Part shown: positions 1-64,000 of the stretch, piece by piece
How the letters are laid out: each line of letters begins with the position of its first letter
Numbering within the stretch: the stretch's first letter is position 1
NCBI GenBank assembly: GCA_009859145.1
Contig: VRVR01000002.1
Location: forward strand, 442,724 to 506,723
Direction: 5' to 3'
Source of the DNA: Andalucia godoyi And28
Lineage: Eukaryota; Protista; Jakobida
Length of the DNA stretch: 64,000 nt
Notes under the pieces: generated by a model
Database searches by the model: none
Told to the model about the DNA's origin: nothing
The model's input: the letters and a program-made list of their open reading frames with translations, nothing else
Position numbers and translations under genes: made by a program

Positions 1-1714
1 CATTCGAAGTGGATGTCCAATTGGAAGCCGATGAAGACGTGGAGTCAGATCCAGGCGAAGCCCCTGGTGGGCTCCCCGCAAAAGAGGCAGGGACGTTGAC
101 GGTGTAAAATGAAGGAGCAAGAATGACCTTCTGTTCATCGCAGTCCACAAGCATGTCCCACCATTCGCATCTTTCCTCGAAAATGGGGTGGGTGGTACCC
201 GCGATGAATCCTTTAACAGACATAAGATCCGTCAGGTGAGTGAGAGACACATATGGAAATAAACGGCGCTTTAGCATTTCGTAGGGAGAGTCCACGACGT
301 CATCCGAAAACAGGAACGGCACTGCCAGCACCAGAAAGACGACGTCCGCAGCAGGCTTTTGTCTAGCAAGAAACATGATCCGTTTCTCAGCGAGAACCGC
401 TGCTACCAGCGGCATCGTATGCGCGGCGAGTAATTCTACCAACCGCGTGGTCGAAACTCTCGGATCATCCAGTCCGACACCGGAGAGTATGGTAGGAAAC
501 GGAAGTGCCACTTCGGTGGACCCAGAGGGCACAGAAAGTACGCTTGCCGACACCGCAGAACTGAGGCTCGCTGACGAATCGCTGGGTGCCAATGAGGAAT
601 TGGACCTGCTCCTGCTCGTCGTGCTCACGATGCCCGGAAACCGCACTTGCACAGAGCACTTCTTTTCGCTCGATTCTGCAGGAAGCACTCTTCTCCATAC
701 ATCATTTCTTGCCTTCTTTAAAGGGTCTGCAAGAAGCGAGCTATGAGTAACAAGGACGTTCGCGGGTAATTTGACAGCATTGATCTTTTGGTAAAACAAG
801 CGCACAATTTCTTCTGCGGGATACGGAGATGACGCAATCTCGTCGCTCATGATTCGCAAGAAAGGCCTCAGCGCATAGCAAGAAGCAGCGGTCGAGGCAA
901 ACGCAACAGATCGAACAGAAGCTCCACGTTTCATGGCTTTGTCCCGCTTCGTAGTCACAAACGCAAAACAGTAATAAACAAGATCCTTATCAAACGCGTC
1001 TCCCACAGCCGAACTCTGCTCATGGTTTTCCGGGGATGTCGGTGAACTATCGAAATTAGTAGATTGAGTAGCACCAGTCGACACAAGGTCCACGTCTTCC
1101 ACAGTCGACGCCTGCACAACCGTAATGCTTGTCCCAAAGACTTCTGCCTCGCGCTCGGTGAAGAAGAGCAGGCCGATGGACGCCGGCAGAGAAGGGTCGG
1201 ATTTTGGCAACGACAGCACGCCGAACACTCCACCAGATGGGTGCGCCTTGTCCACTACCGTGAACGACAGATCTCCCGGATTTTCGTCATCCGCGGCTGA
1301 GGACGGTGTCTTCAGCGGTAGCGACATCAGCAGCGAACCCTCGTCCGTCGTGAAAGCGATCGATTCCTCTGACAAAACAATGTTCTCAGAATGCGAGACA
1401 AGGCCTAGCAACCTTACCCAGTCATTTTGCACAGCATCAAACGTGTACACCCGAGCAGTATGATGCTGTCTCATTACGGAAGGTTGCAAGACCTGGGCGA
1501 CCGCCTTTGAAGGAGTCGACTTTGGTGATCGTGGATTCTGAGGCCGAATGACAAATGCCGTCCAGTCTTCTTGCCGGAGATGTGATCCATCAGGAAGCAT
1601 CAGCTCGGCAAGAGGATGATCATCAATCGGCAGCGGTTGCGGAACCTGACACCGCACAACCGCGCCTTTATCAATATCAAACTCCGCAAACACAAGCGCA
1701 TGAATCAATGCCAT
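1..1714 (-). CDS. Afi1/MesA-type (SPA / DENN-like) polarity or Arf/Rab-regulator protein, 3' end outside the window
   Basis: Not in the ORF track because it runs off the window. ATG at 1714 gives MALIHALVFAEFDIDKGAVVRCQVP...LAELMLPDGSHLRQEDWTAF (Afi1/MesA N-terminal motif). The same minus frame stays open in all segments I translated, through TKRDKAMKRGASVRSVAF, VAAVLAEKRIMFL and RRLFPYVSLTDLMSVKGFIAGTTHPIF (SPA-domain motif). At least 571 codons. Confidence 0.85.
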   Translation of the reverse strand, partial: MALIHALVFAEFDIDKGAVVRCQVPQPLPIDDHPLAELMLPDGSHLRQEDWTAFVIRPQNPRSPKSTPSKAVAQVLQPSVMRQHHTARVYTFDAVQNDWVRLLGLVSHSENIVLSEESIAFTTDEGSLLMSLPLKTPSSAADDENPGDLSFTVVDKAHPSGGVFGVLSLPKSDPSLPASIGLLFFTEREAEVFGTSITVVQASTVEDVDLVSTGATQSTNFDSSPTSPENHEQSSAVGDAFDKDLVYYCFAFVTTKRDKAMKRGASVRSVAFASTAASCYALRPFLRIMSDEIASSPYPAEEIVRLFYQKINAVKLPANVLVTHSSLLADPLKKARNDVWRRVLPAESSEKKCSVQVRFPGIVSTTSRSRSNSSLAPSDSSASLSSAVSASVLSVPSGSTEVALPFPTILSGVGLDDPRVSTTRLVELLAAHTMPLVAAVLAEKRIMFLARQKPAADVVFLVLAVPFLFSDDVVDSPYEMLKRRLFPYVSLTHLTDLMSVKGFIAGTTHPIFEERCEWWDMLVDCDEQKVILAPSFYTVNVPASFAGSPPGASPGSDSTSSSASNWTSTSN

Positions 1715-2135
1715 TTTCGTTTCCTCCCCTCCACCGCTCGCGCTTTGAAAAGTATCTTTTGCCTTTCTATTGGTACTCTTTTTTTCTTTCTTTCGTTTGT
1801 CTTTTCGTTCTTCTTCTTGGAAGCCAAAGACCAAACGGTGATGATGACGACGACAACAACGATGATGATGATCAAAAAATTAAAATAAAATAATAGGTAA
1901 TAATAAAATGCGTGGGAGTTGAGACAACGTTCTTCTATCCTCAAGTGGCGCACTTGAATTCGAGACGGTGTTTTTTCTTTTTTGAGGTCGCAAAATAAAA
2001 AGTGCGCTTTCTTTTCCCGCATTTGCTTAGTCTGTTTATGACTTTGATCTTCCTTCATACTGCACATCACAAAACATTGTGTATTAATCGGAGGGTGGGT
2101 TGGATTAGATATATATAATTTTTTTTTTGTAAATT

Positions 2136-3026
2136 ATGGCACCTTTTGAGCAGACATTGTTTGGTCAGTACATGCTGGGTTCGGCCGCCGGATTGGTGGC
2201 GGTGTCGTGCACACACCCGATGGATCTTGTGAAGGTGCGGATGCAGCTTGCGAAGAAGGCAGCAGCGGCAACAGCATCCAGTGCGACGACGACTGCAAGG
2301 CCGCTAGGGGTGCTTGGGACGGCGGCGCAAGTTGTCCGAACGAAGGGGGTGTTTGGACTGTACAACGGGCTTACGGCCGCGTACACTCGGCAAGTGCTGT
2401 ATACAGGCACGCGGATTGCGGTGTATGATGCGCTAAAAGGATTGTTGTCGTCGGGTGACAAGCAGAGCTCGCCGTCGATGGCAAAGAAAGCAATTGCTGC
2501 AGCAGTCTGCGGATCAGTTGGAGCCGCCGTCGCGTGTCCCGCGGATGTCGTCATGGTCCGTATGCAGTCGAATGCATATCCATACAAGAACATTGCAGAT
2601 GGGCTGGTGCAGCTCACGAGAACCGAGGGTGTTGCAAGACTGTGGTCCGGCGCCACACCGACAATGCTCCGTGCGTCATTGGTTGCGATCGGGCAGCTCG
2701 CAGTCTACGACCAGACGAGAGATGCCCTTATCCATGCGGGGTATTTGAAGGCTGGACCTGCGGCGTACTTTGTTGCCTCCATGGTTGCTGGCTTTGCTGC
2801 AACTGCTTTTTCCAATCCAGTGGATGTTGTGAAAACCAGGGTCATGAACGGCTCATCTCCGGACCCGGTCGCTTGCGTCCGGGATATGATGAGAAACGAG
2901 GGTCCAATGGCATTTTGGAAAGGATTTGTTCCCAACTGGGCCAGACAAGGGCCGCAGACAATGATTACTATGGTGGCATACAACATTTTGCTCGATTTTG
3001 TCAAGGGTCGATCAAGTGCAAAGTAG
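2136..3026 (+). CDS. Mitochondrial carrier (SLC25), dicarboxylate/2-oxoglutarate carrier-like
   Basis: 296 aa with three Px[DE]xx[KR]xR signatures (HPMDLVKVRMQ, CPADVVMVRMQ, NPVDVVKTRVM). GLTAAYTRQVLYTGTRIAVYD and FWKGFVPNWARQGP resemble DIC/OGC/UCP-type carriers. Confidence 0.95.
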   Translation: MAPFEQTLFGQYMLGSAAGLVAVSCTHPMDLVKVRMQLAKKAAAATASSATTTARPLGVLGTAAQVVRTKGVFGLYNGLTAAYTRQVLYTGTRIAVYDALKGLLSSGDKQSSPSMAKKAIAAAVCGSVGAAVACPADVVMVRMQSNAYPYKNIADGLVQLTRTEGVARLWSGATPTMLRASLVAIGQLAVYDQTRDALIHAGYLKAGPAAYFVASMVAGFAATAFSNPVDVVKTRVMNGSSPDPVACVRDMMRNEGPMAFWKGFVPNWARQGPQTMITMVAYNILLDFVKGRSSAK

Positions 3027-3125
3027 TCGGAACATGTCAACGCATCTGCATAGGATGGCCACCGAGTGGCATGGTAGTGCTTAGAGTATTTGTGAATTTG
3101 AACCACAGTTCCTCCGTTAAATTAA

Positions 3126-3126
<1 letters not shown>

Positions 3127-3156
<30 letters not shown>
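3127..3156. repeat. (AAC)10 microsatellite
   Basis: Read directly from the sequence. It lies between the carrier 3' end and the Fanzor-like remnant. Confidence 0.95.
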
Positions 3157-3158
<2 letters not shown>

Positions 3159-3319
3159 GAAACCACGAAAACAAGGACACCTGTCTTCAACACAACGTTT
3201 CTTCGCCCATCTCCAAGTTCCAGAGAGCCTCTGCTGTTGCCTTGGCGAGGGCGTCTGCAATACATTTGGTAAGGTCCCCAGGGATTCATAGCAGGACAGA
3301 ACAATTCGCGGAGCAGCAA

Positions 3320-3770
3320 CTGCAACTGCGCTGGCAGACGGCAAGTCCGGACTGTCGACGGCACTTGCTCCGTAACCTTTGTCGATACCATCTCTAGTGC
3401 TCAACATAGATCGGACTGAATCATCGCAAACACATTAACCCAGCAGTCGGAACAGATCCCTCACTGCAATTTGCAAGAATGAACTCAGCCCCTATTCGAC
3501 CAGGCACAGACCTCGTTCAGCTGGGAAGCAGCTTCCCCTCAAAGCGTGCGGTGCTTGTATCCTCCATCCGACGATCCATCGAGAAGCGGTTCAGGGCACT
3601 TCGAGCCTATCGACGAGTACTGCACGACCAAGAAGTGCTGCGCATGCGGAGGCTCGAGAGTCCGGCACTGCACCGTGAGCGTTTTCGTGTCCCCGGGGGG
3701 TTGAGACACCGTGCCACAGAGAACTGTCCATCTAACCACCGCTGCGTGGGCCGCGATGAGCATTCGTGAG
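3320..3770 (+). pseudogene. Degenerate Fanzor/TnpB-like RuvC + zinc-finger nuclease remnant (transposon-derived)
   Basis: Joining two plus frames gives DLVQLGSSFPSKRAVLVSSIRRSIEKRFRALR (3509-3604, frame 2) / IDEYCTTKKCCACGG (3609-3653, frame 3) / GLRHRATENC...VGRD (3698-3757, frame 2) / AAMSIR (3750-3767, frame 3). This order matches the Fanzor C-terminal half: xxxG...RRxxEKRF-xx-(V/I)DE(F/Y)xTSxxCxxCG...C...NRDxNAAxNI. Several frameshifts and stops are present, and no clear RuvC-I DPG motif remains. Confidence 0.6.
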
Positions 3771-3850
3771 TCCAGTCGCGGTTTCTTGTATCGGAATCCA
3801 TCGGGGTATTCCCAGTGCAAGCGAGTTGGAGTCTCTCGCGTAGGGGACTC
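3768..3850 (+). ncRNA. Candidate structured RNA (possible omegaRNA scaffold) directly 3' of the Fanzor-like remnant
   Basis: Closing stem GAGTCC(3768-3773)/GGACTC(3845-3850). Either CGCG(3777-3780)/CGCG(3837-3840) or the alternative hairpin GCGAG(3821-3825)/CTCGC(3835-3839) can form inside it, plus a small GGG-TATT-CCC hairpin (3804-3813). Function is inferred from position only. Confidence 0.25.
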
Positions 3851-4085
3851 ATGAAAATCATTATAATGACTGCGGAACACACGACGGAAATGGAAAATTT
3901 GCGCGATGGCCAATTTGAGTCTGTCAGTACGAAGAGCCTGCAGGTTTTTTGGACGAGTATTTTTATAATCTTTAATATTGTAAATTTCGAAGAGATTATC
4001 AGAGATTTCTTTGTTTCTTCATATTTCTTTGATTGATTATATATCAAATTGGACCTTTCACACGACGTATTTATTCGGATACGTA

Positions 4086-7000
4086 ATGAGCAAGGTGACA
4101 CATCGGTTCATTTTAGATTCTGATTCTGATTCGAAGTCAGAGATAGAGATAGGGATAGAGATAAAGTCACAGTCAGATGGTGATTATGACAGTGATGAGC
4201 GGTCCGTCACCCAACAGGAGGACATGGAGGGCCGGAAAGGATCGCAGTTGCACGGCGACAGTGGGACTGAAGAGGATTCGATAGACGTGGAATTCTCGGA
4301 TGTGGAAAGTGAGCAGATCAGAAACGTTTTGGAAACCGAAGAGAATCCGGGCAGTCGGAAGAATTGGAAAAAAGGAACAGGAGGAGCAGAGGAAGAGGAA
4401 GAACGGTTCAGATCACACGTGATGACGAAAGCAGATGCTCTTCGGTTTCGGAAAAGACTCCGAATTTCTGCTGCCTGCATTTCTGAAATCCAAATGACTG
4501 TTAGAAATCGCTTTTTGATGGATATTCACGATTACCATGACCAGTATTTGGAGAACGACGAGGATCTGGAACTGGGGCTGCTTGACTTCGATACTGAAGA
4601 TGCTGCCAAAGCGCCCACAGCCGTCAGAACACAACTTCGGTGGGAAATCATTTCAGAGGCGTTTTCATATGAGACCACAAGGGACACGATCGAAGAGCTG
4701 ATACGAGAGGACCAAGCTGAGCAAAAGAGGAGGAGTAGATTGCCGAGCAATGTTTCAGGGACGCCGGCTTTGGGCTCGAATCCGAATTCGAAGTATTTGA
4801 AACAGCCGGACACTGCAGGAGACGAAGAACTCGGTTTTGGGAACGGAGTGGCATCTCCTCCACGGACCTCGGACCTGCCTGTCCAAATGCCGGGGAGTCC
4901 AGGGGTGCGGGTCTCTGAGTCGGAGAACGATGCGGAGTTTCGCTCCACAAGGAAGAAGAAGCGAATTGCGCCGCAGGTTCTGCGCGACTCTGATTTTTCT
5001 GATTCTTCTGACTATGGAAGTGACGCAAATGGTGTTTTCGGTGAATATGACGTGGATGCGAATGCGGATGCACGCGCGAGTCAAGCTGCTGCCTTTCGAG
5101 CACAAGTGCTTCAAACAGCACTCCACATCCAGTCTTCAGATCTGCAGTCTCTTATTGACCGCCTGAAGCAGTTTCCAGGGGAGAAGCCACCGGCAATGTC
5201 AGATGATACTTGGAAAAATCAGTTTGTTGTGTATGGAACACGGCTTGTCAAAGGCAGAGGTGTCCTTCCGAATTTTGCGGATCTTGTGAAGCACGACCGC
5301 GAGCAGTTGGCAAAGCTTGTTGGACAAGTGGTAGACACAGTATCCTCGTCGCGACTGTCGAGAAACGTGCAGGAAGCCGTTCGGTCTCTGTGGAAAGGAG
5401 TAGATCCTCGAATTCATCTGCTTGCAGTCCACACGGTTCTGATGGAATGCAGCGAGTCCAAGGATTACAGAATTTTCCAGAGTCATGCAACTCGGAATGT
5501 TCCCACACCGAAGATCGATCCACCCGGCAGCACAGCCGTTTCCGCCAGCAATTCTAAACTGGACATCGAGGCAACGCCGGTAGAAGAAGTAGAAGAGGGA
5601 GGAGAAACCGATGAATCAGACAATGATTCCATCGTAAATGGGTTTGTCGATGACTCGGAGCTGGAGGAGCGCTCCGAGAGAACCGTCGAAGCTTGGGATG
5701 CGCTTCGGCTTGCTTCCGAAGAAGGGTTGTTTGGGCCGAGAAGACAAGCCTTGTACACGAACTCCTCCACGGTTACTCCTGTCGGACCTGGTGTTCCCGT
5801 TAAAATTGCATATCGCAAAAGAGGTACTCCCCGCGAGGCAACGATTGCAAGCGGAGAGATGCGCCGAGATTCTCAACTTCCAGTTCAGACTCCTGCTCCA
5901 TTCATCTTGAATTTGCCTTCTGAAGGAATCGATAAACGTATTCCCTACGTTATAATTGACAGCGATGACAGCGATGACGGCGATGACGGCAATTGTGGCG
6001 GTGATGGCGATGATGGAGAGAGGGAAGAAGAAGCGGAAGACGTTGTTGATGATGCCAATGACGACAGTGACGACGACGACTTCAGACCTGTGCTTCGAAA
6101 GACATGGACATCCGCAGGCAGTACATACTTGTCAGGAAACGACAGCGACGTAGAAGTGATATCAAGTAATTCAAATGCCAGAAAACGCGGTATTTCGGAA
6201 TTGGGGCGTGCCCAGGAACAGACTGTGCAGCCGGCATTAAAATTGCTGAAATTGGCAGGGAATCGCGGTGCTGCCGCTGCTGCTCTTGAAGCCTCCAGGG
6301 AAACCAGAGAAGAGGAGGAGGATATTCTTCCCAGACCGGTGAAAGGGAAGAGGATCACCCGGAGGACCCTTGACGATTCAGAAAATGACGCAACCGGAAG
6401 CGATGTTTCGAGTTATGAAGAGGATTTGGAGCTCGGCGCGGAGGAGGAGAGCGACAGCGGAGGCCTTGGTGCTGTTGCAACACGCTCCACTTCGAGAACA
6501 AGAAGTAATCCGCGAATTGGTGATGGGCATTTGATCAAGGCGATTCCTGGTCGATTTCCTTCCGCTCCGTTGTTTTGGTTCCCGAATTTGCTGTCTGCCA
6601 CTTCCTTGACTTCTGAAGAGAAATCGCAGCTTTCGGCGGATGGCTTTCGACCATTTGCCCCCGACGTGGTGGCATTGAGGGCGCACGAGCTCCCTCGTGG
6701 TCCACATTGTGACGCTCTGGACAGATTCTTGTTAAAGCTGTCCGGACCAGAAGATGTCGTAGGCGTCGCGTCTATAGTTCCACGCTGCAACCTTGATTTC
6801 GACAACACGCGAGCTCCTTTCTTATCTTCGTACAGCATGAGAGGCATCGCCTCAGAATCGGCTCCGAGTCACAGAATGGTTCACAAGAACTTCGCGGGGA
6901 CCTTGGAGCGAAAAACCATACGCTTTGTCAGAAGCCCTAACATCCCAGCCAGTGTATGGAAGCATCGGTTTTTTAGGAAAGAGATGGCATTCCAGACGCA

Positions 7001-9599
7001 GCGACTGTGTTCTGGGGGAAAGCAGCGCCGTCCGAAAAGACAGAGTGACGCCGAAAACAGTTATCGGATTAAAATTGAGGAGAAGTTCAAGGAACACGAG
7101 AAGCGCGTCCGAGAAGCAGAATCCAAATCCGATCTGGAAACACGGAATCAGCTGAAAGCGCTTGTGGATATCTTTGGAGACATGTCGGAAGAGTGTTTTC
7201 GAGGTGCTGCCCTTCCTCATTCTGTTGCAAGCAAGTTGTATAATCATCAACTAGATGGGATCCGATTCCTCTTTCAAAATCTTTGCATCAAGACTGAACA
7301 CGGCTGCATTCTTGCACATGCCATGGGACTTGGAAAGACGATCCAGATCGCCGTGTTTTGCTGCTTGTTTACGAACCTTTATCGCAGGACCCAATTCAAA
7401 GATTCGAAGCGGGCGTCACTTGCATTGGATCGTGATCCTGCGTATTTTGTTGTTGTTCCTGCGTCAACCGTTGAGAATTGGTCTCGCGAGCTCACGCGTT
7501 GGTGCAGGACATTTTTTTCTGCTGCCGGGGCTGTTGGAAAGCTTCCGAGTGTGGTTGATTTTCGGAATCTTCCAACTCGTGACCGTCTTCAGGCAGTTCG
7601 AATGTGGGCACAACAGAGCGGCGGGTTTTTGATCTGTACATACGCCCTCTACCGACAGATGTTTAACAAGGAAGGAGAGCCGGACGTTACGGGTCAGTTG
7701 ATTGTCAAGCACGCAGATCTTGTTGTATTGGATGAAGGACATCAGTTGAAGAATCAAGACAGCAAGAACAGATTGACTCTTGCCACGATTAAGACGTCCC
7801 GCAAGGTCATTCTCACAGGATACCCTCTGCAAAACAAGATTGACGAATACTGGACAATGATTGACTTTGTGGCACCCACCATGCTCGGAAGCTATGGCGA
7901 TTTCTCTGCTAGGTTTGGGAAATCAATCACGTTCGGCATGCAGCAGCGATCCGGTGCACCTGCGCGGAGAGATGCCGTCAAGAAGCTCCGGTTTCTGCAG
8001 ACGTTGCTGTATGCCACAGTGCAGCGCCGGGATCAGTCTGTTTTTCAGTCTTCGGAATTGCAGATGCCGAGCAAGACCGAGTTTTTATGTCGCTTGTACT
8101 TGTCAAAGTTGCAAGCGAGTATGTATTCTATGATTGCCGCCGGTGCAGCAGCGGATTCTGCGGAGGATGCCTCCAGTCGCAGCAAGTTGCTTCCTCTGCA
8201 TGGCACGCTTCTTCTCGTTAGTATTCACCCTGTGTACGCTTTGGTGCGAATGAAACACGTAGCTGCGCAACAACCGCAGTTGCAAAGAGGAAAGGCTGAC
8301 AAGCGGAATGCTGATGATGCTGCAGACTCGGATGAAGACAATGTTTCGGTGGTGGAAACGAGAGAATTGCCTTGGCTTGCGTCCTTCTTCAATTCTATCA
8401 AGGACCATCTATTGGATTTGGAGAACGGGCAGAAGGCATCGCTCCAGGAGCTGTGGAGCGCTGTCGATGAGCGCACCCACAAGTTTGCCGTAGGCTCTCG
8501 TTTTGAAGAGTACAACTTCGACGAGGATTTGCTAGGGCTGTACAAGATACAGTGCGCACTCTCCATTGTCAGACAAGCAAAGGTTTCAAAAGACAAGGTG
8601 CTTATTTTTTCGCAGTATCATCACTCTCTGGAGGTGATTGCGGATGCGCTCGTTGAACTTGGATGGAGACGTGGAACTGAGTTCGTAGTGTGTACAGGAT
8701 CGACTCCTTCCACTGAACGAGATAAGATCGTGACTTCCTTCAATTCGGATTCGAAGATGCGAGTGTTTCTCGGCACAGTGAAAGCGATGGGTATAGGCGT
8801 GAATTTGCAGGCAGCAAACCGTGTTGTCTTGTTGGATCTTTCTCACAACCCGATGTACGACAATCAGGCGATGTGTCGGGCGTATCGTATTGGTCAGAAG
8901 AAGGCCTGTTTCGTCTACATGTTTGTTGCCAAAGGGACGACAGACGAATACACCACAAACAGACATGCCATGAAGCGCCTCATGACGGACGCTGTCGTGG
9001 ATCACAAGCACAACAAATCGACCTTTGAGGAGTACAAGACAGAGAAAATCAGCAGCATAGACAGTCGGTACATCCTCGGGGATGAGAAACAGGAGAAAAT
9101 GTCTCCTGAGAGGATCCAAGACGCTCAGCGACTGGTGAGTCGTGATCGGTTCATGGAGAGTTTGTGGGGTGATCTGAAGGATAAGGTCTGCGAGATTTCA
9201 GACTACGATTCATTGTTGTGCGATGAGCAACTGGAGGACATTCAAGAAAGTGAGCAGCAAGAAGTCGCGCAGCAGTACGACGAGATGGTTGGTGCTATTC
9301 CAATCCGTCCTGCACCTTCAGTTCTTGCATCAATGCAAGCAATGTCACAGATGCCTCATCCTGCTGTTTCCGAGCATCAGCGCGCCTCGGCGGCTGCACA
9401 GTATGCAGCGATGGCGGCAGCTGCTGCAGGAGGGCGCCTTGCAGCAGCAGCTCCTCCACGACCTCTGGCTGGCGGAGTTGCTCATCATGCGGTATCACAC
9501 CGCGAGATTGCTCCTGTGAATCGCATGGCCACTGCTCCGTTCCCGGGGTTTGGGGGTCTGCCTCCTCCACCCGGTCCTTCTCCCGTGCGTAGAGCCTGA
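4086..9599 (+). CDS. SNF2-family chromatin-remodelling ATPase, ATRX/ARIP4(RAD54L2)-like
   Basis: Motifs GCILAHAMGLGKTIQ (I), LVVLDEGHQLKN (II), LTGYPLQNKIDEYWTMIDFV (III) and GIGVNLQAANRVVLLD...QAMCRAYRIGQKK (V/VI), after a long acidic low-complexity N-terminus. First ATG is at 4086 (the track start at 4011 is a TTG), giving 1837 aa. Confidence 0.92.
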   Translation: MSKVTHRFILDSDSDSKSEIEIGIEIKSQSDGDYDSDERSVTQQEDMEGRKGSQLHGDSGTEEDSIDVEFSDVESEQIRNVLETEENPGSRKNWKKGTGGAEEEEERFRSHVMTKADALRFRKRLRISAACISEIQMTVRNRFLMDIHDYHDQYLENDEDLELGLLDFDTEDAAKAPTAVRTQLRWEIISEAFSYETTRDTIEELIREDQAEQKRRSRLPSNVSGTPALGSNPNSKYLKQPDTAGDEELGFGNGVASPPRTSDLPVQMPGSPGVRVSESENDAEFRSTRKKKRIAPQVLRDSDFSDSSDYGSDANGVFGEYDVDANADARASQAAAFRAQVLQTALHIQSSDLQSLIDRLKQFPGEKPPAMSDDTWKNQFVVYGTRLVKGRGVLPNFADLVKHDREQLAKLVGQVVDTVSSSRLSRNVQEAVRSLWKGVDPRIHLLAVHTVLMECSESKDYRIFQSHATRNVPTPKIDPPGSTAVSASNSKLDIEATPVEEVEEGGETDESDNDSIVNGFVDDSELEERSERTVEAWDALRLASEEGLFGPRRQALYTNSSTVTPVGPGVPVKIAYRKRGTPREATIASGEMRRDSQLPVQTPAPFILNLPSEGIDKRIPYVIIDSDDSDDGDDGNCGGDGDDGEREEEAEDVVDDANDDSDDDDFRPVLRKTWTSAGSTYLSGNDSDVEVISSNSNARKRGISELGRAQEQTVQPALKLLKLAGNRGAAAAALEASRETREEEEDILPRPVKGKRITRRTLDDSENDATGSDVSSYEEDLELGAEEESDSGGLGAVATRSTSRTRSNPRIGDGHLIKAIPGRFPSAPLFWFPNLLSATSLTSEEKSQLSADGFRPFAPDVVALRAHELPRGPHCDALDRFLLKLSGPEDVVGVASIVPRCNLDFDNTRAPFLSSYSMRGIASESAPSHRMVHKNFAGTLERKTIRFVRSPNIPASVWKHRFFRKEMAFQTQRLCSGGKQRRPKRQSDAENSYRIKIEEKFKEHEKRVREAESKSDLETRNQLKALVDIFGDMSEECFRGAALPHSVASKLYNHQLDGIRFLFQNLCIKTEHGCILAHAMGLGKTIQIAVFCCLFTNLYRRTQFKDSKRASLALDRDPAYFVVVPASTVENWSRELTRWCRTFFSAAGAVGKLPSVVDFRNLPTRDRLQAVRMWAQQSGGFLICTYALYRQMFNKEGEPDVTGQLIVKHADLVVLDEGHQLKNQDSKNRLTLATIKTSRKVILTGYPLQNKIDEYWTMIDFVAPTMLGSYGDFSARFGKSITFGMQQRSGAPARRDAVKKLRFLQTLLYATVQRRDQSVFQSSELQMPSKTEFLCRLYLSKLQASMYSMIAAGAAADSAEDASSRSKLLPLHGTLLLVSIHPVYALVRMKHVAAQQPQLQRGKADKRNADDAADSDEDNVSVVETRELPWLASFFNSIKDHLLDLENGQKASLQELWSAVDERTHKFAVGSRFEEYNFDEDLLGLYKIQCALSIVRQAKVSKDKVLIFSQYHHSLEVIADALVELGWRRGTEFVVCTGSTPSTERDKIVTSFNSDSKMRVFLGTVKAMGIGVNLQAANRVVLLDLSHNPMYDNQAMCRAYRIGQKKACFVYMFVAKGTTDEYTTNRHAMKRLMTDAVVDHKHNKSTFEEYKTEKISSIDSRYILGDEKQEKMSPERIQDAQRLVSRDRFMESLWGDLKDKVCEISDYDSLLCDEQLEDIQESEQQEVAQQYDEMVGAIPIRPAPSVLASMQAMSQMPHPAVSEHQRASAAAQYAAMAAAAAGGRLAAAAPPRPLAGGVAHHAVSHREIAPVNRMATAPFPGFGGLPPPPGPSPVRRA

Positions 9600-9855
9600 A
9601 GGCCAACATCAACAAGGTAAAAAGGGGTTTTCCCCTCCTGCCACCCGGTGCTTGAACAGTCGTAGTGCGGAAAACTGCGGGCTCGAAAAAACGAATTTCC
9701 GCGCCGTTTTTCTTAAATTGAGGGATTCTTTATTTAAAATGAATTATTTTGATTTTTGGGAAACAAAAAATCGAGTCAAATTCAAAGAACGCTTATTATC
9801 ACAAGCAGCAGTGGCGCTGGTTGTCGGCTTGCGCGGAGTTGACGTGTTTGAATAT

Positions 9856-11224
9856 ATGAAGCTTCCATACTGTGTATTGTTTAGAAGGAGTTATCACCGC
9901 CTTCCAGTCTTTTTCGCCCCAATCTACACGATCGAAATGCCTGCTGGACATCGTTTTCCTATGAGCGTATGCCTTTTTTGAATGCGTTTTCCCGTTCGTC
10001 CTCCCGTCGGCCAATGTCATATTGGCGTGTTTACAGAGTCTCTAATTTTCATTCGAGCTGTTGTTCTGCACTATCCATGAGAAACGACAGAAGTATGAAT
10101 TGTTGAGTCAGGAGCTGAAGAGGCGCGGTGTCGACCGGTACGCAAACTTCATCCAACCTGTTCCAGTTCCGCCAAAGCTTGTCATGCTGGCACATTCTGC
10201 TGATTATTTACATCGCTATCTTTCGTCTGGATTGTCAAAAAAGCATCTCACACAGCTCGGTCTTCCTTGGTCTCCTCGCCTTGCGGTTCGTGCGCTGCAT
10301 ATTTGCGGGGGAACCGTAGCGGCCACGAAATACGTCTTGGACCGCCTCGGGACGGAGAACAACGTAGCTGCCAATCTTGGCGGCGGCTCTCATCATTCAA
10401 AGTACAACCAGCCTTCTGGGTTTTGTTCATTCAACGACATTGCGGTCGCGACGCGGTACGCCCTTTCTCCTTTGAGAAGAGCCCTGGATCTTCAACCTTC
10501 TCTTTCGTGTATACCTCGACCAGCAGGTGGTGCCACGGGATCGGAAGCTGTTGGGAACCAGGAAGAGGACGCCGCAATGGACGGCGTAATGCCAGCGGTC
10601 GAGCTTGTGCATCCGACTTGCGAAGCGCCGTTGGTCGAACAGATCGAAGCGCAGTATGTTCAACACATGAATTCGGTTTCAAAGGAGTTTGGTTTCCAGT
10701 TTCGCGGGATACCGGAAGTTTCCCCTCCGAAGCATTTTGCGGAACGTGTGTTGATCATTGATCTTGACGTTCACCAAGGTGATGGGACAGCGTTGATTCT
10801 GCGACACGAACCTCGCGCGTTTACACTCTCAGTTCATGCAGCTCGGTGTTTTCCATTCAGAAAAGCACGTTCTTCGATGGATGTAGAATTAGAAGACGGG
10901 ACGACGGATGCACCGTTTCTGGACGCTTGTGACCGTGCGATTCAAAAAGCTCTTGAAATTCATCGACCGCAACTCGTGATTTTCCAAGCAGGCGTTGATC
11001 CACTCGTAGGAGATTCTTTGGGTCGTTTGGCCATTTCTAGAGAAGGTCTTCAGAAGAGAAACGAGCTCGTCTTTCAAAGATGTTGGGAGTTCGACAAGCG
11101 AACTGGAATCGTCGTGACCATGGGTGGTGGTTATCACCGGCCTCTTGATGCATCCATTGCTGCACACGCAGACGTCTACATGTCTGCCGCATTTGCTGCA
11201 TCGCAATCCGATACCGTCTACTAG
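9856..11224 (+). CDS. Histone deacetylase-family (bacterial-type/class-IV-like) Zn-dependent deacylase, two exons (9856-9966, 10091-11224)
   Basis: Splicing the intron 9967-10090 restores the family motif HRFPMS|KYELL. Catalytic and metal-binding motifs GGSHH, GFCSFNDIAVA, IIDLDVHQGDGT, FQAGVDPLVGDSLG and MGGGY are intact. About 414 aa. The start ATG at 9856 is inferred. Confidence 0.88.
9967..10090 (+). other. Spliceosomal intron (124 nt)
   Basis: GTATGC donor and ACGACAG acceptor, phase 0. Removing it joins two halves of a conserved HDAC motif in frame. Confidence 0.8.
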
Positions 11225-11594
11225 CGCGCTTCGTCCTTACTGACTTGCTCCGGCCCCCGACACGTTTGCACACTCGTTTGGCATGTCAGGTGACTGTAGT
11301 CCATCTTGAGAGGATGAGCACGGAAAATGAAAAAAGTCTACCGCCACCGACTGTAAAATAAATAAAAGCGTCCTGGTGAAACGTTCCCATTCAACCAAAA
11401 ACCACAAAAGAAAAAACATACCGGATTTTCTTTCCTTTCCTTTTTGTTTTACTTTACGTTTGTTTATATTTGTTATTGGTATTATTATTATCATCAGCAT
11501 CATTATTACAAAATTGCGTTGAAAAAGAACGCAAGACAGAACGCTATTGACCTACTTGGAGTCCCTTTCTGTTTTGTTTTGTGGTGGTCGAGAT

Positions 11595-14500
11595 ATGGAG
11601 CAGCAAGTTCTTTCGTTTGTTGTGTACTATTCCAAGCTTGGTCTTTACCAGCACATTCGGACTCTTTGCGATCAAGGTCTCAAGAAGCGGCCTTCAGACT
11701 CATTTCTGATATTTTGGCGATCGTTTTCGCTGTTGAAGCAAGGTGCGGTTGGAGAAGCTGTTCGTGGCTTCGAGTCGCTTCTTTCGTCAACGTCGACGAG
11801 TGCAAAGCATCAAGGGTCAAACAATGAATTGGATTTCTGTGCGCTGACTGCGCTCATATTTTCACACATGCAAGCTCGACTTGTCGATGACGATCAGGTG
11901 ACGATCCTGACGTCACATCTTGTGACTCTTACAATTTCAGAGGTCCCTGAGAAGGCGCTTGTTCTTGCCTGTGCCTTCCTGTGGCTTTCGCAAGATGACT
12001 CGCTTCCGAACGCAAACGCTGCAAACACAATTCAAAAGGCACGGGATATTGCATCGCAGAAAATTGGAAATGCGCTTCTGAAAGATCCAAATGGACAAGC
12101 TGCGCAGGCACTGAGTGTGTGGATGGCCACGCTTGTGGCGCTGCGTGGGTGGATGGATGTCGTAGCAATTGAGAGACCGTCAATTGTCCAGAAGTCTGGC
12201 GTGTTTTTCGAAGTCGCACTTGCCGGGGGCAGGAAAGATGTTCTGGGTCTGTGGGGAAAAGCAAAGTTTCTAGAGTTTCGAAATCAGCTGCCTGATGCTC
12301 TCGAATCGTTGAACAATCTTGTTGTGTCTGCTCAGTGGTTCTTGCCGGCTTTGACGGAGAAAGCTCGCATCCTTGTTCGGATGGGAGACTGGGACCAGGC
12401 TGTCGAAACAGGCCAGCGCGTTCTTGGAATGGATGCGTTCAATTTGGAAGCGTTGAGGCTGTTTGTCATGTACTTTTTGGTTCGACACGTGGGCGCGGAT
12501 GCTTCTTCGGCAGCAGCATTGCGTCTCGCCGACGTGACCGAGGCGTTGAGCAACTTGGAGCCCACAAATCATTCGTTGTTTGCCCAAGTTGCGGAAAGCG
12601 TCCATCGGTTTGTGGCGTCTCCGCAACTGAACGAAAACGTGATCAAGCAGGCGATTTCGCTCATTGAGAGAGCATGTCAAATAGCGCCGAAGGTTGCATC
12701 GTACTTTGCGCACTGGGGCTCCTTGATCCTCTGCACGCAGCCAGTCGATGTGACGTCCGCACGCATGCGATTTCGCAAAGCACGTGAGCTGGACGACACC
12801 AACACGGAGTCTTTCTTGGGGCTCATTCAATGCGATCTGATCGAAAGCAAGCTCAAGTCCGCAGAGGAGCAGCTGCTGTTCGTTTCTGCACTCACCGATT
12901 CTCTGGATCCCCATCTCGCTGCGCAAGTTCACGTGTTGCAAGCGCAATTCATGTGGAAGAGCGAGTCGAAGCGGCAAGAATCTCTTGAGCATCTTTCACA
13001 GGCGTATGCGATTCATTCCAAGTACTTGTCCTCATTGCCGGCCGGTCCTTCAGAGCAGTATGCATTCGCCTTGAATCCTCATTTCTTGATGCGTCTGGCC
13101 AGAGAATGCATGATTCACGCACCATCGGATCCCATCGCCGAGGGAGAGCACATTCCTGTCGCTGTTGGCAAGATCCTCCCTGTCTTGGATTTGCTTGCAG
13201 TTCATGCTCCCGCTTGCTTGGAAGCGGCTCTTTTGCATGCGAGATGCAAGTATCTGGTGCGAGATTTTGATGCAGCAAAAACGAGATGTTCTTCGCTGGT
13301 ATCCCAAATTCACCAGTCCCTCAATGCTTCATCAGGAGGCGTGTCGCCTGCGTCGGCGACCTCGGTCAAGACCATCCTATCCAGCGCCTATCTCTTGCTT
13401 GCGCAGATCCATCTCGCGGAAGGCCGCGCTCCCGCGGCTCTCAGTGCTCTTGATCAAGCACTTGCATCGGATTTTTCGATTCGCGACCTTCCGTTGTTTT
13501 CCATCATCAAAGCCAAAGTATTGGTCGTGGAGGCAACGGGATCCGTGCCACAATCGACGCCATTCCAGCAACTTTCATCGCAGCAGCAGCAGCAGCTAGA
13601 AGAAGCTTGCCGTCTTCTTGAACAAACGATTGATCTCCCAGGAAATCGCTCGTCATCCGTCCAGGATCGTGCCTCGCTGTTTGTTGAGTTGTCGGCATTG
13701 TATTCTCGAATGGGACGCGTGATTGAGGCAACAAAGTTCATATCGGATGCACAGTCGCTCTTCCGTGGGACTCCAGAGGAAGGCAGAATCACGCTCTCCA
13801 ATGCGAGCATTGCCCTCTATCGTGGTGAAATTGATCAGGCACTCAGCATTTTAAAGTCAGTTTCCCGGTCGTCTCCATACTTTATGGCGGCGCGCATGCA
13901 AATGGCTCGTGTGTATCTTGACAGCAGACATGACCGCCGAGCGTATACTCGATGTCTCGAGGAGGTTGCAGAGGACAGTCCGTCCGCACAGTCGTTCATC
14001 ATGCTTGGAGATGCAATGATGAACATCCAAGATCCAGAATCGGCCATTCGATACTACTCTTCAGCTCGAAGTCTTTTGAAAGGGACAGCAGCAGCAGGAG
14101 GTGGTGGTGGTGGCGGCGGCGGCGGTGGCTCGAATGCAAATGTCAATATGGAAATCATTGTCGCCTCCAAGATTGGTCGCGCACTTGTTGCGACGTATGA
14201 CTATAAGAAGGCAATCGATTATTATTCTTCAGCAGTGAAGGCGGATCCGACTCGCACGCAGCTTCGACATGATCTGGCGGAGTTGTATATTCGTCTTCGT
14301 GATTTTGAGAAGGCCGAGGCAATACTGCGCGACGGAATTGAGCAAAAGAAGACCTCGTTGTTTGGCATGATTGATGATGTGCGCTCGCAAATCATTCTTT
14401 CTCGTGTCTACGTTGTCGGATTTTCTAACCGCGAAAAGGCGCTCCAGACTTTGGAAGATGCTCGTGCGAAGCAGCAGCAGGTGCTCAAACGTGCTCGTTC

Positions 14501-15842
14501 GGAAGCCCCCGACATGCTCATCTCTCAAACGGAATTTGCCTCCGAGCTTGCGTTCCAGACCGGCAAGGTGTACATTGATATTCGGCAGGTGGATAAGGCA
14601 AAGGTCATGTTTGAGGAAGCTCTGCGTCTGAATGTGAAGCATGCGCGTGCGTCACTTGCGTTGTGCCATTTGTTACTTCGAGTAGGAGACATGGAGGGAT
14701 GTCGCCAACAATGCGAATCTCTTCTCAAAGTCGATCCCTCCAACACCGAAGCCACGATGCTGCTCTCCGATGTTCTTATCCGTCAGTCCAAAGCGGAAAT
14801 GGCAACCGAGCCAATGGAGGCGCTGGTGAAGAGGAACCCCACGCAGTACCGAGCACTAGTTGAACTCATGGCCATGCTTCGGCGAGCTGGGCGCCTCGGG
14901 GACTGTTCCAAGTATCTGAAAGCCGCAGAAAGGATGTCTGCACGTGCACGGTTTGATCCTGGCTTCTTCTATGCCAAAGGACTCTATGCACGCTTTACCA
15001 ACAATCCCAGAGATGCTCTCCGTGACTTCAACCATGCCCGGGGTTCACCGGAGTGGGGCCGCCAGGCAACGATTCAAATGGTTGAGGTTTTCTTGAATCC
15101 TGACAACAGAGATGCGTGGACGTCATCCGGAAGTGGTAGTGGGGATTCCGAGAGCAGCAATACGCCAGACATCGATGTCCGCGACAACATCCAGTCTGCA
15201 GAAAAGCTGTTGGATTCGATTGCTTCGACAGGTTCTCCGCAAGAAAAGAAGGAGGTTCAATTGCTCCGCGGATTCTGCAAGTTGATGCGTGGCACAAAGA
15301 CTGATCAAGAAGCTGCGCTGAATATCTTTTCGTCCCTCGGACGCGATGATTCTGATGACATCAAGGTGCTCACTGCTATGGCAGTAGCCTTGCAGATTAT
15401 GAAGCAGACTCCTAAGGCGCGAAATATCTTGAAGCGCATTGTCAAGATGCCGTTTGAAGCGGAGTTTGCGGATGAGTTTGAGACTGCTTATTTGCTGCTG
15501 GCTGACATCTACATTTCAAACGGCAAATACGATCAGGCCCAGGAACTCCTCAAGAAGGCGATTTCTTGTAACAATTCATGCGGTCGTGCGTGGGAGGCTC
15601 TCGGTCTCATCTATGAGAAGGAATCCAGTTACACCGATGCTGCAGAGCACTATGAAAAGGCTTGGATCCTCGGATCCGAGCACTCTGCCGCCGTAGGCTA
15701 TAAGCTTGCATTCAACTACCTGAAGGCCAAGCGATACATCGATGCCATCGACATGTGCCATCGCGTGCTGGCACTGAACGAGAACTACCCAAAGATCCGC
15801 AAGGAGATTCTCGAAAAGGCGCGCGCACAGATACGTCCGTAG
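11595..15842 (+). CDS. IFT139: Intraflagellar transport complex A TPR protein IFT139/TTC21B
   Basis: TPR-rich, 1415 aa from ATG 11595. The C-terminus GYKLAFNYLKAKRYIDAIDMCHRVL...YPKIRKEILEKARAQIRP is characteristic of TTC21/IFT139. Confidence 0.95.
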   Translation: MEQQVLSFVVYYSKLGLYQHIRTLCDQGLKKRPSDSFLIFWRSFSLLKQGAVGEAVRGFESLLSSTSTSAKHQGSNNELDFCALTALIFSHMQARLVDDDQVTILTSHLVTLTISEVPEKALVLACAFLWLSQDDSLPNANAANTIQKARDIASQKIGNALLKDPNGQAAQALSVWMATLVALRGWMDVVAIERPSIVQKSGVFFEVALAGGRKDVLGLWGKAKFLEFRNQLPDALESLNNLVVSAQWFLPALTEKARILVRMGDWDQAVETGQRVLGMDAFNLEALRLFVMYFLVRHVGADASSAAALRLADVTEALSNLEPTNHSLFAQVAESVHRFVASPQLNENVIKQAISLIERACQIAPKVASYFAHWGSLILCTQPVDVTSARMRFRKARELDDTNTESFLGLIQCDLIESKLKSAEEQLLFVSALTDSLDPHLAAQVHVLQAQFMWKSESKRQESLEHLSQAYAIHSKYLSSLPAGPSEQYAFALNPHFLMRLARECMIHAPSDPIAEGEHIPVAVGKILPVLDLLAVHAPACLEAALLHARCKYLVRDFDAAKTRCSSLVSQIHQSLNASSGGVSPASATSVKTILSSAYLLLAQIHLAEGRAPAALSALDQALASDFSIRDLPLFSIIKAKVLVVEATGSVPQSTPFQQLSSQQQQQLEEACRLLEQTIDLPGNRSSSVQDRASLFVELSALYSRMGRVIEATKFISDAQSLFRGTPEEGRITLSNASIALYRGEIDQALSILKSVSRSSPYFMAARMQMARVYLDSRHDRRAYTRCLEEVAEDSPSAQSFIMLGDAMMNIQDPESAIRYYSSARSLLKGTAAAGGGGGGGGGGGSNANVNMEIIVASKIGRALVATYDYKKAIDYYSSAVKADPTRTQLRHDLAELYIRLRDFEKAEAILRDGIEQKKTSLFGMIDDVRSQIILSRVYVVGFSNREKALQTLEDARAKQQQVLKRARSEAPDMLISQTEFASELAFQTGKVYIDIRQVDKAKVMFEEALRLNVKHARASLALCHLLLRVGDMEGCRQQCESLLKVDPSNTEATMLLSDVLIRQSKAEMATEPMEALVKRNPTQYRALVELMAMLRRAGRLGDCSKYLKAAERMSARARFDPGFFYAKGLYARFTNNPRDALRDFNHARGSPEWGRQATIQMVEVFLNPDNRDAWTSSGSGSGDSESSNTPDIDVRDNIQSAEKLLDSIASTGSPQEKKEVQLLRGFCKLMRGTKTDQEAALNIFSSLGRDDSDDIKVLTAMAVALQIMKQTPKARNILKRIVKMPFEAEFADEFETAYLLLADIYISNGKYDQAQELLKKAISCNNSCGRAWEALGLIYEKESSYTDAAEHYEKAWILGSEHSAAVGYKLAFNYLKAKRYIDAIDMCHRVLALNENYPKIRKEILEKARAQIRP

Positions 15843-16042
15843 TTCAACGGAAGCTCGTGCTGCACACTCGTGACGCACCGACCCCCTTCTCGAAATCAGA
15901 ACAAGCTTGTAAAGCCAAGGGAGGTAGGGTTTTTTAAAATTTAAAATTAATACGTAGGACTTTTCCCTTCTTTCTTCAAACTCTCCTTCCCTCCTCCTAA
16001 TCGTACACTCGCTCGTTGGTTCCCAAATCACACGTGATCGTA

Positions 16043-16966
16043 CTACTTTTTCGAGTCCATGTATTTTTCAATGTGCGCAGTGAGTTTTTGCGTCACTTCA
16101 TCCGCATTCAGATTCTTGCCATAGTAGTCGATGAACTCGCCAGAAGGATGCAGGACGTACATGATGATCGAGTGGTCCACGACGTAATCATCACCCGCAC
16201 TATCGTCTGGCTTTGACCAGTAGACGCGGAATTTCTTTGTAACATCTGCAATCTGATCGTACGTGCCGGTCAGTCCGATGAACGACGGATGGAAATCGGC
16301 GAGGTACGCCTTGATGCGTTCCGGAGAGTCACGTTTTGGATCCACCGAAATGAACACCGGCTGCACAATCCCAGAGCCATACCGCTTTTCAATCCGGTTG
16401 ACTGCAGCCGTCAGCTTGTCCATCTCCGTGGGGCACACATCCGGACACATCGTAAACCCAAAGTACAAGATCGCAAACTTCCCCTTGAAATCCTCTTCCG
16501 TAACAGTCCTTTTCATCGTATCCGTAAGGGAAAACGGTCCTCCAATCTTCACGCCGCCATACGACTGCACTTTCGACGACGCGGTTGCCTTTTGCCGCTT
16601 CTCTTGGTCATACCAATAGTACAATCCACCTCCAGCAATCGTCATCAAGCCCAATTGCAGAGCCGCAGATTTCCACGAAAGCGGTCCGCGCTCAGAAGAA
16701 CCAGATCCATTTCCAGAGCCGCCAGTGTTCCATGCCGCTTCCTTTCCGTCCGCTCTGCCACGTGTGCTGCTGTCTCTGTTGTGACCATGACCATCACTAC
16801 CACTGATATTTTGCTGCGGTGGTAGTAGTTGTGATTGTTGGTCAGGTTCAGAAGGAGAATGCGGATGAGGAGCAGTTGCGTACTTGCAAACATGCATCTT
16901 GGTCTTCAACGAATCCGACAGGCATTGTGCTGATGGCCGCATCAATGACCTCGACAATCGAAACAT
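16043..16966 (-). CDS. SCO1: Cytochrome c oxidase copper chaperone SCO1/SCO2
   Basis: GGPFSLTD, YFGFTMCPDVCPTEM (CxxxC copper site) and YVVDHS, with a single TM helix and an Arg/Ser-rich presequence (MFRLSRSLMRP). ATG at 16966 gives 307 aa. Confidence 0.96.
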   Translation of the reverse strand: MFRLSRSLMRPSAQCLSDSLKTKMHVCKYATAPHPHSPSEPDQQSQLLPPQQNISGSDGHGHNRDSSTRGRADGKEAAWNTGGSGNGSGSSERGPLSWKSAALQLGLMTIAGGGLYYWYDQEKRQKATASSKVQSYGGVKIGGPFSLTDTMKRTVTEEDFKGKFAILYFGFTMCPDVCPTEMDKLTAAVNRIEKRYGSGIVQPVFISVDPKRDSPERIKAYLADFHPSFIGLTGTYDQIADVTKKFRVYWSKPDDSAGDDYVVDHSIIMYVLHPSGEFIDYYGKNLNADEVTQKLTAHIEKYMDSKK

Positions 16967-17289
16967 CTTTCCTGTGTAATAATAAAGGAAACTTATGATC
17001 AGATATAGGATTTTTCTCTTTTGCCGCAAACAGTGGCAGTCGCTCGCACACACACACACCGAATGTGAAACGAAACGAAAGGTTCCTTTTATCATGTTGA
17101 TTGGAGACAGAAAAAAGCGACCGAGTCCAGGTTTACCTTACAGTAGCTGCTGCGGGTCGCGATACAGAAGCTCGTGGCATGGCGGCGGCGGGCGAAGGAC
17201 GTGATGACACTACTCTGGCAGGATGCTGGGCATGTGGGTAGTGAAGCGGCGAGGAAGTTCTGATGGTGCAGTGGCTGGGAAGCTGCTGT

Positions 17290-17952
17290 CTAGACGTGTG
17301 GAAATTGCAAGATGGGAATGACGCTTCCGTCGAAGTTTCTCTGAACGGCAACGTTGATTCCTGGAAAGAGCGATCGGCAGCCTGCACTGAGATGGACAGC
17401 CTCGATCCTGTCAGAGTCCATCTTGGTGGCCACTGCAATGATCGGAGCTGGAAGAGTCGTCAGAAACTGAACCGCATCCGCCGAGTAGCCAGAGTGAGCA
17501 AACACAAATCCAAGCACAAAACAGGAATTGGTCGTTTGAAAGGCTCCGTTCTTTCGCATCTCGAGCCCGACGAGTGGTTTATCATTGCCAGCATAGGGAT
17601 CGCAGTTAGCGTCAGCATCAGCGATGGGGTTTCCGACGTGGTTCATTCGTACGACACGCTCGAGAGCACCGACGAACGACCGAATGGGTTCGGCGCCCAG
17701 TTTTCGAACATGGTGTTTGCATTGTCCATACACAGATACTGCGTGCCCTGCAATCGTCGCGGTTCCAGAAACATCAATTCCGCGATCGAATGAACCGCCT
17801 TGGTGGTGAACGTGCAATCCGAAATGACACTGCAGCGTTCGTTGAACATACAATTCATATGCGACGCCTTTTGCAGTCTTGGAGACAGGATTCGATATCA
17901 CCGCGGATTGAGAGCTTGTGTGACGCGCTGACAGCTGTGCAAATCGCAACAT
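17290..17952 (-). CDS. RRG7/DUF2034-like protein with Mrr-type restriction-endonuclease fold, probably mitochondrial
   Basis: Motifs GVAYE, GGSFDRGIDVSG, VYGQCK and IRSFVGAL fit the Mrr-like PD-(D/E/Q)xK pattern. Presequence-like N-terminus MLRFAQLSARHTSS. ATG at 17952 (track start is GTG) gives 220 aa. Confidence 0.75.
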   Translation of the reverse strand: MLRFAQLSARHTSSQSAVISNPVSKTAKGVAYELYVQRTLQCHFGLHVHHQGGSFDRGIDVSGTATIAGHAVSVYGQCKHHVRKLGAEPIRSFVGALERVVRMNHVGNPIADADANCDPYAGNDKPLVGLEMRKNGAFQTTNSCFVLGFVFAHSGYSADAVQFLTTLPAPIIAVATKMDSDRIEAVHLSAGCRSLFPGINVAVQRNFDGSVIPILQFPHV

Positions 17953-18207
17953 CGACGCACGGGAAGCATCCGCGAATATTCGCTGCGAAGAAATCGTTTG
18001 CAAGTACTGGACTACTGGTTGCACCGAGATCCAAAAGGAAGAAATGTCGATCTGTCAGAGATCTTTGGGAAGTCGTTCACTTTCGTATACATGCTCATTG
18101 CCGGTCGTAGTGGGACATGCTGCATTTTCATCTTTCATATAACCCTCCAACCCAAAACGTCTGGTGGAACGGCTGTGAATACCATCGGCGAGTATGGCTG
18201 AAGGTGT

Positions 18208-18273
18208 GCAGGTCGAGGCCCACTGAGAGACACACTGTCGAATATTGACAATCGATTCCTTGTAATTGATGAT
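18208..18273. repeat. Dispersed ~65-bp non-coding element, copy 1
   Basis: GCAGGTCGAGGCCCACTGAGAGACACACTGTCGAATATTGACAATCGATTCCTTGTAATTGATGAT. It differs from 42353-42416 by a 2-nt indel and 2 substitutions. Confidence 0.95.
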
Positions 18274-18830
18274 GGGCACTGATGCTAATTGTAAAAGTCA
18301 CTTTATGCCAAATAAACCTGTCTGAGGCGCAACATGCGAGACAAATGCTTGGGGAGAGAGAGGCTCTTTGGGCTGGAGGGTATAATACCGTATGTATAGT
18401 CTTTTATCTTTCCATTGATTTTCTTGATGTTTGCTTCGTCATTTCTTACCTTTCGCGACCTGACGGTGCAGATGGCACAAGAACCGTTTCGAGAATAGGC
18501 TGTCCTTTCTTGATTTCAAGGATTTTTTCTTGCTGAATGCATTCGCGTTTTCACGAACGATCCTCCGTATTCCTTGCGTTTATTATTTTTAAAAGGGAAA
18601 ATGGTGGTTATCCTCGCTCCGTTGTCTGTTCGTTCGGAGGGGGGAGGGCACTTGCGTCACAGACAACATTCCTAACAGCCAGAAGAACACAAGAAAACCA
18701 AACTAAACATACACATAATGAGCAAACACAATTGAAAACAGTTGTTTATGCAAAGATTTAACAACGTCGTACTCGGTAATTCGAAGGATGCGCCGCAGTA
18801 GCAGCAGGCGTACGTCCCACCCGAAAGTGG

Positions 18831-21800
18831 CTATTCCCATTCACCGATCCAGTGATTGTCCTCGGTGACTTCTTCTTCTGCAGCTTCTTCGTCCTTTTCT
18901 TCTTCTTCTTCGTCGTCGTCGTCCTGGTCCGTCGCATCACCGCCGCCATCATCACCATCATCACCTTCCGCATGTGCTTCATCCGGCCGAACATTGAAAT
19001 CCGTATCAATAGAGTGACAATGCCGGATCGCAAACCACAGCTTGGCTCGCATAATCTCGTCGGTGGAGTACTGCGGCAATTGAATCGTGAAGAAGCACGT
19101 CGCAGATTGCGGAAGATACCGGTCATGTTCGGCAGTTGGCGCGCGCACAAACCCCTTGATGACAAGGGTGAATCCCGACTGCGCCGCAGGAAGACGAGAT
19201 CGACCGCTGACAAATCGAAGGAAGCCGCAACGGAATTCTGGCGATTCCGACGCAAATACTCTCCAGAACCGCTGGATATGAGCATCCGATTCACTGCAAG
19301 TTTCATACGATGTGTGCGATTTGAGCAATTCAACATCGACATCACGTTCACCAGTAATCCGCAACTCCGCCTCTGTTTCCGTGCACAAGGATAAGCAAGA
19401 GGGCGGGACAATGAGGTGAAATCCAGCGAGCATTTCGTGGGTTGCTGCATCAAATTCGCGCGACCGGGAACGCAGCAAGCTCCTCACGTACCGTTGTCGT
19501 GACGTCCAAGACAGAGCCGTGTCGTCGCCGTCATAGCCAAGAGATACGGCAGTTCCGTCCGTCAACTGCGAGGAGAATGACAGAGTCGCAAACGCCTCGT
19601 CAAAAGCATCCTCCGACGAAATCCCGTGACGGTGAGGCCGCAAAAGGGAATCAACAATCGTTTGCAGGCCTTGATCTAACGGAAACAGATCACGAGAAAC
19701 ACGAACTTGTTGACCAGTCATCATTCGGAAGAGTATCCCAGAGATGTCTAGCGGAATCGGAGCATTGGTTCGGACTGCAATGCCCATCAGAATACCGACA
19801 AACCGAAACAGTTTGAGTTTCAGAGGAGAAAATTGCGAGGATGGAATCGGTACGAAACGATCACGATTAGAACCAGTCTCGTATTGGGCATTCAGACAAG
19901 GCATGAAAAGAGGAATCGTCGCCGTTTCAATGTACCTTGCAGGATCAAAGGCTCCCGATCCTGCAGCGGAATGGTGAAGTTCCCGAATTATGGGGAAATG
20001 CAATTCAGAAACCATGGTGGAAATAGCCTCATGGTAAGGTCCACCATAGTCATCGGCACCTTCCCCGATGAACAACACACAGAAAGCACGACGAGGAAGG
20101 CGCAGCAGAAACGGATCGACAGGGAATAGCTGTCTGTACGCTTGCATAAAGACAGCGTCCGTAGGAGGTTGTGAGATTGAAGGTCGTATTGCCAAATGGC
20201 GATTCAATTTCACATCCCTCGGATCCGCTGTTTCAGACTTTGTCTGACTCAAGGATGAGGACAGAACCCACTCCTCCTTGACGGAAATATGAATTACACC
20301 TCGAAGCAGCGAAAGCCGTAAGCCCAAGTTGGAATGCAACGACGGAACGGATGCTCTCATGAAATGATCCTGCGTAAACGCTGCCGCTGGACTGTTGGTC
20401 GCAGAAGCAGATGAAGACGCCGAGGCCAATGGAATTGGAGAAGGACTCACGAGTGGTGGCTCCGCATTCGTACCAGCAAGCGACGACATTGAGGAGGCTC
20501 GAGAAAGAGATGAAGATGCAGAGGACGCGCATGCAGATAAGAGGCACTTGAAATTACGCGCCTCCATTTCCCATTTTAATGCCGGAATTGGTTGGAAGTA
20601 AGATGGAACCGTCCACAAATACCGGCCGTGTACTGTCAAAAGCTCGTTGAATTTCTGAATCAAAGCAAACCGGAATTGAAGAACATGCAGTGGAAACGAC
20701 GCAAGGGACGACAGATCGGGACGTTCATGACGAAGACGGTCTGCATGGACAGAAATGGTGGACAACGGCAAGGTGGCAATATCAGACTTGTCTGAAGACT
20801 GTAAAAACAGGATGCCTCGCCGAAGATTGGCAGCCGAACGTTCCGCGCTCTCACCTTCCGCACACGCTGACGCTTGAACAAGCTTCAACAGCAGTCTGTC
20901 ATGGTCCTCTGTCCAATGCTCGGTCAAGATCCGCAGTGTCTCGTAAAATCGATTCTCCTCTGTTGGATTCAAGGCAGCGTCGTCCGCCTTCGGTTCCGGC
21001 TGCAGTACAGGGCTGATGTACAGTCGCACACCGTATTCAATTCCTTCCGGGTACAGCGTCGGGAACCGGAAGGTGATGGGCGCTTCCAAAGGAAACCGAA
21101 TCTTCAACAGTGCATGATACAGCGGATGTTTCCGAGATTTGTAGCAAGCACTGCAGAAATCCGGGTTTTCAGAAGGATCTACTGCTGTGTCGTAGTACCG
21201 AATGCCGATGATGGGACTCATATTGCAATAGAAGCACGTCGTCCCAGGATGAATCACCGCACCAGCTTGGAATCCCTGTTGCAAGTCTTGGTACCGTACT
21301 GGTGCATCCCCGTGGGACTCGGGGTTCTGCAAGGGTGGTGCCTGTAAGGGCATCGCATCCGCTGGCGGCTGCAGAGCAGACAAAGACCGAACATGAAACG
21401 GTATTTCAAGGAATACGTGCCGCATGTCGTGAACATTGTCAGTAAAATACAGAGTATCGCAGTTTCCACAAATGTCAAAATCTCTGCAATGCATGCATTT
21501 GAATCTGGTCCCTAAACAGGCTTCATCGTCGTGATCACAATAAACAGACTGATGTTCTTCCTGAAAGTCGTCGTTCTCTCGGATTCCATAACGGAACGAC
21601 GATCCTTTCAACATGACGGACTGCGGAAACGAATCTGCACCGGTGTGCACGAACGAAACAGCTTCATCAGCAGTGCTCTCGATGAAGAACACATGGGATT
21701 CATGCAGCTCGCAGCGATGATCGAAGCGCACATTGATGGACGTGGCATCGGGAATATCGAGGGTGTTGGAAAAAGATGAGCATGACAAGGGATGGCGATC

Positions 21801-24800
21801 AAGATCCACAATCAATTCCCTGGCAGTCTGTTGGTACAAGTCGTTCCACAGTGCCACCAGTCTTGCATGCGGTACTTGGTGTACCAGACCCAGCAAGAGA
21901 TCCGCAACAACGGACAGATCAGAAGTCGTTTGCAAATCGGCTGAATTGATATCCGAAATGTCCACAGTCGAATTCAAGAGCGAAACTCGCCGGCCACTTT
22001 GGTCTTGGAAAGCAAGGAACACAGAACAGAGGAAATCTCGCAAGCCAATAACATATGGTGACACCGGTGCCTGTGGCTGGGATCTCTTGCGAGAACACAC
22101 AACGAATGCTCGACAAAGGGCAACGAATTCCGGGATAAACACGGGGACCCCCGAGTCTGGACACACGAAGTCTGTAAACTTCATCCACTGTCGGGCGATA
22201 CACAGCCGCAGTATTCGAGACATGACGAACAATATGCGCTGCTTCTGGCCTACGAATGGAGTGAGAAGAAGCTTCCAAAACGATTTCAACAGAGAGAGAC
22301 AGGCAGCCTCCTGTTGCTCGTTAGAAAGAAACGGAACACGGAATGTCTCCAGCAAATCCAAAAACACCGAAGCAAACCACAACGGACGGAATACGTCAGT
22401 TCCAAAGGGAGAACTAGAGGCATTCTTATCCGTAACACGCGAAGGCAAATGGGGCCACTGGATGCGAGAAGAATATTCAGCAGATGCAACGATCTGGTCT
22501 GCCATTTTGCGAAGAGCACGTTCGAACAAAGAGAAGGCAGGATTTCCGTAATGGGCAATCAAATCCATGCAGAACATCTTGCCGACAGGCGATAGCTCCT
22601 GGCATTCCCAGAGCGAGAAAGACGACAATGATTCCATCTCGTGCTCCATATGGTTGCGAGGAACGGCTTCCATTCGTAATGCCTCCGTCTCGAACAATCC
22701 AAAAACGTCACGCAAAGCCGTTTCGTCCCCAAACGCTTGTAGGAGTTCTTCAGGCTGATATCCCGGCACTCCGGAAATTCGCTGTTCTTGGCGTTCTCGA
22801 ATCACACACCAAAACGCATTTCGCAACAAAAGAATACCAAAATCGAAACAGGCAGTCTGGAAGAAGTGTGCGACACTCGTGGAAACAACAGACAGAGAAA
22901 AGTCTAGTACGGCTCTCATGGGGCGCTCCAAGAGAGAAGTTGGGATCCAGGCCAGCTTTCGCTTGGATTTTTCATCATCCACAAACTCCAACAGGATCCA
23001 ATTCTTTTCCGAATCCACGCGACGCACTATTCCAACCCGACCTTCCATTTCCGATCCTACAGGATTTCCAATTCCTGCAAGGGCCGACTTGGACAACTTG
23101 CGCTCGGAGGCTCGGGAGGCTGGCATGACTTCCAATAACATTCCAGGATGCACGTCCCCGCACAACACAGTTCGAGGAAGTGGAACTGGATGTCGAGAAC
23201 CATAGTAACGAGCAAGCCCGCTCTCTTGGACGTCCTCCACAGCAACAATTCTCAGGAACTCTTTGATCAGTGTAGGCGCACTGTCCGATGAGGGCGCAGT
23301 AAGAACCACAGACGCACTCGGTGCTTCGTAGCTGCCCGAAACGTCAACAGCACCGACCATTGGGGACTCTCCCTGATCTTCGTCCGTAACTTCTCCATGG
23401 TCCTCATCTGTCGTCTCCGCGTAATACTCATCTGTCACTTCATCCTCTTCATCTTCGTCGTGCTCCTCATTATCCTCCTCCTCTGCGTCATCATCTCCCT
23501 CGACTTCTTCTTCTTCTTCTTCTTCTTCCTCATCCTCTTCCTGGTCCTCTTCTTCATCACCGTCACCATCACCATCATCCCCTGGATGCTCCAGTAGCCA
23601 ATTGGCAGCTGCGGAAACGTCGCCACGATTCAGCCTCAGTGCTCGCTCCGCGTGTGCTCGAACGAAACCCATGATCACCAACTCCTCTAACAATTCCTGG
23701 TTCACAGCAACACGCGGAGGGGGTCTTCGAGCAGGGGACGCGGATGTTCGGGCTGGTGACCGAATCCGACGAGTGCTCGGTGACGGGGCCGGCATTTCAT
23801 CGCGAATCTCCGGGATCGTGAACTCGGCGTGTCCAAACACATGCGACGGGTCAAACCGGAAAGCATCCCGGCCGAAATTGACCTTGACACGAGTTCCTTT
23901 TCCGAGTAAACCAACAACAGGGTAAAAGTGATCCTGAACACCTCGAAAGGCGATGCCAAGATGCTTCCCATTCTTGGTGAAAAAGACCGAACCGTCGGAC
24001 TTGATGTAACCGCAGCCGACTACATCATCCTGTTTGAAAGGTTCCCACTTGCGGCTTGCTTGCAAAGAGTGATACAAACCGCCGTCATCAGAGTGATACC
24101 CGTAGGATGAGCCATACCATCCTGGCATGCCCCACAGTTGTTCTTCGAGAAGTGCGGGATACAAGCCGATGCCGACAAAGTGATCGCCTACGAGCTGCAC
24201 AACCCGAATCTCGAAGTAAAAGACATTGGTGGAAAAAGGAATTGGTGCATTCGCACGCACCAACACTGCATCCTGATTCTTCTTGGACGCACCCGTGCAC
24301 TCCACAATCGTCCGTTCTTCGTCCACCAACTTGCATGTTCGAACGTATTCAAACGCAAATGCAGTGGGTGAGAAAACCGACCATGGTTTTACAGGAGCGT
24401 GGAATCCATTCATGTCCGACAAGCCAGGAGACACATCTTTGCAACCAAACTCCATAAAGTTGGTGACAGACTTGCTCAAATCCTCAATGCTTGCGTACGG
24501 TCCGACAGAAGGCTCGCGTCTTGCCAATTCAAACAGCTGTCGGACGAGTTTTGCAGCTGATGGATGGCGTAAGACATCTGACACATGCGAAATACTTCGA
24601 CGCATCGTGAACGAGAACACCTTGCACACAGACATCCACAGTTCAGCATGGTCTGTGTGCACCGGTATTTCAGTCAAGGTCGGCTTCAGCCCTAGCTTGG
24701 AAGACCATTCTGACAAGAATTCCAACAACAGAAGAATTTGCCGTGTCGACAGGAGAGAGAAAACCAATCCACTGTTCGGAACAAGAGGCACCAGATCATG

Positions 24801-27800
24801 AATCACCACATCCTCCATAGTGTCCACTGAGAACGACGGTGGACAAACAATTACTGCAGACTTTGTCAATGGGACCACTTCCAACACAACTGGGCATGAC
24901 TGGATACCGATTGCATTCTCAAAATTGCTGAAGAATGCAGCACGAGAAACAACGCTGTCTCCAACGTGAACAGAAGCGGACGATGCCGTGTCAGCATCGA
25001 TGCAGGAGAGGAACCGGAACACACAAAACGCATGAGGATCCACACTTCCATGACTATTCGCAAGTTGCTGAATGGCCAAGTCTAGCATGCCAGAAAGCGT
25101 CTCTTTCCAGTCAGCAGACAGCATCGACAGATGCAAAATCAATTTTGCAACCTCAACTTGCACCAACCGATGGTGCCGAATTGTAGACAAGGGAGACTCC
25201 TTGAATCGACGATTTTGCTTCTTGTAAACGCTCTCCGAACCTTGCGCTTTTGCAGATTCAATCAAGTAAAAACCAGCGTCCGCATGCTCCTGTTGAGTTT
25301 TGCACGATCCCCAATAGGATGCACCTTCATCATTGTCGACATGAAACCACATTCGATCATCCTTGACACCGATGGCTGTTGCAGCGCCATTCGGAGTATG
25401 CACCCGATCACCAGAACGGAATCCGAAAGGACGGCATGCGAAATCCTCCGTTATAAACACAAAAAATTCTCGGCTTACAGCTTTGTAGCTGACGAATCCT
25501 GGTCCAAAATCCGATATGAAAGGGGCACAAATCATCGGCAGCGCATGCATACCACCAGCGTCTTCCTGGAGGGATTCAGGGCGGCGTGAAGCTTCGCTGT
25601 CGTCTGCGTCTTCCAGCAGGCCTCGATCCAGCTCACCAAAGTACGACATCGATTTCACCACGCCAAAGACCCCAATCAAAATGTGAAATATTTTTGATGC
25701 AAACTCGGGATGATTCTTCAGCGATGTGTGGGTGCACAGCAGAGAAACAAGGCGCACCAGCAAACGTGAACAACGGACAGAATAAAAGTATCCCTCTTTT
25801 AGCAAATTCACGATTCTCAGGATCGACGAATGTTCGATCGAATTTTCACAAGCCGTAACGAGCACAAAGACGATGCTCAGCAAATTGAAAGACTCCTTTT
25901 CAGACGGTTTGCCTAAACACAGTAAGTCAATCGTGTGCTCGACATTCCGAATGACAAAACACAGCAACCGAGATCCGGAAGTCAAAGAATAGGAATCTTC
26001 CAGCAGCGGAACACATGCCTGGAGTGCAAGAAGCAGCGACGGAACAGATTTCTGAGGAAACTGATCAAGAACCTGGACAGCAAAATCCCTGGTTGCCAAG
26101 AATGATGACCGCAGCATCACCGAATCCACAGAAAAGTACAATGCAACCAGATGGTTCCATGCATCATTCGAAGAATCGGCGGATACGATTTGAAGAAGCG
26201 TGCGGTTTAGAGAGTCATGTGACTCCACAACAGCACAGTCTGTTCGCGTCAAGACGTCTCGGTGGTTTGTCAGAAATTCGCAGAACTGTCTCAGGCAAAT
26301 GAGGAACGGTCCGTTTAGTTTGAAAAGACGAATGATTCTTTCAAATGACGAAAACACCTGAGCCAGAGAAGAAACATGGCGAGAATATGGTTCAAAAAAC
26401 TGCATGAACCCCGTGTCAGAAAATTCTAAAGACGTCAAGAAGCCAAGAATCAATGAATACATATCGCTTTCATAGCTCTCGCACTTCCTACGCTGCTCGA
26501 GCGTTCGCCGAGTTTGAAGCCAGTGATGGAATGCTGCATCACCTTCGCTGGACCAAACGAGTCGAAAATACGTTCCTTTTTGAAAATGTCGGCAAAGAAA
26601 GGTCGCACGGTTCTTGACGCGATCGAGCAAGGCATCGTCCACCTTGGACACCAAAGTAGTACAATATTGCCGAGCTGCGAGCACCATCGCGCGATATGGG
26701 TCCCGAAGAAATGAGAAGATGTCAGATGACCCATCAAGGAATGACCGGTCGTTTTGCAACTCCAGAACTTTTGCATACAACTGGCTTAGTTCCGTTGTGC
26801 AGTCGAAAAGATGCGCAAAACACAGTATGATGGAATTGAACAATTCCCACACCGCTTTCTTCGCATGCTCCGACATTGATGCCTTAAGAACGGGGCTCAT
26901 TAGAATGGAGCTATGGCGATCCGAGAGCCCATTCTTCCAGTCCAGCACGTGAGGTTGATCATGCCGGATTGACAACACCCCCCTTTCAAGCAGCGACCGA
27001 AAAGGCTGCGGAATTGTACTCTTTGGGAAGGTGTGCCGCAAAATGTCCTTGAAAGATCTTGCAAAGGCACCAAACAACGACAGCAGAGAAGACGCAACCC
27101 AGTCGGCTGAATGATCAAACAAGACGCCCATGAAAGTAGGCTGTCTTCTCGAAACCTCTCGAACGGAATAAAATGGAACCATGACGAAGCGGAAGCCCCA
27201 GTCCGAGGCGGAGCCGTAGTCAGCTTTGAACCTCACAAAAATCTTTTCGCTGAAGAATGCAATTGGATTTGCATCTCCAGTAGGAAAATCGGAACCTGAG
27301 TATGTCAACATGACGCGAGAATCCTTCTCCGATGATATTTCCAAAAGATCCCCGGATCTAGTCTTGCAGCGCGGATCAAAGAACAAGTATATGACCTCCG
27401 CTCCAAGACATTCTGTGGAGAATTCAAAGACCTTTGATCCGCAAGGGTGAGGGGATTCAACGACGACCAAAGGCATTCTCAGCGAAATCAAATTATGAGA
27501 GTCTGCAGAAACACCTGAATTGCTAGTACCCACTAACCGAGAAACGAAGCTGAACAGCAAATCCATTGGAACCGGAATAGAAAGTGCTTCAACACTCCAC
27601 AGCGCGATGGAAAACAGAGATGGCAAAAACAAATCAGAAATTTTGTTTCCAAGAGATAAGACAGACAACTGTTCGCAAGAATTGAACAAAACAGACAAGA
27701 CCTCGGAGGAGAAGGAAGCGTTTTGGGAGAATACATCGCGCAAGAGCAGTTTCGCAATATGAAACTCTAGATGCGGCGCAGAAGCAAAGATGTCGCCCTG

Positions 27801-30236
27801 CCCTGTCAAACATGCAGTGTCGTGCTTCTTCAAGTCGTTAACAATCATCAACAGGAAAGACATCCCCGAATGTTCGTAGAACAGGACGCATGGACGCCTT
27901 TCCACTTGCGCGACCACGAGTTCGACAATCCATGACGAGAATGATCCACAAATCAAACGCTTTAATAGATCGCAACGATCCGCAGGAGTCTTGTACAGTA
28001 CGGGAAAGCTGCACGAAATGATGTCTGCGACGCGACACTGAGCAATGGCTGCATGCATCGTCCCAGAAATTTGCGAAAGCTGAAGAACTTCAAACAGTAC
28101 AGATTCCAGCAAGCTTTTCAGTTGAAGAAAATATCGAGGAGGCAGCGACGATTCACTGAAACCATTCTTGAACGCGGTAAACAAGTTGACCTGCAAAATG
28201 GACAGCAGGGAAATAATGCAGCTCATCTCCAGTTCCAGACTGGCGACTGAACCAGCTCCTTGGGCACGCAGTATTGTTGCATCCACAAATGCTTGAAGAC
28301 TTTGCAACAGTTCATTGAAGAGAGCAGGGCAGGCATCGATGACAAAACTCTTAGAAAACAGCGAATTCATATCTTCGACTCTTTCCGAGGGAATGCACAA
28401 GTACAAGCCAGAGGTAGAAGACAAGTGCGGAAACGCCAAGCATTCTAAACGAGAGAGAATAGAGCCAATGACGTTTCGAGGCGTCGCCTCGACTGCAGTG
28501 GGCGACACTAGTTGAAAAAACGGGGATTTCGCAATCAGAGACATTGGATCCGAGACGAAGCGATCAATTCCGCCAGGATTCCAGTGCGAAAGCGATCTCA
28601 ATGACGGTGTGTTGCAAGACCACTCCCACACACGGCGCGTTCCAAAATCGAAGCACAAAACTACAGAATGCTTGTAGTCTAGCACCATTGCCATAGAAGA
28701 TGAAAACTGGAAAATTGTACGCGAAGGCTCCAGAGATGCATCTCCAAAACGAACAACCCACAGTTCACTCTTGCTGCTGTCAATAGAAGATCTCGAGGAG
28801 AGGATCATACGCGATCCAGTTACAAAAATCCCGACAACATCAGCAGACTTTGGTAGAGACGGAGACGTGATATCCAACCGGAAGCACTCCTTGAAATTCG
28901 AGCGCTCGTCAAAGGATACAAGAGTTCCGCGCACACTTTCTCCTTCTTGGACAGAGTAGTAGCAATGAATAAATGTACCGTCCGAACACATCAATGTACT
29001 CCCAGGCAAAGACGCCAAATCTGGCACTGCCACGCGCCTGAGCTCTCGCAGTGTAAGTGGATCTAGATAAACGACTTGTGCAACGTCGGAAATGATAACC
29101 TTGTCTGAAACGCACAGTATGGTCCATCGTCGTTCTGATGAAAGATCCGATGGATGCACATTTGACACTAACGGATGGTACTGTCGGTCCAGATGACCAT
29201 ACAGGACTTTTTCTACGCCAAACTCTTCGGATAGGAGGTAGATGAAAGAGCCATCTGTTCCGATCGAAGAATGCAATGTGCTTGGGGCAGGTTTCTTTGC
29301 AATTGCGTCGGATGAGAGTGCTGGGAAAATTTTCCAGTTCCACCGGAACAGCAGCTTGAAAGAGGATTGGGGGGCAAATACTGGGTCCACTTCTAGAAAT
29401 TCCTTGTAATTTTTGGGGAGGCAGACGCTATCGACAGAGCCGGCGACGTTGAACAACAAATGAACGGATTGCACGAGTGTCGCCAACGAGCCGTGTGCAA
29501 AGGCAAACGACAAATGCGATGTCGCTACCCTGGAGGCTAGTTCAGAATGCCGATTGGAGATGCCGGCAATCCAATTTCCGACTGCGACCAAGGAATCGTC
29601 CATATGCATGATGGTGTTCATGGACGCAAACCGCTGTCTGTTCACAATGGACTCGATAGTCGTCAAAATTTTGTCTGTGAGCTCCACGTTCTGCAACGTT
29701 TCGATGACCTTCATAATGTCTTCAAACACATCCACAATAAACCCCACGGAATTCGCAGATGGGCGATCCTTCTTCATGGCTTCATTCCGAGCGTCGATCC
29801 AGTCAAACGTCTTCGGAGTCCGATCCTTCATTGCATTGAACGTTGAATACCACTTCTTGAACACAAACAAGCGCTTCTGATGTAAATGCTCTTCCGCAAT
29901 CGTCGTCGAAGGCATCATGCACTTTTTTGCAATGGAGCGCTGCAGCGCCCACGAAGCAGCCTCCAAAAGCCGCTTCTTTTCCTCGTCCGATTTGAACGCA
30001 AAAGACGGATGGCCAGCAAGAGCCGATATGTGCTGCGTGAAAAATCGATATCTCTCCAGCGAAGAATCCTTTGCGGGAACAAGTTTTTCAAAAGACGAGT
30101 TTGAAACCTGGCCCGATTCAACTTCTTCCATCACATTATCAAAGTCTAACATTGAGTAGTACGCTGTGTCAAAGACGCCTTCCTTCAACAGAATCGTCGA
30201 GCAGATTGTCAACACACTCCGATCATCACGCGTCAT
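18831..30236 (-). CDS. Giant HECT E3 ubiquitin ligase (HERC2/HECTD4-like) with SPRY, UBA, two ZZ-like fingers and a C-terminal HECT domain
   Basis: 3801-aa single ORF. SPRY: FYFEIR...MPGWYGSSYGYHSDDG...DVVGCGY...FFTKNG. UBA: LEELVIMGFVRAHAERALRLNRGDVSAAANWLLEH. ZZ-like: YCDH...RFKCMHCRDFDICGNC and CFYCNMSPIIGIRY...DFCSAC. HECT: FIGEGADDYGGPYHE...LPQSATCFFTIQLPQYS...IRHCHSIDTD. Confidence 0.93.
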   Translation of the reverse strand: MTRDDRSVLTICSTILLKEGVFDTAYYSMLDFDNVMEEVESGQVSNSSFEKLVPAKDSSLERYRFFTQHISALAGHPSFAFKSDEEKKRLLEAASWALQRSIAKKCMMPSTTIAEEHLHQKRLFVFKKWYSTFNAMKDRTPKTFDWIDARNEAMKKDRPSANSVGFIVDVFEDIMKVIETLQNVELTDKILTTIESIVNRQRFASMNTIMHMDDSLVAVGNWIAGISNRHSELASRVATSHLSFAFAHGSLATLVQSVHLLFNVAGSVDSVCLPKNYKEFLEVDPVFAPQSSFKLLFRWNWKIFPALSSDAIAKKPAPSTLHSSIGTDGSFIYLLSEEFGVEKVLYGHLDRQYHPLVSNVHPSDLSSERRWTILCVSDKVIISDVAQVVYLDPLTLRELRRVAVPDLASLPGSTLMCSDGTFIHCYYSVQEGESVRGTLVSFDERSNFKECFRLDITSPSLPKSADVVGIFVTGSRMILSSRSSIDSSKSELWVVRFGDASLEPSRTIFQFSSSMAMVLDYKHSVVLCFDFGTRRVWEWSCNTPSLRSLSHWNPGGIDRFVSDPMSLIAKSPFFQLVSPTAVEATPRNVIGSILSRLECLAFPHLSSTSGLYLCIPSERVEDMNSLFSKSFVIDACPALFNELLQSLQAFVDATILRAQGAGSVASLELEMSCIISLLSILQVNLFTAFKNGFSESSLPPRYFLQLKSLLESVLFEVLQLSQISGTMHAAIAQCRVADIISCSFPVLYKTPADRCDLLKRLICGSFSSWIVELVVAQVERRPCVLFYEHSGMSFLLMIVNDLKKHDTACLTGQGDIFASAPHLEFHIAKLLLRDVFSQNASFSSEVLSVLFNSCEQLSVLSLGNKISDLFLPSLFSIALWSVEALSIPVPMDLLFSFVSRLVGTSNSGVSADSHNLISLRMPLVVVESPHPCGSKVFEFSTECLGAEVIYLFFDPRCKTRSGDLLEISSEKDSRVMLTYSGSDFPTGDANPIAFFSEKIFVRFKADYGSASDWGFRFVMVPFYSVREVSRRQPTFMGVLFDHSADWVASSLLSLFGAFARSFKDILRHTFPKSTIPQPFRSLLERGVLSIRHDQPHVLDWKNGLSDRHSSILMSPVLKASMSEHAKKAVWELFNSIILCFAHLFDCTTELSQLYAKVLELQNDRSFLDGSSDIFSFLRDPYRAMVLAARQYCTTLVSKVDDALLDRVKNRATFLCRHFQKGTYFRLVWSSEGDAAFHHWLQTRRTLEQRRKCESYESDMYSLILGFLTSLEFSDTGFMQFFEPYSRHVSSLAQVFSSFERIIRLFKLNGPFLICLRQFCEFLTNHRDVLTRTDCAVVESHDSLNRTLLQIVSADSSNDAWNHLVALYFSVDSVMLRSSFLATRDFAVQVLDQFPQKSVPSLLLALQACVPLLEDSYSLTSGSRLLCFVIRNVEHTIDLLCLGKPSEKESFNLLSIVFVLVTACENSIEHSSILRIVNLLKEGYFYSVRCSRLLVRLVSLLCTHTSLKNHPEFASKIFHILIGVFGVVKSMSYFGELDRGLLEDADDSEASRRPESLQEDAGGMHALPMICAPFISDFGPGFVSYKAVSREFFVFITEDFACRPFGFRSGDRVHTPNGAATAIGVKDDRMWFHVDNDEGASYWGSCKTQQEHADAGFYLIESAKAQGSESVYKKQNRRFKESPLSTIRHHRLVQVEVAKLILHLSMLSADWKETLSGMLDLAIQQLANSHGSVDPHAFCVFRFLSCIDADTASSASVHVGDSVVSRAAFFSNFENAIGIQSCPVVLEVVPLTKSAVIVCPPSFSVDTMEDVVIHDLVPLVPNSGLVFSLLSTRQILLLLEFLSEWSSKLGLKPTLTEIPVHTDHAELWMSVCKVFSFTMRRSISHVSDVLRHPSAAKLVRQLFELARREPSVGPYASIEDLSKSVTNFMEFGCKDVSPGLSDMNGFHAPVKPWSVFSPTAFAFEYVRTCKLVDEERTIVECTGASKKNQDAVLVRANAPIPFSTNVFYFEIRVVQLVGDHFVGIGLYPALLEEQLWGMPGWYGSSYGYHSDDGGLYHSLQASRKWEPFKQDDVVGCGYIKSDGSVFFTKNGKHLGIAFRGVQDHFYPVVGLLGKGTRVKVNFGRDAFRFDPSHVFGHAEFTIPEIRDEMPAPSPSTRRIRSPARTSASPARRPPPRVAVNQELLEELVIMGFVRAHAERALRLNRGDVSAAANWLLEHPGDDGDGDGDEEEDQEEDEEEEEEEEEVEGDDDAEEEDNEEHDEDEEDEVTDEYYAETTDEDHGEVTDEDQGESPMVGAVDVSGSYEAPSASVVLTAPSSDSAPTLIKEFLRIVAVEDVQESGLARYYGSRHPVPLPRTVLCGDVHPGMLLEVMPASRASERKLSKSALAGIGNPVGSEMEGRVGIVRRVDSEKNWILLEFVDDEKSKRKLAWIPTSLLERPMRAVLDFSLSVVSTSVAHFFQTACFDFGILLLRNAFWCVIRERQEQRISGVPGYQPEELLQAFGDETALRDVFGLFETEALRMEAVPRNHMEHEMESLSSFSLWECQELSPVGKMFCMDLIAHYGNPAFSLFERALRKMADQIVASAEYSSRIQWPHLPSRVTDKNASSSPFGTDVFRPLWFASVFLDLLETFRVPFLSNEQQEAACLSLLKSFWKLLLTPFVGQKQRILFVMSRILRLCIARQWMKFTDFVCPDSGVPVFIPEFVALCRAFVVCSRKRSQPQAPVSPYVIGLRDFLCSVFLAFQDQSGRRVSLLNSTVDISDINSADLQTTSDLSVVADLLLGLVHQVPHARLVALWNDLYQQTARELIVDLDRHPLSCSSFSNTLDIPDATSINVRFDHRCELHESHVFFIESTADEAVSFVHTGADSFPQSVMLKGSSFRYGIRENDDFQEEHQSVYCDHDDEACLGTRFKCMHCRDFDICGNCDTLYFTDNVHDMRHVFLEIPFHVRSLSALQPPADAMPLQAPPLQNPESHGDAPVRYQDLQQGFQAGAVIHPGTTCFYCNMSPIIGIRYYDTAVDPSENPDFCSACYKSRKHPLYHALLKIRFPLEAPITFRFPTLYPEGIEYGVRLYISPVLQPEPKADDAALNPTEENRFYETLRILTEHWTEDHDRLLLKLVQASACAEGESAERSAANLRRGILFLQSSDKSDIATLPLSTISVHADRLRHERPDLSSLASFPLHVLQFRFALIQKFNELLTVHGRYLWTVPSYFQPIPALKWEMEARNFKCLLSACASSASSSLSRASSMSSLAGTNAEPPLVSPSPIPLASASSSASATNSPAAAFTQDHFMRASVPSLHSNLGLRLSLLRGVIHISVKEEWVLSSSLSQTKSETADPRDVKLNRHLAIRPSISQPPTDAVFMQAYRQLFPVDPFLLRLPRRAFCVLFIGEGADDYGGPYHEAISTMVSELHFPIIRELHHSAAGSGAFDPARYIETATIPLFMPCLNAQYETGSNRDRFVPIPSSQFSPLKLKLFRFVGILMGIAVRTNAPIPLDISGILFRMMTGQQVRVSRDLFPLDQGLQTIVDSLLRPHRHGISSEDAFDEAFATLSFSSQLTDGTAVSLGYDGDDTALSWTSRQRYVRSLLRSRSREFDAATHEMLAGFHLIVPPSCLSLCTETEAELRITGERDVDVELLKSHTSYETCSESDAHIQRFWRVFASESPEFRCGFLRFVSGRSRLPAAQSGFTLVIKGFVRAPTAEHDRYLPQSATCFFTIQLPQYSTDEIMRAKLWFAIRHCHSIDTDFNVRPDEAHAEGDDGDDGGGDATDQDDDDEEEEEKDEEAAEEEVTEDNHWIGEWE

Positions 30237-30770
30237 CTGTTTCCTATATAATGAACTATAAGAAAAAGAACAATCACGAATTCAAGTTACCTTAAACCCA
30301 CGCGAACTCAGCAACAGCAACAGCAACAGCAGCACCGACAGCAACAACGACAAGAAGAATAACAAGAATAAGAAGACTGGGAGCACAAAAACAGCACACG
30401 AATCCTAGCGGACGCAGAAAATAATATGATAACAATATAAACGATAAAGAAAAACGTATAAGTAGAAGAAGGAAACCGAAAAACAAGAAGAAGAAAAGAA
30501 AAAAAACACACACAAAAATCGGCGAAAAATATTGGAGAAAAAGCGTCGAGTCGAAAATGCGACGTCCTCTCAAACTTGAATCCACGATATGTGGTTGAGT
30601 CTCTACCCTCTACTGCCGTGACCAAAAAAAAGCGCTCTTTTCCTAAGCTTTACAGCGTGAATTGCGTGTTTGTTATCACCAAACAGGTCGAGAAGTTTCT
30701 CGTGCTGCGTGCTATTCCGGCATCATATCGGCGAGTGAGTGCGAGGGAGTGAGTGTAAGGGGGTGAGAAA

Positions 30771-30791
30771 GTGTGTGTGTGTGTGTGTGTG
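30771..30791. repeat. (GT)10 microsatellite just upstream of ATG 30810
   Basis: Read directly from the sequence. Confidence 0.9.
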
Positions 30792-30809
30792 GGTGCAAGA
30801 CGAGGCGAT

Positions 30810-31598
30810 ATGAATGGAATATACGTGCGGTTTCACAGATTTTTCAGTGCGTCTCGACTCCAGTATCCGTCTGGATATGTGAGTTCTGATGCGGTCCCTG
30901 CGAATGTCGTTTCGATTCGCGTTCCGCCCATTCCGTCCAGCAAGCTGCCCATCACTCCGGACATGCTGAACAGCACGGGTCCGGAGACAGAGGCGTTTCA
31001 GAGCAAGCTGAGGAAGAATGTGGCTTCCGTGCTGGATGCGTTGTCAATCCATGGATTTGGCGCGTTGAGTGAAAAATGCAGCGAAATTGCAAACGACGCG
31101 GAGGTGTTGGAACATGAGCTGGACTGTGTTACAATGTTTGACAATTTCCACAGATATTCATTCACAAAGCTTGCGTTTCCGTCGTTTCACGCCTTTCTTA
31201 GTGGTCGAGCGTTTTATTCGACTGTGGAGCCCCAGAATGTCGCCTCTCTGCACGATGCATTTCAAAGAACGCCGCTATTCGATTCGTCGAGGCTCCCCAA
31301 GAAGGAGTATAGCGTTCTGGAAATCGACTACGAGACAAGTCCTGACCGGGGGTATCTGTATGGGCCAGTTGCATTTCGCCATGTCAAGGGCAATCGGCGG
31401 TCGCCCAGCGTCGAATCGTCCGTCATTCTGGACTCTGTCGCGGACGTCTTTCAAGTCGAAAGCCTCATCACGAACGACCAAGCGAAAGCCGGGTTCTTAC
31501 TGTTCTTGCAAAGACTCCTTTTGCAAGAACCAGCACTGCTCTTCTTGTCTGAAAAGGGCCCTTGGAATTTCGTTTCGCACCCACTAGAAGAATTGTAG
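30810..31598 (+). CDS. Hypothetical protein, possible mitochondrial presequence
   Basis: 262-aa ORF from ATG 30810 with protein-like composition and an AT-rich tract right after the stop. The N-terminus MNGIYVRFHRFFSASR is Arg/Ser/Phe-rich and lacks acidic residues. No family recognised. Confidence 0.7.
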   Translation: MNGIYVRFHRFFSASRLQYPSGYVSSDAVPANVVSIRVPPIPSSKLPITPDMLNSTGPETEAFQSKLRKNVASVLDALSIHGFGALSEKCSEIANDAEVLEHELDCVTMFDNFHRYSFTKLAFPSFHAFLSGRAFYSTVEPQNVASLHDAFQRTPLFDSSRLPKKEYSVLEIDYETSPDRGYLYGPVAFRHVKGNRRSPSVESSVILDSVADVFQVESLITNDQAKAGFLLFLQRLLLQEPALLFLSEKGPWNFVSHPLEEL

Positions 31599-31737
31599 TT
31601 TTTTTAATTAAAAAATTAGAAAATAAGGAAAACAGGACAGAGCAACGTCGCATGCAGCGCGAAGAATATTCACATGATAGTAATCGATGATATTGCCCCT
31701 CCGAGGCAGCGTGAGCCTTGAGCATTCGAGTCCCGAT

Positions 31738-31738
<1 letters not shown>

Positions 31739-31764
<26 letters not shown>
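31739..31764. repeat. (CT)13 microsatellite
   Basis: Read directly from the sequence. Confidence 0.9.
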
Positions 31765-31768
<4 letters not shown>

Positions 31769-32122
31769 GTGCTTCGTGCTTGCGGCTGCCTCCCGGGCGT
31801 TTCCCGCAAAGACAGAGCAGCGACGTCTGGGCCGCTTTGTCTTCTCTTCCCTCGTTCCCCTTCGACTTCCGAGCTCCTGCCTGTCGTAGTAGCCAGCAGC
31901 ACATCCCAGTGTCAAGTATCAAGTGTCAAGCACCAGGCTCTCTACGACCAGCAGTGAGCACCATCCGAAAAATGCCCCGGTCTGGCTGGCGGAGTTCATC
32001 CGCTCCCGAATTCGCTGTGGCCCTTCTTCTTCTACGCACATTCTCCGCACATCTATTTATTTATTTATTTATTCACTCATTCATTCATTATCTTCCGAAA
32101 CTCTGTTCCGCATTTTGGCGCT

Positions 32123-33760
32123 ATGGTGTCAGGCAACACTTTGCTGTGTCTTGCAACAGTGGTGCTGCTTGTTGCTGTATCCGTTTCGCACGGACAGCAA
32201 CAGCAAGTGTCTGCTTCGTGCTACTATCAAGGAGATGCGGCGCACGTGGTGTTCAACAAGATTGACCACTCTGCGGTTGCATGGGCGCAGTTTGCAGACA
32301 CGACGTTTGAGATTGGCTGGTCGAAGTTGCAGCTTGTGGCGAATCCGTCTGCGGATGCGTCGCAGCAGTCATACTGTGCAGGATATCTTGAGGGCGCTCT
32401 GACGGCCAATGCAACATACAACTTGTACAGGACGACGCTGGAGACGTTCTTTCCGTCAGGAACAGTGCCGTCACAATTGAACGATTTCTTCACCCAGCAA
32501 AAGGCGTATACAGACGACCTTGTCTCCTCTCACGCAAGCTCGGGCGATGCTTACTACGCTCTGCTGGGACAGGTCGGTGTGTTCTATGACGGCTTTTTGG
32601 ATGGCTACAACATGGAGCTCGGCGCGGAGCATCCGTTGACGTATGTCCAATTGCAGCTTGTGAATGCAGAAGCTGATTTGGGAGATATATTGTCCTATTT
32701 GTTCCCTTCGCAGCGCATTGATGTGAATGTTGCATCGAAAGCCGAGCTGGAGTTGCATCTGGACGCACACACACATTGCTCTGCGCTGATTTCCCTACTT
32801 CCGGGGCACTCTGCGCTGCTTGCGGGACACTCTACGTGGGCTGGCTACGACACAATGCTCAGGACGTACAAGTACTATTCAGTTCCTTCTCTTGGAGCGA
32901 CGATCGTGCTGAGTGGCTATCCTGGAGGAGGTCCCTTTTCGTCGGATGACTTCTACATGACGCAGCCGCACAATTTGTTCATCACGGAGACCACCAATGA
33001 TGTGTTTGACTCCTCTCTATACAAGAAGATTACGGTCAATGGACTGCTGTGCTGGCAGCGAACACTGCTTGCAAACGCCCTAGCGACGACAGGTGCAGAG
33101 TGGCATACTATTTTCCAGCGATACAGCGCCGGCACATATAATAATCAGTGGATGGTCATTGACTATAAGTTGTTTACTCCGGGAATGGGATCGTTGAGGG
33201 AAATGACACTCACGGTCGGTGAGCAGATGCCGGGGTTCTACATGTGGGCTGACCAATCGGCTGTTCTCGAAAAGCAAGGTTACTGGCCTTCGTACAACAT
33301 TCCGTTCTATCCGGAGGTGTACAACATGTCTGGATATGCAGCGGCGCAGAAGACGATGGGTGACTTGGTTTCCTACACAAAGTGTCCTCGTGCGCAAATC
33401 TTTGGGCGCGATCGTGCAACTGTCAAGGACCAGGAGTCTATGAACAAACTTCTTCGGTACAACAACTGGCAAAGCGATCCACTGTCGCTGAATTCTCCAA
33501 GCAACGCCATAATGGCCCGAAACGACTTGCTGCCTGCCAGCGCGCACCGGCGGCTTTCTGGTGGAATTGACACCAAGACCACAAACGATGTGTTCATCAA
33601 GCAACTCCGAGCCCAGGCATGTGCCGGGCCGACTCATGATCAGCAGTCGGTGTTTGTGTGGTCTGAATACGAGAAGTTGACGAACCAAACGTATCCGCAT
33701 TACGGACAGCCCGATAGCTTCCCGTTCACCTTTGTAGATTTCCAGTGGAGCGAAATCTGA
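32123..33760 (+). CDS. Phospholipase B-like (PLBD/LAMA-type Ntn hydrolase), secreted or lysosomal
   Basis: 545 aa with a signal peptide. YCAGYLEGALT, THCSALI (N-terminal nucleophile Cys after autocleavage), AGHSTW, AGTYNNQWMVIDYK, GYWPSYNIPFYP and GGIDTK are all present. Confidence 0.94.
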   Translation: MVSGNTLLCLATVVLLVAVSVSHGQQQQVSASCYYQGDAAHVVFNKIDHSAVAWAQFADTTFEIGWSKLQLVANPSADASQQSYCAGYLEGALTANATYNLYRTTLETFFPSGTVPSQLNDFFTQQKAYTDDLVSSHASSGDAYYALLGQVGVFYDGFLDGYNMELGAEHPLTYVQLQLVNAEADLGDILSYLFPSQRIDVNVASKAELELHLDAHTHCSALISLLPGHSALLAGHSTWAGYDTMLRTYKYYSVPSLGATIVLSGYPGGGPFSSDDFYMTQPHNLFITETTNDVFDSSLYKKITVNGLLCWQRTLLANALATTGAEWHTIFQRYSAGTYNNQWMVIDYKLFTPGMGSLREMTLTVGEQMPGFYMWADQSAVLEKQGYWPSYNIPFYPEVYNMSGYAAAQKTMGDLVSYTKCPRAQIFGRDRATVKDQESMNKLLRYNNWQSDPLSLNSPSNAIMARNDLLPASAHRRLSGGIDTKTTNDVFIKQLRAQACAGPTHDQQSVFVWSEYEKLTNQTYPHYGQPDSFPFTFVDFQWSEI

Positions 33761-33882
33761 TTGTTTGGAGTCTGTGCTCTGCTCGTTCGATAGTATGTTG
33801 CGGCAATGCCCCGCTCTCACATGTGAATAGTAAAAGAAGCAGCCCGTGGCGTCACGAACATCTGTTTCCCAAGCTTGTCAAA

Positions 33883-34968
33883 CTACATGATGGTGCACTT
33901 TTTGGCAGCTGCGGGTTTGCCACAGCACGTTTTCAGCAAGGCCTCTTGCTTCAGCAGTCTTGGCTCCTCCGAGGTTTCGGCCCAGATTTCAACGAGCTGC
34001 TCAATGTTCTCCATTGGCTGCTTCCGAATGCGAACGCACAGCGGACCCGACGTTAAGACATCTCGGTCCACGGTCCAGTCGAACAGCGATGCTCCCGTGA
34101 ACCGATCGAAGGGATTGAACTCGATGATTTGCAACGCAATCGTAGCGATGAATCCCGACGAATCGCGCCTCGGCAACAATGCAACATCCATGACACAATT
34201 ATCATATGGAATTTCATTCTTGTGCTTCTCGTAAAACATCCTGATTCCCTCTCGGACAACCATCTCCTGATCCTGCAGATCCTCATAAAAGCAATATTGA
34301 TTGTACTGGGAAATCGCCGTCAGCTGCTTGTCATGCACAAAACATCTGAATTCCCAGGCTTCGTCAATTTGCTTATTCCACGCGCGCAGAATGAGCTGGG
34401 TTGAGAGTCCGTGCTCCTTTGACTTGACCAGATCCCTATTCACGCGCTCCGAAGTGCATGTCAAATGCAGAATCTCCAAAGCACTCGAGACACAAAGTGC
34501 CGCACTTCGTTGCTTCAGCATGCGCACGAAAATGCTGTTTGCTGTGTCTGGATTGGATCGGTCAACCGTTTCTGGATCGAGCCCAAGATCCTTTGCTGTG
34601 TCTGCATACTTTACAATGCCGTGAAGTGGTATGCCGTCTTTTGGCGAGCGGCAACTCAGCCGGACAAACCACTGTTTTTGCTCAGAATAATCATTCAGCA
34701 CCCTTGCTATTCGAGAAGCAAGATCCGAGAGCCCATGTTCCACAAAGCCCTTCACACGGTCTGCATCCTCCATCGCGGATTTCAAACCAAATTCGGTGCG
34801 ATAAAACTCCAGAATGCAGTCAACATCGGTGCCTGTCAAATCCATGAAAACAGTCTTGGGTGTCAGATGCTCCACTGCCTCATACCATTTATCCACATCA
34901 TAATCGCGACCAGCGATCACCCAGTCCAACTCTGCGTCCATACTCTCTTGGTTGTCCTTCTTCTTCAT
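33883..34968 (-). CDS. Cdc123-like (R2K-type) ATP-grasp protein with C-terminal CaaX box
   Basis: WFVRLSCRSPKDG, LILRAW...WEFRCFV..KQLTAISQY, IIEFNPF and GASLFDW, ending in ...TCCGKPAAAKKCTIM*. ATG at 34968 (or 34941) gives 361 aa. Confidence 0.85.
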   Translation of the reverse strand: MKKKDNQESMDAELDWVIAGRDYDVDKWYEAVEHLTPKTVFMDLTGTDVDCILEFYRTEFGLKSAMEDADRVKGFVEHGLSDLASRIARVLNDYSEQKQWFVRLSCRSPKDGIPLHGIVKYADTAKDLGLDPETVDRSNPDTANSIFVRMLKQRSAALCVSSALEILHLTCTSERVNRDLVKSKEHGLSTQLILRAWNKQIDEAWEFRCFVHDKQLTAISQYNQYCFYEDLQDQEMVVREGIRMFYEKHKNEIPYDNCVMDVALLPRRDSSGFIATIALQIIEFNPFDRFTGASLFDWTVDRDVLTSGPLCVRIRKQPMENIEQLVEIWAETSEEPRLLKQEALLKTCCGKPAAAKKCTIM

Positions 34969-34972
34969 AACG

Positions 34973-35014
34973 CACACACACACACACACTCTCTCTCTCT
35001 CTCTCTCTCTCTCT
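34973..35014. repeat. Compound (CA)n(CT)n microsatellite immediately upstream of the Cdc123-like start
   Basis: Read directly. On the coding (minus) strand it reads (GA)n(GT)n, ending 4 nt before the ATG. Confidence 0.9.
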
Positions 35015-35806
35015 ATTATAAAAAAAAGTCGAATTTAAGTCTCTGGAAATAAAGAGAGTCCTTTTTTCAGCTCGGAAATTACACCTTAATGGTTTGTCGG
35101 AGGATTTCCTGGAACGAATCGTCCGAAACTCCGAAATGTGCACTGGCCGTTGCCACTTATTGCGATATGATGGCGCAGTCTGAAGCGCACGCAAACAACA
35201 ACACTGCCACGCGCCCATGCGCATGCGTTTGTTGTCTTAATCAACTCCGTCACATGATGCCCGATTCGTTTCGCCCCATTTTGATCATGAAATCCCTATA
35301 AACATGCCACCGCGTTGCATTCTCGCACAGCGACGCTCATTTCATTTTCTTATTTTTATTGTTATTGTCCATGCAACGCACCATGTACATCACGCCCGCA
35401 ACGCTGCGCAAGACCCATGACATCTCCATCGCCGCCATGAAAGATCCGTAGCATCTACATCTATCTTAAGAGCGTCTCTCATGCCGAGGGGCGTGTTGGG
35501 GGTCTACCCCGTTCCCAATCATGCTATGCATGCTGGGTGATCAGCGATGATTATCCGTGGTTAGTGTACAGTGTAGGCGCCCCAGAATGTACGCTCCTTT
35601 TTGACATTTTCCCCAACCATAAACCGAGAATTACAGAGCAAGTAGCGTTTTCTGAGGCGTTGACTGGAAATTCTATATATATTTTAAATTAAAAAAGGTG
35701 CTTTTATCGCAGTGGAAGACCTGATCCAACATACGGAAGAAGAAGGCAAGCTCCTGCGTGAAGGGAGACACAGCGGCAGGAAAAATGATTTTTTTAATTT
35801 AAAATT

Positions 35807-38032
35807 CTAGTCGTCAATTTCGATTGGGCCGTCGGTGAACCGAGCACTGGTGTGTGCATTTGCGGAAACGATCGGTGACGGAAGCGGTGCATTGGGCTGG
35901 ACAGCATGAGGAGACGTCACTCGAATTTCTTTTGCAGGAGGAGCATCAAAGCCTTCCAAAATATCGTTCAGCCAGCTTGGATTTTCGTCACAGACATCGT
36001 GAAAATCAAACCCGAGAGTCAGTCCCAGAGAACCAGGGGTAGACGCAGAACCTTCTGGTCTCTCCCGCTTTGAAGGAGTACTCCGCTGAGAAGGCGCAGT
36101 TTCCGGTATAATGTTCCCGTCGCTGTCCACGAGCACATCTCGAGCATTTGGTGATATTTGCTTCAAAATCCGTTCAAAATTCGTGTCGTATCGGATGTCA
36201 TGAAAATGGACCGCCTGCTTGCAAATCGGGCATTCGTAGACACCTGTATTTTGACCGTTCAACAAGAACCACTTCGCGTCGAAACAAGCCTTGTGCGCGC
36301 AATCAATGCCTCTAGCGGGACGCTCGATGCGCGAAGAAGACAGCGGATCCGTTGTTGGAATCTTCCAGGAAACCACCTCGATGTCCGAATCCGAGTCGTC
36401 GTCATTCGGAGTGGTGGGCTTCCGGGACGGCGGTATGCGGTCCGTCGCAACATTGCTGGACGGCTTCGAATCGCGCCTCTGCTGCTGCGCAGCGGGAAAA
36501 TTGTGTTGCGGGATTTTGGAAAGAAGAACCTCAATCGGAAGTAATTTCACAACCCGAATAACGAAAATGCAATTGTGGATCAGGCTCATCTGGTCACGTA
36601 CGCTCAGCACTGAGCGAAACGAAAAAGAGACCTGGTTCTTCCCCGCGACTAGCATGCCCTTGTTCAGCTCAAGTGTTGGAGTTGTACACTTGGTGCGGAA
36701 AGTTTCTTGCTGGGCCTTTTTAGATTGAAACATTACCAATGGCTGCTCCTGCAGCGGTAATGGCCACACCGTGTTGTTGATTGTCAGAATTGGGAACTCT
36801 CTAAAATCCAGCCCGGAAAATAATATCTGCGGACCGGCTCGAAACGCGTGCACACTGACAACTACTTGGAATCCAGCATTCCCTCGTACTTCTTCCAGCT
36901 CAGTGCTCGTCAACTCAAAGGACAAGGTAGCCGTCGACGACGGTCGTGGCGGATGTGATGATAGAGAAGCATGTGCAAACTCCGCTCGAGCAATCTGCAC
37001 AACACGTTCCGTCTGATGAAACGGAGTGAAATTCTTTGTTAATTCTGGATACGCACATATACTGGAAGGATCAGAAATCAACGACTGGATCGCGGCAGAT
37101 ACCGGTAAATTGACTCTGGGCAGGGAGCCAGACGTAGACGCAGACGTAGACGCAGACGCAGACGGGGGTGCGGCAACTGTGGCGGGACGGCTTGTGGTAG
37201 AAGAAGAAGCCCGATGCCCCGTGGGCACCAAAGATGCAGGAGTACGCGATATGGAACTTGGAGGAGCATGTGGGGCCGACATTCCACGATTTGGCATCAG
37301 ATTCCAATATGGCAGCGTGCGCGAACTCGCGGAATCTGCGGCGATGCTTGTGGACGATGGTATGACATATGAAGACTGCGGTTGCGATCTCGTGGGGTTC
37401 GTAGGGGTGGATGAGAAAGAAAGGGTTGTGCCCGAAGTGTCCGGAGTGCTCGGAGTACTCGAGACGAGCCTGCGCCCAATAAATTGTGGAGTTGAGATGG
37501 ACCGACTTGAAAGCGCAATGTCCATCAATGCAGATCCCAGTGGCGGCGGCGACGACGACGAAGAGCCCCTCAGCGTACCAACTGCGCTCGTAGCAGCAGC
37601 AGCAGGGGTCGTAGTTGCGGGTGGCGGTAAAACGGCGCCCGACTCCGATCGTACATTGCGGAGTAAAGGATGGACAAGCAGTTTTGCAATCACTGGAGGG
37701 TCCAGACTGGTGGACTCCGGGTACATTGCAGCATATGCATTCCTTGCAAAACACCATAGCGGATCTTCCACAAACATTACATTGGAGATATCACTCAATA
37801 TCAGATCCTTCTTTGCATACGTGGAATGTTCGAAGCGCCAGCCGGTGCAAAATTGCACATACGCTCGAATTACCTTTAGCGATTCCAATCTAATCGTAGA
37901 ATCGATCCTGTTTAAGTACATTGCCCGAAGTGCTTCTGCAAGCTTTTCTTCGGAAATCGGGTGGTGATACATGCGCGCCGCATAGAACAAGAAATCAGAG
38001 CCTGAGAACCGACACGAAACGACATTGCTCAT
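35807..38032 (-). CDS. SP-RING (MIZ) zinc-finger protein, SIZ/PIAS-type SUMO E3 ligase
   Basis: DPLSSSRIERPARGIDCAHKACFDAKWFL...YECPIC is an SP-RING, preceded by a PINIT-like beta region and a Ser/Pro-rich linker, and followed by SIM-like acidic motifs (SDSDIEVVS, PIEIDD). Start at ATG 38032 (741 aa) or 37972. Confidence 0.88.
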   Translation of the reverse strand: MSNVVSCRFSGSDFLFYAARMYHHPISEEKLAEALRAMYLNRIDSTIRLESLKVIRAYVQFCTGWRFEHSTYAKKDLILSDISNVMFVEDPLWCFARNAYAAMYPESTSLDPPVIAKLLVHPLLRNVRSESGAVLPPPATTTPAAAATSAVGTLRGSSSSSPPPLGSALMDIALSSRSISTPQFIGRRLVSSTPSTPDTSGTTLSFSSTPTNPTRSQPQSSYVIPSSTSIAADSASSRTLPYWNLMPNRGMSAPHAPPSSISRTPASLVPTGHRASSSTTSRPATVAAPPSASASTSASTSGSLPRVNLPVSAAIQSLISDPSSICAYPELTKNFTPFHQTERVVQIARAEFAHASLSSHPPRPSSTATLSFELTSTELEEVRGNAGFQVVVSVHAFRAGPQILFSGLDFREFPILTINNTVWPLPLQEQPLVMFQSKKAQQETFRTKCTTPTLELNKGMLVAGKNQVSFSFRSVLSVRDQMSLIHNCIFVIRVVKLLPIEVLLSKIPQHNFPAAQQQRRDSKPSSNVATDRIPPSRKPTTPNDDDSDSDIEVVSWKIPTTDPLSSSRIERPARGIDCAHKACFDAKWFLLNGQNTGVYECPICKQAVHFHDIRYDTNFERILKQISPNARDVLVDSDGNIIPETAPSQRSTPSKRERPEGSASTPGSLGLTLGFDFHDVCDENPSWLNDILEGFDAPPAKEIRVTSPHAVQPNAPLPSPIVSANAHTSARFTDGPIEIDD

Positions 38033-38068
38033 TCCACAACACTTCCCAAAATGCACCAAAGCACGCAG

Positions 38069-38089
38069 ACACACACACACACACACACA

Positions 38090-38121
<32 letters not shown>

Positions 38122-38150
38122 ATCTATCTATCTATCTATCTCTCTCTCTC
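38069..38150. repeat. Compound (AC)n(TC)n(TATC)n microsatellite upstream of the SP-RING gene
   Basis: Read directly. It lies in the divergent intergenic region between the SP-RING gene and Mis18. Confidence 0.9.
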
Positions 38151-38421
38151 TTTCCAACTCTCTTTCTATCTCAAGCAAAAGCAAAAACCATAATGATATC
38201 CAATCTTTCTTCTAAAAAAAATTGATAAAATCGTGTTTTCCGGACTACAGATTAAAAGGCATTTGAGGGGGAATTGAGTTGCCTCATGTTTGTGATTCCC
38301 TATCTTTTGAGTTTATTTTATGTTTTTCTTGGAGAATTTTGAGTTTTGCTTTTCGTGGTGTGCTGCGCTCGCTGGTTTCTTCTTCTTTTCTTTTGTTTGT
38401 TTGTTGTGTCGGGCATTGTTG

Positions 38422-39045
38422 ATGGAGAGCAGCATGGCCGATGAGACGATTGCGAATCCGCTTGTTTTCCAGTGTGAAAAGTGTCGCGTGATACTAGGAG
38501 ATACATTTTCACTTGTGACTGCGGACGGTGAGATGCAGATGGTGTGTCTGGAGCTTGCATCTCCACATGTAGTTGTGGACAAGGATGCGTTTCTCGTGAG
38601 TCCTGCATCGGCTCGTGATGCTGGATCGACGTTTCATATTCTAAAGTGTGCGAGTTGCAAGGCTGTGCTTGGGAGGCAGTATAAGACTACAGATGCAGCA
38701 ATGGATCCGTGGAGGGGGAAGTTTGCGCTGTCCACGAAGAGCATAAGCTCGTATCAGCTTGGGAAGGGCTCACAAGGCATTGATCAGCTGTTCTCGACGT
38801 ACCACAGCCTGTCGCGGGTCTCGGAGGATTTGCTAAAAGTGCAGCAAATGCTCATTTTGTTCAGTGAACGCATCCAGGCGCTCGAACAGGCAGCTGCAGT
38901 TGTGCCATCGTCGTCGAGTGCGACAGGCAAGACTGGGCCTGGAGGGTCATCATCGTTAGTAGAACATTCCGAATTCAAACGCAACGCTCCGGATGATTTT
39001 GCCTATCAGGACAGTCAACCTGCATTGAAGAAAAAGAAGAGATAG
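38422..39045 (+). CDS. MIS18: Mis18 (Yippee/Mis18 fold) centromere-licensing protein
   Basis: PLVFQCEKCRVILGDT...FHILKCASCKAVLGRQY...RGKFAL...ISSYQLG (two CxxC) followed by a coiled-coil (EDLLKVQQMLILFSERIQALE) typical of Mis18, and a basic NLS-like end. 207 aa from ATG 38422. Confidence 0.85.
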   Translation: MESSMADETIANPLVFQCEKCRVILGDTFSLVTADGEMQMVCLELASPHVVVDKDAFLVSPASARDAGSTFHILKCASCKAVLGRQYKTTDAAMDPWRGKFALSTKSISSYQLGKGSQGIDQLFSTYHSLSRVSEDLLKVQQMLILFSERIQALEQAAAVVPSSSSATGKTGPGGSSSLVEHSEFKRNAPDDFAYQDSQPALKKKKR

Positions 39046-39255
39046 CGTACCAATCCACGAGGGAGGGCGCGTTTCTTTCCTCCGGGAGCTGTAGAAAATG
39101 TAAAATACTGTACTGTCTCTTTTGTATTGCGAGTCCTTAATTCAGAACGCGGGGACATTGACTGTACAGAAAAGCGGGGAGGGGGGTGGGAACAACAGCA
39201 AATCAACTGGAACAAGACCTAGACGTTCCTCTGCTCAAGCAGAAACTGAGAGTAA

Positions 39256-42075
39256 TCATTCACCGTGGGCCGGATCGTGCATAAAGCGATCATCCGCCGC
39301 ACCACCAACATCAAGGAAGTTCTCGTGACGCTTCCGAATCGATGGCGAAATGGAGTGCAGATCGCTGAATGTCTGGCTCTTGGCAAGAAATGGCGAAGGA
39401 GAAGGAGAAGGAGAAGGAGAAGGAGAAGGAGAAGGGGACCGCGACGGTGGCCGCGAGACGAAAGCTTTTGCAGAGGAAGAAGCTGTGCCAACATCTCCTT
39501 CATTAAAGTCTGCCGAATCAAACAGCAGCAAAGGAGGAATATCCTTGGAGGATAAAGAACTGTCAATTTTTCGGACATTGGCATCCGCACGATCATCTCC
39601 ATGGACCTGGCGGGGGTCAGAGGACGGAGTGCGAGGTGGAGTGGTAAGGTCCTCATCGTGAACAAATGGCGAATGGTCCTTATCAGATGCATTTGAAGAC
39701 AGTGCCGGCGAGCGCATAACAAACGGGGAATCGCCAATTCCGGACCCCGACCGCCTTCGGCGGACATATTGCGAGCCTCCACAACCAACAATCAACACTA
39801 CCAGCAAGACCACCGATAAGCCAACTGCCCCATCAGTGGTCAAACAACGATCGATGAGCGTGATTAACCTCGCTGCTCGCTCCCACTTCTTTTCAAGGGC
39901 CTGTGTTTCGTTCAACATGAGCGCAAATCGCTCAAAAACCCGTGCTTCGACTGTTGCAAGTCGCTTTTCTGTCTTGTCGTCGATTTCCATTTGAATTTCG
40001 GCCAGATGGTGTGCGAGATGAACCATGTGACGAGCAAGAGCATCTTGTTCGTCGTCAAACCTGTCCACCGACTGCTTGAAAAACCACTGATTGGACTCCA
40101 GTCGATTAATCTTGGTTAACATCACCCGGAAGATGTTCTCTTGGTCGGAACCTCCACGACGCGTGTTCTGTGTTGGATCATTGTCAACGACAGGAACGAT
40201 GGAAGGATCTCGCCACGCAAAGTGCTCACCAGAAGGGCGTGAAGGCATGGTCGCATCCACAGCCTTGTCGATAAACTTTGAAGCGCTTGTGGAATGTTGC
40301 TGCGATAGAATGAATTCCTTCGGATCCGTGGTCTGGATGTCCGCACTGTCGGGAGACACACCACGCTTGAGGTCTTCAAGGAGCGAGGTTCCAAAAACCT
40401 GCAACTCGGAAATCGTGCAAAAATGAGACTTGTGACGACTGTGATGCGACAGGAACAAAATGCGCAAGTATCGCACGTAGGACGGCTTGAAGAGATCGTA
40501 AACAAACGTGGATCGAGAAGGTTCAACAAGAGGTGCCTCGAATCGTCCGAGTTCCAGCCAGTAGCAACTGGGAGGCTTACACGGATATTTGGTCGATCCC
40601 AGCACTGCAAACCGACGCACACTGCCAGCGTAGTACTCGTAGTTGGCGATCCCAAAAGATTCCATCAAAATTTCTTCTGGCAACTCGACATTCATCCAAA
40701 TCCGAGATTCTGTACATGGAACTCTCCAGTACTTGTCCTCATTGTTATTCAGGACCTGATGAGCGCCTTTGCTGTTCGGTGTGGAGTCGAGAATTTTTGC
40801 TCCAACAAGAAAAGATGCATAGTTGAACTTGTGGTGCGGAAATTTGAAGGCAACCGGAAATTCAAACGGAACGGGCTCAACGGTTGTCGAGTTCTCGCGA
40901 GAAGGTACATCTACAGAGACGGTCACCTCTTTCGCTTCCGATGCCGTACTTGGCGCAGCTTCCGTCCTGTCCTCCGCAGCGGGACCTCGGTTGGGCACAG
41001 CAGAAGCTGCTTCTGCTACAACAGGTTCCAAAGGCGCTTGCTCGAGTTCTTTCGACTCGGCCGGTTGAACGTCGTCCACAAATACATCATCCAACGAAGG
41101 CGAAGACGATGATGCAAACGTCACGTTGGCGCACAAAGGTTCTTGAACATCGGGGCTGGATGCCGGCATGTTGGAGGACGCAGGATGTGTGTGGGCGTCG
41201 TTGGAAGAGCCCTCCTGCGAGTCTCCCGTCTGCGTCTTGTTGTTCTCCTGCTTCTCAATAGACAGAAAAACATCCGTGGAATTGTCCAAGTCGGTAATGA
41301 TCTCTAGAACCGCGTCTGGCGAAACAGAAATCACAGCTTCTTGAGGAAATTCGACGTGTCGTAAATCCTCGAGCGTGGGTACCGAGTCTGCCATTCCAAC
41401 GACGCCGTCCACTTCCGAAAGCCTTCCTGCGTTGGCGCTCTCCACGGTCGCAACCGTCGGCATCGTCGCAGCCGTCGCCACATGATTGAGAGCGTCAGTG
41501 TTTCCATTTCCACTGGATTCTAATTGAATCATGCGGTCCTCCACGGGCGCGACGGGATGCTTCGATGATGTCTTCCATCCGCGCTCCGACGGCAAATCCT
41601 GCTGGAAACCACCGGAGATCGGATAGATCGTCGAGGAATACAAGTCGCGAAACGATGCAGGGTCTTGTCTTCCAACGTGCTTATTCTTGTCTGGTTTCCT
41701 GAGAACCTCCGAACCCGTCTTCCTCTCGCTTCTTACAACTCCTAGAGGATGCTTTTCAAGTGCAATCGCATAGAAGCCAGTGCTCGGACTGTCGCAGACG
41801 GACCTTCTGAACCCAAACTCGTCGAGAAACGACGGAACGGATTCAACTGCGCAGTGACCCGTCAGCAACTCTCTTTCTCGCTCTCGAAGCAGCCTCTCTG
41901 AAAACCGCGACTGATAATTCCCAAGCATTCCCTCTAGAACCTTGTCGGACAATTCCTGTCGTTTCTTGGTCGATTCATCCGCGGCAACGATGACAACAAC
42001 AACACCACCAAGAAGAGAAAGGCAATACAAAAGAACAGTAAACAACAGTATGTGATTCACACGTCTCATTCCCAT
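39256..42075 (-). CDS. Mid-SUN domain membrane protein (Slp1/SUCO/osteopotentia-like)
   Basis: FNYASFLVGAKILDS...VLNNNEDKYWRVPC...VELPEEILMESFGIANYEYY...LGSTKYP, then ENIFRVMLTKINRLESN coiled-coil and a C-terminal TM helix. An N-terminal hydrophobic segment is present. ATG at 42075 (track start is TTG) gives 939 aa. Confidence 0.9.
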   Translation of the reverse strand: MGMRRVNHILLFTVLLYCLSLLGGVVVVIVAADESTKKRQELSDKVLEGMLGNYQSRFSERLLRERERELLTGHCAVESVPSFLDEFGFRRSVCDSPSTGFYAIALEKHPLGVVRSERKTGSEVLRKPDKNKHVGRQDPASFRDLYSSTIYPISGGFQQDLPSERGWKTSSKHPVAPVEDRMIQLESSGNGNTDALNHVATAATMPTVATVESANAGRLSEVDGVVGMADSVPTLEDLRHVEFPQEAVISVSPDAVLEIITDLDNSTDVFLSIEKQENNKTQTGDSQEGSSNDAHTHPASSNMPASSPDVQEPLCANVTFASSSSPSLDDVFVDDVQPAESKELEQAPLEPVVAEAASAVPNRGPAAEDRTEAAPSTASEAKEVTVSVDVPSRENSTTVEPVPFEFPVAFKFPHHKFNYASFLVGAKILDSTPNSKGAHQVLNNNEDKYWRVPCTESRIWMNVELPEEILMESFGIANYEYYAGSVRRFAVLGSTKYPCKPPSCYWLELGRFEAPLVEPSRSTFVYDLFKPSYVRYLRILFLSHHSRHKSHFCTISELQVFGTSLLEDLKRGVSPDSADIQTTDPKEFILSQQHSTSASKFIDKAVDATMPSRPSGEHFAWRDPSIVPVVDNDPTQNTRRGGSDQENIFRVMLTKINRLESNQWFFKQSVDRFDDEQDALARHMVHLAHHLAEIQMEIDDKTEKRLATVEARVFERFALMLNETQALEKKWERAARLITLIDRCLTTDGAVGLSVVLLVVLIVGCGGSQYVRRRRSGSGIGDSPFVMRSPALSSNASDKDHSPFVHDEDLTTPPRTPSSDPRQVHGDDRADANVRKIDSSLSSKDIPPLLLFDSADFNEGDVGTASSSAKAFVSRPPSRSPSPSPSPSPSPSPSPFLAKSQTFSDLHSISPSIRKRHENFLDVGGAADDRFMHDPAHGE

Positions 42076-42352
42076 CGTGAGAAGAAGACCATTGGGAGAT
42101 GTTTTGTTCGGGTCTTTTGACGAGACTTGGGCGCTATGTGTGGTCGTCGTCGCAATTTTCAATGTGCCTGTTCGGATGCATTAAAAAGAGAGACGTCCTT
42201 CTTGGAAAAGAGGAGTGACGTGATGTGATGCTCGTGTTGGATCTCACTACGGCCGGCACTCAAAACAAAAATTCGAAAAGCCAAAGATTGTTTATATTAC
42301 TGTTGAATGAAGACCGACCTTTCCCCCCTGCAGATCGCTGCTACCGGTGGCG

Positions 42353-42416
42353 GCAGGTCGAGGCCCACTGAGAGACACTGTCGAATATTGACAACCGATT
42401 CCTTGTAATCGATGAT
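42353..42416. repeat. Dispersed ~65-bp non-coding element, copy 2
   Basis: GCAGGTCGAGGCCCACTGAGAGACACTGTCGAATATTGACAACCGATTCCTTGTAATCGATGAT, in the same orientation as copy 1 at 18208-18273. Confidence 0.95.
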
Positions 42417-42955
42417 TCCTCCGCCGCCGGGCCTCTCCCTCTCTGTGGCGCACACCATTGCCAATCAACAATCAATGCAACATCCGCTCGATTGAAAATA
42501 GAGAATGAAAGATCGAGAGAGAGAGAGAGAATGAACCAGTGGATGAAAAATGCGGAATGGCAATAAAAGAAGCTCGTTGAAATCCCTAGTTTTTTCCTGG
42601 TTCCCAAAGTCTAAACGGTTTCGAACGAATGCACTCATTGATCAATTCGAGAGCTCTGAACAGGAAAATAGGTTGTTTCTGTCTTGGGGTGCGCAGACCC
42701 ACAGATGTCACACTCAAAAGGGGAGTTCATTGAATGGGTGCTGCTGCGGATTATGAGAGTCGTTTTAATTCAAAATTTCCGGACGAGGCTGGAGCATGCG
42801 AGCCAAATTTTTGGAGAGGTTTGGGTTGGAGGGTAAAATACGTACGTTGGGTGACGTGTAGAGGTGGCTGCAGAGGGCGTGGATGGTGGGGCGCCTGCTG
42901 GAATGGAGAAGAGAGAAAGAAAGAGGAGGAAATGTGCAGACTGGAGAGCAGCGGT

Positions 42956-45900
42956 TTACAGAAGCGAGAACAAGAGCGTGGCAACGACGGCAGTCAAGAA
43001 CGAAAGCAATCCAAAGACACCCGCAGCGGACTCGGTGTTCGCTGGTTGCTGATTAACGTTGGCAATGCGAGCGACGGCATAGTAGTTTCCGACCGTTGAG
43101 ACCGAGCCGCAGTACTGGTTTCCGGACTGCGTGACCGTGATCTGGAGAGGCGTGCCGGGGTTTCCAGTGGTCGAGTCTGCCATCGCGAAGTCCTTGATGT
43201 AGTACGTTGCGGAATCGTACGTGATTGCGTTGTTGATGTCCACACACAGTGTGACGCTGCCAGTGAGAGACGTGTCCGACGTCAGACCCTGGGCGTTGGA
43301 CAGCACCACCGCGACCTTGTAGTTGTACGAGTTGGTGATGTACACGTTTGTGTCTGTGGCCAGCAGCTTGACATCAGTTGCCTTCTCCGCAGGCACGTTC
43401 TCCATGATGCTGTTGACGGCGTTCGATGCAGAGACGGATGACAACTGGATCTCCGTCATCGCAACATTGATCGAGAAGTTGCCCGCAACGTTCGTGCTGT
43501 CGAACACGATGTTTCCGCAGGAAGCTTGCGTTCCAGGATCGACTCTGCATTTCTTCTTCTCCAGCTTGACGATCGAGTTGAAGCACGATCGAGAGGCGGC
43601 TCCAGCGGTGCAGTCGCACGAGATGCGCTCAAAGATCTCAATCATCGGGAGGTACTTGGTGCGGGCAAAGTTCAGCAGCTTCCGACCTTCAATTCTTGCC
43701 ACTGCGTTCTGAATAGCGTCATCCACCTTTCCGTTGTCCAGCGTGTTTGTCCACTGATTCACAGAATCCCATCGACGGTCGGACCACGTTGTCGGCAAAA
43801 TGGAGCCTGCGGTCCACTTGCCATCCACCCATGTGTAGACCGGTCGTCGGGAGCGGCCGCATGCATTGCAGTTTGTCGAGTCATAGTCGTTCCACTCGAA
43901 GGGCTTGTTGTCGTCCACACAGCGAGAGCCATGTGCATCGCACTCCGCCTTGGACGTCGCACGAGTGTGCCAGACGCCTCCCCTTGCCGTGCAGACGGAA
44001 GAATTGGAGACATCACTGTCCACGCAGCCCACACGAGACCACTGTCCAGTACAGGGCTTCGGGAAACCGTTCGAGTCGATCTCGAACTTCTTGACGCAGG
44101 CACCGTTTTTGCAGCCGTCTGGTCCGCAGCGCTGGAATTCGTAGTCATCACACATGCCGGTGGCCGTGCACGACGCTTGATCCGGACACCATGCATAGTC
44201 ATTCCAGTTGCACTGAAGTTCGGACTGCATGGTTCCGGTAGAGCACGTTGCCTGGGTCCGGCCACCACAGGTGTGGAACTGGAGAGGGGCTACGCACGAT
44301 GCGGCATCCTGAAGATCCGTACGAACACACTTCTGCGTGTTTTGGTTCCAGCGGGCAGCATTGTTGATCTGCGAGCACGCAGATGCATTCGCAACGGAGT
44401 TGTCGACGCACATGGTCTGAACGCCTCCTCGAGACTCGCAGCGGCGGCAGGCAACTGTGCACTCGCGCGCTGCATTGCATGCGGTCGAGTTGCCGCCGTT
44501 CTGGCGGACGGAGAAGATGGAGCACACTCCCGCCGAGCAGTCCGAGTTTGTGTCGTATCTTCCGGGAGTAAACACCTTTCCGGGCCAGAATACGGGTGAG
44601 TTGGTTTGCTGGAGGCACTGGGTTCTACCCTGGGGCTGCGAACCCGGTCCGTAGACACACGATGATGTCCTAAAGTCCCAGAAGGAGTTTCCGTATTGGA
44701 AGCAATCATTCATCGTGGAGATGTTTGTCAGGATGCAGCGAGTAAACGAGCAAGAAAAGTCCATCCCATTCGCCTGCGCATTGCTGCCGCAGATGGCGGA
44801 AGGCGTACACTGACTGACATTCTTTGCACTCTTGTCAATGCACATCCGGTTTCCGAGAGTTTCCATCCAGTAGAAGCCAGCACCCTCACACGAGGTCTTG
44901 TCCTGGATTCCCGTGACTTGGCATCGTGCGAACTGCGAAACCTCCATGCACTGACCCCCGTAGCAAAGTCCGCAGAATTTCTGGTTGTCGGTACCGTTCA
45001 CGCAATTCGAAGGGGTCATGGAATTGTCCCACGGACTCCAGTTGCACTTCTTCTCTGACAAGCAGCCGGCTTGGTTCCCCGGAACGACCACGGGCATGTA
45101 GCGTCCGTCCGAATCCTTCTCGAAGGACATTGTTGACCGGTACGTGACATGCACACCCGATGCATTGGTGTAGTCCGCCATAGGTCCGACGCAGTCCAGC
45201 GACATGAGCCGTGCTCGGAAGGCAGCTGCAAAGGCGTCGGCTTGCTCAGTCTGCGAAGCATACTTGGACTGAAGAGCCCATTTGTTGGCCAGCTCATATC
45301 GCAGATCCGGGTCCATGTTATCCAAGAAGCATTTCACGATGATGTCGGATTCCGCAGAGGATCCCCACGGAACAACACAGCGGTTCGTCTGGGTATCGCA
45401 GCGCTTGGAATACGTGCAGTCGGAGTCCGTCTGGCATACCTTGTCGTAGATCTGCTTCTGGCAAGTGGACCGGAACGAAGTGTACTGGTCAAAGACGTCC
45501 TTGGAATTGCTGTTGGTTTGCGATTTCCGGTCCGCTTCTGCCTGATCCTGAAGTGCAGCAATAAAGTCGCGCAGAATCGGGGTGATCTTGGCTGGAGTCG
45601 AGCATTTTGCTGCGATCTGCGACGAAACGACGTTGTCGACCGAAGTGACGGAAAGGGTCATTGCGGTCGGCACACAGCACTGCGAGTAGCGGAGCGTTGC
45701 ATTGCAGCACGGAGACTGCGCAAACTGCAGCGAATCAGGAGGGAACGTGCAGTCCGTGGAAGGAGGCAGGGTCACTGTCTTCGAAGACGTGGTCAAGAAG
45801 GAGCCGACCAGTCCTTTGCAGCCGTCCATCGACGACAAGGTGTCCAGTGAAGTGAGCAGAAAGCGGATCTGGTCCAGTGCCTGGCGGCCGCCAATGTTGG

Positions 45901-46639
45901 ACTCCATATTCATCAACGACTGAACGGCCTTTTTGACAGACTGGAGACCGTCAAAGGTGCACTGGGGCTGCGAGACCTGCGTGAACGTCACCGTTCCGTC
46001 ATAGGCAAGTCCATTGCTGTTAAAAATCGTTCGTGTTCCAGCGCCGCTTGGCTGGAATCGCAGTCGCGGACCGCAAGCAATAAGGTCACTGGCACTGTTG
46101 ATGCGAGTAAACGGGTTCTGGCCCATGCCCTTGATCAGGATGACGGCGGCAACGCGGTTATTGACGGTTGAAATATTCAGATCAAACCCGCCAAACGAAG
46201 ACAGCAGTCCCGACAACGGTTCGTAGGTGCTGGGTGACATCATCAAGAACTGAGGAGCACCGTTGCCACCACCGCTCTGCTGAGACTGCACGACGTTACT
46301 CGGACCGCATATGGATCCTGAATACGTCGTGAACTCCAGTGATGCAACACCGGCAGCATCGCGCGTGATGCGCGGCATGGTGTCTCCATCAGAGCCCTGC
46401 TGGACTGTTCCTTGGACAGAGCTGTAAGGAATAAGGTTGTTGGTTCCGTTCTGCTTCAGGTACACAGTCGAGTCGAAGTCGACGGTGAAAACGGCCACGA
46501 GGTAGTTTCCATCGGACCCCATGTTGAGATTCGTGACACGAAGATTCGAGGACACGACGTTGAATGCGGACTGCGCTGAGATCAGCCCAGCTCCCACAAG
46601 CAAAGCCAGGAACAGCGAAATGGCGCCGTTGATCTTCAT
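42956..46639 (-). CDS. Large cysteine-rich cell-surface glycoprotein, predicted signal peptide and GPI-anchor signal
   Basis: 1227 aa. The N-terminus MKINGAISLFLALLVGAGLISAQ is a signal peptide. The body has many Cys-spaced modules and N-x-S/T sites. The C-terminus has small residues (TESAAG) followed by a terminal hydrophobic stretch (VFGLLSFLTAVVATLLFSLL*). No family recognised. Confidence 0.85.
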   Translation of the reverse strand: MKINGAISLFLALLVGAGLISAQSAFNVVSSNLRVTNLNMGSDGNYLVAVFTVDFDSTVYLKQNGTNNLIPYSSVQGTVQQGSDGDTMPRITRDAAGVASLEFTTYSGSICGPSNVVQSQQSGGGNGAPQFLMMSPSTYEPLSGLLSSFGGFDLNISTVNNRVAAVILIKGMGQNPFTRINSASDLIACGPRLRFQPSGAGTRTIFNSNGLAYDGTVTFTQVSQPQCTFDGLQSVKKAVQSLMNMESNIGGRQALDQIRFLLTSLDTLSSMDGCKGLVGSFLTTSSKTVTLPPSTDCTFPPDSLQFAQSPCCNATLRYSQCCVPTAMTLSVTSVDNVVSSQIAAKCSTPAKITPILRDFIAALQDQAEADRKSQTNSNSKDVFDQYTSFRSTCQKQIYDKVCQTDSDCTYSKRCDTQTNRCVVPWGSSAESDIIVKCFLDNMDPDLRYELANKWALQSKYASQTEQADAFAAAFRARLMSLDCVGPMADYTNASGVHVTYRSTMSFEKDSDGRYMPVVVPGNQAGCLSEKKCNWSPWDNSMTPSNCVNGTDNQKFCGLCYGGQCMEVSQFARCQVTGIQDKTSCEGAGFYWMETLGNRMCIDKSAKNVSQCTPSAICGSNAQANGMDFSCSFTRCILTNISTMNDCFQYGNSFWDFRTSSCVYGPGSQPQGRTQCLQQTNSPVFWPGKVFTPGRYDTNSDCSAGVCSIFSVRQNGGNSTACNAARECTVACRRCESRGGVQTMCVDNSVANASACSQINNAARWNQNTQKCVRTDLQDAASCVAPLQFHTCGGRTQATCSTGTMQSELQCNWNDYAWCPDQASCTATGMCDDYEFQRCGPDGCKNGACVKKFEIDSNGFPKPCTGQWSRVGCVDSDVSNSSVCTARGGVWHTRATSKAECDAHGSRCVDDNKPFEWNDYDSTNCNACGRSRRPVYTWVDGKWTAGSILPTTWSDRRWDSVNQWTNTLDNGKVDDAIQNAVARIEGRKLLNFARTKYLPMIEIFERISCDCTAGAASRSCFNSIVKLEKKKCRVDPGTQASCGNIVFDSTNVAGNFSINVAMTEIQLSSVSASNAVNSIMENVPAEKATDVKLLATDTNVYITNSYNYKVAVVLSNAQGLTSDTSLTGSVTLCVDINNAITYDSATYYIKDFAMADSTTGNPGTPLQITVTQSGNQYCGSVSTVGNYYAVARIANVNQQPANTESAAGVFGLLSFLTAVVATLLFSLL

Positions 46640-47199
46640 TCTTCAGAGAACCAAAAAAAAAAAAAAGATTTTTGTTCTTTGTTGGTGTCGGTGTTGCTGA
46701 TGATGATGAGCGGCAAAAAGGGATGCAAAGGATGCAAAGGACACTATAAGAAGTCTTTAAAAGAAGAGAGAGTAAAAGAAAAGAAGGAAAGAAGGAAAGA
46801 AGGAAAGAAGAAAAGAAGGAAAGAAGGAAAGAAGGAAAGAAGGAAAGAAGGGAAAAAAAACAGTCATAAATAACAGTGCGGACCGTCGAGTTCTGGGGCG
46901 GAATCATGATTCGTGTTTTTTCTTCACTTTTCAGCTCTGTCAACGAACCCTACAAAAACCGTCGCACCATTTTTGGGGCTACATCAGACCCCATCACAGC
47001 TGCTTTTTGAGGCAATCTTCGCTCGGGGGCCCGGATTTGTTCCTGTGAACAAAGAATGACGTCTCGCCTCGCAGTTTTTTTTCTCTCTCTCGTCCTTTTT
47101 CGTTTGGTTTGGCGGCCAATGTGTCTGAAAAACATGTTGTCATGCATTCGATGTGGGTGCTGTGGAGAGAGTTTTTCTAATATTTATTTTAAAATTAAT

Positions 47200-47750
47200 A
47201 AGCGTCCTTTTCACGGGGAGCACTGTGTCTCAGGAGACCTGGTCCGTCGTCGTGCAGAAGCTCGTGTCAGCAGATACGATGTTTGTTTTTGATCCGTTGC
47301 AACGACCGGACCACCCCGTTGTTCAGGCATTTGCGCAGGGCTGGCGATTGTTCAGGATGCAGGACGTCTGCTAGGGCGCTTTTTCCAAATTGCGTACGAT
47401 CTGCTACGGCAGAGTCTGAAAGCGGATGGAACAGGCATCCTGATTCCTGTTTTGGAATGTGTCCGAGCAGACGATACGTCCCGCGGCCACATAATTCCGT
47501 TAATCCGTTGGAGTTGACAATACAAATTTGTTTGAAAGCAGGCGAATCCTTTGCGCTCGGGGATTCCTGCATTGCGAGCAGGAGTGCGTTGCGACAATAC
47601 AACTTTCCCAACGCCCCAGAACTTATCGATGGGAACTGTGTCTTCGACCTTCCCCTCCCCCCTCAAGATGGAGTTTCGCAACACACGACTCGCGCGCGGA
47701 ACCGTCGCTTGTTTGGAATGAGATGCGCGGGGGAAAAGATGTTTTAATAG
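47200..47750 (+). pseudogene. Possible fragmented coding remnant of unknown family
   Basis: GC-rich island between AT-rich tracts, with protein-like stretches in three successive plus frames (…VVQKLVSADTMFVFDPLQRPDHPVVQAF / GLAIVQDAGRLLGRFFQIAYDLLRQSL… / NPLELTIQICLKAGESFALGD…). It could equally be UTR or a short minus-strand gene. Confidence 0.2.
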
Positions 47751-47759
47751 CAAACGGTT

Positions 47760-48845
47760 TTACAAGAATGAGACGCTCGAAATGAGGGCATTGTAGCTGT
47801 TGACGGTCTGCAGTGCGTGTTGCGCAATGTCGATCTGGATGGTAACCGGGTTGTCGTTGGCGTACTGCTTGTTGTTGGGAGTCACGGCGACGGACGTAAG
47901 TTGCGTGCTTGAATCGCGAGAAACAATCCAGCTAGAGCCCTTGGTTGCGTCTGCGAGCGATCCAGAGAAGACGTCGCTCGGGAAGCAAGCAGCGGAGTAC
48001 GCAAATGCGGCATTGGCAGACTTGTCGTCGAACGGCGACAGATCAAACATCAGAGTCTCTGCATCTCCTTCAATATCGCTCGATGACAGGGAGCATGCGA
48101 ACAAGTTTCCGTTTTCATCGTCCATCGGTGCGCATGTGAATCCCGAGGTGATCAAGTCCGCAATCCACGTTCCAGAGTTCGACAGCACGATTGCATGTCT
48201 CAATGGGCGCTGTCCCTGCGGTGAATTGCATGTGTACATGCTCCACGATGCCTGCGCCGCGAGTGTCAAGTTCATTGACTTGAAAATCGGGACGGACGAC
48301 GACGGAGACGTAATGGACACTGGTCCCATGAACTGGTACGTCGGGGCATTGACATCGCGGACATGGAAAGCGCCTTCTCCGACCTGCCAAACGGCATTCT
48401 GCGTCGGTGCCGTTGCGTTTCCAAAGCACTCGTCTGCGAAATCAAACTCGGCACTCAGGGTGGAGACGGAAGACATGTTCACGCGAACTGCACAGTGGAA
48501 TAGACTGGTGTCCGAGGAGACACATCCAGACGAGAACTCCACGGAGTTTCCAGAGCCCAGCTTCACGGGAATCGACGACCATGACGCAGGCTTGCGCGAG
48601 ATGCATGCATACACATCCGGGCTGCGCGAACGAAGGCCGCAGGCAAAAGAGAAGCCGAGGAACGTGGAAAGGAGAGTCTTGTCAGTGAATGCAGCAACAA
48701 GACCGCGCGTGAGATCCGAGTTGATCGCTGTGCAGTTTCCAAGGACGTCCGGGGCTGCACCGTCGACAGAAGCCGTATAAGTCTGTGCAAGCGTAACGCA
48801 TGACAGCACGCCCAGAACAAGGCAAAGAACCGCAAGTGTCTTCAT
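47760..48845 (-). CDS. Secreted hypothetical protein
   Basis: 361 aa with signal peptide MKTLAVLCLVLGVLSCVTLAQ. Ser/Thr-rich and beta-rich, with regularly spaced Cys. No family recognised. Confidence 0.82.
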   Translation of the reverse strand: MKTLAVLCLVLGVLSCVTLAQTYTASVDGAAPDVLGNCTAINSDLTRGLVAAFTDKTLLSTFLGFSFACGLRSRSPDVYACISRKPASWSSIPVKLGSGNSVEFSSGCVSSDTSLFHCAVRVNMSSVSTLSAEFDFADECFGNATAPTQNAVWQVGEGAFHVRDVNAPTYQFMGPVSITSPSSSVPIFKSMNLTLAAQASWSMYTCNSPQGQRPLRHAIVLSNSGTWIADLITSGFTCAPMDDENGNLFACSLSSSDIEGDAETLMFDLSPFDDKSANAAFAYSAACFPSDVFSGSLADATKGSSWIVSRDSSTQLTSVAVTPNNKQYANDNPVTIQIDIAQHALQTVNSYNALISSVSFL

Positions 48846-49331
48846 TCTGCTATTCCTCCTTTTTTCCTCCCCTTCTTCTTCTTCTTCTTCCTTCTAAAAC
48901 ACGGAGGCTAACAAAAAGAAACAAATAAAAGAAACGGAAAAAAAGAAAAAGAAAAGGAAAAGGAAGGAGGAGAAGAAGAAAGAGAGAAGGCGAATAACAA
49001 CGTACGAAAGCGACGAGCCTTGCGTAAGGGCGGTCAAAACGAAATCGGCTGTGCAGCGGGAACGCTGTGCGTCGTCTCTGTGACAATTTCGGGAGCAGTC
49101 GGGAAGAGAAGAGTCGGAGCCCCAAAGTCAAGATGCAGAAATCTGCAGGAATTCTGGTTTTTTAACAGAAACAGTGGGGAAGGTGAGGAGGCATCAGCTT
49201 GCGTCAACTCTGTCTATTTTAATCCTCCTCTTTTTCCTCCTTTCTTTCTGGTTTCTTTTGGTAATTGCAGTTGCTGCACTTTGCGAAGAAAGAAGAGGGA
49301 GCGGAAGAAAAGGAGGAATGAGCAAGGGAAA

Positions 49332-50147
49332 ATGACAGAGCGAACTGGAGGCGTGTGCTGGGGTGTGTTTTTTGTGCTGATTGGTGCGCTGGTCTCATCC
49401 GTCCAGGGTCAGTCGGGACAGACATCCGCATGCAAAGCGTACCCTGCGCTATGTCCCCACCATGGCGTGTTCACGACGCCGAGTCCTGCGCAGTACTCGG
49501 TGAACTTTTCCACTTCTGCCGGAGCATTCACGGTAGATGTCCTGCGATCGTGGGCGCCGATTGGTGCGGACAGGTTCTATGCGCTTGTAAAAAGCGGTTT
49601 CTACAACGACGCCCGCTTCTATCGTGTGCTACCGGGATTCGTGGTGCAGTTTGGGATTGCGGCCTCGGCTGGGGTGTCTTATATCTGGGAAAACGACGAC
49701 AAGTTCCACACCAATCTGCCCAACGACCCTGTCATTTCCGGTATTTCCAATGTCCGAGGTTGGGTTTCGTATGCAGCGGCCGGAGATCCCGTCACGGGAC
49801 TTGCAGTCAACCGAACGACTGAGATCTTTGTAAACTACGGCGACAATTCCAGGTTGGACAAATTTGGGTTTGTGCCGTTTGGAGTCGTGAAAAGCACATC
49901 GCAGATGGGTATCGTCGATCGTTTGTATTCGTACGGCGAAGTCCGCGACATTTGCGCGCAAACCGTGGCAGTGGATTCCAAGGCGCAGCACCCTCTCAAG
50001 TTTGCGCATCCATCGTCAACGGAAGCGGGGCCAAGATACAATTGCACCGGCCCTTATGCATCCATGATTTACGACGATGGTAACGACTATCTGGTGTCTG
50101 ACTTCCCGCTGATGGACTATGTTATTTCTGCCATCGCAACACCCTAG
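49332..50147 (+). CDS. Cyclophilin-type peptidyl-prolyl isomerase with signal peptide
   Basis: WAPIGADRFYALVKSGFYNDARFYRVLPGFVVQFGI, NVRGWVSYA, RTTEIFVNYGDNSRLDKFGFVPFGVV. N-terminal hydrophobic leader from ATG 49332; 271 aa. Confidence 0.92.
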   Translation: MTERTGGVCWGVFFVLIGALVSSVQGQSGQTSACKAYPALCPHHGVFTTPSPAQYSVNFSTSAGAFTVDVLRSWAPIGADRFYALVKSGFYNDARFYRVLPGFVVQFGIAASAGVSYIWENDDKFHTNLPNDPVISGISNVRGWVSYAAAGDPVTGLAVNRTTEIFVNYGDNSRLDKFGFVPFGVVKSTSQMGIVDRLYSYGEVRDICAQTVAVDSKAQHPLKFAHPSSTEAGPRYNCTGPYASMIYDDGNDYLVSDFPLMDYVISAIATP

Positions 50148-50343
50148 CCCTAGTGGTGATTTTGCCATCTATCGCAATTGCAATAGATGAAACAAACGAA
50201 CGAACAAACAAACAAACCAAAAAAAAAAAAGGCGATAGAATCAGAAGAAGTGGGGAAAAATGCGTTACAGCACTGATTTTCATGATTATAAATTAAGATA
50301 GAGGGCGAGTAAAGTCAGACAAAGCAAACGCACAGAAAGCAAA

Positions 50344-50903
50344 TCATTTGCGTTGGAACAACCCATAGAACGCAAACAGGACGTAAGGGACCCCGCTCCA
50401 AATGACAATGGCTACAGTGTGCATGAGCTTGGAAAACAGCTGCTCAGAGGACGACATTGTGAATTGCAAGTGTGATATCGCAGAACCAGCAAATCTGAGC
50501 AGCATCGTCGTCGCCCATGTCTGAAGCGTCCGGGACACTTGGTCTGTCATTGGGCGAAACGCGTATGCTGACTCTGTTTTTGGAATCAGCTGCTTCGAAC
50601 CACCATGTGCAGAGACAGACGACGATGGCGACGACGATCTGTGCTGGGACTTCTGATAATAATCTTTGGCCTTTTGCAAGCGAACCTCGCGTTCAGCCGG
50701 GTCTGCGTCCGCCAAAAGTCCTTTTTCAATCGCCTTGCCGAGGAAGCTGTGAAAGTCGAGAAAGACACGCGTCAGGATTTTGTCATTCTTGGATTTTCCC
50801 TCCTTCGCTTCGCTTCTTCTTCTGTCGTCCAAACATGGAAAAGAAAGAAAGTTGCAAAGAGAGTTCAAAACACATACCGATGAAGACCGCTCTCGTCGGT
50901 CAT
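50344..50903 (-). CDS. Small hypothetical protein with C-terminal TM helix (tail-anchored-like), two exons (50903-50878, 50821-50344)
   Basis: ATG 50903 (in-frame TGA just upstream) plus a 56-nt GTATGT...ACGACAG intron gives 504 nt and 167 aa: MTDESGLHR|RRSEAKEGK...AIVIWSGVPYVLFAFYGLFQRK*. Confidence 0.7.
50822..50877 (-). other. Spliceosomal intron (56 nt)
   Basis: Perfect GTATGT donor, T-rich body and ACGACAG acceptor. Removing it gives an ATG-initiated ORF whose length is a multiple of 3. Confidence 0.7.
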
Positions 50904-51275
50904 GGATCACACGACACAATTCACCCAAGGCGTGGTTCTTTAGATCCAGCTCTGCTGATGGGGGAGGGGGGAACAACGAATCTGCTGCACTCCAAATCCA
51001 AAAAAAGACTTCGCCAGATTTCCGTCGCTCTCACGGCTGAGTGTTTTTTTTTTTCGCACCCCCCCTTTCAAACGCACTTTCCATACGGCATCAGCACCAA
51101 ATCCAAAGGAGTATTTCTTTGTCTCGGGAGATTGGGGAGTCTGCGCAGATTCCAAGGAAGTTTTTCGACTCCTCGATTTTGCAGCTTTGAAAACGATCGT
51201 AGAGGACTGACAGTTTGGAAATTGATCAGCACTGACAGCACTGACAGCCATTCTCCTCACATGTCAACCGCCCAA

Positions 51276-51276
<1 letters not shown>

Positions 51277-51311
<35 letters not shown>
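51277..51311. repeat. Compound (TG)n(AG)n microsatellite
   Basis: Read directly. It lies in the divergent region between the small TA-like gene and dynein. Confidence 0.9.
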
Positions 51312-51313
<2 letters not shown>

Positions 51314-51715
51314 CAGACGCAGAGAGGCTCGTTGCACTTTGAGAAAGGACCTTTCGTTCCCTACTTTTCGTTTTTGTTTTCGTTTGTTTTGCCCCTTTTC
51401 TGCCTTTTGCCATTCCTTTTCTCTTCTTTTCTCTTCTTTTCAAGAATTCTTGTGTTTTTTTATATAATAATAATTTTCTTGTGCAGATCGCTCTTCAAGT
51501 TTCTCCTTTTCTGTCTGTCTCTCTTTCACTTTTTTTGGCGAATTCGTGTATGCGCATTTTGTTTGCTGAACGGAAAACATTTTGCCATTGACACATATTA
51601 TTCACGGATACTGCTGCCTTTCTCCTCCGAAAGAAGAAGAGGAACCAGAAACAGAGAAGAGGTTTTTGGGTATTCTTCCCATCTTTTTTTTCTTTTTCTA
51701 AATATCCTGCCGGAT

Positions 51716-51719
<4 letters not shown>

Positions 51720-51768
<49 letters not shown>

Positions 51769-51787
51769 CCCCCCCCCCCCCCCCCCC
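51720..51787. repeat. (TC)~21 followed by a C19 homopolymer, just upstream of the dynein start
   Basis: Read directly. It ends about 30 nt before ATG 51819. Confidence 0.9.
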
Positions 51788-51818
51788 TTCTTTTCCCATC
51801 TTCTTTTGATTTCGTAAA

Positions 51819-54800
51819 ATGGCATTCGATGCGCGTCATCGCTACCTGATGGGCCGGTCGGCAGAGGTTCTTGGTGCCGAGTTGCGCGCGGAAATTGAGG
51901 ACTGTTTTGCCTCCAATGCACGTGTCCTGAAGGCGTTCTTGGACGGCGAAGAGCCTTCGCGGTTGTTTCTGCTGCACAAGCCCAAGCTTCCGGAGCCCGA
52001 TGAATCGTCGGGATCTGTGCAAGTTCCAACGAAGGCTCCCAACCTGCTCCTCTCCACAGGGCAACCGAAGGATCTCGGTCTTGGTGGTCGCTGTGTGTAT
52101 TTCGTGCGAGTAACAGCTCCTGGGAAAGCTGTTTCGACCAAGGAGGCCGACCTTGCAAATGATGTGGAAATTGGCGTTGTGGGCGGCGCGTCTGCACTTG
52201 ATTCTTTGCACAAAGTTCTTGACAAGGTATTCTTCCCACTGCTCCGTGCACAAACCGAGTGGGGGAAATCAAGCACGGATGATACATCCGAGTTTTTCTC
52301 CACGATGAAAAAGTTTGAAGAAACGCTCTCCAACGTTGTCAAAGTACAGCAAGAAGGTATTGAGCTCAAAAGACCTGACAAGCGGTTTGCCGTCGCAAAC
52401 AATCAGCAAGCTTTTGTGTCAGCGTCTCAAGAATCCGAGCTCGTTGCACACTTCGAAGCGGTTGTCGAAGACTGGTGCGCGGCCACCGAAAGACTTCTTG
52501 CAGAATCTGAGCAAGGTCGCGTGGATTCCGAGGACGCTGGCCCAGACACGGAGCTGGACTACTGGAGAACGAGAATGGGGAAATTCAATTCCGTCACCGA
52601 ACAACTGAAACTGAGGGATTGCAAGACGACGCTGGGCGTCCTTACGCAAGCTCGCTCCAAGGTGCTCAAGAAATGGCGTTCTCTGGATACTCAGATAACA
52701 GACGCAGCGAACGAGGCGAAAGACAATGTGAAGTACCTCAGCACGCTGGAGAAGTATCTCGAGCCGCTGTACGGCGGAGTTCCCAATCAGATTGTCGACT
52801 CTCTTCCTGGTTTGATGAACAATCTCAAAATGATGCACACCATTTCGCGGTACTACAACACCACCGAACGAATGACCACGCTGTTTGTCAAGTTGACGAA
52901 CGAAATGATTCGCAACTGCAAGAAGACCATCAAAGCTGACGGTAAGTTGTGGGACCAGGACCCAAGTTCGCTGATTCGAAAACTCGAATCTTGTCTTCGT
53001 TTGAATGAGGCCTACCAGGAGCAATACAGGTTGACGAAGGACAAGCTGCTCTCACAGCCCGGAGCCCGCCAATTCGACTTCAACGAGTTGCAGATTTTCG
53101 GCAAATTTGAGCTTTTTTGCAAGCGTGTTCAAAAGCTTGTCTATGTGTTCTCGACAGTTGAGCAGTTTTCCGCTCTGGCGAAGCATTCGATCGATGGGAT
53201 GGAGAATTTGATCAAGAGATTCCAAGAAATCGTAGATGATTTGAAGAGAAAGCCATACGACTTGCTAGATCACACGAAGGCTCAGTTTGACAAGGATTAC
53301 ATCGATTTCAACAAGAACATCGAAGAGCTGGAAACAGCCTTGCAAGTGTTCATCAATTCCTCTTTCGAGAACATCACTTCGACGGAGAACGCGCTGGCAT
53401 TGCTCAAGAAGTTTCAATCCATTTTGCAGCGCGAGAATCTCCGTGCCGACTTGGACTCGAAATACATGGTGATTTTCCACAACTACGGTTTGGATCTCGA
53501 GAATGTCCAGAAGACGTACGAGAGATACAAGCACAATCCTCCTCTGATCCGCAATGCCCCGCCGGTTGCAGGAAACATCACATGGTCGCGCCAGTTGCTC
53601 CGTCGTATCGAAGAGCCGATGAAAAAGTTCCAGCAGAACAGAACCATCATGAATACAAAGGAGTCGAAGAAAATCATCCGCACATACAACAAAGTAGCTC
53701 GCGCGCTCGTTGAGTTTGAGACTCTCTGGCACTACGCCTGGATGAAGTCGATCGAGACTGCAAAGACGGGATTGCAAGCGACGCTGATTGTTCGGCATCC
53801 GGAGACCGGACGGTTGTTTGTCAACTTTGATCACGAAATTCTGCAGCTTATTCGGGAAACCAAATGGCTTCTTCGGCTGGGGGTCGATGTTCCCGAATCA
53901 GCCAAGATGGTCTTGCTGCAGGAGGACAAGTTCAAGTCCTATTACAACCAGCTGTCTTACGCATTGAAGGAGTACGATCGAGTCACTGCCAGGATCATCC
54001 CTATCGTGCGGCCGATCATTAGCCCGCATCTCGAGGATCTCGATAAGAAGATTCAGCCGGGTATGACGATTCTGACGTGGACATCCATGAACATCGATGG
54101 CTACTTGCACCGTGTGCACTCCGGTCTGGCCCGGTTTGAGGAGCTGGTCATCAAGATGAATGACATCATTGAAAACCGCATTGAGAAGAACCTCAAGGTG
54201 ATCTCGAAGACGCTGTTGGTGGATCTTCCTTCGGACCAGACATTCTCTCTCGATCAGTTTGTTGCTTTGCAAGAAAGACACATCAAGTCCCAGTCGTCGC
54301 AGATGAACATGAAGAACATGGAAGTGGAGCGTGCGGTGGATGATCTTATGGAGACGATCAAGGCCTTTGCATTAGAGTTTGTTGTTGTCCCCGATGAAGT
54401 ATGGGAAGAGGAGATTTCCAAATTGCGAAAGCACTACAATCGTCTTATGTTCAAGGCAATTTTGTCCGCGACCACAAAGTCCTTGCAGATCGTGAAGAAG
54501 CGAATCGGCTCTCGATCTCGCAGCGGAGAAGTTGTGGTTGAAAGACCCTTCTTCAATGTTGATGTAGAGCTGCAGCCTCCTAATGTTCTGATGAATCCTT
54601 CTCTCGACGAAGTGCAAGAGGCAATTAATCGAGCTGCAATTGCAGTGCTTCGGTGCTCCAAACAGTTGTTCCAATGGTCGGTGAAGACTATGGATCCTGC
54701 CCTGAAGGAGTCCTTCTACCCGGAGCTGGCGAGAAACAAGGAAATCGTCAAAGTAGTTTTGCTCCTGACTGGTGGAATCCACGGACTGAAGCAGCAGGTG

Positions 54801-57800
54801 TATGAGTATTTGCAGACGTTCCGCCAGTATGATTATCTGTGGAAGGACAACAAGCAGGAGGCATATTCCGAGTTCATGAAGAATCAGCCAACACTGGAGG
54901 ATTTTGAAGGAGAACTAAAGAAATACATGGCAATCGAGCAGCAAATTGTCGCCATCAACCCCTCTCATACTATCGGATCGCTGACCCTGCAAACCCAGCC
55001 GCTGAAGAACGCGTTCAAGTCGGAGGCGGCTGCGTGGAAAGCGCAGTATGCCAAGAATCTGCATGCGCAAGCGAAACAGGATCTCGAGAACATTTCGAAT
55101 TACATGACTGAGACAACAAAGAAATTGCAACGTGATATTTCAGATCTCGAGGATTTGCGATTTGTAATGACAACTCTCAAGCAAATTCGAGAAAAGGAAT
55201 CCGAAATCGACATGGAAGTGAATCCTGTGGAGGACATGTATCAACTGCTTGCAAGATACGATGTCCGCGGCATTTCAAAGGATGAAACGGACGCTGTCGC
55301 CGAGCTTCGATACCGCTGGAAGAATCTCGTCACTCTGGCGAACGAGACCAACGAGCGTATTGCGCAGCTTCAGGGAGGATTCAAGCGTGATCTTGTGAAG
55401 GCCGTGAAGCAGTTTAAGATTGATATCGTCACATTTTCCAACGACTACGAGTCCAATGGTCCAAATGTTCCAGGCATCAAGCCGCATGAGGCCATGGAAC
55501 GGCTTAACAAGTATAAGCGTCTTTTCGAAGAAAAGGAGCGCAAGTTTGAGACGTATGCTGTCGGCGAAGAATTGTTCGGATTACCTCATGAAGAATACCC
55601 GCAACTGCAGAAGGTGAAGAAGGAGTTGTCGTTACTGGACAAGTTGTACACCCTTTTCATCAAGGTTGTTGAGCGTGTCAACTCGTATGCCGAGATTCTG
55701 TTTGAGGACTTGGATTTCCAGGCGATCACCACGGAGATTGAAGGTTTTCAAAAGCAGTCGAAGACACTTCCCAAATCCTTGCGTGAATGGGAGGCGTTTT
55801 TGCAAATGAAACAGACCATCGACGATTTCCTCGAGCTGCAGCCGCTGCTGGAGCGTCTTTCCGACAAGGCAATGCGGCCACGACACTGGCAGCAACTGCA
55901 GCAAATCACTGGCCATACCTTCAAGCGAGATGCTGAGTTTAAGCTGCGCCATCTGCTTGAAGCGCAAGTCTTGAAGTTCCGGGACGACATCGAGGATCTT
56001 GCGGTTTCCGCTCTCAATGAGGCAGAGATTGAGAATAAGTTGTCGCACATCCAGGACGATTGGGCGAACCAGGTTCTTGAGTTTGGTGAGTTCAAGAATA
56101 AGGGTCCGATCATTCTGCGAGGTGCGGAAGCTCAGGCGATTATGGAAAAATTGGAGGATTCTCAGATGCAATTGGCATCCATGATGTCCTCTCGTTTCCT
56201 GACTCCATTCCGAGCAGAGGTGTCAGATTGGATTGAACGACTGTCAACTGTCGCCGAGGTTCTCGAGCTGTGGTTGGGCGTGCAAGCAATGTACATGTAT
56301 TTGGAAGCTGTGTTCACTTCTGGCGACATTGCAAAGCAGCTGCCGCAGGAAGCAAAGCGCTTCCAGAACATCGACAAGACCTGGTTGAAGATGATGGCAA
56401 AAGCGTTCGAAGTCCGAAATGTCGTGGGATTTGCCTATGGCAACAATCCTTTGCAGAGTTTGCAGTTCATGAAGGATCAGCTGGAAATCTGCCAAAAGTC
56501 GCTTACTGGCTACTTGGAGCAGAAGAGAAACTGCTTCCCGCGCTTCTACTTCGTCTCGGATCCCGTGCTTCTGGAGATTCTTTCTCAGGCGTCCGATCCG
56601 AATTCCATCCAAAAGCATTTGCAGTCCATTTTTGACTCGATTGCTGCCGTCACGTTTGATGCAAAGCAGAAGAGCAAGGTCCTTGTCATGCACTCGCCGG
56701 AAGGAGAGTCTGTCAACTTTGAACACCCAGTGGTCTGCGAAGGCAATGTGGAGGACTGGCTGACTGTCATGGAGCGTTCTATGCAGAGCACAATGAAGTC
56801 GATTGTTCGCAATGCTGCTGCGGATTCTGGCAGCATGGGTCTTCGCGAATTCATTGATCAGTATCCATCCGCAGTTGCGTTGCTGGGTATTCAGTTCATC
56901 TGGACTGCAGATGTCCAGGAAGCCCTCAACCGGTCCAAGACGGAAAAGAGAGCTATGAGCGACACCAACAAGAAGGTTTCCGGAATCATGTCGGATCTGA
57001 CGCAGATGACGACCCAGGAATTGACTCCCATGAACAGAACCAAGGTAGAGACACTGATCACTATTCAAGTTCATCAGCGCGATGTCTTTGACGAACTTTC
57101 GAAGAAGCGAGTGCGGGATGCCTCGGACTTTGAGTGGCAGAAACAAGCTCGTTTCTACTGGAGCACGGACAGGGATGACTGTGTGATCTCCATCGCCGAC
57201 ATCGATTTCAAGTATTCCTACGAGTACTTGGGCTGCAAGGAGCGTCTGGTTATCACGCCTCTTACGGATCGTTGCTACATTTCCCTGTCGCAAGCACTTG
57301 GTATGCATCTTGGAGGGGCCCCCGCAGGGCCTGCCGGAACCGGAAAGACCGAAACCGTCAAGGATCTCGGGCGGACTCTTGGCAAGTACGTCGTCGTTTT
57401 TAACTGTTCCGATCAGATGGATTTCCGTGCAATGGGAAAGATCTACAAGGGGATTGCGCAGTCTGGCTCCTGGGGCTGCTTCGATGAGTTCAACCGCATC
57501 AAATTGGAAGTGTTGTCCGTCGTCGCACAGCAGGTCCAGTGCATCTTGGTGGCGATTCGCGATCGCCAGGAGCAGTTCACATTCACGGACGGTCAGGTTT
57601 GCGTGTTGAAGCGTGAATGCGGATTCTTCATCACCATGAATCCTGGTTATCAGGGGCGCCAGGAGTTGCCGGAAAACCTGAAGGCTTTGTATCGTGGAGT
57701 TGCCATGATGGTCCCCGACCGTAGGATCATCATCAAAGTGAAGCTTGCGGCTTGCGGTTTTGAGCAGAACGAGAATTTGTCCATCAAGTTCAACATTCTC

Positions 57801-60800
57801 TATGCCCTTTGCGAGCAGCAATTGTCCAAGCAGCCGCACTACGATTTCGGATTGCGAAATATTCTGTCCGTCTTGCGTACCGCAGGTGCCACGAAGCGGA
57901 AGAACCCCGACAAGTCCGAGCCGTATCTTTTGATGAGAACGCTTCGTGACATGAATACCTCGAAGCTTGTCGCAGAGGACGTGCCGTTGTTTCTGTCCCT
58001 GATCAACGATCTGTTCCCGGGAATGAAGGCCGACAAGGCGCGCTTCCCAGAAATCGAAGCCTCCATTCAGTCTAACATCGAGAAATCTGGTTTGCAAAAC
58101 CACGGTCTCTGGATTGAGAAGGTTATTCAATTGTACGAAACGTCCGTGGTTCGTCACGGAATCATGGTCGTTGGTCCGTCTGGTGCTGGAAAATCGAGAT
58201 GCTTTGAGATTTTGCTGAAAGCTTTATCCGAGTGCGTGAAGCCGCATAAGGAACTGCGTATGAATCCGAAAGCCATGACTGCGGAGCAGATGTTTGGTCG
58301 GTTGGATCCCATCTCGAATGACTGGACGGATGGCATCTTTTCAGCGCTATGGCGTAAGGCAAACGACAAGACACAGATGCGTAACACTGTTCCCTGGCTG
58401 ATTTGTGATGGACCTGTCGACGCCATCTGGATTGAGAACCTCAACACCGTTTTGGACGACAACAAGCTGCTCACTTTAGCGAATGGTGACCGTATACAAA
58501 TGTCGCCGGAGATGAAGATGTGCTTCGAAGTCGAGAACTTGAACAATGCTTCGCCGGCAACGGTGTCGCGTGCTGGCCAGATTTACATGTCGGAGTCAGT
58601 TCTTGGCTGGGAACCTGTGCTAAAATCGCACATGTTTCCGACGGGTGCTGTGAAGGAGGATGCTCGCCGAATTACCTGCAAGGATTCTGAAGCGATGCTT
58701 CTTTCCAAGCTGTTTGACCAGCATGTAGCGGATCTGCTCACTTTCTCGCGGAAGGAATGCGTGCCTGTCATGGGGGTTTCGGAACTGAACCAGATTATGA
58801 CGATGTATGATCTGTTGATGCCGTTGCTTCGTGTTGCAAACGAGGCGTCCGGCGGCTGTTCTGATATGCATGTGGAGCGCTTGTTTTGGTTCACTGCGTG
58901 GTGGTCTATTGGAGGTCTTCTCGAGACCAAAGATCGCACTAGGTTCTCTGAATTCATTTCGAGCCGAACAAAGCAGAGTCCGCCTTCTGATAACGGATCC
59001 ATGTGTTTTGACTTCTTCGTCGACGACGTCACGGGTGCCTGGACACACTGGCGCTCGCGCATTCCGTCTTGGGAGTATCCTGGCGATTCAAAGTTTGAAT
59101 TCTCGACGCTGTTCGTTCCGACGCTGGACTCCGTGCGCTTGGATTATCTGCTAGGCATCATTGCAAAGCAGGAGAAATCCGTGCTGCTCGTCGGTGGTCC
59201 TGGTACTGCGAAGACCGTGACAATCGAAAACTATCTGATCACAAAGAGCGATCCGGAGACCATGTTGTACAAAAAGATCAACTTTTCGTCGGCGACGTCT
59301 CCGTTGATCTTCCAGCGAACGATTGAGGCCAACATTGACAAGCGTGTGGGAAACACGTATGGTCCTGCCGCTGGCCGCAAGATGACCGTGTTTGTGGACG
59401 ATATTTCCATGCCCGAAATCAACGAGTGGGGTGACCAAGTCACAAACGAAATTGTTCGTCAAGTCGTGGAGAGTCGGGGAGTGTACAACTTGGAAAAGCC
59501 GGGTGAGTGGAAGAAGATCGTTGATGTCCAATTCCTTGCCGCGATGAATCACCCAGGCGGTGGAAAGAACGATATTCCAGCTCGCTTGAAGAGGCATTTT
59601 GCAATTTTCAACGTGACACTGCCGTCGCACACCGCGATTGACCAGATCTATGGCGCGGTTCTTCGTGGAAGATTCTGTTCCTCGGCTGGATTTGACGAGG
59701 AGACGGTCGGCATTTCGACCAAGCTCACTCCGTCCACAATCTTGTTGTGGGAGCGTGTGGCTGCGAAGATGTTGCCGACGCCATCCAAGGTACATTACAT
59801 CTTCAACATGCGTGATCTTTCTCGGGTTTTCCAGGGTGTGATGCAGTGCCCGCCGAACATTGTTGCGAATGCGGAGATTCTGTTGAAGTTGTGGCGGCAT
59901 GAGTGCAACCGTGTTTTCTCCGATCGATTGAATACCGTGGAAGACAAGATTTGGTTTGACGACGCAATGCAAAAACTTGTCGTGGAATCATTTGGTACAG
60001 AGTTTGCGGAGAAGACCAAAGCACCCGCGTACTTTGTGGACTTCCTCCGGGATGCTCGTGAGGACCCTGAAACTGGCGAAGCTCTGGAGCCTCGTCCGGA
60101 CGTCTACGAACCGGTGGTTTCGCGCGAAGGGCTCACGGAACGCTTGTACATGTTCATGAAGAAATTCAACGAGACTTCGAAGGTTCGCAAGCTCGATCTG
60201 GTCCTGTTTGATGCAGCGGTGAAGCATCTGATTCGAATTGCTCGCATCCTCCGTCTACCTCGAGGAAATGCCTTGCTGGTTGGTGTTGGGGGTTCAGGTC
60301 GCCAGTCTGTGACCCGTCTTGCATCGTACATCCGGGGCTACGATACATTCCAGATCACCTTGACAAAGACCTACAATGCTACAAACCTGTGCGAAGATTT
60401 GCAGCGGTTGTACAAGACCACTGGTGTCGAGGGCAAGCCCGTGACGTTCTTGTTTACAGACAATGAGATCAAGGACGAGTCGTTCCTGGAGTATGTGAAC
60501 AACATCTTGTCTTCTGGAGAGATTGCCGGGTTGTTCCCGAAGGAAGAGCTGGACGCCATTGTGAACGAGCTTCGTGATGTGGCCAAGAAGACAAAACCGG
60601 ACACGCTTGGGAAGAACGATACGTATGACAATCTGTATCGTTTCTTCATTGACCGTGTACGCGACAATTTGCACATTGTTTTATGTTTCTCACCAGTTGG
60701 TGAGAAGTTCAGAACGCGCGCAAGAAAGTTCCCTGGTCTGATCTCTGGTTGCATCATTGACTGGTTCTTCCCGTGGCCCGAGGAGGCGCTGACGGATGTT

Positions 60801-63800
60801 GCTGCCAAGATGTTGGGGGCGTTCAAGATGGAGTGCACAGATCCAGTCCGTTCTTCTCTTATCAAGCACATGGCGAACATCCACCGATCTATGTCCGATG
60901 TTTCTGCACAGTACTTCCAGAGGTTCCGCCGCAATGTCTATACGACGCCGAAGTCGTATCTGTCATTTTTGGAGAATTTCAAGGCAGTCTATTCAATCAA
61001 GTACGAAGAAGTGCAGTCTCTTGCTCGCAAGATTAACTCGGGTCTTGAAAAGCTAATGAAAGCAGGATCGGATGTCGAGCGCATGAAGATCGAACTGGCT
61101 GAGAAGGAAGTCAACTTGAAGGCAGCCCAGAAGGAAACAGAAGAGATGCTCATTGTTATTGCTGACAAGACAGCCAAAGCCGAGAAGAAGAGAGAGGACG
61201 TCCAGAAAGTGAAGGATGTGCTCTCGGAAGATGCAGCGATTGTTGCGAAAGGAAAGGCAGAAGCTGAGCATGACCTTGCTGCTGCGAAGCCCGCTCTTGA
61301 ACAAGCCGAGAACGCGCTGAAGGCCATCACGGCGAAGGACATTCAGAATCTTCGTGCGCTTCGCAATCCACCCCAGCTGGTGAAGGTCATTTTTGATGGT
61401 GTTTTACTGCTCCGCAAGATGCCGCTGAATGCCGTGGAACCGCTGGAGTACAAGGGTAACAACATCATCAAGGACTCGTATACGTACTCCGTGCAGATGA
61501 TGACGGACACGAACTTTCTGAATTCTTTGCTGAACTACGAACGAGATGAAGTCACGGACGAAATGGTGGAGCTGTGCCAGCCGTACTTTGATATCGAAGA
61601 ATGGGACGCGGACAAGGCCCGTGCTGCGTCGGGTAACGTTGCGGGCTTGTGTACGTGGGTTTCCTCGATTTGCTTGTACCATGATGTCGCAAAGATCGTT
61701 CAGCCTAAGATCGAAGCGTTGCGCGTTGCCGAAGTTCAGTTGCGCGTTGCGAATTCGAAGCTGAAAGCCAAGCAGGAGGAGCTGGATCAGGTCGAAGCAG
61801 ACTTGTTCAAGATCCAATCTGAATTTGATGCCATGATGCGAAAGAAGCAAGAATTGCAGGACGATGCTGACCGCACGAGAAAGCGCATGGAGTCAGCAAA
61901 CAACCTCATTGGTGCCCTTGCTGGTGAAAAGGATCGCTGGACTCAGCAATCAAAGGAATTCGCAGACCGTACTCGGCGCTTGATCGGTGATGTCGGTTGC
62001 GTGTGTGCCTTCATCTCGTACTGCGGTCCGTACAATGCAGAGTTCCGCAACATGTTGCTCAACAAAAACTTCTATGATGGGTGCAAGCAGAGAAATATCC
62101 CCGTTACGGAAGGACTCGGTATTACCAAGTTTTTGGTGGACGAATCGCAGATTGGTGAATGGAATTTGGAAGGATTGCCGACGGATGACCATTCGGTGCA
62201 GAACGGCATCATGGTCACGCGCAGCTCCAAGTGGCCACTGCTGGTGGATCCTCAAGGCCAGGGTCTTGCCTGGTTGAAGCGCAGAGAAGCGTCCAACGAG
62301 GTTGTGGTCGTCGAGTTGACGTACAAGCACTTCCGAAATGTGCTGGAAGACTGCATTACCTTTGGTCGCTCCCTGATCATCGAGAATGTCGAGGAGGAGT
62401 TGGATCCATTCTTGGACCCTGTGCTCGACAAGGCAGTGACGAAGACCGGGCGCTCAATGCAGATCACACTTGCCGATAAGCAAGTGACGTACAATGATAA
62501 TTTCCGTTTGTTCGTCACGACAAAGTTGGCAAATCCTCATTTTTCTCCGGAATTGTCTGCAAAGACGACCATCATCGATTTCACGGTCACAATGGGCGGT
62601 CTTGAACAGCAGTTGCTCGGTCGTGTTATCCAGATGGAGAAGGCCGAACTGGAGGAACAGCGTGAGCAGTTGCTGCAGGAAGTGAATGCCAATCAAAAGA
62701 AGATCAAGGCCTTGGAGGATGATTTGCTTAAGCGCCTGTCTGAGTCACAGGGTAACTTGCTGGATGACGAAGAACTCATTGGAGTGTTGGCGAACACAAA
62801 GCGCACGGCTTCCGAGGTGCAGGAGAATCTTGTCAAAGCCGTGGACATGGAGAAGCGCATCAATGCGTCGCGAGAGGAATACAGACCAGTCGCCATTCGT
62901 GGCTCCGTGTTGTATTTCTTGATTGTCGAAATGTCGCTTGTCAGCTCCATGTATCAGACATCTCTCAAACAGTTCCTGGTGCTGTTCGATCTTGCGGTTG
63001 AGCGGGCAGAACGAGCGCTGATCACGACGAAGCGCATCCACAATATCATCGAAGCAATGACATTCGGAGTGTACGTCTACGTCAATCGCGGTTTGTTTGA
63101 ACGTCACAAGCTGCTATTCGTGTTGCTTCTTGCTTGCAAGATCCTTCTTCGAGACGGTTTGATTGACGGTGCTCAATTCTCTTCGATGCTGAAAGGAGGT
63201 GCAGCGTTGGATATCAACGCCGTTCGCAAGAAACCGTTCGCGTGGTTGCCAGACGCTGCCTGGCTGAATTGTGTGCAGATTTCCTACTTGAATCAGTTCC
63301 GCGAGTTGCCGGACATGATCCAGCGTAATGAGACTCTCTGGAAGCAGTATTACGATGCAGAAGCTCCCGAAGAGACAAAGATTCCCGAAATCCATGATCG
63401 GCTGTCCTCGTTTGAACGGCTGTTGGTCGTTCGCTCTCTGCGCGAGGATCGTACCACCATCGCGGCTTCGGATTTCATTCGTGACATCCTTGGTCAGCGG
63501 TACGTCGATGCCATTCCGCTGAATCTGGAGTCTACCTGGGAGGAGTCCAAGCCACTCACCCCGATGATTTTCCTGTTGTCCGCCGGTTCTGACCCGACAG
63601 CAGCAATTGAGGCGTTGGCAAAGAGAAAGAAGAAATTCCCGATCCGAGCCATCTCCATGGGCCAAGGACAAGAGGAAGCAGCACGCAAGTTGATTCAAGC
63701 CGGATTCCAACAGGGACACTGGGTGTTGTTGCAGAATTGCCACTTGGGTCTTGATTTCATGATTGAAATCGAAAAACTCTTGGCTTCACTTGCTGCGGCA

Positions 63801-64000
63801 CAAGCAAAGGAGGGCGGGAAAGACGACAAGAGCAAAGGAAAGGAGAGTTCCAAGGATTCGTCTGGAGACATGGAGGGATCTTCCGAGATCAGTCCTGAGT
63901 TCCGTTTGTGGATCACCACCGAACCCCATCCGAAGTTCTCCATCGGCTTGCTGCAAATGTCGATCAAGCTTACGAACGAAGCGCCTCAGGGAGTCAAGGC
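51819..64000 (+). CDS. DNAH5: Axonemal outer-arm dynein heavy chain, gamma type (DNAH5/DNAH8, Chlamydomonas ODA2-like), 3' end outside the window
   Basis: Not in the ORF track because it has no stop in the window. ATG at 51819 gives MAFDARHRYL.... The same frame carries P1 GPAGTGKT (57327), P2 GPSGAGKS (58173), P3 GGPGTAKT (59193; GTAKT is typical of the gamma chain) and P4 GVGGSGRQS (60282), then the stalk, AAA5 and the start of AAA6 (WVLLQNCHLG, FRLWITTEPHP) at the edge. More than 4060 codons, apparently intronless. Confidence 0.95.
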   Translation, partial: MAFDARHRYLMGRSAEVLGAELRAEIEDCFASNARVLKAFLDGEEPSRLFLLHKPKLPEPDESSGSVQVPTKAPNLLLSTGQPKDLGLGGRCVYFVRVTAPGKAVSTKEADLANDVEIGVVGGASALDSLHKVLDKVFFPLLRAQTEWGKSSTDDTSEFFSTMKKFEETLSNVVKVQQEGIELKRPDKRFAVANNQQAFVSASQESELVAHFEAVVEDWCAATERLLAESEQGRVDSEDAGPDTELDYWRTRMGKFNSVTEQLKLRDCKTTLGVLTQARSKVLKKWRSLDTQITDAANEAKDNVKYLSTLEKYLEPLYGGVPNQIVDSLPGLMNNLKMMHTISRYYNTTERMTTLFVKLTNEMIRNCKKTIKADGKLWDQDPSSLIRKLESCLRLNEAYQEQYRLTKDKLLSQPGARQFDFNELQIFGKFELFCKRVQKLVYVFSTVEQFSALAKHSIDGMENLIKRFQEIVDDLKRKPYDLLDHTKAQFDKDYIDFNKNIEELETALQVFINSSFENITSTENALALLKKFQSILQRENLRADLDSKYMVIFHNYGLDLENVQKTYERYKHNPPLIRNAPPVAGNITWSRQLLRRIEEPMKKFQQNRTIMNTKESKKIIRTYNKVARALVEFETLWHYAWMKSIETAKTGLQATLIVRHPETGRLFVNFDHEILQLIRETKWLLRLGVDVPESAKMVLLQEDKFKSYYNQLSYALKEYDRVTARIIPIVRPIISPHLEDLDKKIQPGMTILTWTSMNIDGYLHRVHSGLARFEELVIKMNDIIENRIEKNLKVISKTLLVDLPSDQTFSLDQFVALQERHIKSQSSQMNMKNMEVERAVDDLMETIKAFALEFVVVPDEVWEEEISKLRKHYNRLMFKAILSATTKSLQIVKKRIGSRSRSGEVVVERPFFNVDVELQPPNVLMNPSLDEVQEAINRAAIAVLRCSKQLFQWSVKTMDPALKESFYPELARNKEIVKVVLLLTGGIHGLKQQVYEYLQTFRQYDYLWKDNKQEAYSEFMKNQPTLEDFEGELKKYMAIEQQIVAINPSHTIGSLTLQTQPLKNAFKSEAAAWKAQYAKNLHAQAKQDLENISNYMTETTKKLQRDISDLEDLRFVMTTLKQIREKESEIDMEVNPVEDMYQLLARYDVRGISKDETDAVAELRYRWKNLVTLANETNERIAQLQGGFKRDLVKAVKQFKIDIVTFSNDYESNGPNVPGIKPHEAMERLNKYKRLFEEKERKFETYAVGEELFGLPHEEYPQLQKVKKELSLLDKLYTLFIKVVERVNSYAEILFEDLDFQAITTEIEGFQKQSKTLPKSLREWEAFLQMKQTIDDFLELQPLLERLSDKAMRPRHWQQLQQITGHTFKRDAEFKLRHLLEAQVLKFRDDIEDLAVSALNEAEIENKLSHIQDDWANQVLEFGEFKNKGPIILRGAEAQAIMEKLEDSQMQLASMMSSRFLTPFRAEVSDWIERLSTVAEVLELWLGVQAMYMYLEAVFTSGDIAKQLPQEAKRFQNIDKTWLKMMAKAFEVRNVVGFAYGNNPLQSLQFMKDQLEICQKSLTGYLEQKRNCFPRFYFVSDPVLLEILSQASDPNSIQKHLQSIFDSIAAVTFDAKQKSKVLVMHSPEGESVNFEHPVVCEGNVEDWLTVMERSMQSTMKSIVRNAAADSGSMGLREFIDQYPSAVALLGIQFIWTADVQEALNRSKTEKRAMSDTNKKVSGIMSDLTQMTTQELTPMNRTKVETLITIQVHQRDVFDELSKKRVRDASDFEWQKQARFYWSTDRDDCVISIADIDFKYSYEYLGCKERLVITPLTDRCYISLSQALGMHLGGAPAGPAGTGKTETVKDLGRTLGKYVVVFNCSDQMDFRAMGKIYKGIAQSGSWGCFDEFNRIKLEVLSVVAQQVQCILVAIRDRQEQFTFTDGQVCVLKRECGFFITMNPGYQGRQELPENLKALYRGVAMMVPDRRIIIKVKLAACGFEQNENLSIKFNILYALCEQQLSKQPHYDFGLRNILSVLRTAGATKRKNPDKSEPYLLMRTLRDMNTSKLVAEDVPLFLSLINDLFPGMKADKARFPEIEASIQSNIEKSGLQNHGLWIEKVIQLYETSVVRHGIMVVGPSGAGKSRCFEILLKALSECVKPHKELRMNPKAMTAEQMFGRLDPISNDWTDGIFSALWRKANDKTQMRNTVPWLICDGPVDAIWIENLNTVLDDNKLLTLANGDRIQMSPEMKMCFEVENLNNASPATVSRAGQIYMSESVLGWEPVLKSHMFPTGAVKEDARRITCKDSEAMLLSKLFDQHVADLLTFSRKECVPVMGVSELNQIMTMYDLLMPLLRVANEASGGCSDMHVERLFWFTAWWSIGGLLETKDRTRFSEFISSRTKQSPPSDNGSMCFDFFVDDVTGAWTHWRSRIPSWEYPGDSKFEFSTLFVPTLDSVRLDYLLGIIAKQEKSVLLVGGPGTAKTVTIENYLITKSDPETMLYKKINFSSATSPLIFQRTIEANIDKRVGNTYGPAAGRKMTVFVDDISMPEINEWGDQVTNEIVRQVVESRGVYNLEKPGEWKKIVDVQFLAAMNHPGGGKNDIPARLKRHFAIFNVTLPSHTAIDQIYGAVLRGRFCSSAGFDEETVGISTKLTPSTILLWERVAAKMLPTPSKVHYIFNMRDLSRVFQGVMQCPPNIVANAEILLKLWRHECNRVFSDRLNTVEDKIWFDDAMQKLVVESFGTEFAEKTKAPAYFVDFLRDAREDPETGEALEPRPDVYEPVVSREGLTERLYMFMKKFNETSKVRKLDLVLFDAAVKHLIRIARILRLPRGNALLVGVGGSGRQSVTRLASYIRGYDTFQITLTKTYNATNLCEDLQRLYKTTGVEGKPVTFLFTDNEIKDESFLEYVNNILSSGEIAGLFPKEELDAIVNELRDVAKKTKPDTLGKNDTYDNLYRFFIDRVRDNLHIVLCFSPVGEKFRTRARKFPGLISGCIIDWFFPWPEEALTDVAAKMLGAFKMECTDPVRSSLIKHMANIHRSMSDVSAQYFQRFRRNVYTTPKSYLSFLENFKAVYSIKYEEVQSLARKINSGLEKLMKAGSDVERMKIELAEKEVNLKAAQKETEEMLIVIADKTAKAEKKREDVQKVKDVLSEDAAIVAKGKAEAEHDLAAAKPALEQAENALKAITAKDIQNLRALRNPPQLVKVIFDGVLLLRKMPLNAVEPLEYKGNNIIKDSYTYSVQMMTDTNFLNSLLNYERDEVTDEMVELCQPYFDIEEWDADKARAASGNVAGLCTWVSSICLYHDVAKIVQPKIEALRVAEVQLRVANSKLKAKQEELDQVEADLFKIQSEFDAMMRKKQELQDDADRTRKRMESANNLIGALAGEKDRWTQQSKEFADRTRRLIGDVGCVCAFISYCGPYNAEFRNMLLNKNFYDGCKQRNIPVTEGLGITKFLVDESQIGEWNLEGLPTDDHSVQNGIMVTRSSKWPLLVDPQGQGLAWLKRREASNEVVVVELTYKHFRNVLEDCITFGRSLIIENVEEELDPFLDPVLDKAVTKTGRSMQITLADKQVTYNDNFRLFVTTKLANPHFSPELSAKTTIIDFTVTMGGLEQQLLGRVIQMEKAELEEQREQLLQEVNANQKKIKALEDDLLKRLSESQGNLLDDEELIGVLANTKRTASEVQENLVKAVDMEKRINASREEYRPVAIRGSVLYFLIVEMSLVSSMYQTSLKQFLVLFDLAVERAERALITTKRIHNIIEAMTFGVYVYVNRGLFERHKLLFVLLLACKILLRDGLIDGAQFSSMLKGGAALDINAVRKKPFAWLPDAAWLNCVQISYLNQFRELPDMIQRNETLWKQYYDAEAPEETKIPEIHDRLSSFERLLVVRSLREDRTTIAASDFIRDILGQRYVDAIPLNLESTWEESKPLTPMIFLLSAGSDPTAAIEALAKRKKKFPIRAISMGQGQEEAARKLIQAGFQQGHWVLLQNCHLGLDFMIEIEKLLASLAAAQAKEGGKDDKSKGKESSKDSSGDMEGSSEISPEFRLWITTEPHPKFSIGLLQMSIKLTNEAPQGVK

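What the first reader, a model, noticed from the sequence alone, without database searches (positions are those of the whole stretch)
3320..3770. Decayed Fanzor (eukaryotic TnpB-like RNA-guided nuclease) hidden in an apparently intergenic gap
Seen: no ORF in the track explains this gap, but two plus frames interleave to give DLVQLGSSFPSKRAVLVSSIRRSIEKRFRALR, then IDEYCTTKKCCACGG, then (after the G6 run at 3695-3700) GLRHRATENCPSNHRCVGRD, then AAMSIRE. A weaker LRWQT…LLRNLC lies upstream at 3326. Established: Fanzor1-type proteins have a Gly in place of the canonical RuvC-II Glu, a relocated catalytic Glu in (V/I)DE(F/Y)xTS just before a CxxC zinc finger, and a RuvC-III NRDxNAAxNI motif, in this order and spacing. 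The RD and AAMSI codons overlap on the octamer GCCGCGAT (3750-3757), as expected if …GGC CGC GAT xxx xxx GCC GCG ATG… collapsed by slippage between two copies of that octamer (inference). If real, this lineage hosts, or hosted, a Fanzor transposon family, and intact copies elsewhere could be a new RNA-guided nuclease system.
Basis: partly seen in the sequence, partly recalled or inferred. Interest (0 to 1): 0.85.

Follow-up and report, generated by a model that had tools for sequence, protein, structure and literature searches.

The report
Possible Fanzor nuclease scrap between genes
A 14-codon stretch in the spacer between two ordinary genes of the protist Andalucia godoyi matches the signature motif of Fanzor/TnpB RNA-guided nucleases far better than chance, but no other part of such a gene can be shown, so it is at most a dead fragment.

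Summary
The window is nuclear DNA of the jakobid Andalucia godoyi (GCA_009859145.1, contig VRVR01000002.1). The flagged gap lies between a mitochondrial-carrier gene and an SNF2 helicase gene.

One piece is statistically real: IDEYCTTKKCCACG (3609-3650, frame 0). It scores 28.3 bits on a core profile I built from 30 published Fanzor1 proteins. The next best of 128,000 six-frame positions in the window scores 13.9. The chance expectation is 3e-5 per window and about 0.01 per 20-Mb genome.

The other pieces are the 'RuvC-II Gly' stretch, the second Cys pair, 'GRD', 'AAMSIRE' and the slippage story. They score no better than random places in the same window in frameshift-tolerant tests (p 0.10-0.86). 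Real Fanzor1 flanks score about +35 bits on each side. The locus scores -0.7 and +2.7.

No relative turned up in 1.84 billion representative proteins, the PDB, or the viral and metagenome contig sets. I found no second copy in the window, no convincing terminal repeats and no RNA structure. A 60%-GC patch (3479-3806) does coincide with the proposed relic.

Verdict: most likely a non-functional scrap of a Fanzor1-type gene (about 0.5). Chance resemblance is a serious rival (about 0.35). There is no evidence for an intact system.

The parts
3609..3650 (+). Core motif IDEYCTTKKCCACG (frame 0). It corresponds to the Fanzor1 alternative catalytic Glu plus the first CxxC of the zinc ribbon. It is the only element with statistical support.
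   Evidence: It scores 28.3 bits on the Fanzor1 core PSSM against 13.9 for the next best in the window. No hit reached 27.9 bits in 120 Mb of simulated DNA. The exact P is 2.5e-10 per position. It is the top hit of the local Fanzor1 HMM among 2188 six-frame fragments, E = 0.005. The only Pfam family hit for the frame-0 piece is PF07282 Cas12f1-like_TNB, E = 0.064. The closest natural core is P0029, VNEYCTTKTCSKCG.
3483..3701 (+). Frame-0 open stretch of 73 codons that carries the core. It ends at TGA 3702 and has no ATG start.
   Evidence: Codon-usage LLR is 0.055 per codon (genes 0.215 +/- 0.083). GC by codon position is 0.52/0.60/0.70, with periodicity p = 0.09.
3509..3604 (+). Frame-2 stretch DLVQLGSSFPSKRAVLVSSIRRSIEKRFRALR, read by the first stage as the RuvC-II (Gly) region. 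Not supported.
   Evidence: The upstream profile score is 9.0 bits, p = 0.68. The anchored extension is -0.65 bits, p = 0.86. The pairwise maximum over 30 Fanzor1 sequences gives p = 0.10 unanchored and 0.77 anchored. The stretch adds 0.8 bits to the HMM score.
3695..3700 (+). G6 homopolymer, the proposed frameshift site between frame 0 and frame 2.
   Evidence: Sequence. The best frameshifted path through this area to the RD state scores 24.98, lower than the core alone at 27.99.
3725..3757 (+). Frame-2 CPSNHRCVGRD, read as the second Cys pair plus the RuvC-III RD. Not above chance. The spacing is CX5C, not CX2C.
   Evidence: The downstream profile score is 11.2 bits, p = 0.27. The anchored score is 2.74 bits, p = 0.23. 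Intact distant relatives score 12-20 bits and close ones about 34.
3750..3770 (+). Frame-0 AAMSIRE, read as NAAxNI. It overlaps the RD codons on GCCGCGAT. Not supported.
   Evidence: Sequence. Joining it needs a second frameshift plus a 2-residue deletion, and the frameshift-tolerant alignment does not choose that path.
3479..3806 (.). GC-rich patch (60% GC) inside the spacer. Its extent coincides with the proposed relic.
   Evidence: It lies in the top 0.6% of 300-bp windows. Other gaps in the window are 40-50% GC and coding sequence is 51.5%.
3155..3168 (+). Left arm of a 14-nt imperfect inverted repeat (ACAAGAAACCACGA) that brackets the region. Probably chance.
   Evidence: 13/14 complementary. 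My estimate of the chance expectation is about 0.13 in 1.3 kb. There is no TSD and no further copies in the window.
3776..3789 (-). Right arm of the same inverted repeat (TCGCGGTTTCTTGT on the + strand).

Best explanation
The spacer between the mitochondrial-carrier gene (2136-3026) and the SNF2 helicase gene (from 4086) contains a short, dead fragment of a Fanzor1-type (TnpB-superfamily) nuclease gene. Only the 14 to about 20 codons at 3603-3662 are demonstrable. In a working Fanzor these encode the strand carrying the relocated RuvC catalytic Glu and the first Cys pair of the zinc ribbon.

Shown: the motif is there and is far rarer than chance. It resembles Fanzor1 cores more than Fanzor2 or TnpB cores. 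It lies in non-coding, compositionally odd (GC-rich) DNA.

Inferred: a Fanzor-bearing mobile element or a copy of its gene once landed here. Alternatively, a piece was pasted in during repair. In this compact genome it was then whittled by deletions and mutation until nothing else is recognisable.

It does nothing now. There is no open frame, no RuvC-I, no complete zinc finger, no provable RuvC-III and no guide-RNA-like structure.
For: - Core PSSM score is 28.3 bits against a runner-up of 13.9 in the window. There were zero hits at or above 27.9 bits in 3 x 40 Mb of Markov order 1/3/5 simulations.
- The exact expectation is 3.2e-5 per window and about 0.01 per 20-Mb genome.
- The independent Pfam model PF07282 is the only family hit for the frame-0 piece.
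- The core scores higher than the cores of Fanzor2 and bacterial TnpB on the Fanzor1 profile.
- It is 10/14 identical to the core of a real Fanzor1-like protein, P0029.
- A 60%-GC patch at 3479-3806, atypical for spacers here, coincides with the region.
- Fanzors are already known in another Discoba lineage, Naegleria lovaniensis (PMC10432273 supplement).
Against: - Flanks carry no Fanzor signal: -0.65 bits upstream and +2.74 downstream. That compares with medians of +38 and +34 for 20 real Fanzor1-like proteins, and +12 to +20 downstream even for Fanzor2 and TnpB.
- A perfect core beside fully unrecognisable flanks is not what uniform neutral decay gives. It requires a fragment whose left edge falls almost exactly at the motif start. 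The preceding HFEP does not fit the hydrophobic strand seen in every real family member.
The frame-0 stretch has none in the viral or metagenome contigs.
- No Andalucia protein appears among the named Fanzor1-profile hits.
- There is no second copy in the window, and no TSD or convincing TIR.
- I do not know how many windows and motif families the first stage screened, so the look-elsewhere factor is unknown.
Confidence: 0.5

Rival explanations
1. Chance resemblance. The spacer is ordinary non-coding DNA (3' UTR of the carrier gene, promoter and 5' UTR of the SNF2 gene). One of its six reading frames happens to spell the most information-rich 14 residues of the Fanzor/TnpB signature. The other 'motifs' were assembled by free choice among three frames.
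For: - Similarity stops exactly at the edges of the high-information motif. All flank tests are at chance: p = 0.10-0.86 against Fanzor1 and 0.50-0.94 against Fanzor2/TnpB.
- The published profiles find nothing significant.
- No relatives were found anywhere.
- Coding potential is no higher in any frame than in non-gene ORFs of the window.
- By eye I 'found' two mutually exclusive collinear alignments of the upstream flank, in frame 0 and in frame 2. Both fail the statistics, which shows how easily such patterns arise.
- A scan over many windows and many motif families would produce rare hits like this.
Against: The expectation is 3e-5 per window and 0.01 per genome for a score this high. Chance hits picked near a detection threshold should sit near 20 bits, not 28. 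The match also sits in a GC-rich patch that is unusual for spacers.
Confidence: 0.35
2. A relic of about 100 codons (3509-3770) spans RuvC-II to RuvC-III of a Fanzor1. It is broken by three frameshifts, at about 3603, at the G6 run and at the GCCGCGAT octamer.
For: - The order and rough spacing of G ... DE-TT-CxxC ... C-x5-C ... RD ... AAxxI agree with short-loop Fanzor1 proteins such as the Chlamydomonas CRe-2 to CRe-5 and Mucor MCi-6 sequences.
- The proposed extent equals the GC-rich patch.
- Distant relatives give only 1.6-10.5 bits upstream and 12-20 downstream on my profile. Two indel penalties could therefore hide a real downstream signal.
Against: - No flank score exceeds the null.
- The best frameshifted path to RD scores less than the core alone.
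- Three indels in 170 bp imply heavy decay, which is hard to reconcile with a flawless 14-residue core.
- The second Cys pair is CX5C. RD and AAMSI overlap on the same bases, so both cannot be read as they stand.
Confidence: 0.1
3. Part of an unannotated, lineage-specific host gene or exon that happens to contain a zinc-ribbon-like CxxC element. Candidates are the 96-codon ATG ORF at 3479-3769, or a minus-strand ORF.
For: The patch has coding-like GC and few stops in several frames. The published assembly's gene models were built with RNA-seq that I cannot see (PMC7050145).
Against: - The 96-codon ORF is not on record as a called gene.
- Codon-usage LLR is about 0 for it, against 0.215 +/- 0.083 for genes.
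- The motif lies in frame 0, not in that ORF's frame.
- The plus-frame pieces and the two minus-strand ORFs gave no significant Pfam hits.
- The stitched plus-strand peptide, about half of it from that ORF's frame, found no homologues.
Confidence: 0.05

Closest known systems
Fanzor1 (eukaryotic TnpB-like RNA-guided nucleases; Bao & Jurka 2013, PMC3627910; Saito 2023, PMC10432273; Jiang 2023, PMC10530073)
   Same: The [VI]DE[YF]xT[TS]KxCxxCG junction of the relocated RuvC Glu and the first zinc-ribbon Cys pair is present. It is near-consensus at every conserved position (28.3 bits). The 'EYCTTK.C' version occurs in real members (P0029). MDe-2 has VDEYRTTKTCSFCG and MDe-10 has IDEYLTTQICSICG.
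   Different: There is no open reading frame, no RuvC-I, no demonstrable RuvC-II Gly region, no second Cys pair in frame and no significant RuvC-III. There is no omega-RNA-like structure, no host transposon and no further copies. Flank scores are about 0, against about +35 bits per side in real members.
Fanzor2 / IS607-type TnpB (e.g. Naegleria lovaniensis and Acanthamoeba Fanzor2)
   Same: It has the same superfamily motif (VDESYTSKTCGGCG in ACa-1). Naegleria shows that Discoba can host Fanzors.
   Different: Fanzor2 and TnpB cores score lower on the Fanzor1 profile (16-27 bits). The flanks of the locus show no similarity to Fanzor2 or TnpB either (p = 0.94 and 0.50). The generic TnpB profiles are not significant.
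Cas12f1-like_TNB / OrfB_Zn_ribbon domain (Pfam PF07282)
   Same: It is the only Pfam family that touches the frame-0 piece. Profile positions 18-43 of 60 align with the motif.
   Different: The score is 13.9 bits against a gathering cutoff of 26.3 (E = 0.064). The second half of the ribbon does not align.

Membership tests
Fanzor/TnpB superfamily (motif of Bao & Jurka 2013: D-X(125,275)-[TS]-[TS]-X-X-[C4 zinc finger]-X(5,50)-RD) | [TS][TS]-x-x-CxxC preceded, in Fanzor1, by the alternative catalytic Glu ((V/I)DE(F/Y)xT[TS]) | tested here: met
   IDEYCTTKKCCACG at 3609-3650 scores 28.3 bits. The expectation is 3e-5 per window. PF07282 is the only Pfam hit for the frame-0 piece.
Fanzor/TnpB superfamily | Complete C4 zinc finger (second Cys pair in the same reading frame) | tested here: not met
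   Frame 0 has one further Cys (3669) and then a stop at 3702. A second pair exists only in frame 2, as CX5C at 3725-3745.
Fanzor/TnpB superfamily | RuvC-III RD (nRDxNAxxN) 5-50 residues after the zinc finger | tested here: inconclusive
   GRD at 3749-3757 is in another frame. The downstream score is 11.2 bits (p = 0.27) and the anchored score is 2.74 bits (p = 0.23). Intact relatives give 12-56 bits.
Fanzor/TnpB superfamily | RuvC-I Asp 125-275 residues upstream of the [TS][TS] | tested here: not met
   Only 194 codons separate the carrier gene's stop (3026) from the motif, and they are broken by stops in all frames. Upstream pieces give no profile hit. My local profile did not include RuvC-I, so this rests on Pfam and on reading the frames.
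Fanzor1 | Gly/Pro at the RuvC-II position about 45 residues before the alternative Glu, in the lIxfG context | tested here: inconclusive
   A Gly (3524-3526, frame 2) lies 30 residues upstream, after a frameshift. The upstream score is at chance (p = 0.68 and 0.86). This flank also has low power for distant relatives, which score 1.6-10.5 bits.
Fanzor1 | Significant match of the protein to family profiles or members | tested here: not met
   Stitched peptide: PF07282 E = 9.2, guided_TnpB E = 1.5. The PDB, the 5.8e9 clusters and the 1.84e9 representatives gave no relevant hit.
Fanzor-bearing transposon | Terminal repeats/TSD, partner transposase, omega-RNA next to the 3' end, multiple copies | tested here: not met
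   There is one 14-nt inverted repeat at about chance level, without a TSD or other copies. RNA folding z-scores are -0.12 and -0.06. Neighbours are host genes. There is no second copy in the window. The genome-wide copy number could not be tested.

The most novel reading that the evidence does not exclude
Andalucia godoyi hosts, or recently hosted, its own divergent Fanzor1-like family. Intact copies may sit in the transposon/viral-like subtelomeric scaffolds that were left out of the published assembly. This locus would be a whittled-down insertion of that family. It would be the first Fanzor1-type trace in jakobids and a lead to a deep-branching RNA-guided nuclease.
Probability: 0.12. Interest if true: 0.55.

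Novelty: new member of a known kind. Interest (0 to 1): 0.25.

Why it matters
If the scrap is genuine, it would be the first trace I could find of a Fanzor1-type element in a jakobid, one of the deepest-branching eukaryote groups. No paper in the library links Fanzor to Andalucia or jakobids. It would justify a directed search of the raw A. godoyi data for intact copies.

In itself it is a dead fragment with no function. Fanzors are already known in many eukaryotes, including another Discoba lineage, so the gain is modest.

There is also a lesson about method. Stitching motifs across reading frames by eye produces convincing-looking but statistically empty alignments. Here only the in-frame core survives calibration.

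Tried and rejected
- Pfam and NCBIfam on the stitched peptide and on each frame gave only sub-threshold TnpB-type hits.
- The stitched peptide found nothing relevant in the PDB or in the 5.8-billion-cluster word search. The exhaustive phmmer over 1.84 billion representatives returned two bacterial tandem-repeat proteins whose scores add up over repeats, which I consider spurious.
- A search for the frame-0 peptide in the viral and metagenome contigs found nothing. Two earlier attempts failed because the query was too short.
- blastn and tblastn of the region against the window found no second copy.
- Rfam and RNA folding gave nothing. The two Rfam matches are far below gathering scores.
- The tables in the Saito 2023 supplement cut sequences at 400 residues, so they were useless for C-termini. 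I used Bao & Jurka's Additional file 3 instead.
- A first Markov simulation timed out and was redone vectorised.
- I made three alignments by eye:
  - Frame 0: 'FSWEAASPQSVRC + 18 aa + IDEY' against MDe-10.
  - Frame 2: 'RF + 6 aa + IDEY' and 'GG.R.R....C' against Chlamydomonas CRe-2 and CRe-4.
  - 'NHR..GRD..AM.I' against Mucor MCi-6.
  All three were rejected because anchored, frameshift-tolerant scores are at chance.
- The 14-nt inverted repeat as a transposon end was rejected as about chance.
- Codon usage as a discriminator was too weak at this length.

Full report
**Where we are.** The 296-residue mitochondrial-carrier gene at 2136-3026 maps exactly to NCBI assembly GCA_009859145.1, contig VRVR01000002.1. 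That accession is the nuclear genome of the jakobid Andalucia godoyi (PMC7050145). The genome is about 20 Mb, compact and intron-poor. The paper states that subtelomeric scaffolds rich in transposon/viral-like sequence were left out of the assembly. The flagged region lies in a 1,059-bp spacer between the carrier gene and an SNF2-family helicase gene (first ATG 4086). A histone deacetylase gene is next downstream. Other spacers in the window range from 122 to 1,735 bp, so the length alone is not unusual.

**The observation.** So are the G6 run (3695-3700) and the octamer GCCGCGAT (3750-3757). The gap is not free of ORFs. A 96-codon ATG ORF (3479-3769, frame 2) and several overlapping ORFs on both strands exist. 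None shows host-like codon usage, and the 96-codon ORF is not on record as a called gene.

**Database searches.**
- The stitched peptide gives no significant profile hit: PF07282 (Cas12f1-like_TNB, the TnpB zinc ribbon) E = 9.2 and NCBIfam guided_TnpB E = 1.5.
- The frame-0 piece alone hits PF07282 at E = 0.064, 13.9 bits, cutoff 26.3. That is the only family listed for it.
- The stitched peptide found nothing relevant in the PDB or in 5.8 billion protein clusters by word search.
- The exhaustive HMMER search of 1.84 billion representatives gave only two bacterial tandem-repeat proteins whose scores add up over repeats.
- No relative of the frame-0 stretch was found in the IMG/VR or JGI metagenome contigs.
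- No paper in the library links Fanzor with Andalucia or jakobids. Two Fanzor surveys' supplements do not list Andalucia (one file was stored truncated).

**A calibrated test.** I took 30 real Fanzor1 C-terminal regions from Additional file 3 of Bao & Jurka 2013. They come from the Hessian fly, Mucor, Phycomyces, Chlamydomonas, Chlorella, Cyanidioschyzon and a Dictyostelium-like sequence. I aligned them and built a 138-state profile. Its core is 'vdEfrTSkvCafCg'.

As an ungapped 14-position matrix, the locus sequence IDEYCTTKKCCACG (3609-3650) scores 28.3 bits. The next best of about 128,000 six-frame positions in the window scores 13.9. In three sets of 40 Mb of Markov-simulated DNA (orders 1, 3 and 5, both strands) the maxima were 21.9, 24.2 and 25.5. 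Exact convolution with the window's own six-frame residue frequencies gives P = 2.5e-10 per position. That is 3.2e-5 expected per window and about 0.01 per 20-Mb genome. The simulation counts at lower thresholds agree with it.

The core scores higher on this Fanzor1 profile than real Fanzor2 or bacterial TnpB cores do (16-27 bits). A profile search of the protein collection returned 190 Fanzor1-like proteins. One of them, P0029 from a Logan assembly, carries VNEYCTTKTCSKCG. So the core is a statistically real, Fanzor1-flavoured signature.

**The flanks.** I wrote a profile-versus-DNA Viterbi that allows frameshifts (-6 bits) and in-frame stops, and calibrated it on the rest of the window.
- The best local path anywhere in the window is the core alone (27.99 bits). 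Extending it across a frameshift to the RD state lowers the score to 24.98.
- The downstream part of the profile scores 11.2 bits within 3651-3830 (p = 0.27 against 708 null windows). The upstream part scores 9.0 bits (p = 0.68).
- The best of 30 pairwise frameshift-tolerant alignments gives p = 0.15 downstream and 0.10 upstream.
- Alignments forced to abut the core give -0.65 bits upstream (p = 0.86) and +2.74 downstream (p = 0.23) with the profile. Pairwise they give p = 0.77 and 0.66.
- Fanzor2 and TnpB flanks do no better (p = 0.94 and 0.50).

Power controls put these numbers in context. Twenty real Fanzor1-like proteins not used for the profile give medians of +38 and +34 bits. Distant Fanzor2 and TnpB proteins give 1.6-10.5 bits upstream and 12-20 downstream.

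The downstream test could still miss a distant relative carrying two indels. I also produced attractive by-eye alignments of the same upstream DNA in two different frames to two different Fanzor1 subfamilies. Both fail the test, which shows how unreliable eye-stitching is.

**Other features.**
- There is no second copy in the window.
- A 14-nt imperfect inverted repeat (3155-3168 / 3776-3789) brackets the region. It is near chance expectation, partly low-complexity, lacks a target-site duplication and has no other copies.
- RNA folding of both flanks is unremarkable (z = -0.12 and -0.06). Rfam gives nothing.
- One independent oddity supports 'something is here'. The stretch 3479-3806 is 60% GC, in the top 0.6% of 300-bp windows. 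Other spacers are 40-50% GC and coding sequence is 51.5%. Its extent matches the proposed relic. Codon-position GC in frame 0 (0.52/0.60/0.70) differs from the host-gene pattern but is not significant.

**Weighing.** A 28-bit core is too rare to dismiss at 3e-5 per window. A chance hit picked by eye should also lie near a detection threshold, not 8 bits above it. On the other side, a flawless core next to flanks with no signal is not what uniform decay produces. It requires a short fragment whose left edge falls within a codon or two of the motif. The preceding HFEP does not fit the hydrophobic strand that precedes the motif in every real sequence. I also cannot know how many windows and motif families the first stage screened.

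**Comparison with the known.** Fanzors carry Gly or Pro at RuvC-II and an alternative Glu about 45 residues away (PMC10530073). The family motif is D-X(125,275)-[TS][TS]-X-X-[C4]-X(5,50)-RD (PMC3627910). Of these defining features, only the [TS][TS]-xx-CxxC element with its preceding Glu is met. The full C4 finger and RuvC-I are not met. RuvC-III and the RuvC-II Gly are inconclusive. The locus should therefore not be filed as a Fanzor gene or pseudogene. At most it is a Fanzor1-like fragment. Fanzor2 is already known in Naegleria, another Discoba lineage, so a jakobid trace would extend a known distribution rather than open a new class.

**Verdict.** The locus is non-functional, and its interest is low to moderate. 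The decisive step is a search of the full A. godoyi data, including the omitted subtelomeric scaffolds, together with RNA-seq and read mapping over the spacer. I could not run either.

Noticed in passing
window 3479-3806: A 330-bp patch of 60% GC sits inside an otherwise 36-47% GC spacer. It is in the top 0.6% of 300-bp windows, while other spacers in the window are 40-50% GC. A second GC-rich patch in an apparent gap lies at 31695-31994.
   Followed up: partly
window 3127-3159: A (CAA)n microsatellite of about 11 units lies just downstream of the carrier gene. Similar CAA/TTG-rich runs occur near 30320-30375 and 41985-42016 (blastn self-hits).
   Followed up: no
window 3155-3168 and 3776-3789: A 14-nt inverted repeat (13/14) brackets the candidate region. 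There is no TSD and no other copies in the window, and it is about at chance expectation.
   Followed up: yes
window 18831-30236 (-): A single uninterrupted ORF of 3,801 codons, by far the largest gene in the window. I did not characterise it.
   Followed up: no
window 14070-14141 (+): A low-complexity coding stretch inside the 11595-15842 gene gives repeated short tblastn hits to the tails of Chlamydomonas Fanzor1-like proteins (P0009, P0011, P0052). This is compositional, not homology.
   Followed up: partly
L002 (Logan SRR18067371 contig, 1701 bp) 1195-1665: P0029 is a 156-residue Fanzor1-like C-terminal protein with the core VNEYCTTKTCSKCG, the closest natural match to the locus core. Its source organism is unknown to me.
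   Followed up: partly
window 51468-56243: A stretch of about 4.8 kb has no ATG ORF of 250 codons or more on either strand. It may hold intron-containing or short genes. I did not examine it.
   Followed up: no
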